Of a stretch of 40,140 nucleotides of DNA, positions 1-40,140 are shown one piece after another. The stretch spans positions 1 through 40,140 of the forward strand of contig DATEVB010000238.1 of assembly GCA_035282865.1 (NCBI GenBank), given 5' to 3'. The position numbers were made by a program, and so were the translations under genes. Numbering within the stretch: position 1 is the stretch's first letter; every line of letters begins with the position of its first letter. Below the pieces are notes generated by a model. The model saw only the letters and a program-made list of their open reading frames with translations. It was not told the origin of the DNA and did not search any database. This DNA comes from Acidimicrobiia bacterium. GTDB taxonomy: Bacteria; Actinomycetota; Acidimicrobiia; Spongiisociales; UBA4744.

Positions 1-1
1 G

Positions 2-64
2 GACGAGAGCCTCATCAACGAACTCTGGATGCGCAGCGAGCAATGGGTGAGCTCCTACCTGTGA
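2..64 (+). CDS. 3' end of an unidentified CDS entering from the left edge (partial)
   Basis: The frame is open from the window edge (DESLINELWMRSEQWVSSYL*) with mostly G/C third positions. It is too short to name. Confidence 0.3.
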   Translation, partial: DESLINELWMRSEQWVSSYL

Positions 65-536
65 GGCCGCCGCCCGTTCGCGCTTTCTGCCGAGCCGGGC
101 GAGCCGATTGCGTTTGAAGCAGGATCGGTCGAGGGCACCAACCCCGACCGGGCGGTGAGATCGATCGAGGCCTCAAACCTTTGTCCTCCCCACCGTGGGC
201 GGGCGGCTCCACGATCAAGAGAGCGCCTTCCGGCCGCCGCGCGTCATGAACCTCTCAAGAGAATCCCGCCGGGTTGGCCAACTCGTGAGTGACATAGAAC
301 GGTCAGGCGAGGCCGACCTGCCCTTAGTACCTCGTGCCCGTCCGACCGGATGGGCCGCGTGATAACGGTGCTCGCCGTGATCGAACACGGCCACACCGGC
401 TGAACGAGCACCCGGCAGCACTCGCCGGAGAGCCCATCTTCGTGAGGGAATACCCCTGAGACAACCCCGAGAATTCAGGGTTCTTGGAGGGTGACACCTC
501 ATAGACGCCGGGCTCCGGTCGCGGCAGCATGGGGCC

Positions 537-1022
537 ATGGTTAGTACTACCCAATCCTCAAACGGGACGGCGACCCGCACGCGGATGGAACGACCTGCCT
601 CAGGACGAGTCCTGTCAGGCGTTGCAGCCGCAATCGCCGAACGTACCAATACCGCCACCTGGCTGGTGAGACTCGGCTTCGTGATTGCCACCATCTTCGG
701 TGGGCTCGGCATCCTCGCCTACTCGGCCGGGTGGTTCGTGATCCGCGCCGAGGGAGCAACGGAGTCCCCGGCCGAAGCCTGGTTCGCTGCTTTGGCAAGC
801 CCCGGGCGCCGGGCCGGAGCGCTGCTGATCGCCTTTGTGATGCTGATCCTGTTGAGCGGTCTGACCCCGGTCGGCCTGCTCGTGGCGGGAACACTCCTGA
901 CCACCGGACTGCTGCTGGTCAAGGACGGGCAACCGGTCGAAACACCTATCAAGTACGGGGAAGAGCATGAACATCGTGAAAGTGCTGTCAGCCTTCGTGG
1001 GCGCGATAATCGTTATCGGTAG
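537..1022 (+). CDS. PspC domain-containing membrane protein
   Basis: The N-terminal segment RPASGRVLSGVAAAIAERTNTATWLVRLGFVIATIFGGLGILAYSAGWFVI matches the PspC-domain pattern (R..GV.aGiA...g.....vR..fv......G.g...Y...W). Further hydrophobic helices follow. The start could instead be ATG 585. Confidence 0.7.
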   Translation: MVSTTQSSNGTATRTRMERPASGRVLSGVAAAIAERTNTATWLVRLGFVIATIFGGLGILAYSAGWFVIRAEGATESPAEAWFAALASPGRRAGALLIAFVMLILLSGLTPVGLLVAGTLLTTGLLLVKDGQPVETPIKYGEEHEHRESAVSLRGRDNRYR

Positions 1023-1476
1023 CCTCGGAATGGTCGGAACGGGAGCCGTAGCCCTGTCGGTCGATGACACCGACGGCTATCTGACGGCGGGTCCGGTCAG
1101 GATCACCACCGATTCAGCCGCCCTGGTGGGTGACGGTCTAGACATCTTCCTCAACGATCCGGTCGCCACGCCGATCGATCTCGACCTGATCGGTGCCCAG
1201 GTCGACGTGGATTCCCGCAACGGCAAAGCCGTATTCGTCGGTATCGGGGCAGCGGACGACGTGAAACGCTATCTGGCCGACGTTGACCATAGAGTCGACG
1301 TCGAGGTCACCGCCGCGGGGCGGGTGCCCTTCATCCGCCCCATCGGAATAGCTCTCGTCGTCGCCGGCCTGCTGGGCGTGGCGATCGGCGGCACCCTCAC
1401 CTACCTCGGAATCAGAAGCACGCCCTCCCGGGCGGCGGCGAGCGTTGAGGTGAAAGAGGTAACTCCGGTCGCCTAA
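967..1476 (+). CDS. hypothetical membrane-anchored protein
   Basis: ATG is preceded by GGGGAAGAG. There are N- and C-terminal hydrophobic helices. It overlaps the PspC ORF by 56 nt. I recognised no family. Confidence 0.5.
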   Translation: MNIVKVLSAFVGAIIVIGSLGMVGTGAVALSVDDTDGYLTAGPVRITTDSAALVGDGLDIFLNDPVATPIDLDLIGAQVDVDSRNGKAVFVGIGAADDVKRYLADVDHRVDVEVTAAGRVPFIRPIGIALVVAGLLGVAIGGTLTYLGIRSTPSRAAASVEVKEVTPVA

Positions 1477-1529
1477 CTGCTGTTCCCCAACCCACGATCG
1501 CGTCGCAAATCGACCAGAATGGAACCGCG

Positions 1530-2555
1530 ATGCCGGCCAACCTCACGCCCGAATACAAAACGGCTGAGGCTGCGTTCAAACGAGCGAGCGAACCGAACGA
1601 ACGCCTCGAGCTGCTGCGCACCATGCTGCGGGCACTGCCGAAACACAAAGGCACAGACCACCTCCAGGCCGACATCAAGACCCGGATCAAAGAGCTGACC
1701 GACGAGCTGGCCGGCCCCAAGAAAGGTGGAGCCCGGCGCGGTCCCCCGACGTCCTTCCGGCCCGAAGGCGCCGCCCAGCTGGCCCTTATCGGACCACCCA
1801 ACTCCGGCAAGTCGACGTTGCATGCGCGGCTGACCGGATCCCACGCCCAGACCGGGGAATACCCTTTCACTACCCTATTGGCCCAACCGGGGATGATGGC
1901 CTATCAGGACGTCGCCTTTCAGCTCATCGATCTTCCCCCCATCTCTCACGAGCACCCCATCCCCTGGATCGGCAACGCCCTACAACCCGCCGATGCCTGC
2001 CTGCTGGTGGTCGACCTCTGTGAGGCAGGTTGCATGGAGCGGGCCGTGGCGGTACGAGACCTGCTTGCCGAACGCAAGGTTGTTCTGTCGGCAGGATGGC
2101 CGGGCGACACCGGCACCCCCCGATTGCCGATCGATCACGAAGGGGATCCGTTCACCATCCGACTTCCGACGCTCCTGATCATCAACAAGACCGACCGGAT
2201 CGGTGACCCGAAAACGGAGATCGACATCTTCGAAGATCTCACAGAGTTGCACTTCCCGACCCTCGCCGTTTCGGCCACCGCCGGGGATGGCCTGGACGAG
2301 ATCGGCCCCTGGCTCTTTGCGAGACTGGGGATCGTCCGCGTGTATACCAAAGCGCCGGGCAAAGCTCCCGACCTGGACCGGCCCTACACCATCCGTCGGG
2401 ATGGAACCGTCCACGACGTTGCCGAGCTGGTCCATCGCGAACTCGCAGAATCGTTCAAGTTCGCCCGTCTATGGAGAGCAGGCACCTTCGAGGGCCAGCA
2501 CGTTGGCAGCGAGCACGACTTGCAGGACGGCGACGTGGTGGAGCTGCACAGCTGA
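1530..2555 (+). CDS. DRG/Obg-like GTPase with C-terminal TGS domain
   Basis: G1 is GPPNSGKST, G2 is YPFTT and G4 is NKTD. The C-terminal TGS-like region is IVRVYTKAPGK...GDVVEL. The G3 motif reads DLPP instead of DxPG (see findings). Confidence 0.85.
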   Translation: MPANLTPEYKTAEAAFKRASEPNERLELLRTMLRALPKHKGTDHLQADIKTRIKELTDELAGPKKGGARRGPPTSFRPEGAAQLALIGPPNSGKSTLHARLTGSHAQTGEYPFTTLLAQPGMMAYQDVAFQLIDLPPISHEHPIPWIGNALQPADACLLVVDLCEAGCMERAVAVRDLLAERKVVLSAGWPGDTGTPRLPIDHEGDPFTIRLPTLLIINKTDRIGDPKTEIDIFEDLTELHFPTLAVSATAGDGLDEIGPWLFARLGIVRVYTKAPGKAPDLDRPYTIRRDGTVHDVAELVHRELAESFKFARLWRAGTFEGQHVGSEHDLQDGDVVELHS

Positions 2556-2709
2556 GCCTCCTCACCTCATACCGTCCGGGGCCGCTCCCGCAGCCAATCC
2601 GCCGGCCACCCGAGGCCGGGGCGGGCGATTTCACGGCGGACCGTGATGACAATACGTCGGCATCCGGCACTCAGAATCGAGCCGAGGTCTCTGCTAGATC
2701 CGAGCGATG

Positions 2710-3057
2710 CTAGGCGGCTGTGAACACCATCCCGTAGTACTTGTCGTAGGCGCCCTCTCGCACCACCTTGACCTCACCCTGAACCGCCATCCCCATCTTG
2801 GGGTTGTCGACCTCGAGCTGCCCGGTGATCCGCAGGCCGTTCTCCAGTTCGACGATGCCCAGTCCCAACGTCGGCACCTCGAACTCGGCCGGCAGGTTGT
2901 AGACCTTGGTGAAGGTCAGCAGCTTGCCCTTCTTCGGAAGCGGCACGATATCGAACTCGAAAAAGCCGTTCTGCCGGCACTCCTTGCAGACCATCCGGAA
3001 GGGATAGTGCAGATGACCGCATTTGCGACACTTATAGGCGTAGATCTCGCGAGCCAT
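2710..3057 (-). CDS. DUF35 family Zn-ribbon / OB-fold protein (thiolase-associated)
   Basis: Zinc ribbon CRKCGHLHYPFRMVCKEC is followed by an OB-fold-like C-terminus. Its ATG shares one nt with the stop of the upstream thiolase-like gene (TGATG). Confidence 0.85.
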   Translation of the reverse strand: MAREIYAYKCRKCGHLHYPFRMVCKECRQNGFFEFDIVPLPKKGKLLTFTKVYNLPAEFEVPTLGLGIVELENGLRITGQLEVDNPKMGMAVQGEVKVVREGAYDKYYGMVFTAA

Positions 3058-4232
3058 CAGTCCTCCCTCACAAAGGTCAGGCAGACAACGTTGTTGCCAA
3101 AACCGCCGAAATTGCAGGTAAAGCCGACCCGGGCTCCGTTGACCTGGCGGTCGCCGGCCTCGCCTCTGAGCTGCGTCACGATTTCGTGAGCCTGGGCAAC
3201 TCCGGTGGCACCGACCGGATGACCCTTCCCCTTCAACCCACCGGAGGGATTGATCGGCAGGGACCCGTCCAACGCGGTTTGCCCTTTCTCGAGGGCAATG
3301 TGTCCTTCGCCCTTCGGGAAGAACCCAACCTCTTCACTCTCGACGATCTCGAGGATGGTGAAGGCATCGTGCAGCTCCGCTACGTCTACATCCTGCGGTG
3401 TCAACCCGGCCATCTCCAACGACTTGGCAGCCGCCCGACGCACGGCCAGCAGATCGGTCGGTTCTTCCCGCTCGTGTACGGCGTGGGTATCGGTCGCCTG
3501 ACCGATACCGGCCAGGCGTATGGGTGGCCGATCGATGGTCTTGGCGACGTCTTCGGATACCAGGATGACCGCCGCTCCCCCGTCCGACACCGGACAAGCG
3601 TCGAAGAACCGCAGCGGTTCCGCCACATACGGGTTGTTCGTCATCGCTTCCGGCGAATCGAGGATGCCCTCGAGCGTGATCGGCTGGTGCAGGTGGGCGA
3701 ACTCGTTCAGCATGGCGTTGTTCTGGTTCTTGACCGCCACCATGGCCAGATGCCGTTCGGTCACACCGTACTTCTCCATGTACAGGCGAGTGAACATCGC
3801 CGCGTGGGACGGCAAGGTGACCCCGTATATGTACTCGGCCAGTGGATGGGTGAGGGTGGCGATGAAGTCGGTCGCCTCGAGGTTGTTGACCTCCCGCATG
3901 CGTTCGGCACCGCTGACCAGCACCACGTCGTGCAGACCTGATGCCACTGCCGCGAACCCGGCCTTGATGGCCGAAGCTCCCGAAGCCGGACCATTCTCGA
4001 CAACCGCCGCTCCGGCCGGAGTGAGACTCAGGCTGTCAACCACCGCACTGGCCAGCGCCGTCTGGTGGTTGATCCTCGCACTGCCCATGTTGGCCACGTA
4101 CAGGTGATCCACATCGGTGATCCCGGCGTCGTTCAGCGCCATCATCGATGGGTAGGCAGCGATCTCGGAGACCGGATACTCGAGCCGCGTGAAGCTGGTG
4201 ATGCCTATCCCGACTACGTATACGTTACGCAT
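3057..4232 (-). CDS. thiolase-like protein (SCP2/archaeal-thiolase type), apparently lacking catalytic cysteines
   Basis: MRNVYVVGIGITSF..., DACPVSDGGAA, GGLKGKGHPVGATG and NFGGFG are typical of SCP2/archaeal thiolases. The start was refined to ATG 4232, downstream of a GAGGGGAGA SD. The nucleophile motif reads GPASGAS and the HDCF motif reads HDAF. Confidence 0.85.
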   Translation of the reverse strand: MRNVYVVGIGITSFTRLEYPVSEIAAYPSMMALNDAGITDVDHLYVANMGSARINHQTALASAVVDSLSLTPAGAAVVENGPASGASAIKAGFAAVASGLHDVVLVSGAERMREVNNLEATDFIATLTHPLAEYIYGVTLPSHAAMFTRLYMEKYGVTERHLAMVAVKNQNNAMLNEFAHLHQPITLEGILDSPEAMTNNPYVAEPLRFFDACPVSDGGAAVILVSEDVAKTIDRPPIRLAGIGQATDTHAVHEREEPTDLLAVRRAAAKSLEMAGLTPQDVDVAELHDAFTILEIVESEEVGFFPKGEGHIALEKGQTALDGSLPINPSGGLKGKGHPVGATGVAQAHEIVTQLRGEAGDRQVNGARVGFTCNFGGFGNNVVCLTFVRED

Positions 4233-4983
4233 GATCCGTCTCCCCTCGGAGAGCATTACGCTGCGCAATGAGGGCGGTCGCCGTCGGGTCGTACATGGAC
4301 CTGGTGGCCGCCAACAAGTCGGCCGGGGGCGTGGGTGGATCCGACGGTGGCAGGATCTTGGCTTCCGCTTTGGCAAGAAGCTCCGGCGGAACCGGGCGCC
4401 GCCCCACGACCAGGGTCGAGCGGGCTCGATCGAAGAGCTCCTTGGTCAGCGACCACGACGGCACGCCGCCCAGCTCATGGGGCGTTTCGAACCGTTTGTC
4501 GAGCTGATATTCGATCATCCAGCGACGGAATCCGATCGGTGATTCGGCCACGACCAACACCTCTTTGTGCCCGAGGATGTCGATGTGGTATTCCATCTTG
4601 GCGGCGAAAGCGTGCGCGCCCACCCGCAAGCCGCGCCGGAGGGCGATGGTGTGCAATGACATACCAAGATCCCCCGACACCTGCCGCCCGTTGACGACGG
4701 CCGCCAACTCTCCTTCGATCTGCGCGATCAGCACGTACTCGTCTTGAGCCCGGTACCGGTAGTGAGCCAGCAACTCGGAGTAGATGCGGGCGCATACGAC
4801 GTCGTAGTAGTCCCGCTCGACGTGGAGGAGCGGCTCGAGATACGGCAGGACGTCGGGAATCTCGTCCCGATCGATCTGCCGGATCACCATGTGCTCGCCG
4901 CTCGCCAGCGTCATGTACTTCGCTTCGAACGGCTTCAAAGGGTGGTCTTCTGGACGGAGAATCCTCTCCAGGTCAACAGCCAT
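4225..4983 (-). CDS. hypothetical protein (possible GNAT-like acyltransferase fold)
   Basis: It sits in-operon between the Mo-hydroxylase and thiolase-like genes. Start ATG 4983 has GGAG about 10 nt upstream. The segment LHTIALRRGLRVGAHAF loosely resembles the GNAT R/Q-x-x-G-x-G/A motif. I recognised no firm family. Confidence 0.6.
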   Translation of the reverse strand: MAVDLERILRPEDHPLKPFEAKYMTLASGEHMVIRQIDRDEIPDVLPYLEPLLHVERDYYDVVCARIYSELLAHYRYRAQDEYVLIAQIEGELAAVVNGRQVSGDLGMSLHTIALRRGLRVGAHAFAAKMEYHIDILGHKEVLVVAESPIGFRRWMIEYQLDKRFETPHELGGVPSWSLTKELFDRARSTLVVGRRPVPPELLAKAEAKILPPSDPPTPPADLLAATRSMYDPTATALIAQRNALRGETDHA

Positions 4984-4996
4984 TGCGGTACATCTC

Positions 4997-7378
4997 CTAC
5001 TCCTCACTCTTCTCTCTCAACACCGATAGCGCCACCTTCTCGGCGGTGATCGGCATCGATGTGATGCGGACACCCAGGGCGTCCTTGATGGCATTACCGA
5101 TCATCGGCGCCGCCGGGATCATGGTGTGTTCTCCCACTCCTCTGGCCCCGAAGGGCCCGTCCGGCTGGGCGATCTCGATGATGATCGGAATCGTCTCTTC
5201 TGGTATGTCGTGGGCCGTCGGGATCTTGTAGTCCGTGAAGTTGGGGTTCAGCAACCGCCCGTCCTCCCCGAACCGCATGTCCTCGTAGAGGACCGTGGCC
5301 AGACCCTGGACGATCCCGCCTGTGATCTGCCCTTCGATGAGACTGGGGTTGATGGCCTTGCCGACGTCGACAGCCAGCGCCACCTTCTTGACCTTCATCC
5401 GGCCGGTTTCCCGGTCGACCTCGAGCACCACCCCGGCTGCCCCCACCGTGTAGTGGACGTTGGGATGACCGCCCTGACTGGTCTCGGGGTCACTGCGGGT
5501 CGACGTGAACTCGGGCATGAACTTGCCGGAACCCACGATCGGTCCACCCTTGAAGGTGCCGTCCGTGTCTTCGAGCCCGTCGATGACAAAATCTTTCAAC
5601 GGCAGCTTGAAGTCGGGATCGGTGCTGGACCGGACGCTCTCATCCTCGAGATAGAGCGACTCCTCTTCGTAGCCGTGCACCCGATGCACAACGTCGAAGA
5701 TCTTCTCGCGGGCCTCGACCGCGGCTGCATGCACGGCATTACCGCAGCTCCACGTAACATGCGAGGCAACCGTCTGCCACTCATAGGGGTTGCGGTCGGT
5801 GTCGGGGGTCTCGACCCGGATCTTGGTAGGAGGCACCGCCAACACCTCCCCGGCAATCTGGGCCATGGCGGTCATATACCCCTGGCCGAGCTCCATGCCC
5901 GAGACGGAGATGTTCATGCTGCCGTCCTCATTGAACTTGAGGAATGACGCCGACGAGGCGTTGGGCGGCATGGCCGGCGCCTTCCAGAACACGGCGAAGC
6001 CCTTACCGATCGCTTTGTTGGGGTCGTCCGACGTCTCTTCCTTCCCCCACTCGATGGCATCTGCGGTTCGATCGATGGCCTCGATCAACCCGGATGGATT
6101 CATCTCCGCTCCGTAGGCGAGGATATCGCCCTCAACAATGGCGTTCTTGCGCCGGAACGCGACCGGATCCATCCCGATGGCCTCGGCGACCCGATCGACA
6201 TGTGATTCGAGCCCGAACACGAACTCCGAATACCCGAAGCCGCGGTACGGACCACCGGGCGGCAGGTTGGTGTAGATGCATTTGGAGTCGATCCATACGT
6301 TGGGGACACGATACGGGCCGGTGGCCGACAACCCGGCGGCGTTGACCACATTGGCTCCATATTCGACATAGGCGCCGGCGTCCCAGTTGAGGATGTGCCT
6401 GATGGCAGTGATCGTGCCGTCGTTCTTGACACCCATCTTCAGGTGAGCGACCAAGCCCTGCCGCTGGTAGGTGTTGTAGAACTCCTGCTCCCTGGTAAAC
6501 CGGATCTTGACGGGATGGCCCTTGGCCGCGGTAGCGAGGGCCGCGCCCATGATCTCCATCGAGACGCCGGCTTTCCCACCGAATCCTCCACCCACGTACG
6601 GGGTGATGACCCGGACGTCCTTGTGAGACAGGCCAAGCGGAGCGAGCGCTTCTGCAAAGAGATGCCGCTGCGTGTACGGTGACTGCGACGCCGACCACAT
6701 GGTCAGACGGCCGGATTGGTCGTAGAGCCCGACGATCACATGCGGTTCGATCGCACAGTGTGCATACCTGGGCACCCTGTACTCGCCCTCCAACACCAGG
6801 TCGGCTTGGGCGAAGCCCCGCTCGACGTCACCCTTGCGAGTCTTGCGCCAGTGGGCGATGTTCGTGTTTTCGTGCGGGTAGAACCACGGGACGTGCGCGT
6901 AGTCGCCCAGATCCGGATGGATCAGCTCGGAATCCGGTTTGAGGGCTTCGAGCGGATCAAAGATCGGGGGCAGCTCCTCATAGGTGACTTCGACGAGCTT
7001 GGCGGCCCGTTTGGCCACCTTGGGGTCGCGAGCGATGACCGCCGCCACTTGTTCACCGACGAAGCGGACCCGGTCCTGGGCAAAAACGTACCGGTCCTTC
7101 ATGTACAGCCCGAACTTGAACGGGAAATCCTTCCCGGTGACGACCTTGGTCACACCGGGGACGGCTGCCGCCGCCGAGGTGTCGATGGCCTTGATCAAAG
7201 CGTTGGCGAAGGGGCTTTCGACGATCTCCGCGTACAAGAGGTCGGGACCGAAATCGAGGTCGTCCACGTACCGGGCCGCACCCGAGACCTTCTCCAATCC
7301 GTCCACTCTCACGGCCGCCTTGCCAACGAAATCGAGGCCGCGGGTGCTTTCTCGCTCGAACGGTCTGAGCGTCGTCAT
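4997..7378 (-). CDS. xanthine dehydrogenase family molybdopterin-binding large subunit
   Basis: It contains VGGGFGGKAG, a C-terminal GARGVGE (catalytic Glu context) and aldehyde-oxidase/XDH a/b hammerhead-like N-terminal VDGLEKVSGAARYVDD. Start ATG 7378 overlaps the 2Fe-2S subunit stop (ATGA). Confidence 0.9.
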   Translation of the reverse strand: MTTLRPFERESTRGLDFVGKAAVRVDGLEKVSGAARYVDDLDFGPDLLYAEIVESPFANALIKAIDTSAAAAVPGVTKVVTGKDFPFKFGLYMKDRYVFAQDRVRFVGEQVAAVIARDPKVAKRAAKLVEVTYEELPPIFDPLEALKPDSELIHPDLGDYAHVPWFYPHENTNIAHWRKTRKGDVERGFAQADLVLEGEYRVPRYAHCAIEPHVIVGLYDQSGRLTMWSASQSPYTQRHLFAEALAPLGLSHKDVRVITPYVGGGFGGKAGVSMEIMGAALATAAKGHPVKIRFTREQEFYNTYQRQGLVAHLKMGVKNDGTITAIRHILNWDAGAYVEYGANVVNAAGLSATGPYRVPNVWIDSKCIYTNLPPGGPYRGFGYSEFVFGLESHVDRVAEAIGMDPVAFRRKNAIVEGDILAYGAEMNPSGLIEAIDRTADAIEWGKEETSDDPNKAIGKGFAVFWKAPAMPPNASSASFLKFNEDGSMNISVSGMELGQGYMTAMAQIAGEVLAVPPTKIRVETPDTDRNPYEWQTVASHVTWSCGNAVHAAAVEAREKIFDVVHRVHGYEEESLYLEDESVRSSTDPDFKLPLKDFVIDGLEDTDGTFKGGPIVGSGKFMPEFTSTRSDPETSQGGHPNVHYTVGAAGVVLEVDRETGRMKVKKVALAVDVGKAINPSLIEGQITGGIVQGLATVLYEDMRFGEDGRLLNPNFTDYKIPTAHDIPEETIPIIIEIAQPDGPFGARGVGEHTMIPAAPMIGNAIKDALGVRITSMPITAEKVALSVLREKSEE

Positions 7379-7851
7379 CCCGTTGCCTCCCCTCCGGCAT
7401 GGGCTGCCGCCAGGACGGCATCGATGATCGGATCGTATCCGGTACACCGGCAAAGGTTGCCGCCGATCGCCTCCTGGACGTCTTCTCGGGTTGGGCGGGG
7501 ATTCTCCTCCAGGAGTTCAGCCGCCGCCAGTACGATTCCGGGCGCACAAAAGCCGCACTGGAATGAGTTCATATCGACGAAGAACTGCTGGAGTTCGGTC
7601 AGCCCCTCGTCGTCCAGCCCTTCAATGGTGACCACCTCGTGGCCGTCGGCCTCCACCGAAAGGACCAGGCAGCTCCGCACCGTGTGGCCGTCGAGCAGCA
7701 CCGTGCAACTCCCGCAATCCCCCCGCTCGCATCCGATCTTCGGGCTCTTCACGCCGACCTTGGACCGGAGCGTTTCGAGGAGCACATCGTTGGGTTCGAC
7801 CGACAGCAACCACGGTTCGCCGTTGACCGTGACCGAGACATCCATTCGCAT
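7375..7851 (-). CDS. (2Fe-2S)-binding small subunit of the Mo hydroxylase
   Basis: Cysteine motifs CERGDCGSCTV, CGFCAPG and CRCTGY are typical of the XDH/CoxS family. Confidence 0.9.
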   Translation of the reverse strand: MRMDVSVTVNGEPWLLSVEPNDVLLETLRSKVGVKSPKIGCERGDCGSCTVLLDGHTVRSCLVLSVEADGHEVVTIEGLDDEGLTELQQFFVDMNSFQCGFCAPGIVLAAAELLEENPRPTREDVQEAIGGNLCRCTGYDPIIDAVLAAAHAGGEATG

Positions 7852-7859
7852 CCGTCCCC

Positions 7860-8750
7860 CTACATCAAGTTGGTTCCGTAGGAAGGCCCGTTGCCTTCCA
7901 GCCGTTCCACGGCAGCCTTCAAGCCCCGCTGCAACATCACTTCCGACATTCGAAGCCGGTATTCCTTCGATGCCCTGATATCGGTAATGGGCGAGATCTC
8001 CTCGGACACCAGTGCCATGGCCCGGGCGACCAGCACCGGATCGAGCGCCTTACCCTCCAGAAGCGCTTCGACGCGCCGCGCCCGCACGGGCGTGTCGGCC
8101 ACCGCCCCGAAGGCAACCCGGAACCGATGATCGGGTGGCGCCAGAATGGCAACGCTGGCCTGAGCGAGGTCCTCACCTTCGTAGCGACTGAGCCGGACAA
8201 AAGCGGCGCCGTGGCCGCCGGGCGGTACCGGCACCACCACTTTGGTCACAATCTCACCCCGACCGAGCGCCGTCATGCGTGGTCCGAGGAACCACTCGTC
8301 GATGGGAATCCGGCGGGTACCAGCAACTCCGACGGTATGGACCACCGCTCCGTACACGAGGAGTACCGGCCCGGCATCACACGAGGGCACGGCCGAACAG
8401 ATGTTCCCGACCATGGTGGCTCGATTGCGGATTCCGGTGGATGCCACAGTCGCCGCCATCTCGGAGATCAACGGCAGCCGGGCGGCGACCGGCCCCGAGT
8501 TGAGGAGATGAGTAAAGGTGACCAGCGAACCCATCGAAAGGGCGTCTCCTTCGTCGACGATCTCGCCGAGACCCTCGATCCGCTTGATATCGACGACCAG
8601 GTCGGGGGCGACCGCTTCGTCCCGCAACCAGGCAATGAGGTCGGTGCCACCAGCCAGCACCCGGACGTCACCGGCGTGCCCGATGAGGATCTCCAGTGCT
8701 TCGTCCAGCGTCTCCGGCCGCTCGTAATCGAACACCTGGGCGATCGTCAT
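7860..8750 (-). CDS. FAD-binding medium subunit of the Mo hydroxylase (CoxM/XdhB-like)
   Basis: It contains LAGGTDL and has a CO-dehydrogenase flavoprotein-like C-terminus. Start ATG 8750 is preceded by AAGGAGG. Confidence 0.9.
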   Translation of the reverse strand: MTIAQVFDYERPETLDEALEILIGHAGDVRVLAGGTDLIAWLRDEAVAPDLVVDIKRIEGLGEIVDEGDALSMGSLVTFTHLLNSGPVAARLPLISEMAATVASTGIRNRATMVGNICSAVPSCDAGPVLLVYGAVVHTVGVAGTRRIPIDEWFLGPRMTALGRGEIVTKVVVPVPPGGHGAAFVRLSRYEGEDLAQASVAILAPPDHRFRVAFGAVADTPVRARRVEALLEGKALDPVLVARAMALVSEEISPITDIRASKEYRLRMSEVMLQRGLKAAVERLEGNGPSYGTNLM

Positions 8751-8829
8751 ATCACCCTCCTTGTTGTCCGTTTTGTCAAACCTAGGCGATTCATGGGAGA
8801 CCGGGCGGCACACCGCCCGCCCGGGGCTG

Positions 8830-10242
8830 TCAAGAGTTCCCTACTCCCCCGGCCAGCGCTTTGACCGCGTCGATGAAACACTCCATCGGGGCCTCCACCA
8901 GGCCCGCCCCGACCATCCCTATGCCGGGTTCCTTTCCCGCCACGCCGGTGTTGATCTGAGGACGAACCCCGGTGCGTACCACCAACATCGCGTCGATCCC
9001 GGTCGGTGTGCCCCGGAACTCCAGGATGGGTATCTGGTATGAGGGATGCTCGGCCATAGTTATCTCGTACATGGCCTGGGTCCGTTGGACGGCGCCGGCC
9101 GCGGTACCACCGACGAATCCGACGATGGCCGGCGAGGCGGCCATGGCGAACCCACCCAGGCCGATCGTCTCGGTGATGGCCGAGTCTCCGATGTCCGGGT
9201 TGGCGTCGTCGGCGGTGAACGACCCGAGGAAGAGACCGTCCACGATCGGGGCCGGAGCCGTGAACCACCGGTCGCCGGTCCCCGACAGCCGGATGCCGAA
9301 CTCGGTTCCGTTGCGGGCCATGGTCGTGACCAGGCTGGAATTGGCCACCCCGGACGCCGCATCGACGACCAGCTTCCCGGCTGCCATCACCAGGTTGAGC
9401 ATGAAGTGGTCGTTCGAGTCGATGAAGGAGTACACGGCCGAACGGTCGGCAACCGGTGCGGCGTCGCTCTCCACCAGCGCGGCGCCGATGGTCCGGAGCA
9501 GCAGGGAGGTTCCCGCTCGATTGCGATTGTGCCCGTCGTCTCCCATCTGCAGAGCCTGGGCGATGAGAGAGCGCAGATCAACGGGGCCGGTCCGTCGGAG
9601 GGCGTCTCCCACCACCGGTCCCAGCACCCGTTCCATCCACCGGAGCCGCTCGATGACCTCAGGGGAATAGGCCCCGTACCGAAGGACTTTGCCGAGTCCT
9701 TCATTGAGGGTCGAGTACGCCACTCCCCCGCTTGCGGGGTCTTGTACGACCAGCACCGGCATGGAAGGGCTGATGACGCCGGCCATCGGGCCGACCGCTT
9801 GATGATGGTGGCAGGGAGAGAATTCAACCTCACCGGCTTGGAGCTTGGTTGCCGCCTCCGCGGCAGTCGCCGCGAAACCTTCGTAGAGCATGGCGCCCAT
9901 CAGGGCCCCCCGCATGGGTCCGCTGGCATCCGCCCAGGAAAGCGGCGGCCCGGCATGCAGGAACATGCGCTCGGTCAATCCGGGGATCGCCGTGCCGGCC
10001 GGGACCACATCCACCAGGTGGGGACGAACCTCGAGCAATCGGGCGACGGCGAGCTGGTTGGCTTCCGCCACCGCCGGCGTTGCCGCCAGCTTGGCGAGGG
10101 CTGCTTCGGTTCCGCCGGCCGGCGGGCTCCACTCGGTCCTCCGCACCTCGACGCTCTGCGCCTCGAGCGCACCGGCCAGCACTTCGACCCCGACCGTCAC
10201 GATCACCGGCTCGGTGTCGAGGAGGCGTTGGAGCTCACTCAT
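8830..10242 (-). CDS. DUF1116 family protein (YlbE/AllG-like)
   Basis: From memory, it aligns along most of its length to E. coli YlbE (LHAGPP, FSPCHHHQAVGPMAG, NEGLGKVLRYGAY, DSAITETIGLGG, INTGVAGKE.GIG). Start ATG 10242 overlaps the FdrA stop (ATGA). Confidence 0.85.
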   Translation of the reverse strand: MSELQRLLDTEPVIVTVGVEVLAGALEAQSVEVRRTEWSPPAGGTEAALAKLAATPAVAEANQLAVARLLEVRPHLVDVVPAGTAIPGLTERMFLHAGPPLSWADASGPMRGALMGAMLYEGFAATAAEAATKLQAGEVEFSPCHHHQAVGPMAGVISPSMPVLVVQDPASGGVAYSTLNEGLGKVLRYGAYSPEVIERLRWMERVLGPVVGDALRRTGPVDLRSLIAQALQMGDDGHNRNRAGTSLLLRTIGAALVESDAAPVADRSAVYSFIDSNDHFMLNLVMAAGKLVVDAASGVANSSLVTTMARNGTEFGIRLSGTGDRWFTAPAPIVDGLFLGSFTADDANPDIGDSAITETIGLGGFAMAASPAIVGFVGGTAAGAVQRTQAMYEITMAEHPSYQIPILEFRGTPTGIDAMLVVRTGVRPQINTGVAGKEPGIGMVGAGLVEAPMECFIDAVKALAGGVGNS

Positions 10243-11669
10243 AGGGCACCCCCTTCGACCAACGAGATTGCGTGGTTGGCTGCCGCAGCGTTGGACAGCC
10301 ACACAGATGCGCCGGCCTCGTTGAGGAGACGGGCCTGCCGATCACGATCCTGGGGATCACCCCTGGTGCCACACAGCGAAACCACCACCGCGGCTCCCTC
10401 GGCGATGGCCAGGGCGATCACCGGTGCCAGCTCAGAGGCCGGATCGGGATGGGCCCCGTGCCCGAGGACCACATCGAGCAGGACGACACCGATCTGCGGA
10501 TCATGAGCTGCAGCTTCCAGACGCTGCAACCTGAGCCGCTGGTCGATCATCGGATGGGCCCGGCCACGGGTGTATTCGTCCTCCCCGTAGTCGATGACCG
10601 TGTGACCGCCAGCCTGTTCGCGCTGAGCGATCGTCCCGAGGGAACCGGCCGCCAAGCGAGCAGCCTCGCTACTGAGGCTGCCACCCGAGAACAAGCCCCT
10701 GAGCATCCCGGGCCGATGGTCGTCCGTCGCGGCCGGCCAGGAGGCGTAGACGGGTGGCACCTTGCCCAGCAGATCCAGGGCTTGACGCACGGCTCCCTCC
10801 AGGGTGACTCCCTCTTCTCCGAGGAAGGCCAGCACGGTCGGTGTCGTGCATTCCTCGGTGGCCGCCCGCACCCGGGCGGCCACCTCGGGGGCAGGCGGTT
10901 TCGAGACCACAATCAGCACTTCGGTGCTGGGATCTGCATCGAGGGCGGCCAACCCACGCAACGTGGAAGAACCACCCACTTCGATCGACAGATCGTGGCT
11001 GCCGGTGCCCAACGCGTTACGAACTCCGACGCCGGCATCGTCAAGCAAGGAACAGAGTTGCTGGATACCGGTGCCGGCTGCACCAACGATGCCAACGGGA
11101 CCCGGTTGCACCACGTTGGCAAAGCCCAGGCCGACTCCGTTGACGATGGCCGTGCCGCAATCGGGTCCCATGACGAGCAGACCCAACCGGCCGGCGGCCT
11201 GTTTGAGCATCACCTCCTGAGCGCTCGGCACGTTGTCGCTGAACACCATCACGTCGAGCCCGTGCTGCAACGCGTCCATTGCCTCGATGAACGCATACTC
11301 GCCGGGAACCGATATCAACGCCAGAGTGGCTCCGGCGGCCGCCGATCCGACCACATGAGCAGGTGGAGCCGCCAGCATCCCGGAGTCGCGGGTGGTCCTG
11401 GCCGCCAGGGCCGCCTCGAGGACCTGTCGAGCATGATCGACCGCTTGCTCGTCGGCGGCACGCACCGCGACGATGAGGTCGTTGGGTCCGGCCTCGCCGA
11501 TCGACTCCACCTCGAATCCCATGCCGGCCAGCAACTCACGATTGAGGTCGGTCGCCATCGCCACCAAGGCCTCTTCTACCCCTTGGGCTTGCTGCAGCGA
11601 CCGGCTCACCTGCATCAGCCGCACGGAATCGTGGTAGGTGCCGCGGCGAACCTCAACGCTATCGATCAT
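10239..11669 (-). CDS. fdrA: FdrA family protein (succinyl-CoA-synthetase-alpha-like; AllF-like)
   Basis: MIDSVEVRRGTYHDSVRLMQVSR, LALISVPGEYA, VMVFSDNV, LLVMGPDCGT, VSKPP and GRAHPMID mirror E. coli FdrA. The ATG overlaps the upstream DUF2877 stop (ATGA). Confidence 0.85.
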   Translation of the reverse strand: MIDSVEVRRGTYHDSVRLMQVSRSLQQAQGVEEALVAMATDLNRELLAGMGFEVESIGEAGPNDLIVAVRAADEQAVDHARQVLEAALAARTTRDSGMLAAPPAHVVGSAAAGATLALISVPGEYAFIEAMDALQHGLDVMVFSDNVPSAQEVMLKQAAGRLGLLVMGPDCGTAIVNGVGLGFANVVQPGPVGIVGAAGTGIQQLCSLLDDAGVGVRNALGTGSHDLSIEVGGSSTLRGLAALDADPSTEVLIVVSKPPAPEVAARVRAATEECTTPTVLAFLGEEGVTLEGAVRQALDLLGKVPPVYASWPAATDDHRPGMLRGLFSGGSLSSEAARLAAGSLGTIAQREQAGGHTVIDYGEDEYTRGRAHPMIDQRLRLQRLEAAAHDPQIGVVLLDVVLGHGAHPDPASELAPVIALAIAEGAAVVVSLCGTRGDPQDRDRQARLLNEAGASVWLSNAAAANHAISLVEGGAL

Positions 11670-12505
11670 GCATTGCTCCCTTCAACAAGGAAATCGGCAG
11701 CCAACAGAATCCCGCAGGCCGTTGCTACCCCGGAGGTGTTCCCCATCATGTACAGACCGCCGACAGCCTCCTCCAGATCGCCTCTCCCGGTCAGGGCCTG
11801 GAGGAACGCCGCCACCGGATCGGCCACCTCGCCCGCCACGGCATGTCGCAGCAGCGCCGCCGACAAGGCAGTCGTGCGAAAAGGCGCCTCCATCAGGACG
11901 ATCGAAGCGACCTCGGCCACCATCCCGCCTGCCCCCACAGCACCTACCGCCGGACCCAGCAACCGCAAGCCGGACAGCATTCCGACCAGCACATCGTCCC
12001 CTTCCGGAGTGAGCCCTGCACCCCTCCCGAGCAGGGCACACATGGCGTGACGGACGGCGGCGGGATCGTTCCTCTTCAGCGACTGACCCAGGCCTCCATC
12101 GTCGGGAAATACGAATCGCGGCCGGGCATCCGCACATCTAGCGGCCACATCCTTCCGGGACACCGATCCCAGCGTTGGTCGCGGATCCCACCAGCGGACG
12201 ACCCTGACCTTTACGCTCCCTACCTCCAACCCGCCGTCTCCGACCACACAGCGGTCTCCGGATTGCGATCGGGCCGCATCGGCCGGCTCTGCCACGGTGA
12301 CGCCGTTGGGCAAACGCACCGCCTCACGCCCGGAGAGCACCAGCACATGCCCGCCCGCCTGCAGCCAAGCGGCGTTGCCCGAAGCACCCAGCAAGACCCC
12401 GGGTTTGCGGGGACCCTCCAGGAGATAACGCACCCCGCGACTAGCCGCCGCCGCCAACGACGTCGGGGCGGTCGCAATGCCCGTCGGGTGCGGCTTGGCC
12501 GGCAT
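11666..12505 (-). CDS. DUF2877 family protein (YlbF/AllH-like)
   Basis: The GAGLTPEGDDVLVGMLSGL motif is typical of DUF2877. The length (279 aa) is similar to YlbF. The start was set to ATG 12505, 10 nt after the amidohydrolase stop. Confidence 0.7.
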   Translation of the reverse strand: MPAKPHPTGIATAPTSLAAAASRGVRYLLEGPRKPGVLLGASGNAAWLQAGGHVLVLSGREAVRLPNGVTVAEPADAARSQSGDRCVVGDGGLEVGSVKVRVVRWWDPRPTLGSVSRKDVAARCADARPRFVFPDDGGLGQSLKRNDPAAVRHAMCALLGRGAGLTPEGDDVLVGMLSGLRLLGPAVGAVGAGGMVAEVASIVLMEAPFRTTALSAALLRHAVAGEVADPVAAFLQALTGRGDLEEAVGGLYMMGNTSGVATACGILLAADFLVEGSNA

Positions 12506-12515
12506 CCGTCCAGTC

Positions 12516-13616
12516 TCAGCCGAGGTCGACGATGGCTGCCACCGGGCCCCCTCCGGAAGGTCCCTGATGGATGGCCGCCACCGAGACGAACACGGCCGCA
12601 TCGTCGACGGCCGCGGCAACCACTCCCCCGACGGCACCCTTGATATGCCGATGGTGGTGCACATCGGAATCGTCGAGCGCTACCTGCCGGCGGCCGCGCA
12701 GTTTGGCGGTCGGATCCGCCTCACATTTCACGAACACGTTGACCAACCGGCCATCGAGGTCTGCCGGCCTCGCTCGATCGGGGAGGTCGAGGCCCGCCGA
12801 GCGGATCGCCTCGTAGACCCCTTCAAAATCGAGCGCATCCTTCATGACGCTGTGACCTATCCGGTACCGGCCTCCCGCGCCGCGTACGTTCCCGACGACA
12901 ACCGTTTGCGCCTGGTTCAGTTCGACACCCGACGAGCAGGAGGCCACCGAGGAATAGAGGGAGAGATCGTGGCCGATTTGATCTTCCGTCGGAATGATGT
13001 CGATTTCACCCAGGGCATAGGCGATGCCGAGCCCGGAAGTCCCGTTGGAGATGTTCATCGACTCGAGCGGCTCCTCGGTCACTACGGAATGGCCCCGCGA
13101 TTTGGCATCGTTGATAGTGTCCATCGTCAGCAGCGGCGTTTTGGTCTGCACATAGTGGACATCCGCCGGATCTTCGATGCCGGCTTCTCTCATGGCCCGC
13201 TTGACTCCCTCTGCCACCTTTTCGACCATGGCGGGCCGGCCGATGTCTTCAGGAAGAATCACCTCACTCATGGCGTAGCCAACCGCCAACCGTGGCTCAT
13301 TAGAGGGGTTGGCGTCGTCGGCCACCCGGGCAAACACCGTTGCATGTGGGGTGAGGATGCCGTCGGTTCCGCCCGACCAAACCATCGGAATCTCCTTGAC
13401 TTCCTCGAGGGGCCGGGTCCCCAGCTCCATGAGGACGTCACGGAAGGCGCGATCGGCGAGAATCCTGGTGAAGTCGTTGACGCCGCCGTTCCCTTCGGTC
13501 TTCCCGATAACGGCGATCACCTCATCGGCGCCGAACGCCCCCTGATCGATCAGCGACTTCATCCCCGACGCATCGGTGACACTCTCCAGGACGACCTTGC
13601 GTACTTCGATGGCCAT
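12516..13616 (-). CDS. ring-opening amidohydrolase of the barbiturase / cyanuric acid amidohydrolase (AtzD/TrzD) family
   Basis: 366 aa. It contains MAIEVRKV...[54 protein letters not shown] and [17 protein letters not shown]. The threefold Ser/Lys repeat pattern is typical of the family. ATG 13616 has GGGAGAG upstream. Confidence 0.85.
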
Positions 13617-13667
13617 TACCGCTCTCCCTGCGACGAGACGGCCGCTACCCGGCGACCGTCGGGACGG

Positions 13668-13694
13668 ATGTCGTATCCACCAATACTCCGACAT
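13668..13694. promoter_or_regulatory. inverted repeat ATGTCG-N15-CGACAT (inner GTAT/ATAC) in the divergent control region
   Basis: Read directly from the sequence. It lies between the divergent starts at 13616 (-) and 13770 (+). This is a candidate operator only. Confidence 0.3.
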
Positions 13695-13769
13695 GGACCC
13701 TGACGACACTAGGGACCAACGACCCCTCAACGCTGCGGTTGGACCGGTCTGTGTGCCAGGCTGAAGGAC

Positions 13770-14207
13770 ATGGACACCTTTCTTCGAGCAGCCATCGACG
13801 AGGCAACGGCCGGATTGTCGGAGGGAGGCATCCCCATCGGCTCGGTGTTGGTGATCGACGGCGAGATAAAGGGGAGAGGTCACAACCGCCGGGTGCAACG
13901 CGGCAGCGCCATCCTCCACGCCGAGATGGACTGCCTCGAGAACGCCGGGCGGTTGGGGGCGGCCGACTACCGGCGGGCCGTGCTCTACTCCACGCTGTCC
14001 CCCTGTGACATGTGCAGCGGTGCCATCCTGCTCTACCGGATCCCGCGGGTGGTTGTGGCAGAAAACCGAACCTTCCGGGGTCCCGAAGAACACCTCCGCT
14101 CCCGGGGGGTTGAGATCGAGATCGTCGATGACCCGATCTGCATCAAGCTGATGGAGGACTTCATCGCCGCCCGACCCGAGCTGTGGGACGAGGATATCGG
14201 CGAGTAG
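13770..14207 (+). CDS. cytosine deaminase, yeast Fcy1-type (CMP/dCMP zinc-deaminase fold)
   Basis: HAEMDCLEN and [12 protein letters not shown] zinc motifs are present. GGIPIGSVL...GRGHNRR and the C-terminal [10 protein letters not shown] closely parallel S. cerevisiae Fcy1 as I recall it (PQDWFEDIGE). Confidence 0.85.
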
Positions 14208-14260
14208 GTGCCAACCCGGACGGCCCCAAACGACCGCCACCCGGCTACCATCTGGCACTC

Positions 14261-16087
14261 ATGTCGGGTACCCCCTTCCGCAATGTGGCGCTGATCGCGC
14301 ACGTCGACCATGGCAAAACGACCCTGGTCGACGCCATGCTGTCCGCAGCCGGAGTCTTCTCCTCGCACGAGGCGCGGGTCGACCGGGTGATGGATTCGAA
14401 CGACCAGGAACGAGAGCGCGGGATCACCATCCTCGCCAAGGCGGCGTCGATCGAATGGAAAGGCACCAAGATCAACCTGGTCGACACACCAGGGCACGCC
14501 GACTTCGGGGGTGAAGTCGAGCGAGCCCTGGCACTGGTAGACGGGGTACTGCTGCTCGTCGACGCCGCCGAAGGGCCGATGCCGCAGACCCGGTACGTTC
14601 TCTCCAAGGCACTAGCTCTGCGCCTACCGGCGGTATTGGTGATCAACAAGGTGGATCGGCCCGACGCCCGGGTGGCACAGGTCATTGATGACGTATACGA
14701 GTTGTTCTTCGACCTCGACGCAGCGGATCACCACATCGAGTTTCCGATCATCTCGTGCATCGCCCGGTATGGGAAGGCGATCAGGGGAGTCGGTGTGCCC
14801 GGAGAAGGCGATGGTCTGTCTCCACTATTGGATGCCATCGTCGAGACAATTCCCGCAGCCGCCGGCAACCCGGAAGCTCCTTTGCAGGCGCTCGTCACCA
14901 ACCTCGACGCATCGGACTACCTCGGCCGGCTTGCGATTGGCCGGGTGGTCCAGGGCACCCTCCGTGCCGGTGAGCTCATTGCCCTCTGCCATTCCCACAA
15001 CGAGGAGCCTCCCCTCAGGCGAAAACTGGGCCAGTTGATGGGGTTCGCAGGGCTGGGCCGGATCGACGTCGAGGAGCGCATTGCCGGCGATCTGTTCGTC
15101 GTGGCCGGGTTCCCGGAAGTGGAGATCGGCGACACCCTGGCCGACCCAACCGATCCCCAACCTCTCCCCCGACTCGAAGTCGATGAACCGGTTCTGCGGA
15201 TGACCTTCGGCGTCAACACGTCGCCTCTCGGCGGACGCGACGGGACGCTCCTCACCTCCCGCCAGATCCGCGAACGACTGGAACGGGAGGTGCTGGGCAA
15301 TGTGTCGATCCGGATCGGGCCGACGGCCTCTCCCGAAATCATCGAGGTAGCCGGACGCGGGGAGCTACAACTGGCCGTACTGATCGAGTCGATGCGCCGC
15401 GAAGGCTTCGAACTGCAAGTCAGCCGACCCGAAGTGATCCTTCGCGAGATCGACGGCAAACCTCATGAACCGGTCGAACGGGCGGTGGTGGACGTCCCCG
15501 ATGAACACGTCGGGACCGTCACCCAGGCGGTAGCGCCACGAAAAGGACAGGTCACCGAACTACTGCCGGGCGACCGCGGGCGAACCATCGTCACCGTCAC
15601 CGCCCCCGCCCGCGGGCTCCTGGGTTTTCGGTCCTTGCTCATGACGGCGACCCGGGGCACGGCCCTCGTGCACCAGCATCACGCCGGATGGATGCCGTGG
15701 GCGGGTGAACTCCCCCACCGCCAGGGCGGGCCGATCGTATCGGACCGGGCGGGAACCTCAACCGGATACGCGCTCGACAATCTGCAGAAGCGAGGAGAGC
15801 TGTTCATCGGATCAGGAGAAGAGGTCTACGAGGGCATGATCTTCGGGGAGAACTCCCGGCCCGACGATTTACCTGCCAACCCCACCAAGCCGAAACAACT
15901 CACCAACATCCGGACGCACGCCGCCGACGAAGCTATCAGGCTGAAGCCGCCCCGGCGGTTGACCCTCGAGACCGCTATCGAGTGGATCGCGGAAGACGAA
16001 CTGGTCGAAGTCACCCCATCGGCGATCCGAGTTCGCAAACGGTATCTCACCGAAAGCGAACGGAAGCTGGCCAAGAAACGGTCCTGA
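14261..16087 (+). CDS. typA: translational GTPase TypA/BipA
   Basis: [33 protein letters not shown] and INKVDR are present, along with the characteristic BipA C-terminal region. The start was refined to ATG 14261. Confidence 0.95.
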
Positions 16088-16165
16088 ACCCCTCGTTCCC
16101 AATGGGACTTCCGACTCTGTGACGGGTCTCCGGGCAGGCATACGTTGGAGTTGAGGAGGTGAACC

Positions 16166-16546
16166 ATGACACAGCTCCGTGAACGTGAGCAGGTCGGTCT
16201 CACCCCACCGCCGCTGAGGATCAACCACGCACTTGAATGGGTGTTGAGCATCCTCGGAATCGCAGTCGGTGGAATCGGCGGCTATCTGTACTTCGCCAAT
16301 GCCGGGAGGACCATCGAGATCCTCGGTTGGGAGTCACAGGTGGGCGCCATTGCCGCCGGGTGGGGTTACGGCCTGCAGATCGCTGGTGCTCTGCTGCTGT
16401 TCGGCTGCTTTGCGATCTTCGCCCGGAAGATCTTCAACCGCGAGAGGTCTTGGAACCTGGCGGTAGGGACCGGGGCGATCTTTGCGACGGCCGCCCTGCT
16501 GTACGCGCTGACTTTTGCCGTCCTGTGGATCATCTGGGCAATCTGA
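16166..16546 (+). CDS. hypothetical integral membrane protein
   Basis: A GGAGG SD lies 6 nt upstream of the ATG. There are four hydrophobic helices. I recognised no family. Confidence 0.6.
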   Translation: MTQLREREQVGLTPPPLRINHALEWVLSILGIAVGGIGGYLYFANAGRTIEILGWESQVGAIAAGWGYGLQIAGALLLFGCFAIFARKIFNRERSWNLAVGTGAIFATAALLYALTFAVLWIIWAI

Positions 16547-16730
16547 CATCGGACCGCGCCGACCCGGTCAACGTGCAGTCCGATCCGCCCTGACCAGTAT
16601 CACCGCGCCCGAAGGTCGCTTCACCTTAGGTGCCGGTTCGGGAGGTGATGACACCAACCCCATCCAGGCTCAACCCACCCATGAGCGAAGACGGTAGGGA
16701 TCCACGGATCGGCCTGCACGGCCCAGCCGG

Positions 16731-17294
16731 TCAGGCCGGACGGAGCTCGGGTGGTAAATGATCCGGCCGCAGCACCTTGTCCGGAGCAATGTTGATCAAC
16801 ACGGTGCTGTCGGGCAGCCGGGAGGGCATCTCGCTCGCCACGTTTTCGATGCGATACGTTGCCCGGCGAGCAGAGGCCGCCTTCCAGAGCAGCTCGCGGG
16901 CAGCAGGTTCCGTCATGCCGTAGTCGTCCGCTTCGATCGAGGGAAGCGGGCCCACCCCCAGGATGCCCGTCACCTTGGCGCTGAGCTCGTCGTCGAGAGG
17001 CATGCTCCACCAGACGTCTGCCACCTCAACCAGGTGGCGGATGAGGGCGGGCATGTAGGGCGGGATCTCGATGGCCTCATCGTCGTCATCGTCGTGGTCG
17101 GTTCGGTCGGATGATTCCTCGTCATCGGTGAGGGCCGGTGTGGTCGCGTCGCCGACGACTCCCATCACGTCGATCAGGACGAGCGGACGATCTGACTGGA
17201 TTTCACTGCGGCCCTCGGCAACCCACTCGTCGATTTCTTCTCGCATCCGGGCTCGGACGAGCGATTGCCAGGAGGTGCCTTCGGGTGATGTCAC
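16731..17294 (-). CDS. hypothetical protein with acidic linker
   Basis: This is an ORF with high GC3. The start was chosen at GTG 17294, behind GGGAGAGGGAG; the ORF track extends to TTG 17381. There is an acidic run DHDDDDDE. I recognised no family. Confidence 0.45.
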   Translation of the reverse strand: MTSPEGTSWQSLVRARMREEIDEWVAEGRSEIQSDRPLVLIDVMGVVGDATTPALTDDEESSDRTDHDDDDDEAIEIPPYMPALIRHLVEVADVWWSMPLDDELSAKVTGILGVGPLPSIEADDYGMTEPAARELLWKAASARRATYRIENVASEMPSRLPDSTVLINIAPDKVLRPDHLPPELRPA

Positions 17295-17606
17295 GATGTC
17301 TCCCTCTCCCAGCCCATCCCTGGGGTTTGCTCCCCTCTTTTCGGCTTGCCGGCGTGATTTCTTGAATCTTTGAAATCGCAATGCCGACTACCCGTCGGTA
17401 ACGGCTCCCCGGAGGACGACGCGACGTCAGACCCGTGGATCGCGGAAACGCTCGATAGCCTCGCCCGTCTCCCACTTGGTGCATTCCTCGAGGAGTCGTA
17501 CACCGCGCTCCTGTCGGGCAGCCGCAATTGCTCACGTCGCCGCGGTGGCCGCACGGGGCGGGCCGCGCAACCATCGCCTCGACGACCTCTCGGGTACTAC
17601 TGAGTG

Positions 17607-18863
17607 CTACAACAGGCTTCGCCGGCGCCTACCTCGTGCCGCGCGCACCGTAGTGCGTTTGACTTCGGGTCGCACCAGGTCGGCCGGCGATTCCCAGGCA
17701 CCCAGATCGTCGAGGCGGTCGTCGTTGGAGAACATCTTGACGATGGGTTCGCTGAGCCCGGCTTCGATCTGCACCTTGTGGACCATCTCGATCTGGTCCC
17801 ACTCGACAAAGGTGACGACCAAGCCTTCTTCGCCGGCGCGGGCCGTCCGGCCGGACCGGTGAACGTAGGTCTTGGAGTCTTCCGGCGGATCGAAGTGGAT
17901 CACGATGTCGACGCCTTCAATGTCGAGCCCGCGGGCGGCCACATTGGTGGCAACCAGCACCTTGCTGTGCCCGTCGGCAAAAGCGGCCAGCATGCGTTCT
18001 CGTTTTCCCTGAGGAAGATTGCCGTGAATGGGGCGTGCCGCCACCCCAAGATCAGCCAGGTCTTTGGCTACTTGATCACAACCTCGCTTGGTTCGGACGA
18101 ACACCAAGGTGCGCTCCGCCGAAGCGGCGATCCGTGCCGTCATCTTCGCCTTGTCCATACGATGCACCTGAATGAAGCGATGTTCCGAGGTCTCCACAGT
18201 CACTGAATCAGACGCGACTTCATGAAAGACTGGATCATGCATGTAGCTGTCGATCAACGCACCGACACTCCCGCCCAGGGTGGCGGAGAACAGCATCGTC
18301 TGGTGGTGGCCCTCCACAGCCCGCATGATCCAGCGGACCTGAGGAAGGAAGCCCAGGTCGGACATCTCGTCCGCTTCGTCGATCACCGCTACCCCTACCC
18401 CGTTGAGAGCCAAGGCCTTGCGCTCAAACAGATCGATGAGCCGTCCCGGTGTCGCAATCACCACCTCAGCGCCGCGGGCCAGGGCATCGATCTGCTGCTG
18501 CATAGGCACGCCGCCGTAGATGGCAACGACCTCGTGGCCTCGGGCCTGGGCGAGCGGCCGGAGCGCCTCTGTCACCTGGGAGCACAGCTCGCGTGTGGGT
18601 ACCAGCACCAGGACGGCGGGTCGTTTCGCCTCAGCGTCTCGCAGGTTCTCGATGATCGGCAGACCGAAAGCGAGTGTCTTGCCCGACCCCGTCTTGGCCT
18701 TCCCGCATACATCAAGACCGGCGAGCGCATCCGGAATAATGAGCGCCTGGATCGGGAACGGGGACACAATCCCCCTCGACCCGAGAACGTCGACCAGGTC
18801 GGCTGAGAGGCCCAATTCGGCGAATGAGGTTGAAGTGGTGAGATGTTCGGCGGCGATGGCCAC
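17607..18863 (-). CDS. DEAD-box ATP-dependent RNA helicase
   Basis: Q-motif FPIQ, AKTGSGKT, DEAD (VIDEADEM), SAT and HRSGRTARAG are present, with an Arg-rich C-terminal tail. The start was set at GTG 18863, 5 nt after AGGAG. Confidence 0.9.
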   Translation of the reverse strand: MAIAAEHLTTSTSFAELGLSADLVDVLGSRGIVSPFPIQALIIPDALAGLDVCGKAKTGSGKTLAFGLPIIENLRDAEAKRPAVLVLVPTRELCSQVTEALRPLAQARGHEVVAIYGGVPMQQQIDALARGAEVVIATPGRLIDLFERKALALNGVGVAVIDEADEMSDLGFLPQVRWIMRAVEGHHQTMLFSATLGGSVGALIDSYMHDPVFHEVASDSVTVETSEHRFIQVHRMDKAKMTARIAASAERTLVFVRTKRGCDQVAKDLADLGVAARPIHGNLPQGKRERMLAAFADGHSKVLVATNVAARGLDIEGVDIVIHFDPPEDSKTYVHRSGRTARAGEEGLVVTFVEWDQIEMVHKVQIEAGLSEPIVKMFSNDDRLDDLGAWESPADLVRPEVKRTTVRAARGRRRRSLL

Positions 18864-19021
18864 GGTGCTCCTGCGGTGAGTGGACGGCTCGATCCGGGTG
18901 GAGAGCCGCCGGGACAACTTTTCCCCGGCGGCACCACCATACTCGCCCAACGGAGAAACCCATAGCGTTGGATGCAATCTCGGACCGTTCCCGGCCCTCG
19001 GACGGTTACCCTAGCTCGGCC

Positions 19022-20002
19022 ATGACGCCCGTTCGCCTCCACGCTGCTACGCCCGGTGACGCATCCACCATTCACGCGCTCGTCCGCAAGTCGGAGATCC
19101 ACGATCGAGAACCGCTCGTCACACCTTTCGAGGAGATCGTTGAGATGTTCGATGATCCCCACCTCGACAAGATCAACGACGTCCGGTTGGTCTTCATCGA
19201 CGACCGGGCGGTGGCCTGGGGTCGGATCTGGCATCACCCGAGCGGGGAGCGTTTGGAACGAGCGTATCTCGTCGGAACCGTCGATCCCGATTACCGGGGG
19301 CAGGGCATCGGGCGGGTTCTCTTCGCATGGCAATTGGATCGGGCGCGAGCGGTGTTGGAATCGTGCGATCACGACCTGCCGCGGTTCATACGCACCTCGG
19401 CTTGGGACTGGTTGACCGACGCCCAGCACCTCTACGAACACTTCGGCCTCCGGCCCGTACGCTGGTTCGACGAGCTCCTGCGCCCGCTCGAACCTCCCCT
19501 GGAGACCGCCGGGCCGGCCGGTGTGAAGCTCACATCCTGGAGAACGGACCTGATCGAAGAGGTTCGTCTCCTCCACAATCGAGCCTTTGCAGATCATTGG
19601 GGATCGGGGGCCGTCGACCCGGTCTCCTGGGCGAAACGCCTCACCGGCTACGGAACCTGCCTGGACCTCAGCGTGATCGCTTTGGCCGGGGACGAGGTGG
19701 TCGGCTACAGCATCAACGAGGTTCACCCGGAAAACGACGAACTGCTCGGCCGCAGGGATGGGTGGATCGGGACCTTGGGCGTCGACCGGGACTACCGGGG
19801 ACGAGGAATCGCATCAGCCTTGATCGCCGCATCCATGGACCATTTCCGGCGCGCCGGATTGACCCATGCCTCCCTGGGCGTTGACGCGGACAACCCGACC
19901 GGCGCGCATCGTCTCTATTACCACCTGGGTTTCGAGCTGGAGAAGCGCAGCGTCACGCACCAATTGGAATGGTCAGAGACGTCATCCGAAAGGGCTCTGT
20001 AG
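19022..20002 (+). CDS. GNAT family N-acetyltransferase with two tandem GNAT domains (mycothiol synthase MshD-like)
   Basis: There are two R-G-x-G-I-G/A motifs (YRGQGIGRVL; YRGRGIASAL). The overall length and architecture resemble MshD. The start was refined to ATG 19022. Confidence 0.75.
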   Translation: MTPVRLHAATPGDASTIHALVRKSEIHDREPLVTPFEEIVEMFDDPHLDKINDVRLVFIDDRAVAWGRIWHHPSGERLERAYLVGTVDPDYRGQGIGRVLFAWQLDRARAVLESCDHDLPRFIRTSAWDWLTDAQHLYEHFGLRPVRWFDELLRPLEPPLETAGPAGVKLTSWRTDLIEEVRLLHNRAFADHWGSGAVDPVSWAKRLTGYGTCLDLSVIALAGDEVVGYSINEVHPENDELLGRRDGWIGTLGVDRDYRGRGIASALIAASMDHFRRAGLTHASLGVDADNPTGAHRLYYHLGFELEKRSVTHQLEWSETSSERAL

Positions 20003-20066
20003 CCCGGCATGCTGGCAGTATGGTGCAGACTGGTAGCCTCGGGACGATCTAGCGAGGAGGCGGGAG

Positions 20067-20456
20067 ATGGCGGTCCGGTTCGATGCACTCGGGATCATCG
20101 TCGACGATATGCCGGCCTCACTGGCCTTCTACCGGCTCCTGGGCCTCGACATCCCGGCCGAAGCCGACGGCGAGGCACATGTGGAATGCGCCCTCCCCAG
20201 CGGGATCCGCATCATGTGGGACACGGCGGAGGTCGTTCGCAGCTTCAGCAAATGGCAACCACCCACCGGTGGACACCGTGTTGGGTTGGCGTTCCTCTGC
20301 GACCTGGCTGAGGACGTCGATGCAATGCACTCGAAACTCGCTGCGGCCGGCTATCGAAGTCACGTGGCACCGTTCGACGCCGTCTGGGGTCAGCGTTATG
20401 CCACCGTCCTCGATCCGGACGGGAACCCGGCCGATCTATTCGCCCCGCTCGGGTGA
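20067..20456 (+). CDS. VOC (glyoxalase/bleomycin-resistance) family protein
   Basis: 129 aa. The VOC-like beta-alpha-beta pattern is present (LGIIVDDM...FYRLLG...ATVLDPDGN). A GAGGAGG SD lies upstream. Confidence 0.8.
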   Translation: MAVRFDALGIIVDDMPASLAFYRLLGLDIPAEADGEAHVECALPSGIRIMWDTAEVVRSFSKWQPPTGGHRVGLAFLCDLAEDVDAMHSKLAAAGYRSHVAPFDAVWGQRYATVLDPDGNPADLFAPLG

Positions 20457-20930
20457 CCCGGGTGGCCCCCCTGCAGGGCGGATGATGACCAGTGACCGGC
20501 GCGCTGCATACCGCTCGAAATCGGCACGCTCTGGATGCGGCGGCAAGCCTTCCCGCCGCATGATGGCGCCCACCATCCGGGGATGGCGGCTCAGGCGGAG
20601 CTCGAGGAAGTCGGCCACTCGGGAGGGATCGGTGATGGGCTCGGCGATGCCGGCCAATCGGCGCGAGCGGACCCTCACCTCAACTCTCGGGTCGGCAACG
20701 ACGTTGCGGAACCAATCGGCCCGGTCGCCAAGGGCCGACGCAACATAGATGGCACCGTCAATCTCCTCATATTGCAGAGGGGTCACCCTGGGAAGGCCGG
20801 AGATCCGCCCCGTCGTGGTCAGGAGCAACACCAACCGTCCGTAGAGAGGTCCGAGACCGAGCCCGTAGAGGAGCCGGGGCGGCCGCTTGATCAAGTGAAG
20901 GAGCCTTCTCGAGAACGGTTGTCGCGCCAC
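20436..20930 (-). CDS. deazaflavin (F420)-dependent nitroreductase family protein (DUF385-like)
   Basis: LLLTTTGRISGLPRVTPLQY...YVASALGDRADWFRNVVADPRVEV is typical of the family. The start was chosen at GTG 20930, behind GGGGAGA; the ORF track extends to 21026. Confidence 0.7.
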   Translation of the reverse strand: MARQPFSRRLLHLIKRPPRLLYGLGLGPLYGRLVLLLTTTGRISGLPRVTPLQYEEIDGAIYVASALGDRADWFRNVVADPRVEVRVRSRRLAGIAEPITDPSRVADFLELRLSRHPRMVGAIMRREGLPPHPERADFERYAARRSLVIIRPAGGPPGSPERGE

Positions 20931-21010
20931 CTCATCTCCCCGTGACACCCAGGTTACCCCCGACGGCCCCCTCACTCCGGCCGGGCCTCCCGCCTGCGTA
21001 GGCTCAAAGA

Positions 21011-21499
21011 GTGCACCGTGCTCCACCCCGCCCCGGATCCCCTCCGCCTCTCCCGGCCCGGCGCAGTGCGCTCACCACGATGTGGGTGGTGGTCAACCTC
21101 GTGAACCTCCTACAGACGGCCGGCTTCGCGTGGCGCGCCGTCGATCCGCACATCAACCGGATCCTCGGCGCCGCCATCATCGCCCTGGGAGTGCCCGCCG
21201 GCCTGGCGTTAGTGAGCTTCATCCGCTCGGGCAGCGGATGGCGGTTCTATGCGGGACCGGTCTGGTTCTTGACCTTTGTACTGGCTTCATTCGCAGTCGA
21301 CCACCTGTTGGAGTTGGAGTTTCGATCGCCGCGCAGGCCGGAGATCTTGGTCCCCTATCTCGTGTTGTTCTTCGGCAGCATCGCGTTGATGGGCGCCCCG
21401 ATGCTCCGCATCAACCGGCGTCTGTGGGCCGTGACGGCGGTTACCGCCTTGGCTCTGCTGGGTGCCATGGGTTTCGCAATGTCCCGGGGAGTGGCCTGA
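21011..21499 (+). CDS. hypothetical integral membrane protein
   Basis: There are four to five hydrophobic helices. The start is uncertain (GTG 21011 or ATG 21080). Confidence 0.5.
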   Translation: MHRAPPRPGSPPPLPARRSALTTMWVVVNLVNLLQTAGFAWRAVDPHINRILGAAIIALGVPAGLALVSFIRSGSGWRFYAGPVWFLTFVLASFAVDHLLELEFRSPRRPEILVPYLVLFFGSIALMGAPMLRINRRLWAVTAVTALALLGAMGFAMSRGVA

Positions 21500-21575
21500 C
21501 TGAACCGCACAGAGCCGGCGCGCAGCCTCCCGACCCCTCCGCTAGCGTCCGTGCAAAGGCAGGGTGGAGGTAACC

Positions 21576-22337
21576 ATGGATGTGCAAGGGATGGTCGCCA
21601 TCGTTACGGGTGGGGCTTCTGGACTGGGAGCCGCCACCGCTCGTAAGCTGGCCGGTAATGGCGCGCACGTCGTCATCGCCGACCTTCAAGAAGCGGCCGG
21701 CCGGGAGGTTGCCGGCGAGATCGACGGCGTCTACATACAGACCGACGTGACGATCGCCGGGCAAATGGGCGCGGCCATCGACGCGGCAGTGGACCGGGGG
21801 GACCTGAGAGTGCTCGTCAACTGCGCAGGTGTGGGACCACCGTCTCGCACGCTCAACCGGGAAGGCGAACCGATGGACCTGGGGATCTTTTCGAAGATCA
21901 TCGAGATCAACCTGATCGGAACGTTCAATGCCATCCGGCTGGCGGCTTCGGCTATGGCGCGCACGAAGGCGCTCGCCTCCGGACAACGCGGCGTTATCGT
22001 CAACACGGCCTCGGTGGCGGCATTCGACGGCCAGGTCGGTCAGGCGGCCTATTCCGCATCCAAGGGAGGCATCGTGGGAATGACACTGCCGGTGGCCCGC
22101 GATCTGGCCGTGGTAGGTATCCGGGTGAACACCATCGCCCCCGGCATCATCGACACCCCCTTGCTGGCCGGCCTGCCGGAGGCGGCCCGGGAATCGCTGG
22201 CGACCCAGGTCTTGTTTCCGAAGCGCCTCGGACATCCCGACGAGTATGCCGACCTCGCCTATCACATCATTTGCAACGACTACCTCAACGCCGAGACCAT
22301 CCGCATGGACGGCGGCATCCGCATGCAACCGAAATAG
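21576..22337 (+). CDS. SDR family oxidoreductase, 3-hydroxyacyl-CoA dehydrogenase type-2-like
   Basis: TGGASGLG, NCAG and YSASKGG are present. ATG 21576 lies 5 nt after GGAGG. Confidence 0.9.
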   Translation: MDVQGMVAIVTGGASGLGAATARKLAGNGAHVVIADLQEAAGREVAGEIDGVYIQTDVTIAGQMGAAIDAAVDRGDLRVLVNCAGVGPPSRTLNREGEPMDLGIFSKIIEINLIGTFNAIRLAASAMARTKALASGQRGVIVNTASVAAFDGQVGQAAYSASKGGIVGMTLPVARDLAVVGIRVNTIAPGIIDTPLLAGLPEAARESLATQVLFPKRLGHPDEYADLAYHIICNDYLNAETIRMDGGIRMQPK

Positions 22338-22445
22338 CGAGACCAGTCGGCGGGTTCGCTCGTTCACCATCTCAGCGTCAGCCCGCGGGAACGTGCGATA
22401 TGTTTACGGTAAGACAATAGAGTCCCGCAAGGGAAAGGAGGAGGC

Positions 22446-22745
22446 ATGGTGGATTTCACAGGCGTGCTTCGTACCCGGACCGAGCGTGATACCGCAATCC
22501 GGGTTGTGATCGACCTCACGAGTGAACGGCTTCGCCTTCGCTCCGGAGACACCGAGATTGCCGATTGGAGCCTGGGCGACATCCGTGTCAACGCCCAGTC
22601 CGATGGATTTCACATCAAGGCCGAAGGCGAGGAGATCATCCTCGATCTGACCCAGGACGCGGAGTTCGCGGTGGCCCTGGGGCTCAACAGCGCGCCGGTG
22701 GAGTTGGCTCGTCGCATGTCGATGGTGCGCGACCGGGCCGGCTAG
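22446..22745 (+). CDS. hypothetical small protein
   Basis: An AAGGAGGAGG SD lies directly upstream of the ATG. 99 aa, with good codon bias. I recognised no family. Confidence 0.6.
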   Translation: MVDFTGVLRTRTERDTAIRVVIDLTSERLRLRSGDTEIADWSLGDIRVNAQSDGFHIKAEGEEIILDLTQDAEFAVALGLNSAPVELARRMSMVRDRAG

Positions 22746-23302
22746 CCGAAACCCGGGAGAGCCCTGTTTTACGGCCTGTCTTGGACATGGCCGTGTCGGG
22801 ATCGCCGGTTGGGAACAGAGCGTGTCGGGCCGGGTGAAATATGACCCCCTCCCGGTTCGCCGACGTCGGCGACGGGGGGCCGGATGTCTCGTCAAGCGGA
22901 TTCGGAGGCCGACCACGCGAGACTGTCTACCGCAAGGCTGCGCTCCGAAGCCGGTGGCGTCGGTTGCTCACCGAGGTTCACGCTTGCGTCGAACGCAACC
23001 GCGCCACACCCTTGGTACCAGACCGGGTCCGGCCCAAACCGACCCGTAGTCGTGCTCGTGTTCGGTTCGGTGGCGACATCCCAACATGGCGGAGCGCCTA
23101 CGTCCGCGAGGTGTCGTACCTGCTCCCTCTTTGGTTTTCGGACGATCCCCCGTGGAGCATTTTGCAATCGCCGGCATTGACTAGCTACTTGCCCCTGAAA
23201 TGGTCGGTTGTAGGTCGGTGGGGTGGGTCGGGTCGGCGATGAGGCGGCTATTCAGCGTCGACTGACAAGAGCGGGGGCGGGTCCGGGTTCGGTCCCCGAT
23301 GT

Positions 23303-23815
23303 TCAGGTGTAGGTCGCCCACGGGTCCGATCCATCCGAAATGGAGGGCGGCGGGTGGTCGGCCGGATCGTTGCTCCTGGTTCGAGGCTGTTCTTCGGGCG
23401 TGTCGAAGGTCTTCCATCGTTCGCGGGCGGTCTTGATGCCGAAAACCCGGTTGATGGTCCAGATGAATTCGTTTTCGTCCAGATCGCCTTTGCGGAAGAC
23501 GGCGATCACGCCGTCCGTCAGCGCCTTCTTCTCGAGCAACTCACTGTCCGAACCGGTCAGGAAAATGACCGGAATGTCGCTGGTGGCTCGCACCCGGCGA
23601 AGTCGGTCGAGAACCGTCAGTCCATCCGCCCCGGGAAGGTAGTGGTCGAGCAGAATCAGGCCGGGTTGCTCATTGGCCGCGATCCAGGCGGCGTGAAGAC
23701 CGTCTTCGGCGGTGAGCACGGTGAAGTCCCGCTCCTCGAAGAAGCGCCGCAGGATCTTGGCGTAGACCCGGTCGTCATCGACGATCAGGATCTTGTTGGT
23801 GCCTTTGATGGCCAC
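23303..23815 (-). CDS. stand-alone response regulator (receiver domain only, about 50-aa unstructured tail)
   Basis: ILIVDDD, LILLDHYLPGADG and PVIFLTG are present, plus a conserved K in FRKGD. There is no DNA-binding output domain. Confidence 0.85.
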   Translation of the reverse strand: MAIKGTNKILIVDDDRVYAKILRRFFEERDFTVLTAEDGLHAAWIAANEQPGLILLDHYLPGADGLTVLDRLRRVRATSDIPVIFLTGSDSELLEKKALTDGVIAVFRKGDLDENEFIWTINRVFGIKTARERWKTFDTPEEQPRTRSNDPADHPPPSISDGSDPWATYT

Positions 23816-23881
23816 TTACCTCGCTGTTGTATCCCGGACTGTACTTCGTGTTTGAATTCTGCTGATGCCTACGATCGTCCT

Positions 23882-24988
23882 GTGCCGATACGTTCCCGAC
23901 CCGTTGACCTGGACGCGACACGGCGCACGGTCGCTGCCAACGACCTGATCGCCACCGCTTCCGCCTATCTCACGTCCGATATTGCACTCCGTTTGCCGTT
24001 CGAGATTCTCGTGCCCTTCAAGGCGCTCCTGTTGCGGTTCTTCTCGACCGGGCCGTGGACGGACCATGATTCCCAGAACCTGAGCGATCTCGTGACACGG
24101 TACGTCACCCGGGGATGGTGGGAGCACGACCTGGGCGGAGGCTTGACACTGGCCTATGGCACTCGAGACGGGCGATTCGAGTTGTGGGCCGGTGGTGCGG
24201 GAGCCGCAGCTCCCTCGATCTTCGACCGAGTATTCGACGGACCGGTGGTACCCGAGGCAACGCCGCACCCTCGCAAAGTCAAGTTCGCAACCGGCGGCCT
24301 CCCGGCCGCCGGAATCTGGCACCGACGCAGCGATCCGGGCAAGCCGGCCGATACGCGGGTCGAGCGATTGTTCGCCGAACCGGACATCACCGACGTCATG
24401 GTGGCCGGTGACTTCGTCACCATCGGCATCGGAGCCCGGTCGTCATGGGAGAAACGATTGGAGCCATTGCTGGCTCTGGTGACCGAACTCTTTGCTGATC
24501 CCGAAGCCGCTCACCAGCGGCCGGAACGGACTCGCCAGGATCTGATGCAAGAAGCAGGCCGGGCCGTCAACCCTTCCCGACCCGAAGAGCTCCACCTGCT
24601 CGACCCCGACGACGAAGGTGACCGGACACAGCTTCTGGAAGCCATCGACGCCGACGACCCACGAGTCCGGCGGATTGCCGTGGCTGTGCTGCTCGAGTCA
24701 CGTGACGCCGATACCCGTCAACGTGCCGTCACCCGAGGCATGGCCGACCCTTCCCGGCTGGTGCGACGCACGGCGGTCGACGCCGCCGCCGACACGGAGG
24801 ACGAGCGGTTCCGATCCTTGTTCGAGCATCTGCTCGCCGACGACGACGCTTGGATCCGCTGGAAAGCGATTCGCTCGCTCGGGGACCTGGGCCTGGGCAA
24901 CAGCCGTTCCCTGGTCGAACCATTGACCGACGATCCCGATTTCCAGGTTCGGTTCGAGATAGCCAAAGTGCTGCGCGAAGCTGGTTAG
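23882..24988 (+). CDS. Nfu/NifU N-terminal-like domain plus HEAT-repeat protein (CvfC-like architecture)
   Basis: The central segment KVKFATGG...ITDVMVAGDFVTIGI...SWEKRLEPLL resembles the Nfu_N scaffold domain. C-terminal HEAT-like repeats are present (DPRVRRIAVAVL, DPSRLVRRTAV, DAWIRWKAIRSLG, DPDFQVRFEI). The start is uncertain: GTG 23882 is the first in-frame start clear of the RR gene, and it has no obvious SD. Confidence 0.55.
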   Translation: MPIRSRPVDLDATRRTVAANDLIATASAYLTSDIALRLPFEILVPFKALLLRFFSTGPWTDHDSQNLSDLVTRYVTRGWWEHDLGGGLTLAYGTRDGRFELWAGGAGAAAPSIFDRVFDGPVVPEATPHPRKVKFATGGLPAAGIWHRRSDPGKPADTRVERLFAEPDITDVMVAGDFVTIGIGARSSWEKRLEPLLALVTELFADPEAAHQRPERTRQDLMQEAGRAVNPSRPEELHLLDPDDEGDRTQLLEAIDADDPRVRRIAVAVLLESRDADTRQRAVTRGMADPSRLVRRTAVDAAADTEDERFRSLFEHLLADDDAWIRWKAIRSLGDLGLGNSRSLVEPLTDDPDFQVRFEIAKVLREAG

Positions 24989-25051
24989 AGCGCATGCGTT
25001 GCAGAGTCTGAAGCTCCCGGCCCCCTCACCACCTGATTAGCCTCCGGACCC

Positions 25052-27091
25052 ATGGCATTCACATATCCCCGGGCCCGGCGGGCCGAAATCATCGACGATT
25101 ACCATGGGACGCCCGTGGCCGACCCGTACCGGTGGCTCGAAGACCCCGAATCGGATCAAACCAAAGCCTTTATTCGGGCCCAGAACGAGATCAGTCTCCC
25201 CTATCTGACGTCCCTTCCCGAGCGAACGGCATTGAGGGAACGCATGGAGGCGCTGTGGAACGTACCCCGCACCGGAGCACCGACCGTCCGCAACGGGGTT
25301 GCCGTCTGGTCACACAACGACGGGCTGCAGGATCAGCCGGTGTTGTACATTCGCAGGCCCGGGCGCGACGACCGGGTTCTCCTGGATCCCAATATCCTGT
25401 CGGAGGACGGGGCCGTGGCGGTCGTCGTTACCTCACTCTCGGACGACGGTCGTTACCTCGCTCATGCGATCGCCGAATCCGGAAGCGATTGGCAGACCAT
25501 CCGGATCCGCGACACGGAGACCGGAGATGACCTCTCCGATGAGCTCCGCCATGTCAAGTTCACGGAGATCTCCTGGCACGGGGGCGGGTTCTTCTATTCG
25601 AGGTTCCCGGCACAAGATCCGGTCTCCACCGAGCCGTCACGCAATATGGCCGTGTATTTCCACCGGCTCGGGACCCACCAGGATGCGGACGTCCTGGTGT
25701 TTGCCAATCCCGACAACCCGGACCTCGGCTACGGGGCAACCGTCAGCGACGACGGCCGCTTCCTGATCCTGACCGAGTGGGAAGGGACCTCACACAAGAA
25801 CGGGTTGCTCTACAGAACCCTGGACGACCCCGGATCCGATTGGATCCGGCTTGCCTCCCCCGGTCGGGCACTCCACGCGTTCCTCGCTCACCACGAGGGC
25901 GCCTTCCTGCTCCACACGGACCTCGAGGCTCCCAACGGGCGCATCGTGCGCCTTGCGCTCGACAGACCCGAGACCGTCGAACAAGTTGTCGGCGAGCGTC
26001 ACCAGGCGATGGAACTGGCGACCGCCGTAGCAGGTCGGTTGATCACGGTCATCCTCAACGAGGCGTCGCACCGCCTGCACACCTTCCACCTCGACGGTAC
26101 CCCGGCGGGCTCGATCGATCTGCCGGGGGCCGGCACCGTGGCTGAGCTGACCGGCCGGCTCCAGGACGATTCGCTCTATGTCGGTTTCCAGTCCTTCCTT
26201 CACCCGCCAACCGCGCTGCGGTGGAGCGGCACCACGTCCGAGGTGTTCGCCGGGGCCGAGCCACCACTCGATCCTGACCGGGTGATCGTCGAACGACGCA
26301 GGGCTGTTTCGTGCGACGGCGCCGAAGTCGGCATGTTCGTCATCCGGCTGACGACCACGGTCCTCCCCGCCCCCGTCGAGTTGTACGGGTACGGCGGTTT
26401 CAACGTCAGTCTCACCCCTATGTTCCATCCCGCCCGGCTGGCCTTCCTCGAAGCGGGCGGCGTTGTCGCCGTAGCCAACCTGCGAGGTGGTTCCGAACGC
26501 GGGGAGACTTGGCATCAAGAAGGCATGTTGGCGAATAAGCAGCAAGTATTCGACGATCTCCTCGCCTGTGCCGAGACCTTGATGGCAGATGGCGTGGCCG
26601 GACCCGGCCAGGTTGGAATCCGCGGCGGTTCAAACGGAGGGTTGCTGGCGGCGGCGGTCATGATTCAACGCCCCGATCTGTTCGGTGCCGTCGTTGCTCA
26701 AGTGCCGGTGGCCGACATGCTCCGCTATCAACACTTCACCGCCGGTCGCTATTGGACCGTCGAGTACGGAGACGCCGGGAAGGATCCGCAAGCCTTCCAG
26801 TGGTTGATGGCCTACTCTCCCTATCACAACGTCGCCACCGGGGTCACGTACCCCCCGCTGCTGATCACGACGGCCGAATCGGACGACCGGGTCGTGCCGA
26901 TGCACTCCCTCAAGCTGGCGGCCGCGGTCCAGTACGCGGCCGGCGGGAGGTCCGATCAGCCGTTGCTGGTGCGGGTCGAGACCCGGGCGGGACACGGGTT
27001 GGGCAAACCGACCTCCAAGCTGATCGATGAGTCGGCCGACGTGTTTGCCTTTCTCCTCCACCACCTGCCCGATAAACCGACCGAGCTGTGA
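25052..27091 (+). CDS. prolyl oligopeptidase (S9A family serine peptidase)
   Basis: DDYHGTPVADPYRWLED at the N-terminus, catalytic GGSNGGLL, and the D...RAGHG C-terminal triad context are present. Confidence 0.9.
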   Translation: MAFTYPRARRAEIIDDYHGTPVADPYRWLEDPESDQTKAFIRAQNEISLPYLTSLPERTALRERMEALWNVPRTGAPTVRNGVAVWSHNDGLQDQPVLYIRRPGRDDRVLLDPNILSEDGAVAVVVTSLSDDGRYLAHAIAESGSDWQTIRIRDTETGDDLSDELRHVKFTEISWHGGGFFYSRFPAQDPVSTEPSRNMAVYFHRLGTHQDADVLVFANPDNPDLGYGATVSDDGRFLILTEWEGTSHKNGLLYRTLDDPGSDWIRLASPGRALHAFLAHHEGAFLLHTDLEAPNGRIVRLALDRPETVEQVVGERHQAMELATAVAGRLITVILNEASHRLHTFHLDGTPAGSIDLPGAGTVAELTGRLQDDSLYVGFQSFLHPPTALRWSGTTSEVFAGAEPPLDPDRVIVERRRAVSCDGAEVGMFVIRLTTTVLPAPVELYGYGGFNVSLTPMFHPARLAFLEAGGVVAVANLRGGSERGETWHQEGMLANKQQVFDDLLACAETLMADGVAGPGQVGIRGGSNGGLLAAAVMIQRPDLFGAVVAQVPVADMLRYQHFTAGRYWTVEYGDAGKDPQAFQWLMAYSPYHNVATGVTYPPLLITTAESDDRVVPMHSLKLAAAVQYAAGGRSDQPLLVRVETRAGHGLGKPTSKLIDESADVFAFLLHHLPDKPTEL

Positions 27092-27155
27092 GTAAGGGGC
27101 CCGATCCACCCCGGAAGTTAAGTGCTCCTCTTGATAAGAACCTGAGCCGGATAGC

Positions 27156-27168
27156 ATCAGATTCTGAT
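27156..27168. promoter_or_regulatory. 13-bp palindrome ATCAGA-T-TCTGAT in the comparatively A/T-richer lon leader
   Basis: Read directly from the sequence, 69 nt upstream of the lon ATG. This is a candidate operator only. Confidence 0.25.
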
Positions 27169-27236
27169 ATGGCCCGGAATACACGGTTGGGTAATCCGGT
27201 TGGACGTCACATCGATGGTGAACAAGAGAGGCTCGC

Positions 27237-29537
27237 ATGGCCGACACGAGAGAAATGACCCTCCCGGTACTCCCCCTCCGCAACGGGGTGGTGTTCCCCC
27301 ATATGGTGGTCACATTGCGTATCGAGACCGAGGAGGGCATCACGGCCGTGGCCGCCGCCGAGCAGTCCGATGGGTTGATGCTGCTCGTACCCAAGGTGAA
27401 CGGGAACTACTCCAGCGTCGGGACGGTTGCCCAGATCCAGGATGCCGAGGGCGGCAACCTCGTCGTTGAAGGTCTGGCCCGGGCCCGGGTCGGCGCCGGA
27501 CGAACCGACGACCAGGGAGCCCTTTGGGTAGACGCCGAGCGGTACCCCGAAGCCGACGTGCACGATGAAGCGCTCGACGACCTGGTCGGCGAATACCGGG
27601 CAGTGGTGGGCGAGGTGCTGAACCAACGTGGCATGGGCGGGGTGGCCGAGCGTGTCGTGGGTATCGAGAATCCCAGCCAGCTGGCCGACCTGGCCGTCTA
27701 CTCCCCCGACCTCTCTCTCGAGCAGAAAGTCGAGTTGCTCGAGACGCTCGACATTCGCGAGCGGCTCGGCAAACTGATGTCGTGGATGGGCGAGGTGCTG
27801 GCCGACCTCGCCCTGCGCAAGAAGGTGCGCGACAGCGCCACCGAGCGGATCGACAAATCCCAGCGTGACTACCTGCTCCGCCAGCAACTCGAAGCGATCA
27901 AGAAAGAACTCGGGGAAGATGGCGATGCCACTTCCGATTACCGGCAGAAGCTCGAAGCAGCCGAGCTCCCTGAGAAAGCCCGCCAGGCGGTAGAACGGGA
28001 GATCGACCGGTTGGAGCGCATGTCGGAACAGTCGCCCGAGCATTCCTGGATCCGTACCTGGCTCGACACGATGTTCGATGTCCCCTGGGGCAAAGGTTCC
28101 GAAGATCGCCTGAACCTCGACGAGGCATGGGCGGTGCTCGACGCCGACCACACCGGCCTCCAAGACGTCAAAGAACGCATCGTCGAGCATCTGGCGGTCC
28201 GCAAGCTTCGCAAGGACCGCGGACTGGAGAAGGCCGGGAACCTCCGGGAGGGTGCCATTTTGCTTCTCGTCGGACCTCCCGGTGTCGGCAAGACGTCGTT
28301 GGGGGAGTCGGTCGCTCGAGCCCTGGGCCGCAAGTTCGTGCGGGTGGCCCTGGGTGGCATCCGCGACGAGGCCGAGATCCGCGGCCACCGACGCACGTAC
28401 GTCGGGGCGCGGCCGGGCCGGATCGTCCGGGCTCTGGTGGAGGCGGGGACCATGAACCCTGTGTTCCTGCTGGACGAGATGGACAAGGTTGGATCGGACT
28501 GGCGCGGCGACCCGTCGTCGGCTCTCCTCGAAGTCCTGGACCCGGCCCAGAACCACACCTTCCGGGACCATTATCTCGAGTTGGATCTCGATCTCTCGGA
28601 TGTGCTGTTCATCGGTACCGCCAATCTGCTGGAGACGATCCCGGCCCCGCTGCTGGACCGTACCGAGGTGATCCGTCTCGACGGGTACACCGATCTCGAG
28701 AAGGTTGCCATCGCCCGCGACCATCTCCTCCCCCGTCAGATCCGCGGAGCCGGACTGGAGCCCGAAGAGATTGTGGTCACTGAGGCGGCTCTCACAGCCG
28801 TCGTGGACCGATACACGAGGGAAGCGGGGGTCCGCTCCCTCGAGCGCGAGCTCGGCAAGCTGGCCCGGAAAGTGGCCACCAGGATCGCCCGTGGCGACGG
28901 CAACCCAGACGTGGTCGAAGTCGACGAATCCGACGTCAAGGACTACCTGGGCAAGCCCAAGGTCTGGCGCGACGAGGCCAAGGACCGCACCGCGGTACCC
29001 GGGGTGGCAACCGGTCTGGCCGTCACCGGCGCCGGTGGCGACGTGTTGTTCGTCGAAGCGACCTCCATGGATGGTGAACCTGGATTGACGCTGACGGGAC
29101 AGCTCGGCGACGTTATGAAGGAGTCGGCGCGTATCGCCCTCTCCTACATCGAGTCGCATGCCGACCAGTTGAAGATCGACCCTGCCGACCTGAGGAAGCG
29201 GTTCCATGTTCACGTGCCGGCCGGGGCCGTCCCCAAGGACGGGCCTTCGGCCGGGATCACGATGACCACCGCCCTGGCATCGCTCCTGTCGGGCCGGAAG
29301 GTGAAGGACAACCTCGGCATGACTGGTGAGATCACCCTGCAGGGCAAGGTGTTACCAATCGGTGGGGTGAAGCAGAAGGTTTTGGCGGCGCATAGGGCCG
29401 GTCTCACCGAGGTGATCCTCCCCACCCGCAATGAGGTCGACCTCGATGACGTCCCGGCGAGTTGCCGGGAAGAGATCACCTTCCACATCGTCGACAACAT
29501 CGGCGAGGTGCTCGACAAGGCCCTTGAAACGGCCTGA
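27237..29537 (+). CDS. lon: ATP-dependent Lon protease (endopeptidase La)
   Basis: The LON N-domain starts LPVLPLRNGVVFP. Walker A is GPPGVGKTS. The catalytic PKDGPSAG and KVLAAHRAG motifs are present. Confidence 0.95.
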   Translation: MADTREMTLPVLPLRNGVVFPHMVVTLRIETEEGITAVAAAEQSDGLMLLVPKVNGNYSSVGTVAQIQDAEGGNLVVEGLARARVGAGRTDDQGALWVDAERYPEADVHDEALDDLVGEYRAVVGEVLNQRGMGGVAERVVGIENPSQLADLAVYSPDLSLEQKVELLETLDIRERLGKLMSWMGEVLADLALRKKVRDSATERIDKSQRDYLLRQQLEAIKKELGEDGDATSDYRQKLEAAELPEKARQAVEREIDRLERMSEQSPEHSWIRTWLDTMFDVPWGKGSEDRLNLDEAWAVLDADHTGLQDVKERIVEHLAVRKLRKDRGLEKAGNLREGAILLLVGPPGVGKTSLGESVARALGRKFVRVALGGIRDEAEIRGHRRTYVGARPGRIVRALVEAGTMNPVFLLDEMDKVGSDWRGDPSSALLEVLDPAQNHTFRDHYLELDLDLSDVLFIGTANLLETIPAPLLDRTEVIRLDGYTDLEKVAIARDHLLPRQIRGAGLEPEEIVVTEAALTAVVDRYTREAGVRSLERELGKLARKVATRIARGDGNPDVVEVDESDVKDYLGKPKVWRDEAKDRTAVPGVATGLAVTGAGGDVLFVEATSMDGEPGLTLTGQLGDVMKESARIALSYIESHADQLKIDPADLRKRFHVHVPAGAVPKDGPSAGITMTTALASLLSGRKVKDNLGMTGEITLQGKVLPIGGVKQKVLAAHRAGLTEVILPTRNEVDLDDVPASCREEITFHIVDNIGEVLDKALETA

Positions 29538-29607
29538 TCTTTCACTGTCTTGGCGTCGCCCCGTCGCGCTCACCGCTTGAAGGCACCCCGATATGGTGAG
29601 CACGTTG

Positions 29608-29670
29608 GGCGCCGCAACCTCGCACTAGTCCCATCGGTGGCGCCAAGGACCCTCCTTGAGCTTTGGCGCC
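29608..29670. repeat. three GGCGCC-core sites (TTGGGCGCC / TGGCGCCA / TTGGCGCC)
   Basis: Read directly from the sequence at 29608-29613, 29639-29644 and 29665-29670, just upstream of the small ORF at 29708. Function is unknown. Confidence 0.4.
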
Positions 29671-29707
29671 GATTGACGACAACGATGTTGTGGCGATGGG
29701 AGGCCAT

Positions 29708-29977
29708 ATGTTCAAAAGCAGCAACCGGGACCCTCGATCGGCAAAACACTCGCACCAGTTCAGTGTCCACAACGTTGGGGCCGACCTCCAGCGCCAGGTG
29801 TGCGGCAGCTGTGGCCGAGTCAGCATCAAGCCGCTTCCTCCCCCCGACCTACGGGCCGAGATGCTCGTGGCCCCTAACGGCCTGTTCAACAAATCCCACG
29901 TGACGGTACGGCTCGAAGCGGCCATCGAACGGGTGCCCACCGGGCCACGCTTCGGCGAACGGAGGACCCGGCGATGA
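29708..29977 (+). CDS. hypothetical small protein (89 aa, one CxxC)
   Basis: ATG lies 5 nt after GGAGG. Its stop overlaps the next ORF start (ATGA). I recognised no family. Confidence 0.4.
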   Translation: MFKSSNRDPRSAKHSHQFSVHNVGADLQRQVCGSCGRVSIKPLPPPDLRAEMLVAPNGLFNKSHVTVRLEAAIERVPTGPRFGERRTRR

Positions 29978-30165
29978 CTGATCTACTCTGTCAACGTTGC
30001 GACACTCCGGCGCTGGTGATCTACGCACGAGAGCCTTTGTGTGGTCCGTGCGCCCTCGAAGCGCTCGACGAACGCCACCACTATCTCGTTGTTCAGGTCG
30101 ATGACCGCGTCCGGCCGACAGAAGACGGCGCCGACACCGACACCACGACTTCCAACCCGGCTTGA
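29974..30165 (+). CDS. hypothetical small zinc-ribbon protein (63 aa)
   Basis: A GGAGGA SD lies 8 nt upstream. CQRC-N15-CGPC forms a four-Cys ribbon. It is translationally coupled to the preceding ORF. Confidence 0.45.
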   Translation: MTDLLCQRCDTPALVIYAREPLCGPCALEALDERHHYLVVQVDDRVRPTEDGADTDTTTSNPA

Positions 30166-30174
30166 ACCACCCTC

Positions 30175-30396
30175 ATGTTCTTCCCCACCGCATCCCGTGC
30201 CCTCGAGCAATCCGGGTCAGCACCTCGATGGACGGAAACGGAATCGGACGCCCGACCCGCAGAACAGCCCTCCGACCACCCGCGGACCATCGAACCCCCC
30301 GACCGCGCTCAACCCGTCACCGACGAACTCCTTGCTGAGATGAGCAAGGCGCTTGCCAAGCGTCTGAACGGATTGGTCGACGCCCTTCGCCGGTGA
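30175..30396 (+). CDS. hypothetical small protein (73 aa)
   Basis: This is an ORF with moderate GC3 and no clear SD. It has a C-terminal amphipathic helix DELLAEMSKALAKRLNGLVDALRR. Confidence 0.3.
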   Translation: MFFPTASRALEQSGSAPRWTETESDARPAEQPSDHPRTIEPPDRAQPVTDELLAEMSKALAKRLNGLVDALRR

Positions 30397-30471
30397 GAAC
30401 CGGAGGCTTGGAACAGCTTCACCGCTCACCGGACGCGCGAGAATCCCTGGGGTATTACTCGAGAGGTCTGC

Positions 30472-32550
30472 ATGACGGAACAATATCCCGGGTGCCCCGA
30501 CCCGCTTGGTGCTCTCCTCGAGCCCGACGGAGTCAACTTCAGCGTCTATTCACGCAGCGCCGACCGTTTGGAACTGTTGCTATACGATGACGTCGACGCC
30601 GACCAGCCGGCCCGGGTGATCAGGCTCGACCCCCGCCGTCACCGGACGTATCACTACTGGCACGCCTTCGTCCCCGATCTGGGCCCGGGCCAGCTCTACG
30701 CCTATCGGGCGTACGGCCCGACCGATCCAACCCGAGGTCTCCGCTTCGATCCGACCAAAGTGCTGCTCGACCCCTATGGGCGCGCCATCGCCACGCCCTC
30801 CGACTATCGCCGGAGCGCCGCCTGCCGCCCGGGACCCAACGACCGGCACGCCTTCAAGAGCGTGGTTGCCGACGTCTCGTCTTACGACTGGGAAGGCGAC
30901 ACCCACCTCCGCCGTCCATTCGCAGAGACGGTCATCTATGAGATGCACGTCGGTGGATTCACCAGGCATCCCAGTTCGGGTGTCGATCCCGAGAAACGAG
31001 GGACCTATGTCGGGCTGATCGACAAGATCCCCTACCTGCAAGACCTCGGCATCACTGCGGTGGAGTTGCTGCCCGTTTTCCAGTTCGACTGGCAGGACGC
31101 TCCCGCCGGGCTGACCAATTACTGGGGCTACTCCCCCCTTTCGTTCTTCGCTCCGCACTGCGGCTACAGCTCATGTCGCGATCCCCTGGCCCCGCTCCAT
31201 GAGTTCCGCGACATGGTCAAGGCGCTCCATCGGGCCGGTATCGAGGTGATCCTCGACGTCGTCTACAACCACACCGCCGAGGGCGGTGAAGACGGTCCGA
31301 CCATGAGCTTTCGAGGGCTCGAGGACTCCGTCTACTACATCATGGAGGACGGCGGCCGCAGTTACGCCAACTTCGCCGGAACCGGCAACACCCTCAACGC
31401 CAATCAGTCGATCGTTCGCCGTTTGATCCTCGACAGCCTCCACTACTGGGTCAAGGAGATGCACGTAGACGGGTTCAGGTTCGATCTGGCCTCGATTCTG
31501 TCTCGCGACGAGGAGGGCCGACCGATTCCCAATCCGCCCGTACTCTGGGATATCGAGTCGGATCCGACCCTGGCCGGCACCAAACTCATCGCTGAGGCCT
31601 GGGACGCAGCCGGCCTCTACCAGGTGGGCCATTTCATCGGTGACAGCTGGAAAGAGTGGAACGGTCAATTCCGGGACGACGTCCGGGCCTTCGTGCGCGG
31701 AGATGAGCAGATGGTGCCACGCCTCGCCGACCGGCTGCTGGGTAGTCCGGATCTATACGCCGACGATGGCCGCGAGGCCGAGCAGAGCATCAACTTCGTT
31801 ACCAGCCACGATGGTTTCACCCTCCAGGACCTCGTGTCCTACAACACCAAGCACAATGAGGCCAACGGCGAACACAACCGCGACGGCTCCGATTTCAACC
31901 ACTCCCACAACTACGGCGTGGAGGGACCCACCGACGACCCGTCCATCGAGACTGTCCGCAAGCGGCAGATCAAGAACCTCCTCGCCATCGATCTCCTGTC
32001 ACTGGGCGCTCCGATGATCCTCATGGGCGACGAGGTGCGGCGCACCCAGCAGGGGAACAACAACGCCTATTGTCAGGACAATGACATCAGCTGGTTCGAC
32101 TGGTCGAACCTGGAGACCCACCGGGACATCTACCGGTTCGTGAAGGAATTGATACGGCTGCGCTTCATCCGCGCGTCGGTTGCCCGGGAGGCGCACCACC
32201 TCTCGCTGGAGGAGCTCACCCGGCGGGCGGGCATCAAATTGCACGGAGTCAGCTTGGGCAGCCCCGACTTCCGGGACGACTCCCACAGCCTGGCAATCTC
32301 GGCATCCAGCCTCTCCGGCGACTTGTTGATGCACTTCGCGCTGAGCGCCTACCAGGACCCCCTGGACTTCGAGTTGCCGGAGCTTCCCGAATGGGCAACA
32401 AGCGGATGGCGCCGGATCGTCGATACGTCGCTGGAATCCCCCGACGACATCACCCTACCGCCGGACGCACCACGGGTCGACGGCCCGAGCTACCGTGTCC
32501 GGGGTCGATCGGTAGTCGTTCTCTTCGCCGCCGCCACACCATCGGTCTGA
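30472..32550 (+). CDS. glgX: glycogen debranching enzyme GlgX (GH13)
   Basis: The N-terminus is PLGA...GVNFSVYS. The GH13 motifs [19 protein letters not shown] and FVTSHD are present. Confidence 0.9.
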
Positions 32551-32551
32551 G

Positions 32552-32579
32552 GGACGGGCCGGAGTCCCGGCTTCCGTCC
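32552..32579. terminator. GC-rich hairpin between convergent glgX and the MFS gene
   Basis: GGACGGGCCGG-AGTC-CCGGC(TT)CCGTCC forms an 11-bp stem with a 2-nt bulge. There is no U tract on either strand. Confidence 0.4.
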
Positions 32580-32582
32580 GGT

Positions 32583-33764
32583 CTATTCGCCCGGTTTTGC
32601 CTCACGCACCCAACCGATCAGCAGGGCCAGGGCCACAAGGTTGGCGGCCGCGGCCACCAACGTGTTGGCGGTCAGCCCGGACCGCTCGTAGAGGAAAGGC
32701 CCCACCGACGCCCCGACCGCCCGCCCGAGCCCCATCCCAACCGCGAGCAGCGCCAGGAAGCGGGTGCGGGCCGCCGGCCGAAACTCGGAGGCAAGAGGAA
32801 AGGTCGAGACGATCGTGAATTCAAAACCGGCCAGCGCCAGGGCCATACTCGCCAGGCCGATCACGAGGTTGGCATTCGTGGCGGCTAGGAGCAGGTAGGC
32901 AACGGCCGAGATGACGAGGCCGATCGCCACCGATCGTCGCTTGCCGATCCGATCGGTCCATATCAGCGTTGAGCCCTCGCCTACCAGTTCGGACACGGCA
33001 ACGAGCACCCCGGCCGCCCCCAGCGCCAGGAGCGACAACCCGAACCCATCTTCCAACCAGGCGCCGAACACAACGAACATGACCTCGGAAGCGCCCGAAT
33101 AGAGCCCGACGCCGACCAGGAGAGCTACGGCACTGCGGTCCAAGGCCAGTTTGGGGCGGGCCGCGTCGGTGGACCGGCGGTCCGACTCGATGACCCACCG
33201 CATAGCCACGAGCGAAAGAACACTGAGCGTAGCGATCCCCCAGAAGGGAGCGGTCCATCCGAATCGTGCGATGAGCCACCCGGCCGCGGGCGCCCCGACC
33301 AGCAATGAACTCGCCCAGGTCAGCTCAATGACCCCCAGGTAACGAGCGCGCATCCGGTACGGGGTTCGATCGGAGAGATAGGCCTGGGCGGCCACGTCAA
33401 ACACCGGTTTCCCGAGGCCCAGGAAGATGAACCCGATGAGAGCCCCGGCGAACACACCGGTGGCGGCCGTTACGGCCGCCCCGGTGGCGAACATCGTCAA
33501 ACCGGCGGCAATCAGGCGGTGCCGGCGTTCACTACGTCCGAGAAACCGGACGGCCGCCGGAGTGGCCAACCCGGTGACCCATCTGGCCGAGACCAGCAAA
33601 CCGGCCTGGGTGAATGGGATTCCGAGACCTCTGGCGATGACCGGTAGGAAGGGATAGACGAATCGATATCCGGTATTCAGGACCAGCCGTGCTCCGGCGA
33701 GGAAAACGAGCGCACCGGTCAGCGGTGCCTGGGTCTTGTCTGGTGTCGGCGCTTGATGGTCCAT
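32583..33764 (-). CDS. MFS transporter
   Basis: There are about 12 hydrophobic helices. An MFS loop motif-like segment LGRSERRHRLIAAG is present. The start was refined to ATG 33764, behind GAGGA. Confidence 0.85.
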   Translation of the reverse strand: MDHQAPTPDKTQAPLTGALVFLAGARLVLNTGYRFVYPFLPVIARGLGIPFTQAGLLVSARWVTGLATPAAVRFLGRSERRHRLIAAGLTMFATGAAVTAATGVFAGALIGFIFLGLGKPVFDVAAQAYLSDRTPYRMRARYLGVIELTWASSLLVGAPAAGWLIARFGWTAPFWGIATLSVLSLVAMRWVIESDRRSTDAARPKLALDRSAVALLVGVGLYSGASEVMFVVFGAWLEDGFGLSLLALGAAGVLVAVSELVGEGSTLIWTDRIGKRRSVAIGLVISAVAYLLLAATNANLVIGLASMALALAGFEFTIVSTFPLASEFRPAARTRFLALLAVGMGLGRAVGASVGPFLYERSGLTANTLVAAAANLVALALLIGWVREAKPGE

Positions 33765-33952
33765 CACGTGTCCTCAACGGTGCAGTCTGGCAGCCGGGTG
33801 GTAGGGGGGTGGATGGGAACCTTCCGCGGCCCGGCGCCCCAGAGGCTCACCCCTCGTGAATATGTGAAGAAGACGGACTGGACCACCATAGGGGCGGACC
33901 TCCACAACCGGTGCGGAGGGGCGTAGGATCAACCTCCGAGAGGAGGCTATTC

Positions 33953-34522
33953 ATGCAGTCGCATAAGACAGGCCCGTGGGCCGGAAGGCTCGCTCTGGTC
34001 CTCGGTGTCGTTGCCTCCGTCTTGATCCTTCCGGCTACGGCCATGGCGGGGATCGAAGGCGGTTGCACCGGATCCGTTGTCATCGACGGCACCACCTACG
34101 GGCCCAACAACGACACGGTTGACAACCCGATTGTGGTGCCGATCGAACAGGATGGAGTGGTCGCTCTCTGGGAGGGCGAGGTTCCTTTCGACAACAGGAA
34201 CAACCAGGGAGAACTCGGCATCGTCGTCGGGCCTTTCACCATCCGAATCGCGGATTGGGGCGGCGCCAATACGGAGAACGACGCCGGCAACTCGGGTTCG
34301 TACAGCATCGAGGAATTCAAAGATCTGTTCCCCGTTCCAGAGTCACTCATCCCGAGAGGTGTGTACCAGCTGAGTGGTGAACACACGGCCGACGGCGGCA
34401 GGTGCACCGGCACCGTCATGGTGAAGCTGGAGGGGTCCGGGACCATCGGCATCGCAACCGCAGTCGGAGCGGGGGTCACGTTCCTCACTTTGCTCGGCGC
34501 GGGATTGAGGAGGAAGTCATGA
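33953..34522 (+). CDS. secreted, C-terminally membrane-anchored hypothetical protein
   Basis: ATG follows GAGAGGAGG. The signal peptide is ...LILPATAMA. The C-terminal helix plus basic tail reads IGIATAVGAGVTFLTLLGAGLRRKS. Confidence 0.6.
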   Translation: MQSHKTGPWAGRLALVLGVVASVLILPATAMAGIEGGCTGSVVIDGTTYGPNNDTVDNPIVVPIEQDGVVALWEGEVPFDNRNNQGELGIVVGPFTIRIADWGGANTENDAGNSGSYSIEEFKDLFPVPESLIPRGVYQLSGEHTADGGRCTGTVMVKLEGSGTIGIATAVGAGVTFLTLLGAGLRRKS

Positions 34523-34701
34523 GGGGTCGTCCGATCCTCGGGTTCATATCCGGCTTGCTGTTTGGCCTCTTCCTGGCTTTCACGCTCCAGCAGTTCGGCA
34601 TCATGCCCCTCTCCACGTTGAGTGTGATCGGGTTTCCCATCATCGGGATCGTGGTTGGCCTCGGCTTGGCGGCCTGGGCGCCGTTCGGGAACAAGACCTG
34701 A
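34519..34701 (+). CDS. small two-helix membrane protein (60 aa)
   Basis: Its ATG overlaps the preceding stop (ATGA), with GAGGAGG upstream. It has two hydrophobic helices. Confidence 0.5.
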   Translation: MRGRPILGFISGLLFGLFLAFTLQQFGIMPLSTLSVIGFPIIGIVVGLGLAAWAPFGNKT

Positions 34702-34874
34702 CCGGCCGCCTTCGGTAACGGTTCCGGGGCGGATCTCCCACTCAATCTCGTGACGTGATCCCGTTCTTGCGTCACGTCTCCGCCCAGATCTACAACCGGG
34801 TCGAACAGTACGAACAATTGACAGAGGCGTTGAGCGGACCGGCCCCGGGTCGTACCGCGCCCCCCAAAACGCCC

Positions 34875-34960
34875 GGTGGTCGAAAAGAGGCTGGTGTGGT
34901 GCCCGATGAACACAGCCGCCGCTTTCCCACGGCGCACCTTACGACCACTCCGGGTGGTCG
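34875..34960 (+). promoter_or_regulatory. direct repeat GGTGGTCG (x2) flanking CGACCAC: two mutually exclusive helices
   Basis: GGTGGTCG occurs at 34875-34882 and 34953-34960, and CGACCAC at 34942-34948. Read directly from the sequence. Function is unknown. Confidence 0.3.
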
Positions 34961-35177
34961 CAAAGGCACAAAACGCGCGCGAGCAGACGGACTAGTCCCC
35001 CGAGTGAACGGATAATGGGGTGATTGAAGTCGCCCTCATGCTGGCCCGGGTGCATCCGCTTCCCTGCAGGGACCCCGGCCGGGCGACACCCTCTGGTCCG
35101 GCAAGCATGCGCTGGCCGACCTCTTTCGGGTCGGATTGGTGAGCCCGGGCAGCCACGGCCACCGGTACGCTTGATCC

Positions 35178-36140
35178 ATGAGGTCGGGATCGACCCGAGA
35201 GGTGAGCCCGGTGTCCACCCAATACGAGCCCGCCTATCTGGCGGTGCAACGCGGCAGCGGTTTCGACGCCCGAATCAGCCGGGCGATGGCGGAGCTGGCG
35301 AACTGCCGAGCCTGTCCCCGGAACTGTGGTGTCGATCGATCGAGGGCTGATCTACCCCTGTGCCGGATTGGACGGCTCGCCCGGGTGGCGGCCGCTTTCC
35401 CCCATTTCGGAGAGGAGGATTGCCTGCGCGGGACGAGGGGTTCCGGGACGATCTTCTTCTCCTCTTGCAATCTGCGGTGCGTGTTTTGCCAGAATTGGGA
35501 CATCTCTTCTTCCCCAACCGGTCGGGAAGTGGACCCATCGGAACTTGCCGACCTAATGCTCGACCTTCAAGACGCCGGATGCCACAACATCAACCTGGTG
35601 ACACCCGAGCACGTCGCCTCGCATATCGTCGAGGCATTGGCGGTAGCCATCCCGGGAGGATTGCGCATCCCCCTGGTCTACAACACCAGCGCCTATGACG
35701 GGCTCCCCTCGCTCCACTTGATGGATGGTCTGATCGACATCTACATGCCCGACTTCAAGTTCTGGAGGCCGGAAACCGCCCGCCGCCTGGCACGGGCATC
35801 GGACTACCCGGAGGTGGCCCGAACAGCCATCGCCGAGATGCATCGCCAGGTCGGAGATCTGCAACTGGGGCCGAGTGGCGTAGCGCGACGCGGCCTGCTC
35901 GTACGACATTTGGTGATGCCGGGCCAGCTGACCGAAGCGGCCGCCATCTTCCGCTGGCTGGCGAACGAGATCTCACCGGACACTTACCTGAACATCATGG
36001 GCCAATACCGGCCAGACCATCGGGTACCCGGCAACTCTCGCTACGGGGACATCGATCGCCGTGTGCGGCAGGAGGAGGTCGATGCCGCCATGGCGGCTGC
36101 CCGGCGGGCCGGATTGTGGCGACTGGACCGGCGGTCATGA
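35178..36140 (+). CDS. radical SAM protein, PflX-like (COG1313-type activase-like)
   Basis: The N-terminus contains CRACPRNCGVDR...LCRIG. The radical SAM cluster motif is CNLRCVFCQNWD. An alternative start is GTG 35211. Confidence 0.8.
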   Translation: MRSGSTREVSPVSTQYEPAYLAVQRGSGFDARISRAMAELANCRACPRNCGVDRSRADLPLCRIGRLARVAAAFPHFGEEDCLRGTRGSGTIFFSSCNLRCVFCQNWDISSSPTGREVDPSELADLMLDLQDAGCHNINLVTPEHVASHIVEALAVAIPGGLRIPLVYNTSAYDGLPSLHLMDGLIDIYMPDFKFWRPETARRLARASDYPEVARTAIAEMHRQVGDLQLGPSGVARRGLLVRHLVMPGQLTEAAAIFRWLANEISPDTYLNIMGQYRPDHRVPGNSRYGDIDRRVRQEEVDAAMAAARRAGLWRLDRRS

Positions 36141-37261
36141 CCATAGACCCGGGATCTATTGGACCGCCCGGGGCCGTCGTCCCGACCCGGCATTGGCACT
36201 CGCTCGCCGATGGGAGGGTGCAGTGCGATTTGTGCCCGAGGTATTGCAAGCTTCGTGAGGGCCAACGGGGACTCTGCTTCGTGCGGGCCAGACTCGAAGA
36301 CCGGATCGTGCTCACCACGTACGGTCGGTCGTCGGGATTCTGTGTCGATCCGATCGAGAAGAAGCCGCTCAACCATTTCCTCCCCGGAACTCCGGTGTTG
36401 TCGTTTGGCACGGCCGGATGCAATCTCGCCTGTCGCTTCTGCCAGAACTGGGACATCTCCAAGGCCCGCCACTTCGACGCGCTCACTGATCAGGCCGCGC
36501 CCGCGCAGATCGCCCGGACGGCCGTCGAGCTCGGCTGCCGCAGCGTCGCCTTCACCTACAACGATCCCGTCATCTTCCACGAATACGCCGTCGACGTCGC
36601 CCGGACCTGCCACGCAGTCGATGTGCAGACGGTGGCGGTAACCGCCGGATACGTGTGTCCGGAGCCGCGGGCCGAGTTCTACGCCAACATCGATGCAGCC
36701 AACGTTGACCTGAAGGGTTTCACGGAGCAGTTCTACCGACGGGTGTGCGCCGGCCACTTGCAGCCGGTCTTGGAGACGCTGCAGTACCTCAACGACGAAA
36801 CCGACGTGTGGCTGGAGATCACCACCCTGCTCATTCCCGACCTCAACGACTCCGATCACGAGATCGACCGGATGACCTCGTGGATCATGGACCATCTCGG
36901 CCCCGACGTTCCGCTGCATTTCACCGCCTTTCACCCCGATTTCAAGATGCTCGACCGACCGCCTACTCCCCCGGCAACGCTCACCCGGGCCCGCCGGATC
37001 GGCATCGCCAACGGCCTGCACTACGTGTATACGGGCAATGTGGTCGATCCGGATGGCCAGGCAACCCGATGCCACACGTGCGGGAAGGTCGTTATTGGTC
37101 GCGACTGGCACAGGCTCGGTCGGTGGGGGCTCGATGACCAAGGCAGGTGCACCGCGTGCGGGACGCCCTGTGCCGGTGTCTTCGACCCGAACGGGCCCGG
37201 ATCGTGGGGTGGGCAACGGCTTCCGGTCCGGCTGGGAGGCTTCAGCGGGCCGGCCCGATGA
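36137..37261 (+). CDS. amrS: AmmeMemoRadiSam system radical SAM enzyme
   Basis: VQCDLCPRYCKLREGQRGLCFVR, FCVDPIEKKPLNHF, CNLACRFCQNWDIS and the C-terminal CHTCG...CTACG are present. The ATG overlaps the upstream stop (ATGA). Confidence 0.85.
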   Translation: MTIDPGSIGPPGAVVPTRHWHSLADGRVQCDLCPRYCKLREGQRGLCFVRARLEDRIVLTTYGRSSGFCVDPIEKKPLNHFLPGTPVLSFGTAGCNLACRFCQNWDISKARHFDALTDQAAPAQIARTAVELGCRSVAFTYNDPVIFHEYAVDVARTCHAVDVQTVAVTAGYVCPEPRAEFYANIDAANVDLKGFTEQFYRRVCAGHLQPVLETLQYLNDETDVWLEITTLLIPDLNDSDHEIDRMTSWIMDHLGPDVPLHFTAFHPDFKMLDRPPTPPATLTRARRIGIANGLHYVYTGNVVDPDGQATRCHTCGKVVIGRDWHRLGRWGLDDQGRCTACGTPCAGVFDPNGPGSWGGQRLPVRLGGFSGPAR

Positions 37262-38057
37262 CGAAGGAACCGTAGCCGACCACGGAGTTGCGATCCCCCG
37301 CTGTGTCACCGGATGACCGCAGATCGAGCAGGGAACACTCCCAACCCCGCTCCCGGGCCACCAACAGCGCGGCCTGAACGCCGACCAGACCGCAGGCGTC
37401 GCCCCGGGCGAGATCACGGGGGCGCCGCGCCACGATCGCCCGGGCCGTTCGCGTGTCGCGTACCCGGGCCGAGTCGTAGTCGAGGTAATGAGAGAGGTCT
37501 GAGCTGATCACGGCAACGCCGCCCTCGTTCTCGATCAGGTCTCCAAGCACCGCTGCCACGGTTTCCGGTTCGACGATGCCGGTCAACAAGGAGAGCACGG
37601 TGAGCTGATCGCGCACCACCTGCAGGAAGGGAAGCTGCACCTCAACGCTGTGTTCCCGACTATGAGCCGCCTGGTTGGGAGCGACGGCGGGGTGGGCCTC
37701 AGCCGTCGCCGTCAGCTCGGTATCCGCGCTGACGATCCCCAGTGGGGTGGCCAGACCTTCAACACCCGGCGTCGCCATACCGGGGAAAGCAACGAAATGC
37801 GAAGGGCCGATCACGACCATCCCCGGCGATCGAGCCACGCCCTGCAGGAGCCGGTAGGCGGTGGCTGCCACCGGTCCGGAGTACACGTAGCCGGCGTGCG
37901 GCACGATGAGGAACCGTACCTCAACCTCTGTTTCGGGAACGGCGCCCGCCGCCAGCATGTCATCTACTGAGCCGCGCAGCTCCTCGGGATCAGACGGGTA
38001 AAAGGAACCGGCCACGGCCGGCGACCGCACCGATCCACGGGAATGGTCCGGTTTCAT
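37242..38057 (-). CDS. amrB: AmmeMemoRadiSam system protein B (Memo-like)
   Basis: PAVAGSFYP, VPHAGYVYSG and VISSDLSHY are present. The start was refined to ATG 38057. The 3' end overlaps amrS by 20 nt (convergent). Confidence 0.85.
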   Translation of the reverse strand: MKPDHSRGSVRSPAVAGSFYPSDPEELRGSVDDMLAAGAVPETEVEVRFLIVPHAGYVYSGPVAATAYRLLQGVARSPGMVVIGPSHFVAFPGMATPGVEGLATPLGIVSADTELTATAEAHPAVAPNQAAHSREHSVEVQLPFLQVVRDQLTVLSLLTGIVEPETVAAVLGDLIENEGGVAVISSDLSHYLDYDSARVRDTRTARAIVARRPRDLARGDACGLVGVQAALLVARERGWECSLLDLRSSGDTAGDRNSVVGYGSFVIGPAR

Positions 38058-38255
38058 GTGCGAAGAGTGCCCTATCTGCCGACGGACCCAGGGAGTCTCC
38101 AAGCGTGCCGCTCTTACTGTCGCGCTGCCCGACGGTCGGGGCATAGAGCCCATCGACCCGTCGCGCCTCCACCATCCTCGCCAGCGATGCACCTAGTGTT
38201 GCCCTCAGCAGAATGCAGGTCGGTGCACTCGCTACCGCGATGGGAGAGTGGATCG

Positions 38256-39098
38256 GTGAAGAAAGTAGCGGTGGTTACCGACTCGGTCGCCATGCTTCCC
38301 GAGCAGCTTGCCGAAGGCCTGGACATTGGCGTTGTGCCCATCGTACTGAACCTGGGCGATCGCTCCTATCGAGATGGGATCGATCTGAGTACCTCGGAGT
38401 TCTACCGACTGTTGCGCACCAGCGAGAAGCTTCCGACGACGGCCGCGCCTTCCTTGGGCGAATTCGTCAAAGCGTTTGAAGAAGCCCTGACCAACGCCGA
38501 GGCGGTGGTGGCCATCCATGTCTCTGCACAGTTGACCTCCGTCTACAGAACCGCGCTGATGGCCGCCCGGTCGATCACCGGAGCACGGATCTGTGTTCTC
38601 GATTCGCAGTCCGCCACCATGGCCGAGGGGTTCGTCGCCCTGGCAGCTGCCCGGGCCGCCGCGGCCGGTGCGGATCTCGACGCGGTGGTGACCGTGGCCG
38701 AGGAGGTCCGGTCCAAGGTCCGTTTCTTCGCCTTTCTGGAGACGCTCGAGTACCTTCGACGGGGCGGACGGGTCGGTAATGCAGCCGCCCTGATGGGGAA
38801 CGCCATTCAGCTCAGGCCCATCGTTCACATCGTCGACGGACAGATCGCCTCGCTCGCTCGACCCCGCACCCGCCGCAAAGCAACCCAGGCCATGCTCGAC
38901 ATCATGGCGACTGAGGTGGCCGATCGACCGGTGCACGCCGCCGTCCTCCACGCCGACTCGCTCGATGATGCTCGGGACCTCGGCAGCCGTGTGAAAGACC
39001 AGTTCGACTGCCTGGAACTGCACGTGACCGAGTTGACCCCGGTGATGGGAACCCATACGGGTCCGGGCCTACTGGGCCTCGCGTACTACGCGGAGTAG
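38256..39098 (+). CDS. DegV family fatty-acid-binding protein (FakB-like)
   Basis: KVAVVTDSVAMLP, the TTAAPS...F pattern and DSQSATMAEG are present. The start was set at GTG 38256, behind GGGAGAG. Confidence 0.85.
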   Translation: MKKVAVVTDSVAMLPEQLAEGLDIGVVPIVLNLGDRSYRDGIDLSTSEFYRLLRTSEKLPTTAAPSLGEFVKAFEEALTNAEAVVAIHVSAQLTSVYRTALMAARSITGARICVLDSQSATMAEGFVALAAARAAAAGADLDAVVTVAEEVRSKVRFFAFLETLEYLRRGGRVGNAAALMGNAIQLRPIVHIVDGQIASLARPRTRRKATQAMLDIMATEVADRPVHAAVLHADSLDDARDLGSRVKDQFDCLELHVTELTPVMGTHTGPGLLGLAYYAE

Positions 39099-39766
39099 TG
39101 GTGTTCCTCCAGGCCGCGCTGCTGATCGTCGGGGCCTGTGTGGTTGGATCGATCCCGGCCGGCTACCTGGCAGCCCGCCTCTTGAAAGGCGTGGACCTGC
39201 GCCGTTACGGGAGCGGCACTCCGACCGGGTCGATGGTCTATGAGCACGTCGCCCGATGGGCTGTGGTGCCGGTTGGCCTGTTCGACGTCGGCAAGGCCGC
39301 CCTCCCGACCTGGCTGGCCCTGCAACTGGACCTCGGTATGGGGGTAGCCACTGCGGCCGGGTTGGCAGCAGTGGCCGGGCACAGCTGGCCACTTTTCCTG
39401 GGCTTCACCGGCGGAAGAGGTCTCAGCGGGTTCCTGGGCGTGATGGCCGTGATCTTTCCGCTGGGAACGGTGTGGCTGCTCGGGTTGCTGTTCGTTGGAT
39501 GGCGACTGGGTGACTCAACAGTGTGGACTCTGGCCGGCTTGGCCACCCTTCCGGCCTTTTCCTGGATCGTCGACGGGCCGGCCATCGTACCCGTCGCGAC
39601 CGGGGCGATGCTGTTGCTCACCCTGACGAAACGAGTGGAAGCAAATCGCCGGCCTCTGCCACCGCCGGGACCCGACCGACGCCGTGTCGTGGCGCGCCGC
39701 ATGCTCTTCGACCGGGATATCAGCTCCCACCGCGACTGGATCCGCCGGACGCCGGATCAATCTTGA
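39098..39766 (+). CDS. plsY: PlsY-like glycerol-3-phosphate acyltransferase (divergent motifs)
   Basis: GSIPAGYL, GSGTPTGS (canonical GSGNxGATN), FDVGKA and AGHSWPLFLGFTGGRG are present. It has five to six helices. The GTG shares one nt with the DegV stop. Confidence 0.7.
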   Translation: MVFLQAALLIVGACVVGSIPAGYLAARLLKGVDLRRYGSGTPTGSMVYEHVARWAVVPVGLFDVGKAALPTWLALQLDLGMGVATAAGLAAVAGHSWPLFLGFTGGRGLSGFLGVMAVIFPLGTVWLLGLLFVGWRLGDSTVWTLAGLATLPAFSWIVDGPAIVPVATGAMLLLTLTKRVEANRRPLPPPGPDRRRVVARRMLFDRDISSHRDWIRRTPDQS

Positions 39767-39857
39767 GGTCTCCGTCAGATCCACCGGGCCGGGGGCCGGC
39801 GATCATGCCGTCTGCGATCCGGGCCCATGTTGATGCCCACCCGTATTACGCGCGGCT

Positions 39858-39961
39858 CGGGGTATGGTCGGCCTGTCGGGGGGCGGCCTCGAGCGCCAGG
39901 AGCAATTGGTTTGGAACCGGCGGCGTTGCCGGCCACCGGCGGTCCGCCCGGGGTATGGTCG
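39858..39961 (+). repeat. 13-nt direct repeat CGGGGTATGGTCG (two copies, 91 nt apart)
   Basis: There are exact copies at 39858-39870 and 39949-39961 in the gap upstream of the last CDS. Each contains a TATGGT (TAnnnT) -10-like hexamer. Confidence 0.6.
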
Positions 39962-40026
39962 AGCAGGGAGAGGGGAGTTGAGATGCTCGCAACCCACCGC
40001 CAGGCGACCTCCGGTTCGCTCTCACC

Positions 40027-40140
40027 GTGAACGAGCAGGAGGCGTGGAAGCGCCTGACCGGCGGCGCAGCCGCACGCCTGGCCACGGTTGACCCGGCCGG
40101 GCAGCCTCATCTCGTACCATTCGTTTTCGTCGTAGACGAA
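40027..40140 (+). CDS. PPOX-class (pyridoxamine-5'-phosphate-oxidase-like, probably F420-dependent) protein, 5' partial
   Basis: The translation VNEQEAWKRLTGGAAARLATVDPAGQPHLVPFVFVVDE is a typical N-terminus of this family. GTG 40027 is the only start in the open frame. The CDS runs off the window. Confidence 0.5.
   Translation, partial: MNEQEAWKRLTGGAAARLATVDPAGQPHLVPFVFVVDE

Follow-up and report, generated by a model that had tools for sequence, protein, structure and literature searches.

A conserved ten-gene barbiturase operon of Acidimicrobiia with a probable role in pyrimidine-base catabolism and a predicted phosphorolytic ending

Introduction

The oxidative pyrimidine pathway of Rhodococcus erythropolis, comprising uracil/thymine dehydrogenase, barbiturase (EC 3.5.2.1) and ureidomalonase, is the only route of its kind known to have been described biochemically, and in its textbook form it ends with hydrolysis to urea and malonate. 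A related cleavage is found in the anaerobic allantoin degradation of Escherichia coli, where AllFGH (FdrA/YlbE/YlbF) converts oxalurate and Pi to carbamoyl phosphate and oxamate. Its genes stand among the allantoin genes in the order allF-allG-allH, followed by that of the carbamate kinase YbcF/AllK. Ureidomalonate is oxalurate with one additional CH2. A further point of comparison is provided by thiolase-like proteins of archaeal/SCP-x type, which usually have a DUF35 protein as partner or scaffold, e.g., the archaeal acetoacetyl-CoA thiolase/HMG-CoA synthase/DUF35 complex and the bacterial BbsAB, PhlBC and Ltp2-ChsH2 pairs.

Here we analyse an island of eleven genes in a window of 40,140 nt, the whole stretch of DNA considered, from an Acidimicrobiia bacterium. 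The original prediction, made from the sequence alone, had proposed a route from cytosine through uracil and barbiturate to ureidomalonate, and had left six further genes without a role in the textbook pathway.

Results

Layout and conservation of the operon

The ten-gene operon is real and conserved. Its genes, g1 to g10 in transcription order, lie on the minus strand, and a deaminase gene diverges from them on the plus strand. All eleven genes stand where they had been placed and translate as intact open reading frames (11/11), and the junctions agree exactly with those listed before. A 10-nt gap (12506-12515) separates g1 from g2, ATGA overlaps join g2 to g3 (11666-11669) and g3 to g4 (10239-10242), and gaps of 79 nt (8751-8829) and 8 nt (7852-7859) precede g5 and g6, respectively. 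These are followed by an ATGA overlap between g6 and g7 (7375-7378), a 13-nt gap before g8 (4984-4996), an 8-nt overlap between g8 and g9 (4225-4232), and a 1-nt overlap at 3057, where the start of g10 falls on the stop of g9. For g2, a mechanical list of open reading frames gives a start at 12664, overlapping g1, and the earlier junctions imply 12505; from the latter the protein has 279 aa, equal to the called orthologue in locus L089.

Conservation of the gene order in relatives had been named as a check, and we found the same ten genes in identical order in at least 13 further species-level Acidimicrobiia loci (L001, L003, L004, L006-L009, L014, L018, L019, L051, L054 and L002, the last included with its operon cut at a contig end). 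The copies occupy differing chromosomal sites, with a TGS-domain GTPase and BipA flanking the operon in the window and flagellar export genes flanking that of L089.

A barbiturase orthologue, a cytosine deaminase and their shared upstream region

The first gene, g1 (12516-13616, 366 aa), encodes a ring-opening amidohydrolase of the AtzD/TrzD/barbiturase family (PF09663, full-length match, 2e-142), and by sequence comparison it is a barbiturase orthologue. It scores 519 bits to the crystallised Rhodococcus barbiturase (5HWE; about 69% identity) against 315 bits to the best cyanuric acid hydrolase, and at positions that set the hydrolases apart its residues are those of barbiturase, with SCSSG in place of STSAG, and SNG, as in barbiturase, in place of the SRG conserved in solved cyanuric acid hydrolases. 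Grouping with AtzD/TrzD would have spoken against the original prediction; g1 instead groups with bona fide barbiturase.

The divergent gene (13770-14207, 145 aa) was correctly recognised as resembling yeast cytosine deaminase. The HAE, PCDMC and C-terminal WDEDIGE motifs are all present in the translation, the protein matches PF00383, and it aligns over its full length with the yeast cytosine deaminase structures 1YSD and 1UAQ (155 bits; the best TadA reaches 75 bits), which identifies it at sequence level as a full-length Fcy1-type enzyme. Among the related loci the gene is limited to the three closest (L001-L003); it is a recent addition.

Between the operon and the deaminase gene lie 153 nt (13617-13769). 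Within them, on the minus strand, the box GGGNCNTTNGTCCCTA (13710..13725) is palindromic, though imperfectly so, and overlaps with a TAnnnT -10-like hexamer. The window and seven loci (L001, L002, L004, L005, L006, L015 and L017) each have a single copy, placed 95-120 nt before the barbiturase ATG, and this holds also for loci in which other genes lie upstream. These features suggest a candidate promoter or operator common to the operon and the deaminase gene.

A molybdenum hydroxylase co-transcribed with g1

The genes g5 (7860-8750, 296 aa), g6 (7375-7851, 158 aa) and g7 (4997-7378, 793 aa) encode, as judged by family matches, a three-subunit Mo-hydroxylase of the xanthine-oxidase family that is co-transcribed with g1. 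The g5 product would be the FAD-binding medium subunit (PF00941, PF03450), that of g6 the [2Fe-2S] small subunit (PF01799, PF00111) and that of g7 the molybdopterin large subunit (PF01315, PF02738, PF20256), with a GVGE motif near its C-terminus whose Glu we take to be the catalytic Glu of the enzyme family. Scores of g5 and g7 fall under every NCBIfam equivalog cut-off, and the best PDB match of g7 is the alpha subunit of 4-hydroxybenzoyl-CoA reductase (332 bits). As the PDB and NCBIfam comparison found no characterised close relative of g7, its substrate is assigned purely from context, which makes it a candidate uracil/thymine dehydrogenase.

Homologues of the oxamate carbamoyltransferase subunits

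Three of the six genes said to lack a textbook role, g2-g4, are by sequence clear homologues of AllH, AllF and AllG, which make up the oxamate carbamoyltransferase of E. coli, so that part of the original prediction is at least incomplete. The product of g2 (11666-12505), of the DUF2877 family, matches PF11392 (AllH, 1e-21), and its C-terminal half is 36% identical to YlbF/AllH. That of g3 (10239-11669, 476 aa), which is succinyl-CoA-synthetase-alpha-like (PF00549, PF02629), is 41% identical to FdrA/AllF over 474 aa, matches the FdrA structure 3DMY and scores 427 bits to the NCBIfam FdrA model, whose cut-off is 433. The third, g4 (8830-10242, 470 aa), had been rightly assigned to DUF1116, and its homology to AllG had been missed; it matches PF06545 (AllG, 3e-96) with 47% identity to YlbE/AllG. 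The AllG and AllH families are both named 'oxamate carbamoyltransferase subunit' in Pfam, and E. coli FdrA is named 'putative oxamate carbamoyltransferase' in RefSeq.

The AllG proteins linked to barbiturase, g4 among them, form one clade with at least 52% mutual identity. The clade is separate from E. coli AllG (41-48%), and also from an AllG linked to a cyclase and from the second AllG copy in L085.

Barbiturase loci in other genomes

Linkage was surveyed in 80 species-level barbiturase loci, within the fetched flank. AllF/G-like genes were found in 25 and a carbamate kinase gene beside barbiturase in 41 (of 80 in each case); 62 of the 80 loci have one or the other and only 4 have both. The two links occur mostly in different genomes, since most Actinomycetes with carbamate kinase adjoining barbiturase have no AllFGH within 10 kb. 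Across genomes, the AllHFG-like genes are the most tightly barbiturase-linked genes, and L081 has a minimal four-gene operon, bar-allH-allF-allG, in the gene order seen here.

Complete clusters, in L023 (Dormibacteraeota) and L085, combine a xanthine/uracil-family permease (PF00860), a g8-like gene, barbiturase, AllFG(H), a Mo-hydroxylase and carbamate kinase, and L066 reads bar...CK-allH-allF-allG, so that carbamate kinase adjoins the AllFGH-like genes in L023, L066 and L085, as in E. coli. The cluster of L059 includes a CoA-transferase III and a fused carboxyltransferase, and that of L084 a carboxyltransferase with biotin carrier and OAD_beta; the gene row CT-CK-bar occurs in L073 and L059. 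Such neighbours suggest that the malonyl fragment is decarboxylated as its CoA thioester.

The trio g8-g10

The product of g8 (4225-4983, 252 aa) has no sequence match in Pfam, NCBIfam or the PDB, even at E = 10. It belongs to a small unannotated family, with 2822 homologues, nearly all unnamed or hypothetical; among 1.84 billion representatives it accounts for only 233 clusters at 50% identity. In other phyla, a 241-aa sister subfamily is encoded next to either barbiturase or a PF04199 cyclase. An AF2 model of medium confidence (pLDDT 74, pTM 0.75) resembles GNAT acetyltransferases in Foldseek (E = 1e-5, TM 0.45-0.6), so a GNAT-like fold is predicted, although the sequence signature of GNAT is absent from g8. 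Invariant His, Glu, Asp and Ser residues are present, of which His, Glu and Asp could equally suit a hydrolase.

The next gene, g9 (3057-4232, 391 aa), encodes a thiolase-like protein of archaeal/SCP-x type (Thiolase_N, Thiolase_C_1), closest to the archaeal-type thiolases 7YVY, 4YZO and 6ESQ. Aligned to 7YVY, it has ENGPASG for EAACASG, which puts Pro in the place of the nucleophilic, acyl-carrying Cys. The Pro is found in 13/13 orthologues, which excludes covalent thiolase chemistry, and the HDAF and GHP thiolase motifs are kept. The last gene, g10 (2710-3057, 115 aa), encodes a DUF35 protein with Zn ribbon and OB fold (PF12172, PF01796) and CxxC...CxxC. The pairing of a thiolase-like protein with a DUF35 protein recalls the archaeal complex and bacterial pairs, as does a third partner coupled to them in translation; here, in contrast, the Cys is replaced in all orthologues and the third partner is predicted to be GNAT-like, rather than HMG-CoA synthase or KAS III-like. 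By analogy, g9 and g10 may act as a decarboxylase, and gene context suggests that g8-g10 probably process a C3 fragment.

Discussion

Uracil/cytosine breakdown through barbiturate is the most likely function of the island. Taken as a whole, we consider it rather probable that it is a pyrimidine-base catabolic operon working via barbiturate with a phosphorolytic ending and a subsequent C3 module. The deaminase would convert cytosine to uracil, g5-g7 would hydroxylate C6 of uracil, and perhaps of thymine, to give barbiturate, and g1 would open the ring to ureidomalonate (N-carbamoyl-malonamate). The barbiturase grouping, the deaminase, the co-transcribed Mo-hydroxylase and the conserved gene order together make this proposed route the best reading of these genes. 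The AllH/AllF/AllG-like enzyme of g2-g4 would replace hydrolysis, converting ureidomalonate and Pi to carbamoyl phosphate and malonamate, and a proposed complex of g8-g10 would take the malonyl-derived C3 fragment towards acetyl-CoA in a CoA-dependent, probably decarboxylating reaction. Deamination, ring opening and the family identity of g2-g7 are established at the level of homology, and ureidomalonate is the substrate that gene context suggests for the AllFGH-like enzyme.

The scheme shares with the Rhodococcus pathway a barbiturase orthologue, a Mo-hydroxylase, here co-transcribed, as expected for uracil dehydrogenase, and the predicted intermediates barbiturate and ureidomalonate. Unlike that pathway, it has cytosine deaminase as a feeder, the additional C3-processing trio, and an AllFGH-type carbamoyltransferase after barbiturase, so that the predicted products are carbamoyl phosphate and malonamate, not urea and malonate. 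When the operon genes and the larger flanking open reading frames were scanned with Pfam, no urease gene came to light and no gene of amidase-signature or nitrilase type that might encode a hydrolytic ureidomalonase. If g2-g4 supply a phosphorolytic ureidomalonase step, it is to be expected rather than puzzling that urease and an amidase-signature enzyme are missing, as had been reported before. With E. coli AllFGH the operon shares three protein families and the predicted chemistry, in which an N-acyl-urea is phosphorolysed to give carbamoyl phosphate and an amide; it differs in gene order (allH-allF-allG), in its separate AllG clade, in its setting among barbiturase and Mo-hydroxylase genes, and in the predicted substrate.

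Other readings of the locus have to be weighed against this one. That it serves the degradation of s-triazines such as cyanuric acid, g1 being a hydrolase of AtzD/TrzD type, seems to us highly improbable: g1 does clear the NCBIfam equivalog cut-off for 'cyanuric acid amidohydrolase' (461 vs 360 bits), and many of its database homologues bear that name, but it is far closer to barbiturase than to any solved hydrolase (at most 315 bits) and has SNG where these keep SRG. Moreover, Pfam scans of the operon and larger flanking open reading frames found no biuret, allophanate or triazine hydrolase gene, there being no biuret or allophanate genes downstream of g1, and neither a Mo-hydroxylase nor a cytosine deaminase has a place in triazine breakdown. 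A cluster for purines or another N-heterocycle is also improbable, if less so. In that case g5-g7 would form xanthine dehydrogenase or a related enzyme, the ring opened by g1 would be that of a cyclic ureide, purine-derived or other, and AllFGH would act on oxalurate as it does in E. coli. The best NCBIfam matches of g5-g7 are indeed xanthine dehydrogenase subunits, all under cut-off, the PF00860 permeases of related clusters are of the xanthine/uracil family, and a PF04199 cyclase takes the place of barbiturase in sister clusters, which indicates that the module can serve other rings. Against this stand the identity of g1 to a characterised barbiturase, whose residues it has where the hydrolases differ, the candidate control region common to the operon and the cytosine deaminase gene, and an AllG outside the E. 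coli clade; the same Pfam scans found no uricase, allantoinase, allantoicase or ureidoglycolate dehydrogenase.

The textbook hydrolytic route, in which g8 or an enzyme encoded elsewhere would cleave ureidomalonate to urea and malonate and the AllFGH-like genes would be co-regulated for another ureide, e.g., purine-derived oxalurate, is the least implausible of these, and we regard it as unlikely. It is the route that has been described in Rhodococcus, the invariant His/Glu/Asp/Ser residues of g8 are compatible with a hydrolase, and some barbiturase clusters contain an amidase-signature (L085) or CN_hydrolase (L059) gene. However, urea would need urease or urea carboxylase/allophanate hydrolase, and neither the window nor the related operons yielded any of these; allantoin and oxalurate genes are likewise absent. 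The minimal bar-allHFG operon and the barbiturase-specific AllG clade speak for a direct action of AllFGH on the product of barbiturase, and the carbamate kinase beside barbiturase in 41 loci would be useless in a urea-forming route.

If the phosphorolytic ending is correct, the ureido group is released as energy-rich carbamoyl phosphate. A carbamate kinase encoded outside the window would then convert this to ATP, NH3 and CO2, or it may enter arginine or pyrimidine synthesis. In contrast to E. coli, the operon has no carbamate kinase gene; its reported absence from the window was borne out by tblastn of the 40-kb sequence, and no Acidimicrobiia locus has one within 10 kb of the ten genes. The reported lack of a transporter holds in and adjoining the island and is too broad for the window as a whole, given an MFS gene at 32583-33767. 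Among the barbiturase loci, L050 has an additional permease of NCS1 cytosine/uracil type.

Gene content and layout of the island

The eleven genes of the original prediction are all intact on translation: ten minus-strand genes (g1 to g10 in order of transcription) run from 13616 to 2710, and the divergent gene for a 145-aa deaminase occupies positions 13770-14207 of the plus strand. The junctions described there were reproduced to the nucleotide, i.e., gaps of 10, 79, 8 and 13 nt, ATGA overlaps at 11666-11669, 10239-10242 and 7375-7378, an 8-nt overlap at 4225-4232, a 1-nt overlap at 3057, and a divergent region of 153 nt. A mechanical ORF list puts the start of g2 at 12664, within g1; a start at 12505 gives a protein of 279 aa, the same length as the called orthologue in L089, a related locus from another genome. 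Housekeeping genes border the island, with a TGS-domain GTPase on one side (1530-2555) and BipA on the other (from ~14.2 kb). Judging by what its homologues are called, the window comes from an Acidimicrobiia MAG. Further along, and unrelated to the island, two radical SAM genes (35178-36140 and 36116-37261) adjoin the gene of a Memo-like protein (37242-38192, minus strand), an arrangement reminiscent of AmmeMemoRadiSam-type systems.

The 79-nt gap is the sole sizeable gap inside the operon and divides two halves of different composition, with a GC of ~0.66-0.675 over the barbiturase and AllHFG-like genes (7860-13616) vs ~0.62 over the Mo-hydroxylase and g8-g10 (2710-7851). The first half also occurs as a standalone minimal operon, barbiturase-allH-allF-allG, in the related locus L081. 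The operon of ten genes may have arisen by the joining of two modules.

Barbiturase and cytosine deaminase

The g1 protein matches PF09663 over its full length (residues 4-364; 2.3e-142) and scores 504 bits against TIGR02714, for which the cut-off is 153. Rhodococcus barbiturase (5HWE) aligns with it at 519 bits and 69% identity, vs 315, 310, 309, 259 and 229 bits for the cyanuric acid hydrolases of solved structure. In the alignments g1 and 5HWE have the motifs SNG, SCSSG and KCEA in common, whereas the hydrolases 5T13 and 6BUM carry SRG, STSAG and KAEA; some of these positions presumably set specificity. An affiliation of g1 with AtzD/TrzD had been named in advance as the outcome that would speak against a pyrimidine island. 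As both the structure scores and the differing residues follow barbiturase, g1 does not group with those enzymes, and a cyanuric acid hydrolase, the identity that an NCBIfam equivalog match would give it, is rejected on the same scores and residues. The best reading of the sequence is that the g1 product would hydrolyse barbiturate to ureidomalonate.

The equivalog in question, 'cyanuric acid amidohydrolase', is passed by g1 (12516-13616) with 461 bits at a cut-off of 360. Many database homologues of g1 (the proteins P0006, P0010, P0012 and others) bear this label, of which the equivalog is the probable source, and it is likely that barbiturases are systematically mis-annotated in this way.

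The divergent gene encodes a protein with the zinc motifs of the CDA fold, HAE and PCxxC. Its match to yeast cytosine deaminase (1YSD/1UAQ) extends over residues 7-145 and reaches the C-terminal helix, ending in WxEDIGE, and scores 155 bits against 75 for the best TadA. The proposed Fcy1-type identity is therefore borne out by an end-to-end alignment with the yeast enzyme.

AllFGH-like genes as a proposed replacement for ureidomalonase

Six of the co-transcribed genes had been considered to have no role in the textbook pathway. Three of them, g2-g4, belong to the AllH, FdrA and AllG families by Pfam. These three adjacent and overlapping genes encode PF11392 (AllH/DUF2877), PF00549 with PF02629 (AllF/FdrA) and PF06545 (AllG/DUF1116), with identities to the MG1655 proteins of 36% (g2/AllH, C-terminal half), 41% (g3/AllF) and 47% (g4/AllG). 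All three subunit families of the E. coli oxamate carbamoyltransferase (EC 2.1.3.5) thus also occur together in the window. In E. coli the order is allF-allG-allH followed by a carbamate kinase gene, and the enzyme phosphorolyses oxalurate (N-carbamoyl-oxamate) to carbamoyl phosphate and oxamate, in line with the family and RefSeq names. Ureidomalonate, the product of barbiturase, is N-carbamoyl-malonamate, i.e., oxalurate with one additional CH2.

The two systems differ in their surroundings. Genes of the allantoin and oxalurate context (allB, allC, allD, allE) were not found in the window, where barbiturase and the Mo-hydroxylase are present instead. The carbamate kinase that adjoins AllFGH in E. 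coli is absent from the window and from the ten-gene operons of Acidimicrobiia in tblastn searches with an actinomycete query, although the related clusters L023, L066 and L085 have one. Furthermore, AllG proteins linked to barbiturase group in a single clade of a neighbour-joining tree, with at least 52% mutual identity, outside which fall E. coli AllG (41-48%), a cyclase-linked AllG and a second copy in L085. Because of this non-allantoin context and the position of AllG outside the E. coli branch, we regard g2-g4 as a paralogous AllFGH variant with a different predicted substrate, and not as oxamate carbamoyltransferase proper.

A candidate uracil/thymine dehydrogenase

The g5, g6 and g7 proteins match, in all domain families, the FAD, 2x[2Fe-2S] and MoCo subunits of the xanthine-oxidase family, and g7 has a GVGE motif near its C-terminus, the Glu of which we take to be the catalytic residue of Mo-hydroxylases of this family. 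None of the three reaches an NCBIfam equivalog cut-off, and among PDB structures 4-hydroxybenzoyl-CoA reductase is the best relative. For uracil dehydrogenase, no sequence-defined model was found in NCBIfam, Pfam or the PDB. We consider g5-g7 a candidate uracil/thymine dehydrogenase (EC 1.17.99.4).

Related loci in other genomes

When species-representative genomes were searched with a barbiturase alignment, 80 loci came up, in which synteny was assessed by tblastn over 10-kb flanks. Gene order is conserved in relatives, the full ten-gene order being present in 13 further Acidimicrobiia loci; in L089 the operon sits between flagellar export genes, and so moves as a unit. AllF/G-like genes occur in 25 of the 80 barbiturase loci and carbamate kinase in 41, usually directly upstream of barbiturase, with the adjoining kinase scoring 341 bits to arcC and passing the NF009007 cut-off. 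One or the other is present in 62 loci, and several of the remaining loci are truncated contigs.

Fuller clusters fall outside the Acidimicrobiia operon type. In L023 (Dormibacteraeota) allG-allF-allH are accompanied by a xanthine/uracil-family permease (PF00860), a g8-like gene, barbiturase, the Mo-hydroxylase and carbamate kinase, and L085 holds a PF00860 permease, a g8-like gene, barbiturase, allF, allG, the Mo-hydroxylase and carbamate kinase. In L066 barbiturase is found with a run of carbamate kinase-allH-allF-allG-Mo-hydroxylase, while L050 has a g8-like gene, a carboxyltransferase, barbiturase, allHFG, the Mo-hydroxylase and an NCS1 cytosine/uracil-type permease.

A fused carboxyltransferase occurs in 10 barbiturase loci, with the order carboxyltransferase-carbamate kinase-barbiturase in L073 and L059. 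The latter, from the cultured Streptomyces sp. MMS24-I31 (L059:16-18600), contains in order a PucR regulator, hydantoinase A, hydantoinase B, CoA-transferase III, carboxyltransferase, carbamate kinase, barbiturase, CN-hydrolase, CoxG, Mo-hydroxylase and a permease, and AllFGH was not found within 10 kb. The later steps are solved in another way here, and the strain is a tractable test organism. Geodermatophilus aquaeductus DSM 46834 (L077) is a further cultured carrier of a related cluster.

In the loci L020-L065 (Actinomadura, Spirillospora, Streptosporangiaceae) the genes flanking the carbamate kinase-barbiturase pair include a conserved aminotransferase of class I/II (32 loci) and one for a protein of the SseB family (34 loci), e.g., L037:6013-7176 and 11177-11872.

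The last three genes of the operon

No match to g8 was found in Pfam (E up to 10), NCBIfam or by phmmer against the PDB. It has 2822 homologues, nearly all without a name or hypothetical, and a profile search returned only 233 clusters at 50% identity among 1.84 billion representatives. With sequence-based identification giving nothing, the predicted fold is the sole lead: an AlphaFold (AF2) model with a pLDDT of 74 gave many GNAT matches (E = 1e-5, probability 1.0), but with a TM of only 0.4-0.6 and an rmsd of 4-6 A. No GNAT family model in Pfam matches g8, and its conserved segment RRGLRVGA does not fit Q/RxxGxG/A cleanly.

A sister subfamily of 241 aa, ~34% identical to g8 and itself ~80% conserved across phyla, adjoins barbiturase in L023, L050 and L085. 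In Anaerolineae-type and other contigs it adjoins a PF04199 'putative cyclase' (L084:9020-10726, L087:9084-10726, L088:182-1855), in clusters that hold either the Mo-hydroxylase and AllF/G, or carboxyltransferase, biotin carrier and OAD_beta, two OTCase genes and carbamate kinase. These clusters may use a non-homologous ring-opening enzyme, or may represent a sister pathway for another N-heterocycle.

The g9 protein is nearest to archaeal-type thiolases and retains the HDAF and GHP motifs. It reads ENGPASG where the thiolase 7YVY has EAACASG, so that the acyl-carrying nucleophilic Cys of the CxS motif is replaced by Pro, which is kept in 13/13 orthologues. This substitution rules out a thiolase (acetyl-CoA C-acyltransferase) and leaves g9 as a thiolase-like protein. 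Its neighbour g10 encodes a DUF35 Zn-ribbon/OB protein.

As CoA activation and decarboxylation of the malonyl-derived fragment recur as a theme in other barbiturase clusters, we assign g8-g10 to that stage. Their proposed role in processing this fragment is a tentative one, drawn from guilt by association and from analogy with Cys-less ketosynthase-type decarboxylases and DUF35-scaffolded channelling complexes.

Predicted pathway and its wider meaning

The oxidative (barbiturate) route is, to our knowledge, the least understood pathway of pyrimidine degradation, and we know of no enzyme of this route other than barbiturase with a well-defined gene and structure. The operon very probably serves pyrimidine catabolism by this route. 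The original prediction was right in choosing the barbiturate route as the best reading, while its picture of a textbook pathway beside six idle genes has to be given up: an AllFGH-type enzyme would act in place of the hydrolytic ureidomalonase, followed by a novel C3 module (g8-g10). Pfam scans of the operon genes and larger ORFs of the window brought up neither a urease nor a gene of the amidase-signature or nitrilase type, and an AllFGH-type enzyme acting as a phosphorolytic 'ureidomalonase' would explain why these are missing. Taken together, synteny, the AllG clade and the linkage to carbamate kinase connect barbiturase with an AllFGH-type carbamoyltransferase and with carbamoyl-phosphate metabolism, and a phosphorolytic 'ureidomalonase' is the explanation that they favour most. 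We find it fairly probable that g2-g4 carry out the predicted phosphorolytic step on ureidomalonate.

A wider reading, which we would put forward only as a doubtful proposition when all its features are taken jointly, is that of a possibly undescribed complete oxidative pyrimidine pathway. Here the dedicated Mo-hydroxylase would be the long-sought uracil/thymine dehydrogenase, and the barbiturase-specific AllFGH clade a 'malonamate carbamoyltransferase' by which the ureido group would be kept as carbamoyl phosphate, with ATP gained via carbamate kinase. The new family of g8 and the Cys-less thiolase/DUF35 pair would form a channelling complex converting malonamate to acetyl-CoA, CO2 and NH3. 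The same uncertain joint reading would have the pathway widespread in Acidimicrobiia, other Actinomycetota, Dormibacteraeota and Chloroflexota.

The operon and its relatives supply gene candidates for the uracil/thymine dehydrogenase, for the fate of ureidomalonate and for what becomes of the C3 fragment. They also point to salvage of the ureido group in many environmental Actinomycetota, as carbamoyl phosphate and not as waste urea; carbamoyl phosphate yields one ATP or can enter arginine and pyrimidine synthesis directly. The recently named AllFGH carbamoyltransferase family would, as predicted here, be extended to a second substrate class, and each proposed step is testable with substrates that can be purchased or easily made.

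Regulatory and non-coding elements

The island contains no regulator gene. At the gathering threshold no Rfam family was found in the window, nor was a tRNA, and a sigma-70 consensus scan found no promoter; terminator-like matches were uninformative, as they did not exceed the shuffle expectation. A conserved 16-nt box, GGGNCNTTNGTCCCTA, lies on the minus strand at 13710-13725, upstream of both g1 (by ~95 nt) and the deaminase gene (by ~45 nt). It occurs once per locus and precedes the barbiturase start by 95-120 nt even though the upstream genes are unrelated, with copies in the related loci at L001:9887-9902, L002:5597-5612, L004:804-819, L005:9877-9892, L006:9888-9903, L015:9884-9899 and L017:9886-9901. 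The box is an imperfect palindrome that overlaps a TAnnnT hexamer, and is therefore a candidate promoter/operator. The ~95-nt leader that follows it contains an inverted repeat (13657-13673 / 13689-13705).

Follow-up and report, generated by a model that had tools for sequence, protein, structure and literature searches.

In KS-Q loading domains, the nucleophile is replaced, His and Asn are kept, and decarboxylation of the malonyl thioester is the residual activity. TbSLP, which is thiolase-like but has no nucleophile Cys, has been reported to decarboxylate malonyl-CoA, if very slowly (kcat 0.005 s-1), and CtSal shows none of this activity (PMC12329534); loss of the Cys alone thus does not make a decarboxylase. 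What defines the Ltp2 and Sal aldolases is the motif YD(H/C)(F/Y), whose Tyr is catalytic (PMC12329534). In the archaeal ACAT/HMGS/DUF35 complex, a DUF35 scaffold bridges two enzymes with a common CoA site, the ACAT/DUF35 pair channels a CoA-bound intermediate, and a favorable step pulls an unfavorable one; Friedel-Crafts acylases keep the Cys and lose the HDxF motif (PMC12960953).

The oxidative pyrimidine pathway is held to be rare, and its biochemistry comes from only a few aerobes (PMC3758960). In Rhodococcus erythropolis it comprises uracil dehydrogenase, barbiturase and ureidomalonase, and leads from uracil through barbiturate to ureidomalonate (PMC3758960), which is hydrolyzed to urea and malonate. 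Ureidomalonate is an analogue of oxalurate, one carbon longer (PMC11326118).

Here, we analyze a barbiturase operon in a 40,140-nt stretch of DNA from an uncultured member of the Acidimicrobiia (GCA_035282865.1 DATEVB010000238.1:1-40140; hereafter the window). The operon ends in three genes, encoding an unannotated 252-aa protein (O252), a thiolase-like protein (THL) and a DUF35 protein, which may together convert the product of ring cleavage into acetyl-CoA. In searchable literature, we found no description of this module.

Gene content of the operon

The O252-THL-DUF35 trio occupies positions 2710 to 4983 of the minus strand, where a preliminary description of the sequence had placed it. Its genes are translationally coupled, and that of THL overlaps both its neighbors, by 8 nt with O252 and by 1 nt with DUF35. 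The trio is the last part of a 10-gene operon that begins with the barbiturase, with an AllH/F/G-like trio and a molybdenum hydroxylase (Mo-hydroxylase) in between:

2710 to 3057, minus strand: DUF35 (PF01796/PF12172) protein, 115 aa (Pfam zf-ChsH2 and OB_ChsH2_C, above cutoffs)
3057 to 4232, minus strand: THL, 391 aa, start MRNVYVVG; archaeal/SCP2-type thiolase-fold protein (Pfam, NCBIfam and PDB alignments)
4225 to 4983, minus strand: O252, 252 aa, unannotated; predicted GNAT fold (AlphaFold2/Foldseek)
4997 to 7378, minus strand: Mo-hydroxylase large subunit, molybdopterin-binding, XDH-family (Pfam Ald_Xan_dh_C and MoCoBD_1/2)
7375 to 7851, minus strand: Mo-hydroxylase small subunit, [2Fe-2S] (Pfam Fer2_2 and Fer2)
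7860 to 8750, minus strand: Mo-hydroxylase medium subunit, FAD-binding (Pfam FAD_binding_5 and CO_deh_flav_C)
8830 to 10242, minus strand: AllG-like (DUF1116) subunit (Pfam PF06545 AllG, E 3e-96)
10239 to 11669, minus strand: AllF/FdrA-like subunit, relative of succinyl-CoA synthetase alpha (Pfam CoA_binding and Ligase_CoA)
11666 to 12505, minus strand: AllH-like (DUF2877) subunit (Pfam PF11392 AllH, E 1.6e-21)
12516 to 13616, minus strand: barbiturase, AtzD/TrzD ring-opening amidohydrolase family (PDB 5hwe; Pfam Amido_AtzD_TrzD)

The start of the AllH-like gene was set from orthologue boundaries, and the AllF/FdrA-like subunit scored 427 bits against NCBIfam FdrA (cutoff 433). Pfam and NCBIfam searches of the operon found no gene for an amidase-type ureidomalonase, a CoA ligase or a CoA-transferase, and Pfam found no HMGS-like gene.

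The barbiturase matched PDB 5hwe at E 3.7e-155 and 68% identity, ahead of cyanuric acid hydrolases at about 1e-93. Judged by sequence, the ring-cleaving enzyme is a barbiturase, and its product therefore ureidomalonate. Carbamate-kinase-like genes adjoin the barbiturase in 23 metagenome loci. The large subunit of the Mo-hydroxylase was closest in the PDB to the alpha subunit of 4-hydroxybenzoyl-CoA reductase (4-HBCR; 1rm6, 332 bits), and the FAD subunit gave a weak, split match to the NCBIfam model of the 4-HBCR beta subunit. The enzyme is a candidate uracil/thymine dehydrogenase; as 4-HBCR is the nearest relative of the Mo subunit, a pathway whose intermediates are CoA esters from the first step onward is a further possibility. 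The AllFGH-like genes are homologous to the three-gene set of the E. coli oxamic transcarbamylase, and we infer their substrate here by analogy to the phosphorolysis of oxalurate.

A thiolase-fold protein with proline at the nucleophile site

Both thiolase domains are present in THL (Pfam Thiolase_N, 84 bits; Thiolase_C_1, 151 bits), and NCBIfam PRK06064 matched at 396 bits, slightly under its cutoff of 420. In the PDB, archaeal-type thiolases matched best (E 4e-78), with 6esq_A at 2.8e-62 and Ltp2 (6ok1) at 7e-30; domains and alignments thus agree with the resemblance to SCP2/archaeal thiolases first read by eye. With solved archaeal-type thiolases (7yvy, 4yzo and 6esq) as references, HMMER alignment put Pro82 (in VENGPASG) in the same column as the nucleophile Cys, both that of 7yvy (EAACASG) and that of 6esq, which bears out the change from C-A-S-G to P-A-S-G given in the preliminary description and leaves no Cys at that position. 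The HDxF motif, which supplies the acid/base Cys of SCP2/archaeal-type thiolases where it is HDCF, as in 6esq, reads H288-D-A290-F (ELHDAFT), again as first described. ENGPASG and ELHDAFTI are invariant in 79 full-length orthologues, so that neither Pro82 nor HDAF is a sequencing error or a product of chance, and Pro at the nucleophile site and the catalytic motifs are also kept in divergent clusters (L086, L092 and L091). On sequence grounds HDAF alone is not diagnostic, because the motif is HDAF in the solved acetyl-CoA acetyltransferase 7yvy too, whose nucleophile Cys is intact.

THL retains the GHPVGATG and NPSGG motifs, and the residues of the enolate oxyanion hole, Asn328 (NPSGG) and His338 (GHP), are invariant in the 79 orthologues, as is His288. 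The protein had been called cysteine-less, which is right for the nucleophile and wrong for the remainder: Cys213 (DACP) is invariant in the same 79 sequences, and Cys373 (TCNFGG) is kept in 73 of these close orthologues, with Val or Ile in divergent members. We take the position of Cys373 to be that of the CxG acid/base Cys of classical thiolases (Zoogloea motif).

The DUF35 protein consists of an N-terminal, rubredoxin-like 4-Cys Zn-ribbon (C10, C13, C24 and C27, all at least 90% conserved) and an OB fold. Its best solved relative is 6esq_E, the DUF35 subunit of the archaeal thiolase/HMG-CoA synthase complex (E 9e-15), and it is presumably the scaffold and CoA-site partner of THL.

O252 is a predicted member of the GNAT fold

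An HMM search of O252, proposed in the preliminary description, gave no match in Pfam or NCBIfam, and the PDB held no sequence match either. Its AlphaFold2 model (pLDDT 86.7, pTM 0.81) shows a GNAT alpha/beta fold, with which Foldseek found 138 PDB matches at E<=1e-3, the best 50 of the 138 all being GNAT acyltransferases and the top matches reaching E of about 1e-6. What had been seen as at best a weak GNAT-like motif is therefore backed by a confident model, and from this predicted structure we are confident that O252 is a GNAT-fold protein. Nor is it the orphan it was taken for, since 2822 homologues were found, with at least 72% identity across phyla. Residues S109, H111, G122, K129 and G151 are invariant, with Ser109 and His111 on strand beta4 of the model. 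A conserved R117-G-x-x-x-G122 loop lies in the motif-A position, and the C-terminal tail is Pro-rich. Compared with GNAT motif A (Q/R-x-x-G-x-G/A), this loop (R117-G-L-R-V-G122) has Arg, not Gly, at position 4, and Acetyltransf_1 matched weakly in 2 of 31 family members (E about 0.01).

Linkage, distribution and exchange of partners

The three genes are collinear, THL adjoining O252 in all 74 testable genome loci and DUF35 following THL in 71 of 72. These loci, all from metagenome-assembled genomes (MAGs), span about ten phyla, with hosts among uncultured Acidimicrobiia, Verrucomicrobiota, Ignavibacteria, Bacteroidota, Planctomycetota, Lentisphaerae, Kiritimatiellae, Gemmatimonadota, Zixibacteria and KSB1, from soils, peat, sediments and groundwater. 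An XDH-family enzyme accompanies the trio in 56 of 80 loci (Mo-hydroxylase large subunit in 54) and AllFGH genes in 52; many have the gene for a UraA-like uracil permease downstream, and dihydropyrimidinase, barbiturase and UraA-like permease recur near O252-family genes. In most non-actinobacterial clusters, a PF04199 "cyclase" hydrolase stands in place of the barbiturase. Some trios have no other pathway genes within 10 kb, or have unrelated neighbors, and one variant adjoins a DHO_dh-family gene. Since XDH and AllFGH genes are missing within 10 kb of 24 and 28 of the 80 trios, respectively, the substrate could be more general. Lipid or steroid contexts, which would have spoken against a tie to this operon, were looked for and not seen among the trio loci examined.

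Wherever THL-DUF35 is absent, the O252 family has other partners. In barbiturase-AllFGH-XDH clusters without THL and DUF35, the gene ahead of a fused AccD/AccA-type carboxyltransferase encodes a divergent paralogue of O252 (35% identical, E 4e-37), and further paralogues lie directly upstream of an MmdA-type carboxyltransferase with BCCP and OAD-beta; a third type of barbiturase cluster has a family-III CoA-transferase and a carboxyltransferase. All of these alternative partners act on malonyl- or methylmalonyl-thioesters. If THL-DUF35 is a decarboxylase, carboxyltransferases would be predicted to take its place, and the swap therefore supports this role, although such carboxyltransferases could equally mean carboxylation.

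Proposed function of the trio

We tentatively propose that O252 uses malonamate or ureidomalonate to form malonyl-CoA, which THL-DUF35 then decarboxylates. From the genes and their relatives, we infer the formation of a complex, its dependence on CoA, its substrates and the order of steps: O252, THL and the DUF35 protein would form one heteromeric enzyme that ends the oxidative degradation of uracil and thymine. The Mo-hydroxylase would convert uracil to barbiturate, the barbiturase would open the ring to give ureidomalonate, and the AllFGH-like trio would take off the carbamoyl group as carbamoyl phosphate, leaving malonamate. O252, acting in the N-to-S direction, would then move the malonyl group from the amide of malonamate to CoA or, in the absence of AllFGH, use ureidomalonate as donor with urea as leaving group. 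THL would turn malonyl-CoA into acetyl-CoA and CO2, or, with thymine as substrate, methylmalonyl-CoA into propionyl-CoA. Having no thiol, Pro82 would keep THL from forming an acyl-enzyme, and it would also lack the backbone N-H that helps to stabilize the acyl-transfer intermediate, whereas the enolate-stabilizing pocket of Asn328 and His338 would be kept. The DUF35 protein may scaffold both enzymes and, on the model of the archaeal thiolase/HMG-CoA synthase complex, help to build a CoA site common to the two, so that unfavorable thioester formation would be pulled by irreversible decarboxylation.

By a rough estimate, the step from malonamate to the thioester is uphill and so would depend on this coupling. 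To our knowledge, there is no precedent for a GNAT running from amide to thioester. The candidate positions for the proton donor to the enolate in THL hold Ala290, in HDAF, and Cys373, which is not conserved in divergent members. The preliminary description had suggested non-Claisen chemistry, such as decarboxylation, on the C3 product of ring cleavage; the identity of the barbiturase, the locking of the trio to the pathway and the carboxyltransferase swap all lend support to that suggestion. We consider doubtful a bolder version in which an anaerobic "oxidative" fermentation of pyrimidines, widespread but undescribed, conserves its energy at the trio: a GNAT running in reverse would convert an amide or acylurea to a CoA thioester, and malonyl-CoA would be channelled through the CoA site built with DUF35 to a Cys-to-Pro decarboxylase. 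On that version, each uracil would give carbamoyl phosphate (through AllFGH) and acetyl-CoA, worth up to two substrate-level ATP, where the classical pathway leaves urea and malonate; GNAT proteins would gain a new type of reaction, and the archaeal ACAT/DUF35 complex a third evolutionary fate.

Comparison with described systems

Like the archaeal ACAT/HMGS/DUF35 complex, the trio comprises three gene products, THL and the DUF35 protein are nearest in sequence to its ACAT/DUF35 pair, and by analogy we propose the same bridged arrangement. It differs in having Pro for the nucleophile Cys, a predicted GNAT-fold protein of 252 aa in place of a thiolase-fold HMG-CoA synthase as third partner, and a context of pyrimidine catabolism, not mevalonate synthesis. 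The Ltp2-ChsH2 and Sal-Shy steroid side-chain aldolases likewise have no nucleophile Cys and pair obligatorily with a DUF35 protein, and the C-C chemistry that they perform on a CoA ester is non-thiolytic, as we propose for THL, but they are distant kin with YDHF or YDCY and its catalytic Tyr where THL has HDAF, and the trio has no steroid context. PhlABC and SmaATase (MucABC) are bacterial ACAT/DUF35 descendants too, with cyclic 1,3-dicarbonyl compounds as the substrates of their new chemistry. CxS and GHx are intact in these enzymes, HDxF is lost and the third subunit is HMGS-like, whereas THL has lost the Cys and kept HDxF and GHx. KS-Q domains and TbSLP (PMC12329534) resemble THL in their replaced nucleophile and conserved enolate-stabilizing His and Asn; THL, however, is a thiolase-II/SCP2-type protein that stands free, carries Pro, not Gln, Gly or Ser, and is accompanied by DUF35 and GNAT-fold proteins, and its decarboxylase role is predicted.

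The pathway of R. erythropolis, whose barbiturase is 68% identical, shares the logic from uracil through barbiturate to ureidomalonate (PMC3758960), but the AllFGH-like genes and the trio replace its ureidomalonase-type amidase, and we predict that the pathway ends in carbamoyl phosphate and acetyl-CoA instead of urea and malonate. Malonate and (methyl)malonyl-CoA decarboxylases (MdcD/E, MmdA-BCCP-OAD-beta and AccD/A-type) perform the net reaction proposed for the trio with an unrelated, crotonase-like fold, some of them depending on biotin.

Alternative explanations

THL-DUF35 might instead decarboxylate independently of CoA, turning ureidomalonate or malonamate into N-acetylurea or acetamide by means of its oxyanion pocket, which would act on the acylurea or amide carbonyl, after which AllFGH would phosphorolyse N-acetylurea and O252 would have another role, such as N-acyl transfer or detoxification. 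The operon in the window has no CoA ligase or transferase, N-acetylurea is as near to oxalurate as ureidomalonate is, and the kept His/Asn pocket is compatible with such a reaction, but GNAT, thiolase and DUF35 folds are all classical binders of CoA thioesters, O252 paralogues pair with acyl-CoA carboxyltransferases, and the strict coupling of O252 to THL would be unaccounted for, making this route unlikely. Quite unlikely, too, is that THL is an inert pseudoenzyme that with DUF35 holds O252 active, O252 being the sole catalyst, e.g., as an N-acyltransferase on a pathway intermediate. Friedel-Crafts acylase complexes do contain relic structural subunits, with the complex needed for activity (PMC12960953), and Pro at the nucleophile site ends canonical chemistry; against this stand the invariance of His288, Asn328, His338 and their surrounding motifs, and the fact that THL-DUF35 is elsewhere swapped for catalytic carboxyltransferase domains and not for nothing. 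That the trio serves other substrates, either by handling malonyl or beta-carboxy-amide groups from several N-heterocycles in a generic way or within a CoA-ester pathway fed by a 4-HBCR-like Mo enzyme, appears improbable: the Mo subunit is nearest to 4-HBCR, the cyclase-family hydrolase often replaces the barbiturase outside the actinobacteria, and solitary trios, unrelated neighbors and the DHO_dh-linked variant would fit, yet barbiturase, permease and dihydropyrimidinase genes recur around the O252 family, and the FAD subunit fits the 4-HBCR beta-subunit model poorly.

Two further readings draw on known DUF35 systems. Because C-acylation of cyclic 1,3-dicarbonyls arose by repurposing of the ancestral ACAT/DUF35 pair (PMC12960953, PMC6392133), and these compounds are a class to which barbiturate belongs as do phloroglucinol and tetramic acids, the trio could be a Friedel-Crafts-type C-acyl transferase or deacylase at C5 of barbiturate, modelled on PhlABC/SmaATase with O252 in place of the HMGS-like subunit. 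Those enzymes, however, depend on acetylation of a Cys (Cys88/Cys87) and no longer have HDxF, the opposite of THL. We also know of no acyl-barbiturate metabolism, and regard this reading as very improbable. The least probable in our estimate is a lyase like Ltp2 or Sal that catalyzes a retro-aldol or retro-Claisen reaction on a ring-derived beta-hydroxy or beta-oxo acyl-CoA. In combining a DUF35 partner with a thiolase fold that has lost its Cys nucleophile, the trio recalls Ltp2-ChsH2 and Sal-Shy, and the preliminary description had drawn the analogy to Ltp2-type aldolases, but the defining motif with its catalytic Tyr is gone, an invariant HDAF standing in its place, 6ok1 is distant by comparison with the archaeal-type thiolases, and the pathway has no evident hydratase or beta-hydroxy intermediate.

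Conclusion

The clusters place a variant of the oxidative pyrimidine pathway, with different terminal enzymes, in uncultured members of about ten bacterial phyla. The strict linkage of three genes and their interchange with carboxyltransferases open the proposed conversion of malonamate or ureidomalonate to acetyl-CoA to a direct test, on three proteins that are small and soluble, whatever the exact chemistry. If it is true, the unannotated O252 family, with its 2822 detected homologues, would gain a function, the Cys-to-Pro replacement with HDxF kept would define a new functional class of thiolase-fold proteins, the repertoire of DUF35-scaffolded complexes would widen, and a way for anaerobes to draw and conserve energy from nucleobases would come to light.

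Operon organization

As the preliminary description had it, the interval 2710 to 4983 holds exactly three overlapping minus-strand genes, and these close an operon of ten genes so closely packed that intergenic gaps run from -8 to +79 nt. They encode O252 (252 aa, with a predicted GNAT fold), THL (391 aa, with a thiolase fold) and a DUF35 protein (115 aa, Zn-ribbon/OB), with overlaps of 8 nt between O252 and THL and 1 nt between THL and DUF35. The nearest gene 3' of this trio is a convergent GTPase gene.

Genes of the operon, in operon order
12516-13616, minus: gene 1, ring-opening amidohydrolase of the AtzD family (barbiturase)
11666-12505, minus: gene 2, AllH-like protein
10239-11669, minus: gene 3, AllF/FdrA-like protein
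8830-10242, minus: gene 4, AllG-like protein
7860-8750, minus: gene 5, FAD subunit of an XDH-family molybdenum hydroxylase
7375-7851, minus: gene 6, 2Fe-2S subunit of the same hydroxylase
4997-7378, minus: gene 7, Mo subunit of the same hydroxylase
4225-4983, minus: gene 8, O252, 252 aa
3057-4232, minus: gene 9, THL, 391 aa (Pfam Thiolase_N and Thiolase_C_1)
2710-3057, minus: gene 10, last of the operon, DUF35 protein, 115 aa (both Pfam domains)

Promoter and terminator scans across the operon found nothing beyond chance. The closest genomic relatives of the locus are Acidimicrobiia MAGs, and the sequencing runs containing it are DNA metagenomes of soil and sediment, with no RNA-seq run carrying the THL gene. 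An unrelated 344-aa protein at 18968-20002 (plus strand) has a canonical C-terminal GNAT domain (Acetyltransf_1, E = 1e-22), and the remainder of the window is housekeeping in character (TypA, a DEAD-box helicase, prolyl oligopeptidase, Lon, glycogen debranching enzyme, an MFS transporter and a radical SAM protein).

Catalytic motifs of THL

The best solved relatives of THL are archaeal-type thiolases, namely 7yvy (E = 4e-78), 4yzo (E = 1e-75) and the Methanothermococcus ACAT 6esq (E = 3e-62). Aligned to them, Pro82 of THL (VENGPASG) lies under the nucleophile cysteine (EAACASG), the HDxF motif (which 6esq has as HDCF) is matched by ELHDAFT, and both NPSGG and GHPVGATG are found. ENGPASG, ELHDAFTI, Asn328 and His338 are invariant among 79 full-length orthologues from genome loci, and the proline and HDAF are kept in three far more divergent family members. 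The loss of the nucleophile motif read by eye from the sequence is thereby borne out, although the label "cysteine-less" holds for the nucleophile and not for the protein, in which Cys213 is invariant and Cys373 is present. The change from HDCF to HDAF is likewise real but not decisive: 7yvy, deposited as an acetyl-CoA acetyltransferase, reads HDAF and still has its nucleophile cysteine, so that the decisive change is that from cysteine to proline. A proline at the nucleophile position takes away the thiol, and by analogy Pro82 would also take away the backbone N-H, which in thiolases helps stabilize the acyl-transfer intermediate. Cys373 occupies what we take to be the position of the CxG acid/base cysteine of classical thiolases; it is unlikely to be essential because divergent members have Val or Ile there, which speaks against it as a relocated acid/base residue. 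4yzo, a "putative acyl-CoA acyltransferase", is another uncharacterized member of this branch without the cysteine, with Ser in place of the nucleophile and HDMA for HDxF; our literature searches found no informative or functional paper on 7YVY or 4YZO. The DUF35 protein has a conserved four-cysteine ribbon and finds its closest match in 6esq_E (E = 9e-15), which is the DUF35 subunit in the archaeal complex of thiolase and HMG-CoA synthase.

Two repurposed ACAT/DUF35 pairs offer themselves for comparison. Friedel-Crafts acylases keep the cysteine and have lost HDxF, whereas THL has exchanged the cysteine for proline and kept HDxF and GHx; steroid aldolases have lost the cysteine and gained a YDxF motif with a catalytic tyrosine, where THL reads HDAF. 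An Ltp2-type aldolase, suggested by the missing nucleophile, is therefore rejected for want of the catalytic-tyrosine motif. THL lacks the defining motif of either pair and shows a third pattern. It is similar in principle to the decarboxylating thiolase folds of the KS-Q or SLP type. Loss of the cysteine is nonetheless no proof of a decarboxylase, because the Trypanosoma brucei protein TbSLP has feeble decarboxylase activity (kcat 0.005 s-1) and CtSal has none (PMC12329534).

Pathway enzymes of the operon

The product of gene 1 is 68% identical to the solved barbiturase 5hwe and matches it at E = 3.7e-155, whereas cyanuric acid hydrolases reach about 1e-93; a cyanuric acid hydrolase was rejected on this far stronger match, even though the NCBIfam AtzD equivalog threshold was passed. 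Barbiturase yields ureidomalonate (3-oxo-3-ureidopropanoate) as its ring-opened product (PMC3758960), which is therefore the product expected here. A complete AllH/AllF/AllG-like set lies between the barbiturase and the molybdenum hydroxylase (8830-12505, minus strand). In E. coli AllFGH is an oxamic transcarbamylase converting oxalurate and Pi to carbamoyl phosphate and oxamate (PMC11326118). Because ureidomalonate corresponds to oxalurate lengthened by one CH2 group, the set here may by analogy be a "malonamate carbamoyltransferase" making carbamoyl phosphate. The operon holds no ureidomalonase-type amidase, and no carbamate kinase gene was found among the ORFs scanned in the window. The nearest solved relative of the Mo subunit is the alpha subunit of 4-hydroxybenzoyl-CoA reductase (4-HBCR; 1rm6, 332 bits), with clearly lower scores for CO dehydrogenase (265) and the xanthine dehydrogenases (about 229), which keeps a pathway on CoA esters in consideration; the FAD subunit matches the 4-HBCR beta-subunit model weakly and in split fashion.

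The O252 family

O252 had been described as an orphan with at best a weak GNAT-like motif. The orphan status falls, as we found 2822 homologues, every one labeled hypothetical; the GNAT suspicion gains support from modeling. Neither the single sequence nor a 31-sequence profile gave a usable match in Pfam, NCBIfam or PDB sequences, and only 2 of 31 relatives touched Acetyltransf_1 (E about 0.01), so that structure prediction alone revealed the fold. A confident AF2 model from the family alignment (pLDDT 86.7, pTM 0.81) returned GNAT acyltransferases throughout among the Foldseek matches listed (E about 1e-6), at no more than 17% identity. In an exhaustive representative search the family proved compact (161 clusters at 50% identity), with no bridge to any named family. 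Ser109 and His111 (strand beta4), Gly122, Lys129 and Gly151 are invariant, and CoA binding is plausible from the model because the R117-G-x-x-x-G122 loop sits at the GNAT CoA-pyrophosphate site. Residues from about 216 to 252 (4225-4335, minus strand) comprise a Pro-rich linker (ILPPSDPPTPP) and, after it, a conserved "LLAATR..YD" helix that the model places with low confidence. Orthologues at least 72% identical have this tail and divergent relatives lack it; it may act as a peptide by which O252 docks to THL/DUF35.

Distribution across phyla

With each species represented by a single genome, a scan recovered O252 relatives of 72-94% identity, in MAGs only, from Acidimicrobiia/Actinomycetota, Verrucomicrobiota, Ignavibacteria, Bacteroidota, Planctomycetota, Kiritimatiellae, Lentisphaerae, Gemmatimonadota, Zixibacteria, KSB1 and Eisenbacteria. 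Wherever the sequence sufficed, THL directly followed O252 (74 of 74 loci) and DUF35 came next (71 of 72). XDH-family subunits shared the locus in 56 of 80 cases and AllF/G/H in 52 of 80; between one quarter and one third of the loci lacked the other pathway genes within 10 kb of the trio, and minimal loci held the trio only, the trio with AllH, or the trio with a cyclase. Actinomycetota loci run barbiturase-AllH-AllF-AllG-XDH(M,S,L)-O252-THL-DUF35, often with a transporter next that scores best as the uracil permease UraA (341 bits versus 223 for xanthine permease). Other phyla show O252-THL-DUF35-AllH-AllF-AllG-[PF04199 cyclase-family hydrolase]-XDH(M,S,L), and the barbiturase and cyclase-family genes never occurred together in any locus examined.

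The PF04199 protein, of the arylformamidase/isatin-hydrolase family, lies at 16188-17000 in L081, at 365-1156 and 13915-15552 in L086 (a single-domain form plus a duplicated 545-aa version) and at 11288-11971 in L092, and no barbiturase was detected in these three non-actinobacterial clusters; it may be a non-homologous hydrolase that opens barbiturate or an amide. One minimal cluster consists of O252-like, THL, DUF35 and cyclase genes and nothing more. The divergent cluster in L086 also carries, between trio and molybdenum hydroxylase genes (7208-10036), a second O252 paralogue on the opposite strand (P0170), a lipoate/biotin-ligase-like LplA-B_cat protein, a Cys-rich DUF5714 protein and a 111-aa protein. 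In L094 (1160-2275 and 3941-10560) an O252-like-THL-DUF35-AllH-AllF-AllG variant, with no XDH genes within the contig, adjoins a DHO_dh-family (dihydroorotate/dihydropyrimidine dehydrogenase-like) gene, a PNPOx-like flavoprotein gene and two LacI regulators.

Among the 80 genome loci, median cross-phylum identity is 81% for THL, 75% for O252 and 74% for the Mo subunit; in the same loci AllF (43%), AllH (42%), AllG (53%) and the FAD subunit (57%) are far less conserved. This contrast suggests that part of the cluster has spread laterally in recent times or, alternatively, is under unusually strong constraint, which physical coupling may impose.

Alternative partners of O252

We inspected the contigs that carry divergent O252 relatives (30-45% identical). 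In two cases, P0139 and P0151, the gene directly downstream encodes an MmdA-type carboxyltransferase (TIGR01117, 882 bits); a biotin carrier and the Na+-pumping OAD-beta go with it, and neither contig yielded THL or DUF35. Relatives 37-42% identical stand just 5' of MmdA-type carboxyltransferase, OAD-gamma, biotin carrier and OAD-beta Na+ pump genes in L085 (3235-7490) and L089 (257-7441, with BirA biotin ligase and BioY biotin transporter as well), with no pyrimidine genes nearby save a Bmp nucleoside-binding lipoprotein in L085.

A metagenome scan with a barbiturase alignment gave 80 loci, in which, even at E < 0.01, THL and DUF35 occurred in the two window-like loci only. A second class of barbiturase-AllFGH-XDH cluster has an O252 paralogue (35% identical, E = 4e-37), a 540-aa fused AccD/AccA-type carboxyltransferase beginning 2 nt downstream of it, and then barbiturase. 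In this class (L159 7550-11101, also L136, L139, L156 and L175) the paralogue is N-terminally extended, and dihydropyrimidinase and a PIG-L-family deacetylase lie upstream, without THL or DUF35. A third class, in 23 metagenome loci (e.g., L122 2659-3603; L143, L173), has a carbamate-kinase-like amino-acid-kinase gene immediately 5' of barbiturase, often with hydantoinase A/B, a family-III CoA-transferase and an AccD/AccA-type carboxyltransferase, and looks like another, different completion of the barbiturate pathway.

The partner of an O252-type protein is always THL-DUF35, an Mmd-type decarboxylase or an AccDA-like carboxyltransferase. The substrates of the decarboxylase and the carboxyltransferase are malonyl- or methylmalonyl-thioesters, and such a partner swap is as expected if THL-DUF35 were a malonyl-CoA decarboxylase and O252 its thioester supplier. 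That O252 is itself a GNAT-type malonyl-CoA decarboxylase is unlikely, given that a second decarboxylase-type partner is always alongside. Comparative genomics supports the earlier proposal that the malonyl fragment would undergo a non-Claisen reaction here, probably a decarboxylation.

Proposed mechanism

We propose that the molybdenum enzyme would hydroxylate uracil or thymine to (5-methyl)barbiturate, the ring of which would be opened by barbiturase or, as a guess, by the cyclase-family hydrolase in other phyla, and that AllFGH would phosphorolyze the acylurea to carbamoyl phosphate and malonamate. O252 would then transfer the malonyl group from nitrogen to the CoA thiol, the reverse of the usual GNAT direction, and THL would decarboxylate malonyl-CoA in its Asn328/His338 pocket, with DUF35 holding both enzymes round a shared CoA site. 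Where AllFGH is absent, ureidomalonate could serve as the direct donor, urea being the better leaving group. We know of no GNAT that makes a thioester from an amide. By rough estimate this step is uphill by a few kcal/mol, a cost that decarboxylation more than covers, which would explain why the trio genes are never separated. This specific version, taken as a whole, strikes us as quite possible, if somewhat more apt to be wrong than right.

Conclusions

Our searches of the literature on DUF35/thiolase pairs, barbiturate and pyrimidine degradation and AllFGH-type proteins found neither this cluster nor the O252 family described. Synteny points to a complex of O252, THL and DUF35, and the findings would add, within a variant oxidative pyrimidine pathway, a putative thiolase-fold complex scaffolded by DUF35 in which both the catalytic pattern and the partner protein, of predicted GNAT fold, are new.

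What the first reader, a model, noticed from the sequence alone, without database searches (positions are those of the whole stretch)
4997..8750. Three-subunit Mo hydroxylase as a candidate uracil/thymine dehydrogenase
Seen in sequence:
- The FAD subunit contains AGGTDL.
- The 2Fe-2S subunit contains CGSC, CGFCAPG and CRCTGY.
- The Mo subunit (793 aa) contains GGGFGGK and a C-terminal GVGE, the context of the catalytic glutamate in hydroxylating XDH-family enzymes.
- It lacks the CODH-type active-site loop, as far as I can see by eye.

Context:
- It sits immediately downstream of the amidohydrolase/AllFGH-like block and opposite a cytosine deaminase.

Inference:
- It hydroxylates C6 of uracil/thymine to give (5-methyl)barbiturate.
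- To my knowledge, gene-level assignment of uracil dehydrogenase is sparse, so a clean genomic candidate is useful.
Basis: partly seen in the sequence, partly recalled or inferred. Interest (0 to 1): 0.6.

Follow-up and report, generated by a model that had tools for sequence, protein, structure and literature searches.

The report
Candidate uracil dehydrogenase, molybdenum type
Three adjacent genes encode a molybdenum enzyme that sits in one operon with a true barbiturase, so it is the best available gene candidate for the enzyme that oxidises uracil to barbiturate, an activity known since the 1950s for which I found no assigned gene.

Summary

The genes lie inside a tightly packed operon. 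Its first gene is about 69% identical over its full length to the crystallised Rhodococcus barbiturase. The operon is divergent from a yeast-type cytosine deaminase.

The Mo subunit belongs to a tight clade that is only 47% identical or less to the next full-length relatives.
- It fails every NCBIfam equivalog cut-off tested (XDH, CODH, 4-HBCR, PaoC and others).
- It lacks the two purine-binding residues of xanthine dehydrogenases (E802 and R880 are both Ala).
- It lacks the CODH loop.

In a 301-genome sample of the class, all 10 barbiturase-bearing genomes carry this clade, and 290 genomes have neither. Elsewhere in the phylum, 12 of 12 barbiturase genomes carry a second, unrelated Mo hydroxylase lineage instead.

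Best reading (about 0.7): uracil (perhaps also thymine) dehydrogenase producing barbiturate. The evidence is contextual; no activity has been measured.

Earlier notes of this scan reached the same pathway reading on other DNA. I found no paper assigning a gene to this activity.

The parts
7860..8750 (-). FAD-binding medium subunit (296 aa), CoxM/QorM type
   Evidence: Pfam FAD_binding_5 + CO_deh_flav_C. The AGGTDL motif is present. The best solved relatives are the CODH, Kdh and Qor medium chains; the 4-HBCR beta subunit is not among the hits. A strong SD site (AAGGAGG) precedes the ATG at 8750.
7375..7851 (-). Small subunit with two [2Fe-2S] clusters (158 aa)
   Evidence: Pfam Fer2 + Fer2_2. 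It has eight Cys in CGSC, CGFCAPG and CRCTGY contexts. The best solved relative is the quinoline 2-oxidoreductase small subunit. By eye the N-terminus (MRMDVSV) shows no Tat-like signal.
4997..7378 (-). Molybdopterin-binding large subunit (793 aa), 'group A' clade
   Evidence: Pfam Ald_Xan_dh_C + MoCoBD_1 + MoCoBD_2. The start ATG overlaps the FeS stop as ATGA. The signature GGGFGGK-A, PYRGFGYSEF, FWKAPAM, GVGEH is identical in every clade member compared. It falls below all NCBIfam equivalog cut-offs.
12516..13616 (-). Barbiturase orthologue; first gene of the operon (context)
   Evidence: 519 bits and about 69% identity over the full length to crystallised barbiturase 5HWE, against 314 bits or less to cyanuric acid hydrolases.
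8830..12664 (-). AllH-, AllF- and AllG-like genes between barbiturase and the FAD subunit (context). The exact starts of AllH and AllG are uncertain.
   Evidence: Pfam AllH, Ligase_CoA/CoA_binding and AllG. FdrA subfamily score is 426.8 against a cut-off of 433. Gene order is conserved in 29 loci.
13770..14207 (+). Fcy1-type cytosine deaminase, divergent from the operon (context)
   Evidence: 155 bits over the full length to yeast cytosine deaminase structures, against 75 bits or less to TadA. Pfam dCMP_cyt_deam_1. It is conserved at this position in the same-genus loci.
2710..4983 (-). Operon tail: unannotated 252-aa protein, thiolase-like protein and DUF35 protein (context)
   Evidence: Thiolase domains. 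The 252-aa ORF has no Pfam or NCBIfam hit. The trio stays attached to the Mo genes even where the operon is split from barbiturase.

Best explanation
The three genes encode a cytoplasmic heterotrimeric (probably dimer-of-trimers) molybdenum hydroxylase of the xanthine dehydrogenase family that acts as a uracil dehydrogenase, possibly uracil/thymine (activity EC 1.17.99.4).

Inferred mechanism, by analogy with the family:
- The Mo-OH of the pterin cofactor, activated by the conserved C-terminal glutamate (GVGE), attacks C6 of uracil.
- Hydride passes to Mo=S, and the oxygen comes from water, so no O2 is needed.
- Two electrons travel through the two [2Fe-2S] clusters to FAD on the CoxM-type subunit, and on to an acceptor that is still unknown.
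- The product, barbiturate, is opened by the barbiturase encoded at the head of the same operon.
- The resulting ureidomalonate is then probably split by the AllFGH-like proteins.
- Cytosine can enter through the divergent cytosine deaminase.

Shown here: gene structure, cofactor motifs, barbiturase orthology, synteny, co-occurrence, and the lack of XDH and CODH specificity residues. Inferred: the substrate, the product, the acceptor, and everything downstream of barbiturase.
For: 1. All domains and cofactor motifs are complete. The Q767, R912, F914 and E1261 equivalents are kept.

2. The genes share an operon with a barbiturase about 69% identical to the crystallised enzyme. Junctions are overlapping or tight. 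A divergent Fcy1-type cytosine deaminase sits upstream.

3. Eighty barbiturase loci from named MAGs were examined; 51 are informative and 29 are too short to judge.
- 29 have this clade adjacent.
- 11 have a second Mo hydroxylase lineage adjacent.
- 3 end just after the FAD and FeS genes.
- 8 have none within 9 kb.
- In 3 of those 8, and in one locus too short to judge, the genome carries the clade elsewhere; in the 3 it lies 25-63 kb away on the same contig.

4. In a 301-genome sample of the class, the clade is in 11 genomes and barbiturase in 10, with an overlap of 10.

5. In a 201-genome sample of the phylum, all 12 other barbiturase genomes carry the second lineage, where both genes lie on one contig within 5-35 kb. 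A Mo hydroxylase partner therefore appears obligatory, and it has been recruited twice.

6. The wider clade containing these genes has local support of 99 in the FastTree run. Sister clusters at 42-47% identity show related contexts.
- Two keep AllF/G plus a cyclase-family hydrolase beside the Mo genes, one of them with AllH as well.
- A third has AllH nearby.
- One also has a malonate-decarboxylase-alpha-like gene and a CN-hydrolase.
- One also has an NCS1 nucleobase permease.

7. Helper genes are present in the genome in trans: an XdhC-family chaperone next to a MocA-like cytidylyltransferase.

8. From established biochemistry, the only described biological source of barbiturate is oxidation of uracil, and the classical enzyme uses artificial acceptors. 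That fits a CoxM-type flavoprotein.
Against: - No activity has been measured; all evidence for the substrate is guilt by association.
- Related genomes are not independent. The 10 co-occurring genomes come from 5 families of one order.
- The Mo genes are linked even more tightly to the unknown/thiolase-like/DUF35 trio than to barbiturase, and the role of that trio is unknown.
- Orthologues about 76% identical also sit next to a PF04199 cyclase-family hydrolase instead of barbiturase. The chemical identity of the ring in those loci is not anchored by a characterised enzyme.
- One sister cluster (P0125) has no such context.
- No nucleobase transporter lies in the window.
- The genome also has a dihydropyrimidinase-type gene above its equivalog cut-off, so a reductive route may coexist.
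- The classical actinomycete enzyme is probably the other lineage, so this clade is not orthologous to whatever was assayed in Rhodococcus or Nocardia.
Confidence: 0.7

Rival explanations
1. It hydroxylates a different N-heterocycle: another pyrimidine, a pyrimidinone, or a cyclic ureide. The oxidised product then enters the same ring-opening and carbamoyl-releasing lower pathway. Uracil would not be the physiological substrate.
For: - Orthologues at 76% identity pair with a PF04199 cyclase-family hydrolase rather than barbiturase.
- Sister clusters sit in other heterocycle clusters with amidohydrolases and NCS1 permeases.
- Specificity cannot be read from the sequence.
Against: - Here the partner is a close orthologue of the characterised barbiturase. 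From memory of Soong et al. 2002, that enzyme was reported to be specific for barbiturate.
- A cytosine deaminase is the divergent neighbour.
- The active-site signature is identical in barbiturase-context and cyclase-context members, which argues for a single substrate.
Confidence: 0.15
2. It works with the attached unknown/thiolase-like/DUF35 trio on a carboxylic acid, aldehyde or CoA-thioester. Examples are oxidation of malonate semialdehyde, or a 4-hydroxybenzoyl-CoA-reductase-like reaction. On this reading its link to barbiturase is only a pathway neighbourhood.
For: - The best solved relative of the large subunit is 4-HBCR alpha (332 bits).
- The Mo genes stay with the trio when they are separated from barbiturase.
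- Thiolase/DUF35 pairs are usual in CoA-thioester pathways.
Against: - 4-HBCR equivalog scores are far below cut-off: alpha 495 against 995, beta 104 against 405.
- The flavoprotein is CoxM-like, and 4-HBCR beta is not among its hits.
- Loci exist with the Mo genes plus cyclase, with or without AllF/G, and no trio.
- Nothing in the operon would supply malonate semialdehyde or an aromatic CoA-thioester.
Confidence: 0.07
3. It is an ordinary xanthine/hypoxanthine dehydrogenase of purine catabolism, as automatic annotation suggests.
For: - The best NCBIfam hits carry XdhA names.
- Public records call orthologues 'xanthine dehydrogenase family protein' or 'CO/xanthine dehydrogenase'.
Against: - All XDH equivalog scores are far below cut-off: 516 against 780, 488 against 916, 437 against 784, 296 against 850.
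- The residues equivalent to bovine E802 and R880 are both Ala. An XdhB that passes its equivalog cut-off, and the genome's own paralogue L099, keep both Glu and Arg.
- No purine genes are nearby.
Confidence: 0.03

Closest known systems
Uracil/thymine dehydrogenase activity (EC 1.17.99.4) of the oxidative pyrimidine pathway, with barbiturase and ureidomalonase, described in Rhodococcus erythropolis JCM 3132 and earlier in Nocardia, Corynebacterium and Mycobacterium
   Same: - It has the predicted reaction slot directly upstream of a barbiturase orthologue.
- It is acceptor-type rather than oxygenase-type in its redox chemistry (inferred from the family).
   Different: - I found no gene or sequence published for the classical enzyme, so orthology cannot be tested.
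- Other Actinomycetota, including a cultured Embleya, pair barbiturase with a different Mo hydroxylase lineage. The classical enzyme is more likely that one.
- Here the step after barbiturase appears to be AllFGH-like rather than a urea-releasing ureidomalonase (inference).
Bacterial three-subunit xanthine dehydrogenases (E. coli XdhABC, B. subtilis PucCDE, XdhAB of Rhodobacter type)
   Same: - Same three-domain set, two [2Fe-2S] clusters, FAD and pterin-Mo site.
- Equivalents of Q767, R912, F914 and E1261 are kept.
   Different: - E802 and R880 are replaced by Ala, and the F1009 region is replaced by FWKAPAM.
- Equivalog scores are far below cut-off.
- It forms a separate clade in both trees.
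4-hydroxybenzoyl-CoA reductase (Thauera, PDB 1RM6), the best-scoring solved large subunit
   Same: It is the best-scoring solved relative of the large subunit (332 bits).
   Different: - TIGR03194 scores 495 against a cut-off of 995, and the beta subunit model 104 against 405.
- The flavoprotein groups with CoxM/QorM, not with the 4-HBCR beta subunit that carries the extra cluster.
- The direction (reductive dehydroxylation) and the CoA-thioester substrate do not fit the context.
Form II CoxL-like enzymes, NCBIfam NF040766 ('aerobic CO dehydrogenase large subunit', group 5)
   Same: They occupy the same genomic slot beside barbiturase and AllFGH in Acidimicrobiales, Nitriliruptoria, Embleya and 12 of 12 barbiturase genomes of the phylum sample.
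   Different: - Only 27-33% identical to the window's enzyme.
- Different loop (PYRGAGRPQG, with F914 replaced by Ala).
- They lie inside the CoxL superclade.
- This is a functional analogue, not an orthologue.

Membership tests
Xanthine dehydrogenase / Mo-hydroxylase family (three-subunit bacterial type) | Domain set: FAD_binding_5 + CO_deh_flav_C; Fer2 + Fer2_2; Ald_Xan_dh_C + MoCoBD_1 + MoCoBD_2 | tested here: met
   All seven Pfam domains are above their gathering scores.
Xanthine dehydrogenase / Mo-hydroxylase family (three-subunit bacterial type) | Eight Cys ligands for two [2Fe-2S] clusters, and Mo-site residues (Gln, GGGFGGK, Arg of the xYRG loop, C-terminal Glu) | tested here: met
   Read directly from the translations and from alignment to an XdhB that passes its equivalog cut-off. 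The bovine residue numbering is from memory. It was checked against the spacing in that XdhB reference: +78 from the Glu is Arg, and +112 is Phe.
Uracil/thymine dehydrogenase (EC 1.17.99.4) | Catalyses uracil + H2O + acceptor -> barbiturate + reduced acceptor | not testable with these tools
   Needs an enzyme assay.
Uracil/thymine dehydrogenase (EC 1.17.99.4) | Encoded and inherited together with barbiturase, the next enzyme of the pathway | tested here: met
   - Same operon here.
- Adjacent in 29 of 51 informative loci.
- Found in 10 of 10 barbiturase genomes of the class sample.
Uracil/thymine dehydrogenase (EC 1.17.99.4) | Sequence identity to the purified classical enzyme | not tested
   No sequence of the classical enzyme was found in the papers I could search.
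Xanthine/hypoxanthine dehydrogenase | Substrate-binding Glu (bovine E802) and Arg (R880), and an equivalog-level HMM score | tested here: not met
   Both positions are Ala. Scores against cut-offs are 516/780, 488/916, 437/784 and 296/850.
Form I aerobic CO dehydrogenase | AYRCSFR active-site loop with the Cu-binding Cys, and the TIGR02416 score | tested here: not met
   The loop reads PYRGFGYSEF. TIGR02416 scores 321 against a cut-off of 991.
4-hydroxybenzoyl-CoA reductase | Equivalog-level scores for the alpha and beta subunits (the beta subunit carries an extra Fe-S cluster) | tested here: not met
   Scores are 495 against 995 and 104 against 405. The flavoprotein's solved relatives are CoxM, KdhM and QorM.
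Periplasmic aldehyde oxidoreductase PaoABC | PaoC/PaoA equivalog scores | tested here: not met
   PaoC scores 304 against 1180, and PaoA 121 against 322.

The most novel reading that the evidence does not exclude
The uracil-to-barbiturate step has been invented at least twice within the Mo hydroxylase family.
- The window's clade ('group A') is an oxygen-independent uracil dehydrogenase. It opens a pathway in which the ureido group is recovered as carbamoyl phosphate, and hence as ATP through the genome's carbamate kinase, instead of being lost as urea.
- The second lineage ('group B') currently passes the NCBIfam model NF040766, so it would be named 'aerobic carbon-monoxide dehydrogenase large subunit'. 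It would be the classical actinomycete uracil dehydrogenase, and its present name would be wrong in its barbiturase-linked members.
Probability: 0.4. Interest if true: 0.75.

Novelty: new variant of a known kind. Interest (0 to 1): 0.62.

Why it matters
Oxidative pyrimidine degradation (uracil to barbiturate to ureidomalonate) has been a textbook pathway for some seventy years. To my knowledge, and in the papers I could search, its first enzyme has no gene. A clean, widely conserved candidate makes the question directly testable by expression and assay.

It would also let genome annotation recognise the pathway. At present these genes are labelled 'xanthine dehydrogenase family' or 'CO dehydrogenase'.

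Mo hydroxylases take their oxygen from water. The assignment would therefore imply that this so-called oxidative route can run without O2 in the many uncultured bacteria that carry related clusters.

The side observation that a 'CO dehydrogenase group 5' model captures the barbiturase-linked second lineage matters for surveys that count coxL-like genes as evidence of CO oxidation.

Tried and rejected
- **Named references for the tree.** I tried to fetch reference plasmids pHCG3 (CoxL) and pAO1 (Ndh/Kdh), but the accessions are not in the plasmid collection. The trees therefore use E. coli XdhA, XdhD and PaoC, plus CoxL and XdhB sequences that pass their equivalog cut-offs. No nicotinate, quinoline, isoquinoline, caffeine or 4-HBCR sequences could be included. 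Their absence is covered only by the PDB and NCBIfam scores.
- **Unfinished tree search.** The careful IQ-TREE search did not finish in the time allowed. The quick IQ-TREE tree and a FastTree tree are reported instead.
- **Papers not held.** The 2017 barbiturase structure paper and the 1976 Vogels review are not in the library. Properties of the classical enzymes are therefore from memory.
- **OTC-family gene next to one orthologue (L012).** I first read it as a replacement for AllFGH. It passes the ornithine carbamoyltransferase equivalog cut-off (394 against 281), so I dropped it as evidence.
- **79-nt spacer hairpin before the FAD gene.** It folds no better than shuffled sequence (z = 0.08), so it is not treated as a feature.
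- **Plasmid collection.** No orthologue of the Mo subunit is present; the best hit is 36% identical.
- **One contig look-up (L090 barbiturase).** It was not on record.
- **Not attempted.** I ran no structure or complex prediction. The heterotrimer is a textbook assembly, and a fold would not reveal substrate specificity.


Full report
**1. What is there**

The window is a contig of an Acidimicrobiia metagenome-assembled genome (2.63 Mb, 94.6% complete). On the minus strand an operon runs from 13616 to 2710, in this order:
- a barbiturase-family gene (13616-12516)
- AllH-, AllF- and AllG-like genes (to 8830)
- the FAD subunit (8750-7860)
- the [2Fe-2S] subunit (7851-7375)
- the Mo subunit (7378-4997)
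- an unannotated 252-aa ORF (4983-4225)
- a thiolase-like gene (about 4232-3057)
- a DUF35 gene (3057-2710)

The junctions are tight.
- The Mo start overlaps the FeS stop as ATGA.
- The FeS gene starts 8 nt after the FAD stop.
- The FAD gene has an AAGGAGG ribosome-binding site.

A 145-aa gene is divergent from the operon (13770-14207, +). It matches yeast Fcy1 cytosine deaminase over its full length at 155 bits, against 75 bits or less for TadA.

The rest of the window is housekeeping: TypA, Lon, prolyl oligopeptidase and others.

**2. Check of the observation**

All quoted motifs are present: AGGTDL; CGSC, CGFCAPG and CRCTGY; GGGFGGK and GVGE. The Pfam architecture is complete. The lengths of 793, 158 and 296 aa are right.

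The CODH loop is absent. The window reads PYRGFGYSEF where equivalog-grade CoxL reads AYRCSFRVTE. The GVGE glutamate is conserved family-wide and does not discriminate.

**3. What kind of Mo hydroxylase it is**

Against NCBIfam the large subunit is below every equivalog cut-off.

| Model | Score | Cut-off |
|---|---|---|
| XdhA_XDHase | 516 | 780 |
| 4-HBCR alpha | 495 | 995 |
| E. coli-type XdhA | 488 | 916 |
| PucD | 437 | 784 |
| form I CoxL | 321 | 991 |
| XdhB | 296 | 850 |
| PaoC | 304 | 1180 |

Orthologues at 74-93% identity fill the 120 clusters listed in the large protein search. In related genomes the next paralogues drop to about 38%. In the 50%-clustered library the nearest full-length relatives are 47% identical or less.

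I aligned the subunit to an XdhB that passes its equivalog cut-off. The bovine residue numbering is from memory. I checked it against that reference by spacing: the Glu of GGGFGGKE, then Arg at +78 and Phe at +112.

| Bovine position | In this clade |
|---|---|
| Q767, R912, F914, E1261 | kept |
| E802 | Ala |
| R880 | Ala |
| F1009 region | FWKAPAM |

The motifs GGGFGGKA and PYRGFGYSEF are identical in all eight full-length members compared, and FWKAPAM recurs in the members checked for it, whatever their genomic context.

The genome has five other large-subunit loci. One of them (L099) scores 813 against a cut-off of 830 on the selenium-dependent XDH model. It keeps both the Glu and the Arg, so it is the better purine dehydrogenase candidate.

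The flavoprotein's solved relatives are the CODH, Kdh and Qor medium chains. The FeS subunit is closest to the Qor small subunit.

In a quick IQ-TREE tree the clade has SH-aLRT support of 100, sits on a long stem, and lies outside three groups:
- XdhB and the Se-XDH-like paralogue
- E. coli XdhA, XdhD and PaoC
- the CoxL superclade

The FastTree tree places the clade the same way.

**4. The neighbour that anchors the chemistry**

The first gene of the operon scores 519 bits against PDB 5HWE 'Barbiturase', aligned end to end at roughly 69% identity. It scores 314 bits or less against five cyanuric acid hydrolase structures. Barbiturase and cyanuric acid hydrolases do not accept each other's substrates (PMC4051656).

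To my knowledge barbiturate has no described biological source other than oxidation of uracil. A gene for a ring hydroxylase in the same operon is what the pathway lacks.

**5. Comparative genomics**

*Barbiturase loci.* Eighty barbiturase loci (70-92% identical) were fetched from named MAGs, mostly Acidimicrobiia and Nitriliruptoria. They sort as follows.

| Situation | Loci |
|---|---|
| The window's clade ('group A', 60% identity or more) adjacent | 29 |
| A second three-subunit Mo hydroxylase ('group B', 27-33% identical) adjacent | 11 |
| Locus ends just after the FAD and FeS genes | 3 |
| No Mo hydroxylase within 9 kb | 8 |
| Too short to judge | 29 |

I searched four Acidimicrobiia genomes with no adjacent Mo gene: three of the eight 'none' loci and one locus too short to judge.
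- All four carry a group A orthologue at 73-75% identity elsewhere.
- In three of them it lies 25-63 kb away on the same contig.
- In each case it sits with the unknown/thiolase/DUF35 trio.

*Class sample.* In a 301-genome sample of the class, group A is found in 11 genomes, barbiturase in 10, and the overlap is 10. The one genome with group A but no barbiturase has its Mo gene 2.8 kb from a contig end. These genomes span only 5 families of one order, so the count overstates independence.

*Phylum sample.* In a 201-genome sample of the phylum, all 12 barbiturase orthologue genomes other than the window's own carry group B above the NF040766 cut-off. Where both genes lie on one contig they are 5-35 kb apart.

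*Cultured strains.*
- In Embleya sp. NBC_00888, barbiturase and group B lie 8 kb apart.
- In Nonomuraea gerenzanensis, no Mo hydroxylase or AllFGH gene lies within 16 kb of barbiturase.

*What group B is.* Group B scores 1395 bits on NF040766, 'aerobic CO dehydrogenase large subunit, group 5'. It has the form-II loop PYRGAGRPQG and sits inside the CoxL superclade. Two unrelated Mo hydroxylase lineages therefore fill the same slot beside barbiturase.

*Contexts without barbiturase.* Group A orthologues about 76% identical also occur next to a PF04199 cyclase-family hydrolase, with or without AllHFG, instead of barbiturase.

*Sister clusters.* A wider clade containing group A has local support of 99. 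Its members at 42-47% identity show these contexts.
- P0124: FAD-FeS-Mo-AllH-AllF-AllG-cyclase, followed by a CN-hydrolase, a malonate-decarboxylase-alpha-like gene, an MFS transporter, and the unknown and thiolase genes.
- P0126: AllF-AllG-cyclase-FAD-FeS-Mo.
- P0128: an NCS1 nucleobase permease, AllH and DUF35 nearby.
- P0125 and P0127: no AllFGH-type neighbours.

The malonate-related gene fits the expected three-carbon product of an opened pyrimidine ring.

**6. How it most likely works**

Cytosine is deaminated to uracil. The Mo enzyme hydroxylates C6 with oxygen from water and passes two electrons through the two [2Fe-2S] clusters and FAD to an unknown acceptor. Barbiturase opens barbiturate to ureidomalonate.

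The AllFGH-like proteins then probably release carbamoyl phosphate, by analogy with oxalurate cleavage by E. coli AllFGH (PMC11326118).

The genome has three helper genes elsewhere.
- A carbamate kinase above its cut-off lies in an OTC-family/kinase/PLP-enzyme operon.
- An XdhC-family chaperone lies next to a MocA-like gene.

Only the gene content, motifs, orthology and associations are shown. The substrate, product, acceptor and the downstream steps are inferred. Whether thymine is used is open.

**7. Rivals**

- *Another heterocycle substrate (0.15).* It is kept alive by the cyclase-context orthologues and by the varied sister clusters.
- *A role with the thiolase-like trio on aldehydes or CoA-thioesters (0.07).* It rests on the tight linkage and on the 4-HBCR top hit. 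It fails the 4-HBCR tests.
- *Ordinary xanthine dehydrogenase (0.03).* It fails on the residue test and on scores.
- *CO dehydrogenase.* It is excluded by the loop.

**8. Literature and earlier notes**

Six full-text searches found no paper that assigns a gene to uracil/thymine dehydrogenase, or that links a Mo hydroxylase to barbiturase. Subscription journals are largely missing from the library, so this is not proof of absence.

Earlier notes of this scan, which are AI notes and not independent evidence, reached the same pathway reading on this window's neighbouring genes and on several other genomes. I re-derived the parts used here from tool results.

**9. Verdict**

It is a distinct subfamily of a well-known enzyme family, and it is the best candidate in this lineage for an orphan enzyme activity.

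Noticed in passing
L085:16037-18436 (+); also L117 (Embleya) 24738-27086 (-), L136, L137: A second Mo hydroxylase lineage sits beside barbiturase and AllFGH. It passes NCBIfam NF040766, 'aerobic carbon-monoxide dehydrogenase large subunit (group 5)', at 1395 bits, but it has the form-II loop PYRGAGRPQG. All 12 barbiturase genomes of a phylum sample carry it. The CO dehydrogenase name may be wrong for these members.
   Followed up: partly
G000 contig C231, L118:236-3390 (-): The genome's carbamate kinase lies between an OTC-family carbamoyltransferase and a PLP-dependent enzyme. The layout recalls E. coli ygeW-ygeX-yqeA of the reductive uric acid pathway.
   Followed up: partly
G000 contigs C160 (L099), C105 (L097), C136 (L096), C216 (L100): There are five further large-subunit loci in a 2.6-Mb genome.
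- One is a fused FeS-Mo protein close to the selenium-dependent XDH model (813 against a cut-off of 830) that keeps the purine-binding Glu and Arg.
- One has the large subunit split into 497 + 345 aa, like nicotinate dehydrogenase.
- Two are form-II CoxL-like genes.
   Followed up: partly
L139:17339-19945: In a sister cluster (Mo subunit 47% identical), the Mo/AllHFG/cyclase genes are followed by a CN-hydrolase and a malonate-decarboxylase-alpha-like gene (PF16957). This hints that malonamate or malonate is the three-carbon product.
   Followed up: no
L135:9411-14247: A distant AtzD-family gene (about 40% identical to the barbiturase) lies directly beside a group-B-like Mo hydroxylase in another actinobacterial genome. 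This may be a related ring-oxidation and ring-opening pair for a different substrate.
   Followed up: no
L116 (Nonomuraea gerenzanensis, 33 kb around barbiturase): This cultured actinomycete has a 72%-identical barbiturase with no Mo hydroxylase or AllFGH gene within 16 kb on either side. It is listed as a 'plasmid' of 11.85 Mb in PLSDB, so the record is evidently a chromosome.
   Followed up: no
window 8751-8835 (-): The only sizeable spacer in the operon carries a GC hairpin. Its folding energy is no better than that of shuffled sequence (z = 0.08).
   Followed up: yes
window 1530-2555 (+): A 341-aa GTPase carries a C-terminal TGS domain. That architecture is DRG-like and better known from archaea and eukaryotes, yet here it is in a bacterial genome.
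   Followed up: no
L144:4671-14907: Two three-subunit Mo hydroxylases sit in tandem around an NCS1 nucleobase permease and an IclR regulator, with AllH and a Bmp-type nucleoside ABC transporter nearby.
   Followed up: no

Follow-up and report, generated by a model that had tools for sequence, protein, structure and literature searches.

Gene organization of the operon

The window, a 40,140-nt stretch of DNA from an Acidimicrobiia-type actinobacterium, carries an operon of ten genes that runs entirely on the minus strand from nt 13616 down to nt 2710 (Table 1). The genes were delineated from open reading frames and their translations, and assigned to families by profile searches. A sequence-only reading of the region had described four genes in the order amidohydrolase, DUF2877, FdrA and DUF1116. 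Their positions and strand are confirmed, the family assignments bear out the order, and the motifs quoted in that reading, GAGLTPEGDDVLVG, FSPCHHHQAVGPMAG and DSAITETIGLGG, are found in the translations. The junctions, described as a 10-nt gap followed by two ATGA overlaps, are likewise borne out by direct reading of the sequence. The stop codon TGA of the barbiturase-type gene (nt 12516–12518) is separated by the 10-nt spacer gactggacgg from the ATG of the AllH gene at nt 12505. The AllH stop and AllF start overlap in the ATGA at nt 11666–11669, and the AllF stop and AllG start in that at nt 10239–10242. The operon extends beyond nt 8830 with six further tightly spaced genes.

Table 1. Genes of the operon, in order of transcription.
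Product	Position (nt)	Strand	Remarks
Barbiturase-clade ring-opening amidohydrolase (Toblerone fold), 366 aa	12516–13616	-	first gene of the operon
AllH-like (DUF2877) subunit, 279 aa	11666–12505	-	PF11392, 78 bits
AllF/FdrA-like subunit, 476 aa	10239–11669	-	NF004760, PF00549, PF02629
AllG-like (DUF1116) subunit, 470 aa	8830–10242	-	PF06545, 321 bits
FAD-binding subunit, xanthine-dehydrogenase-family enzyme	7860–8753	-	PF00941, PF03450
2Fe-2S subunit, xanthine-dehydrogenase-family enzyme	7375–7851	-	PF01799, PF00111
Molybdopterin subunit, xanthine-dehydrogenase-family enzyme	4997–7378	-	PF01315, PF02738, PF20256
Conserved 252-aa protein, GNAT-like fold	4225–4983	-	predicted structure and Foldseek
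Archaeal-type thiolase-domain protein	3057–4232	-	PF22691, PF00108
DUF35 protein (zinc ribbon and OB fold)	2710–3057	-	PF01796, PF12172; last gene of the operon

The barbiturase-clade amidohydrolase

The product of the first gene matches PF09663 (Amido_AtzD_TrzD) over its full length with 475 bits and TIGR02714 with 504 bits. Its top match in the PDB is barbiturase 5hwe (519 bits); cyanuric acid hydrolases score at most 315 bits. It exhibits 68% identity to this crystallised barbiturase, whereas full-length representatives of the cyanuric acid hydrolase type reach no more than 46%. The window enzyme and barbiturase share SNG, ASCSSG and GNGGVND, whereas the cyanuric acid hydrolases have SRG, ASTSAG and GNGCVND. 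Judged by its sequence, the protein is barbiturase-like and not cyanuric-acid-hydrolase-like, in line with the family named in the sequence-only reading.

The NCBIfam equivalog for cyanuric acid amidohydrolase also recognizes the protein at 461 bits, above the cut-off of 360. If that name were taken literally, the first gene would encode a cyanuric acid hydrolase, and the trio that follows would phosphorolyse carboxybiuret or biuret in the window organism; trio and kinase are indeed found in clusters of genuine cyanuric acid hydrolases. We consider this highly unlikely. The barbiturase clade stands cleanly apart, with 67–68% identity inside it, the arginine of the hydrolase SRG is replaced by Asn as in barbiturase, and the ring-hydroxylating molybdenum enzyme of the operon would have no role for cyanuric acid.

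The AllH-AllF-AllG trio

The HMM searches suggested earlier for the next three genes matched all three families, AllH (PF11392, formerly DUF2877), FdrA (NF004760) and AllG (PF06545, formerly DUF1116). AllF scores 427 bits with the NCBIfam FdrA model, just under its cut-off of 433, and matches PF00549 and PF02629 as well. It aligns to FdrA of PDB 3dmy with an E value of 1e-71, and AllG to PDB 3clq with 3e-120. Compared with E. coli K-12, AllF is 41% identical to FdrA and AllG 47% identical to YlbE; the 36% identity of AllH to YlbF covers the C-terminal 115 residues only.

E. coli AllFGH is named oxamate carbamoyltransferase in databases and is accordingly taken to split oxalurate with phosphate. 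Its genes were correctly placed by the earlier reading: the allantoin locus holds fdrA-ylbE-ylbF-ybcF, and Pfam names the families AllG, AllH and HMA_AllF_N. The window trio resembles FdrA-YlbE-YlbF in having three homologous subunits of the same families and subfamily, encoded by contiguous, translationally coupled genes. The gene order is H-F-G in the window and F-G-H-K in E. coli, where K is the carbamate kinase YbcF of the allantoin regulon; the window has no counterpart of YbcF. The trio adjoins barbiturase and a molybdenum hydroxylase instead of allantoin genes. A segment of about 45–50 aa, which in E. coli forms the C-terminus of FdrA (residues 513–550), is located at the N-terminus of AllG in the window (E value 2e-5). 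The barbiturase-linked AllG clade also tracks taxonomy, and thus provides no evidence for a separate substrate specificity.

The dehydrogenase block and the operon tail

The start of the FAD-binding subunit was set at the ATG behind the ribosome-binding site AAGGAAGGAGAT; the subunit matches no NCBIfam equivalog at its cut-off. For the molybdopterin subunit, the start at nt 7378 produces an ATGA overlap, which is also present in the relative L002. Its top NCBIfam match is XdhA, with 516 bits under a cut-off of 780. The subunit displays the motifs GGGFGGKAG, RGFG and GVGEH, with Ala at a position where xanthine-specific enzymes presumably have Glu. The enzyme encoded by nt 4997–8753 is a candidate uracil/thymine dehydrogenase.

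The 252-aa protein has no match in Pfam or NCBIfam, and its 2297 homologues are all annotated as hypothetical. In its AlphaFold model (pLDDT 64 overall, 74–90 in the core) the top 50 Foldseek matches in the PDB are nearly all GNAT-type acetyltransferases, with E values of 1e-6 to 2e-4. Homologues adjoin barbiturase in loci L027 and L056. The thiolase-domain protein scores 395 bits with NF004720 and 336 bits with the archaeal-type thiolase model NF053570; its position is kept in the Acidimicrobiia loci. It overlaps by 1 nt with the DUF35 gene, which occupies the same place in L002. As in the archaeal thiolase/HMG-CoA synthase/DUF35 complex, an archaeal-type thiolase is followed by a DUF35 protein. 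Unlike in that complex, HMG-CoA synthase is absent, the GNAT-fold protein precedes the pair, and the thiolase stays under the equivalog cut-off of 600. This tail hints at CoA chemistry, which the sequence-only reading did not include.

Conserved neighbourhoods of barbiturase-clade genes

Neighbours were counted within 10 kb of the barbiturase gene in 81 barbiturase-clade loci. The trio is present in 27 of them. The unit of barbiturase plus trio recurs in 24 loci besides the window, with 33–88% protein identity, so the four-gene arrangement is not due to chance. All Acidimicrobiia loci with sufficient downstream sequence have the trio immediately after the barbiturase gene. Three Acidimicrobiia loci contain these four genes but neither the dehydrogenase block nor the CoA-type genes, indicating that barbiturase and the trio are the constant core.

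The commonest neighbour is carbamate kinase, which uses up carbamoyl phosphate. It occurs in 47 of the 81 loci, exceeds the cut-off of the NCBIfam carbamate kinase subfamily, and in 40 loci lies 27–396 nt upstream of the barbiturase gene on the same strand. Trio and kinase are both present in four loci. The order in Nitriliruptoraceae L055 and L069 is barbiturase, nucleobase permease, kinase, AllH, AllF and AllG; Dormibacteraeota L027 has the same set of genes and a dehydrogenase. Two complete actinomycete replicons hold barbiturase, trio and dehydrogenase within 41 kb. In Embleya these and carbamate kinase all fall within 21 kb, and in Nonomuraea the single AllG copy is 41 kb away from the barbiturase gene. 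The 40-kb window has no carbamate kinase, nor does any Acidimicrobiia-type locus have one within 10 kb.

That the trio merely adjoins the barbiturase gene and serves an unrelated pathway is hardly credible. The order within Acidimicrobiia alone could be inherited synteny, but the genes are translationally coupled through the ATGA overlaps and the 10-nt gap, and in Nitriliruptoria, Dormibacteraeota, Streptomycetaceae and Proteobacteria the linkage reappears with the genes ordered and oriented differently.

It is also quite unlikely that the trio is an ordinary oxamate carbamoyltransferase acting on oxalurate in a purine/ureide pathway, with the molybdenum enzyme serving as xanthine dehydrogenase and the amidohydrolase producing oxalurate by opening a different cyclic ureide, such as parabanate. 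The 36–47% identity to AllFGH fits this scheme, as do related actinomycete clusters with a PucR-type regulator and a permease best matching the NCBIfam xanthine permease, below its cut-off. However, homologues of allantoinase, allantoate amidohydrolase, ureidoglycine aminohydrolase and ureidoglycolate dehydrogenase occur in none of the 81 loci, and those of AllC, AllD and AllE neither there nor in the window. Of these loci, 27 have the trio and none has E. coli-type allantoin genes. The refuting condition named earlier, allantoin genes in all homologous clusters, does not hold. The amidohydrolase shares the signature residues and 68% identity with crystallised barbiturase, and the molybdenum subunit falls below every xanthine dehydrogenase equivalog cut-off and has the Ala in place of the presumed Glu.

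Proposed pathway

On balance, we lean towards a ten-gene catabolic operon for oxidative breakdown of the pyrimidine ring, with the trio phosphorolysing ureidomalonate. The chemical steps that follow are inferred from what the sequences show, namely family membership, operon layout and conservation of the neighbourhoods. The molybdenum/FAD/iron-sulfur enzyme would oxidise uracil (or thymine) to barbiturate, and barbiturase would open the ring to give ureidomalonate (3-oxo-3-ureidopropanoate), a substrate predicted to be one CH2 longer than oxalurate. By analogy with E. coli AllFGH, the likeliest function of AllH-AllF-AllG is to break the ureido bond by phosphorolysis instead of hydrolysis, yielding carbamoyl phosphate and malonamate. 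Carbamoyl phosphate might then produce ATP through a carbamate kinase encoded elsewhere, or enter arginine or pyrimidine synthesis. The GNAT-fold protein, the thiolase and DUF35 would probably handle the three-carbon unit that is left in the form of CoA esters.

Soong, Ogawa and Shimizu are said to have described in 2001–2002 an oxidative pyrimidine pathway of Rhodococcus erythropolis comprising uracil/thymine dehydrogenase, barbiturase and ureidomalonase. The first gene of the window operon, with its identity to 5hwe, fits the barbiturase step, and the three-subunit oxidoreductase fits the dehydrogenase step. Unlike in Rhodococcus, an amidase-type ureidomalonase is absent and AllHFG directly follows the barbiturase gene; no amidase was found in the window or the 81 loci. 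The predicted products are carbamoyl phosphate and malonamate, as against urea and malonate in Rhodococcus.

The ureidomalonate carbamoyltransferase put forward in the sequence-only reading is partly supported. Comparative genomics favours it well through the frequency of the kinase, the loci that bridge barbiturase, kinase and trio, and the trio and kinase at proteobacterial cyanuric acid hydrolases; the CoA-type tail speaks against it. The suggestion that the pathway yields ATP fits other lineages, where carbamate kinase lies beside barbiturase, but is unsupported for the window organism because no carbamate kinase is within reach there or in its Acidimicrobiia relatives. The pairing of barbiturase, trio and carbamate kinase across several phyla suggests an energy-saving breakdown of pyrimidine and triazine rings.

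The three CoA-ester-type genes of the tail and the CoA-binding domain of FdrA make a CoA-dependent cleavage conceivable. The trio would attack the acyl side of ureidomalonate, not the carbamoyl side, releasing urea and forming malonyl phosphate or malonyl-CoA. With the GNAT-fold protein serving as malonyl-CoA decarboxylase, it and thiolase/DUF35 would lead on to acetyl-CoA, and the energy would be kept in a thioester instead of in carbamoyl phosphate. FdrA is indeed made of succinyl-CoA-synthetase-alpha-like domains, and its CoA-binding domain is above the Pfam cut-off. The lack of carbamate kinase near the Acidimicrobiia loci agrees with this scheme, and so does the presence, in other lineages, of a family III CoA-transferase and of an AccD/AccA-like carboxyltransferase close to barbiturase. 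We nonetheless judge it rather unlikely. The segment of FdrA alignable with succinyl-CoA synthetase alpha stops short of the phosphohistidine loop, urease and urea carboxylase are absent from the window and the loci, and the three Acidimicrobiia loci hold the four-gene core without CoA-type genes. Throughout the other lineages, all proteobacterial versions included, the trio comes together with carbamate kinase, a combination that makes no sense unless the reaction releases carbamoyl phosphate.

Related clusters with other hydrolases

As an independent parallel, enterobacterial plasmids harbor clusters of the form amidohydrolase–permease–DUF2877–fdrA–DUF1116–carbamate kinase around cyanuric acid hydrolases of proven type. 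The hydrolase is TrzD, identical to PDB 5t13, in Klebsiella pKqs_SB610_3 and Aminobacter SR38; in Leclercia pZ96-1_4, as in many further plasmids of Enterobacterales, it is Moorella-like. As in the window, a Toblerone-fold ring-opening amidohydrolase lies beside the trio, AllG is of the long form, and the Leclercia cluster has the H-F-G order. The plasmid enzymes differ in being of the hydrolase type (SRG), 46–47% identical to the window enzyme. Unlike the window, all of these clusters include carbamate kinase; their other members are an NCS2 permease, a LysR regulator or allophanate hydrolase, and a molybdenum enzyme is absent. One cluster adjoins allophanate hydrolase, which would be expected to act on the compound formed when carboxybiuret is phosphorolysed. 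On a broader view, the trio looks like a portable module for phosphorolysis of N-carbamoyl-amide acids, H2N-CO-NH-CO-X-COO-, where X would be absent from oxalurate, a CH2 group in ureidomalonate and an NH group in carboxybiuret.

The H-F-G order and the long AllG also occur in E. coli yahE-yahF-yahG-yahI-yahJ and in an IncF-plasmid cluster (cysteine hydrolase, DUF2877, fdrA, DUF1116, arcC, AH_C protein, cytosine permease). In both, as in the window, the trio is coupled to a hydrolase that presumably supplies its substrate. They differ from the window in that the hydrolases upstream of the trio come from other families, the amidohydrolase superfamily and the isochorismatase type, and in that carbamate kinase is present.

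Proposed pathway

Gene families, operon structure and gene neighbourhoods are the basis of the pathway that we propose for this operon, and its chemistry is predicted from them. We lean slightly towards a route of three steps, each of them a prediction. The molybdenum enzyme, a candidate uracil/thymine dehydrogenase, would convert uracil or thymine to barbiturate. Barbiturase would open barbiturate to ureidomalonate, and the trio of AllH, AllF and AllG would phosphorolyse ureidomalonate to carbamoyl phosphate and malonamate, the reaction suggested for it by the sequence-only reading.

To our knowledge, a gene is available for only one of the three steps of the oxidative pyrimidine pathway, that of barbiturase; we know of no gene for uracil/thymine dehydrogenase or ureidomalonase, nor of any description of the barbiturase-trio-kinase linkage. 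The operon and its relatives offer testable candidate genes for the other two steps of this orphan pathway. They suggest that its final step is phosphorolytic, with carbamoyl phosphate gained, and ATP as well where carbamate kinase is present.

Features of the operon and of the loci compared with it
Feature	Record	Position	Strand	Remarks
ring-opening amidohydrolase, barbiturase clade	window	12516-13616	minus	366 aa; PF09663 Amido_AtzD_TrzD 475 bits
AllH (formerly DUF2877)	window	11666-12505	minus	279 aa; PF11392 78 bits
AllF/FdrA	window	10239-11669	minus	476 aa; NF004760 427 bits; Ligase_CoA + CoA_binding domains
AllG (formerly DUF1116)	window	8830-10242	minus	470 aa; PF06545 321 bits
FAD subunit, xanthine-dehydrogenase family	window	7860-8753	minus	PF00941 + PF03450
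2Fe-2S subunit, xanthine-dehydrogenase family	window	7375-7851	minus	PF01799 + PF00111
molybdopterin subunit, xanthine-dehydrogenase family	window	4997-7378	minus	PF01315, PF02738, PF20256
252-aa protein, no family	window	4225-4983	minus	GNAT-like predicted fold
archaeal-type thiolase	window	3057-4232	minus	family match
DUF35 zinc-ribbon/OB protein	window	2710-3057	minus	operon's final gene
thiolase/DUF35 pair	window	2710-4232	minus	1-nt overlap at operon end
deaminase-fold protein	window	13770-14207	plus	145 aa
shared AllG/FdrA segment	window	10093-10242		AllG 1-50
shared AllG/FdrA segment	L001, E. coli allantoin locus	18217-18345		FdrA C-terminus
PF04655 gene after AllG	L020	14770-15705
PF04655 gene after AllG	L007	14847-15560
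kinase-barbiturase unit	L041	8982-11095
252-aa protein homologue	L027	9119-9844
252-aa protein homologue	L056	7616-8341
AccD/AccA-like carboxyltransferase	L056	8344-9966
AccD/AccA-like carboxyltransferase	L027	17354-18892
plasmid cluster	L086, Leclercia pZ96-1_4	661-10740
plasmid cluster	L085, Klebsiella pKqs_SB610_3	7741-24176
plasmid cluster	L089, E. coli pEc673-2	5633-13811
atzC region	L092, pADP-1, NC_004956.1	70219-72703

Operon organization

Pfam and NCBIfam searches, including the FdrA, DUF1116 and DUF2877 profiles, confirm the families that the sequence-only reading gave to the first four genes, which lie at the coordinates it stated; AllF lies 6 bits under the NF004760 FdrA cut-off of 433. 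The motifs quoted in that reading are present in the window translations, and its account of the junctions agrees with direct inspection. The TGA of the barbiturase-type gene is followed by 10 nt (gactggacgg) and the AllH start, and the AllH/AllF and AllF/AllG junctions are both ATGA overlaps. The dehydrogenase genes come next, after a 76-nt gap between AllG and the FAD subunit gene. From there to the DUF35 gene the spacing consists of overlaps or gaps of at most 13 nt. The identical ten-gene order is found in the annotation of a relative, at 92% identity.

Housekeeping genes, among them typA, a DEAD helicase, Lon and prolyl oligopeptidase, fill the remaining window. Genes for carbamate kinase, urease, amidase or transcarbamylase were looked for in the rest of the 40-kb window, and none was found. 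By the names that its close homologues carry, the organism belongs to the Acidimicrobiia. A scan of the operon region gave no promoter-like sites and terminator-like sites at background, and is uninformative for a high-GC actinobacterium.

The ring-opening amidohydrolase

Residues 4–364 of the amidohydrolase align to positions 1–358 of the PF09663 profile, its full length, and TIGR02714 scores 504 bits (cut-off 153). K39, S81, K159, S228, K297 and S345 are invariant in an alignment with seven diverse family members. We take these six residues to be the three catalytic Ser-Lys pairs, one per domain, in keeping with the AtzD structure papers. The closest solved structure is the barbiturase PDB 5hwe (519 bits, 68% identity), and no cyanuric acid hydrolase scores above 315 bits. 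Clustering of a library at 50% identity leaves a single full-length representative at 67%, and the other full-length ones lie at 46% or below; because of this gap, the barbiturase clade is judged by sequence to be tight and set apart from the cyanuric acid hydrolases.

The window protein reads ESMNISNG and 5hwe reads ESMDLSNG, where YSRG is found in both TrzD and the enzyme from Moorella. ASCSSG and GNGGVND are common to the window protein and the barbiturase, and are ASTSAG and GNGCVND in TrzD and the Moorella enzyme. At the site of the second-domain arginine of cyanuric acid hydrolases, the window protein has the barbiturase-type residue. The identity to 5hwe and these residues uphold the earlier barbiturase-family call, barbiturase being the predicted activity. 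The NCBIfam cyanuric acid amidohydrolase (AtzD) equivalog also accepts the window protein, at 461 bits with a cut-off of 360; automatic annotation would therefore mislabel the enzyme. This model does not tell barbiturase and cyanuric acid hydrolase activities apart, and a cyanuric acid role in the window organism is quite improbable. In public records, close homologues bear either name, barbiturase or cyanuric acid amidohydrolase.

The trio compared with E. coli AllFGH

The FdrA, AllG and AllH families are all represented in the window trio, and identity to the E. coli K-12 proteins is 41% for FdrA, 47% for YlbE and 36% for YlbF. Its families make the trio a complex of the AllFGH type, of predicted function. 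From database names, we take E. coli AllFGH to convert oxalurate to carbamoyl phosphate and oxamate. Like E. coli AllFGH, the window trio is contiguous and coupled, here by its two ATGA overlaps. Unlike it, the window trio has no adjacent carbamate kinase and lacks the allantoin and ureidoglycolate dehydrogenase context that supplies oxalurate.

The subunit boundary also differs. The window AllG, YahG and the plasmid forms all begin with about 45–50 residues that match E. coli FdrA 513–555 (E 2e-5 to 2e-6), where the segment forms the FdrA C-terminus of the allantoin locus. Because a segment of about 45 residues switches between the two subunits in this way, it argues that AllF and AllG would be in physical contact. 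A candidate AllF-AllG fusion (P0391) was rejected, its long-read contig being full of broken genes. In the AllG tree, barbiturase-linked and proteobacterial AllGs lie apart; the split coincides with taxonomy and was set aside as a sign of distinct specificity.

The dehydrogenase block and the operon tail

All three subunits (FAD, 2Fe-2S and molybdopterin) carry domains of the xanthine dehydrogenase/aldehyde oxidase family. The molybdopterin subunit is below all xanthine dehydrogenase cut-offs (best score 516 bits, against the XdhA equivalog, cut-off 780). Its motif reads GGGFGGKAG, and the substrate-binding Glu after GGGFGGK, presumably diagnostic of xanthine dehydrogenase (Glu802 in bovine XO), is absent. 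A genuine oxalurate or purine role is made less likely by this subunit, by the barbiturase signature of the amidohydrolase and by the absence of allantoin genes, and we regard it as rather improbable.

All 2297 homologues of the 252-aa protein are named hypothetical, and it has no Pfam or NCBIfam match, the GNAT Pfam families included. Its AlphaFold model has a mean pLDDT of 64 (core 74–90). Nearly all of the best 50 Foldseek matches of the model in the PDB are GNAT-type acetyltransferases, with E 1e-6 to 2e-4 and TM-scores of 0.35–0.5. Sequence searches of the PDB with the 252-aa protein and with AllH gave nothing usable among solved structures. Because its homologues stand beside barbiturase genes in three different arrangements (the window, L027 of Dormibacteraeota and L056), this conserved protein probably belongs to the barbiturase pathway.

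The thiolase and DUF35 protein resemble the archaeal acetoacetyl-CoA/HMG-CoA complex as a pair, but the window has no synthase. Upstream, a gene divergent from the operon and beside typA encodes a cytidine/dCMP-deaminase fold and is kept in the closest relatives only. Its role as a cytosine-to-uracil feeder is unsupported; TadA is the best match, but far below the cut-off.

Conservation of the linkage

With a single genome scanned for each species, 80 loci with barbiturase-clade genes at 69–91% identity were obtained, from Acidimicrobiia, Nitriliruptoria, many Actinomycetes and one Dormibacteraeota. With one ENA contig added, the 81 loci were searched by tblastn with the window proteins and E. 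coli YbcF, AllB, AllC, AllD and AllE, the neighbourhood being 10 kb. The trio is within 10 kb of the barbiturase gene in 27 loci, accompanied by carbamate kinase in 4 and without it in 23. Carbamate kinase alone is present in 43 loci and neither in 11, and in at least 4 of these 11 the sequence breaks off near the barbiturase gene. In 40 of the 43 kinase-only loci, both genes are on one strand and the kinase gene precedes that of barbiturase by 27–396 nt. The kinase homologues score 277–302 bits with the NCBIfam carbamate kinase subfamily model, above its cut-off of 266. That the trio is merely adjacent to the barbiturase gene is very improbable. The sequence-only reading would have been contradicted by allantoin genes always lying beside homologous clusters; AllC, AllD and AllE have no homologues in the 81 loci, and AllB gave two weak amidohydrolase matches.

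Acidimicrobiia loci read barbiturase-AllH-AllF-AllG, and the block of dehydrogenase, GNAT-fold, thiolase and DUF35 genes usually comes next; three of the loci, L007, L018 and L020, carry only the four-gene core. AllG is followed in L020 and L007, which have no dehydrogenase block, by a member of the aminoglycoside/hydroxyurea resistance kinase family, PF04655.

Carbamate kinase was found neither in the window nor within 10 kb of any Acidimicrobiia relative. Given the lack of a kinase within reach, the three CoA-ester-type proteins of the operon tail and the CoA-binding domain of FdrA, cleavage by the trio to malonyl-CoA (or malonyl phosphate) and urea is a real alternative here. However, no urease was found in the window and the four-gene core also occurs without the CoA-type genes, so that this outcome seems unlikely. 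The preferred phosphorolysis would yield carbamoyl phosphate, and carbamate kinase accompanies the trio in L027, L053, L055, L069, Embleya and all proteobacterial clusters examined.

The Nitriliruptoraceae loci L055 and L069 have the order barbiturase, xanthine/uracil-family permease, carbamate kinase, AllH, AllF and AllG. In L027, AllG/F/H are on the opposite strand, followed by permease, GNAT-fold homologue, barbiturase, dehydrogenase and kinase. Streptosporangiales and relatives carry the kinase-barbiturase pair amid housekeeping genes. This two-gene unit, with no trio within 10 kb, occurs in about 40 actinomycete genomes (L023–L082, for instance L041, L059 and L037), and its neighbours are aminotransferase, SseB, glycyl-tRNA synthetase and aro genes.

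The Embleya and Nonomuraea gerenzanensis chromosomes were surveyed beyond 10 kb. About 21 kb of Embleya contains XdhC, AllG-F-H, PucR, permease, dehydrogenase, CoxG, CN-hydrolase and barbiturase-kinase. In N. gerenzanensis, 41 kb separate the barbiturase gene from the sole AllG copy, which lies with AllH, AllF and the dehydrogenase. The PucR-permease-dehydrogenase-trio block recurs in three trio-centred actinomycete contigs.

Genes nearby in other lineages encode a CN-hydrolase, an amidase-signature protein, a family III CoA-transferase and an AccD/AccA-like carboxyltransferase, all plausible handlers of malonamate or malonate. The carboxyltransferase, a fused protein, adjoins barbiturase in L056 and L027 and has weak similarity to the beta and gamma subunits of biotin-independent malonate decarboxylase; it is possibly the malonate or malonyl-thioester decarboxylase of the pathway.

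Proteobacterial and plasmid parallels

The usual gene order is H-F-G(-K), the E. coli allantoin locus being the exception. Leclercia pZ96-1_4 carries hypothetical, amidohydrolase, NCS2 permease, DUF2877, fdrA, DUF1116, carbamate kinase and LysR genes, an order apparently present on dozens of Citrobacter, Klebsiella, Enterobacter and Raoultella plasmids. Its amidohydrolase scores best, at 582 bits, against the cyanuric acid hydrolase of Moorella. Of the best 25 plasmid records with an amidohydrolase, 23 are also among the AllG matches; 67 Rhizobium records with a member of the amidohydrolase family are absent among the AllG matches listed. Klebsiella pKqs_SB610_3 and Aminobacter SR38 have the order allophanate hydrolase, hypothetical, fdrA, DUF1116, amidohydrolase and carbamate kinase, and their amidohydrolase is identical or nearly so to the crystallised TrzD (810 bits to 5t13). 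E. coli yahE-F-G-I-J combines the trio and kinase with another hydrolase.

Oxalurate, ureidomalonate and carboxybiuret form a series H2N-CO-NH-CO-X-COO-, in which X is absent, CH2 and NH, respectively. Ureidomalonate is the product of barbiturase and carboxybiuret that of cyanuric acid hydrolase. The trio would phosphorolyse the terminal ureido bond to give carbamoyl phosphate and, depending on the substrate, oxamate, malonamate or allophanate. One type of phosphorolysis would account for the trio following a ring-opening amidohydrolase, for carbamate kinase being the commonest companion, and for the allophanate hydrolase in the TrzD cluster. We offer tentatively that AllFGH-like trios might be general ureide phosphorylases, linking the Toblerone-fold amidohydrolases (barbiturase and cyanuric acid hydrolase) to carbamate kinase.

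If so, carbamoyl phosphate or ATP would be salvaged from a part of the ring that would otherwise be hydrolysed. The missing genes of the oxidative pyrimidine pathway would be those of the molybdenum enzyme, as uracil/thymine dehydrogenase, and of the trio in place of ureidomalonase. Cyanuric acid, for which routes through biuret hydrolase and through AtzE exist, would have a third, phosphorolytic one from carboxybiuret to carbamoyl phosphate and allophanate. A shared phosphorolytic logic is suggested for pyrimidine and s-triazine ring catabolism, which would bear on s-triazine/melamine degradation and on the role of clinical-plasmid clusters. It would also mean that a three-subunit enzyme family, to which a function was first assigned only recently, accepts more substrates, and offers a rationale for the orphan yahEFG-yahI-yahJ cluster of E. 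coli.

The Enterobacterales plasmid hosts of cyanuric acid hydrolase-type clusters are many, both clinical and environmental. A widespread IncF cluster, as in E. coli pEc673-2, consists of an isochorismatase-type cysteine hydrolase, DUF2877, fdrA, DUF1116 and carbamate kinase, and continues with an allophanate-hydrolase C-terminal-domain protein, cytosine permease and LysR. Ahead of the atrazine gene atzC, pADP-1 carries a carbamate kinase gene and an AllG fragment of 200 nt. The fragment is of actinobacterial type, 76% identical to the window AllG, and is cut by ISPps1. It seems that atzC was captured from a trio-kinase-amidohydrolase cluster resembling yahG-yahI-yahJ. The atzC cassette of pADP-1 is also found on Paenarthrobacter, Aminobacter and Agrobacterium plasmids.
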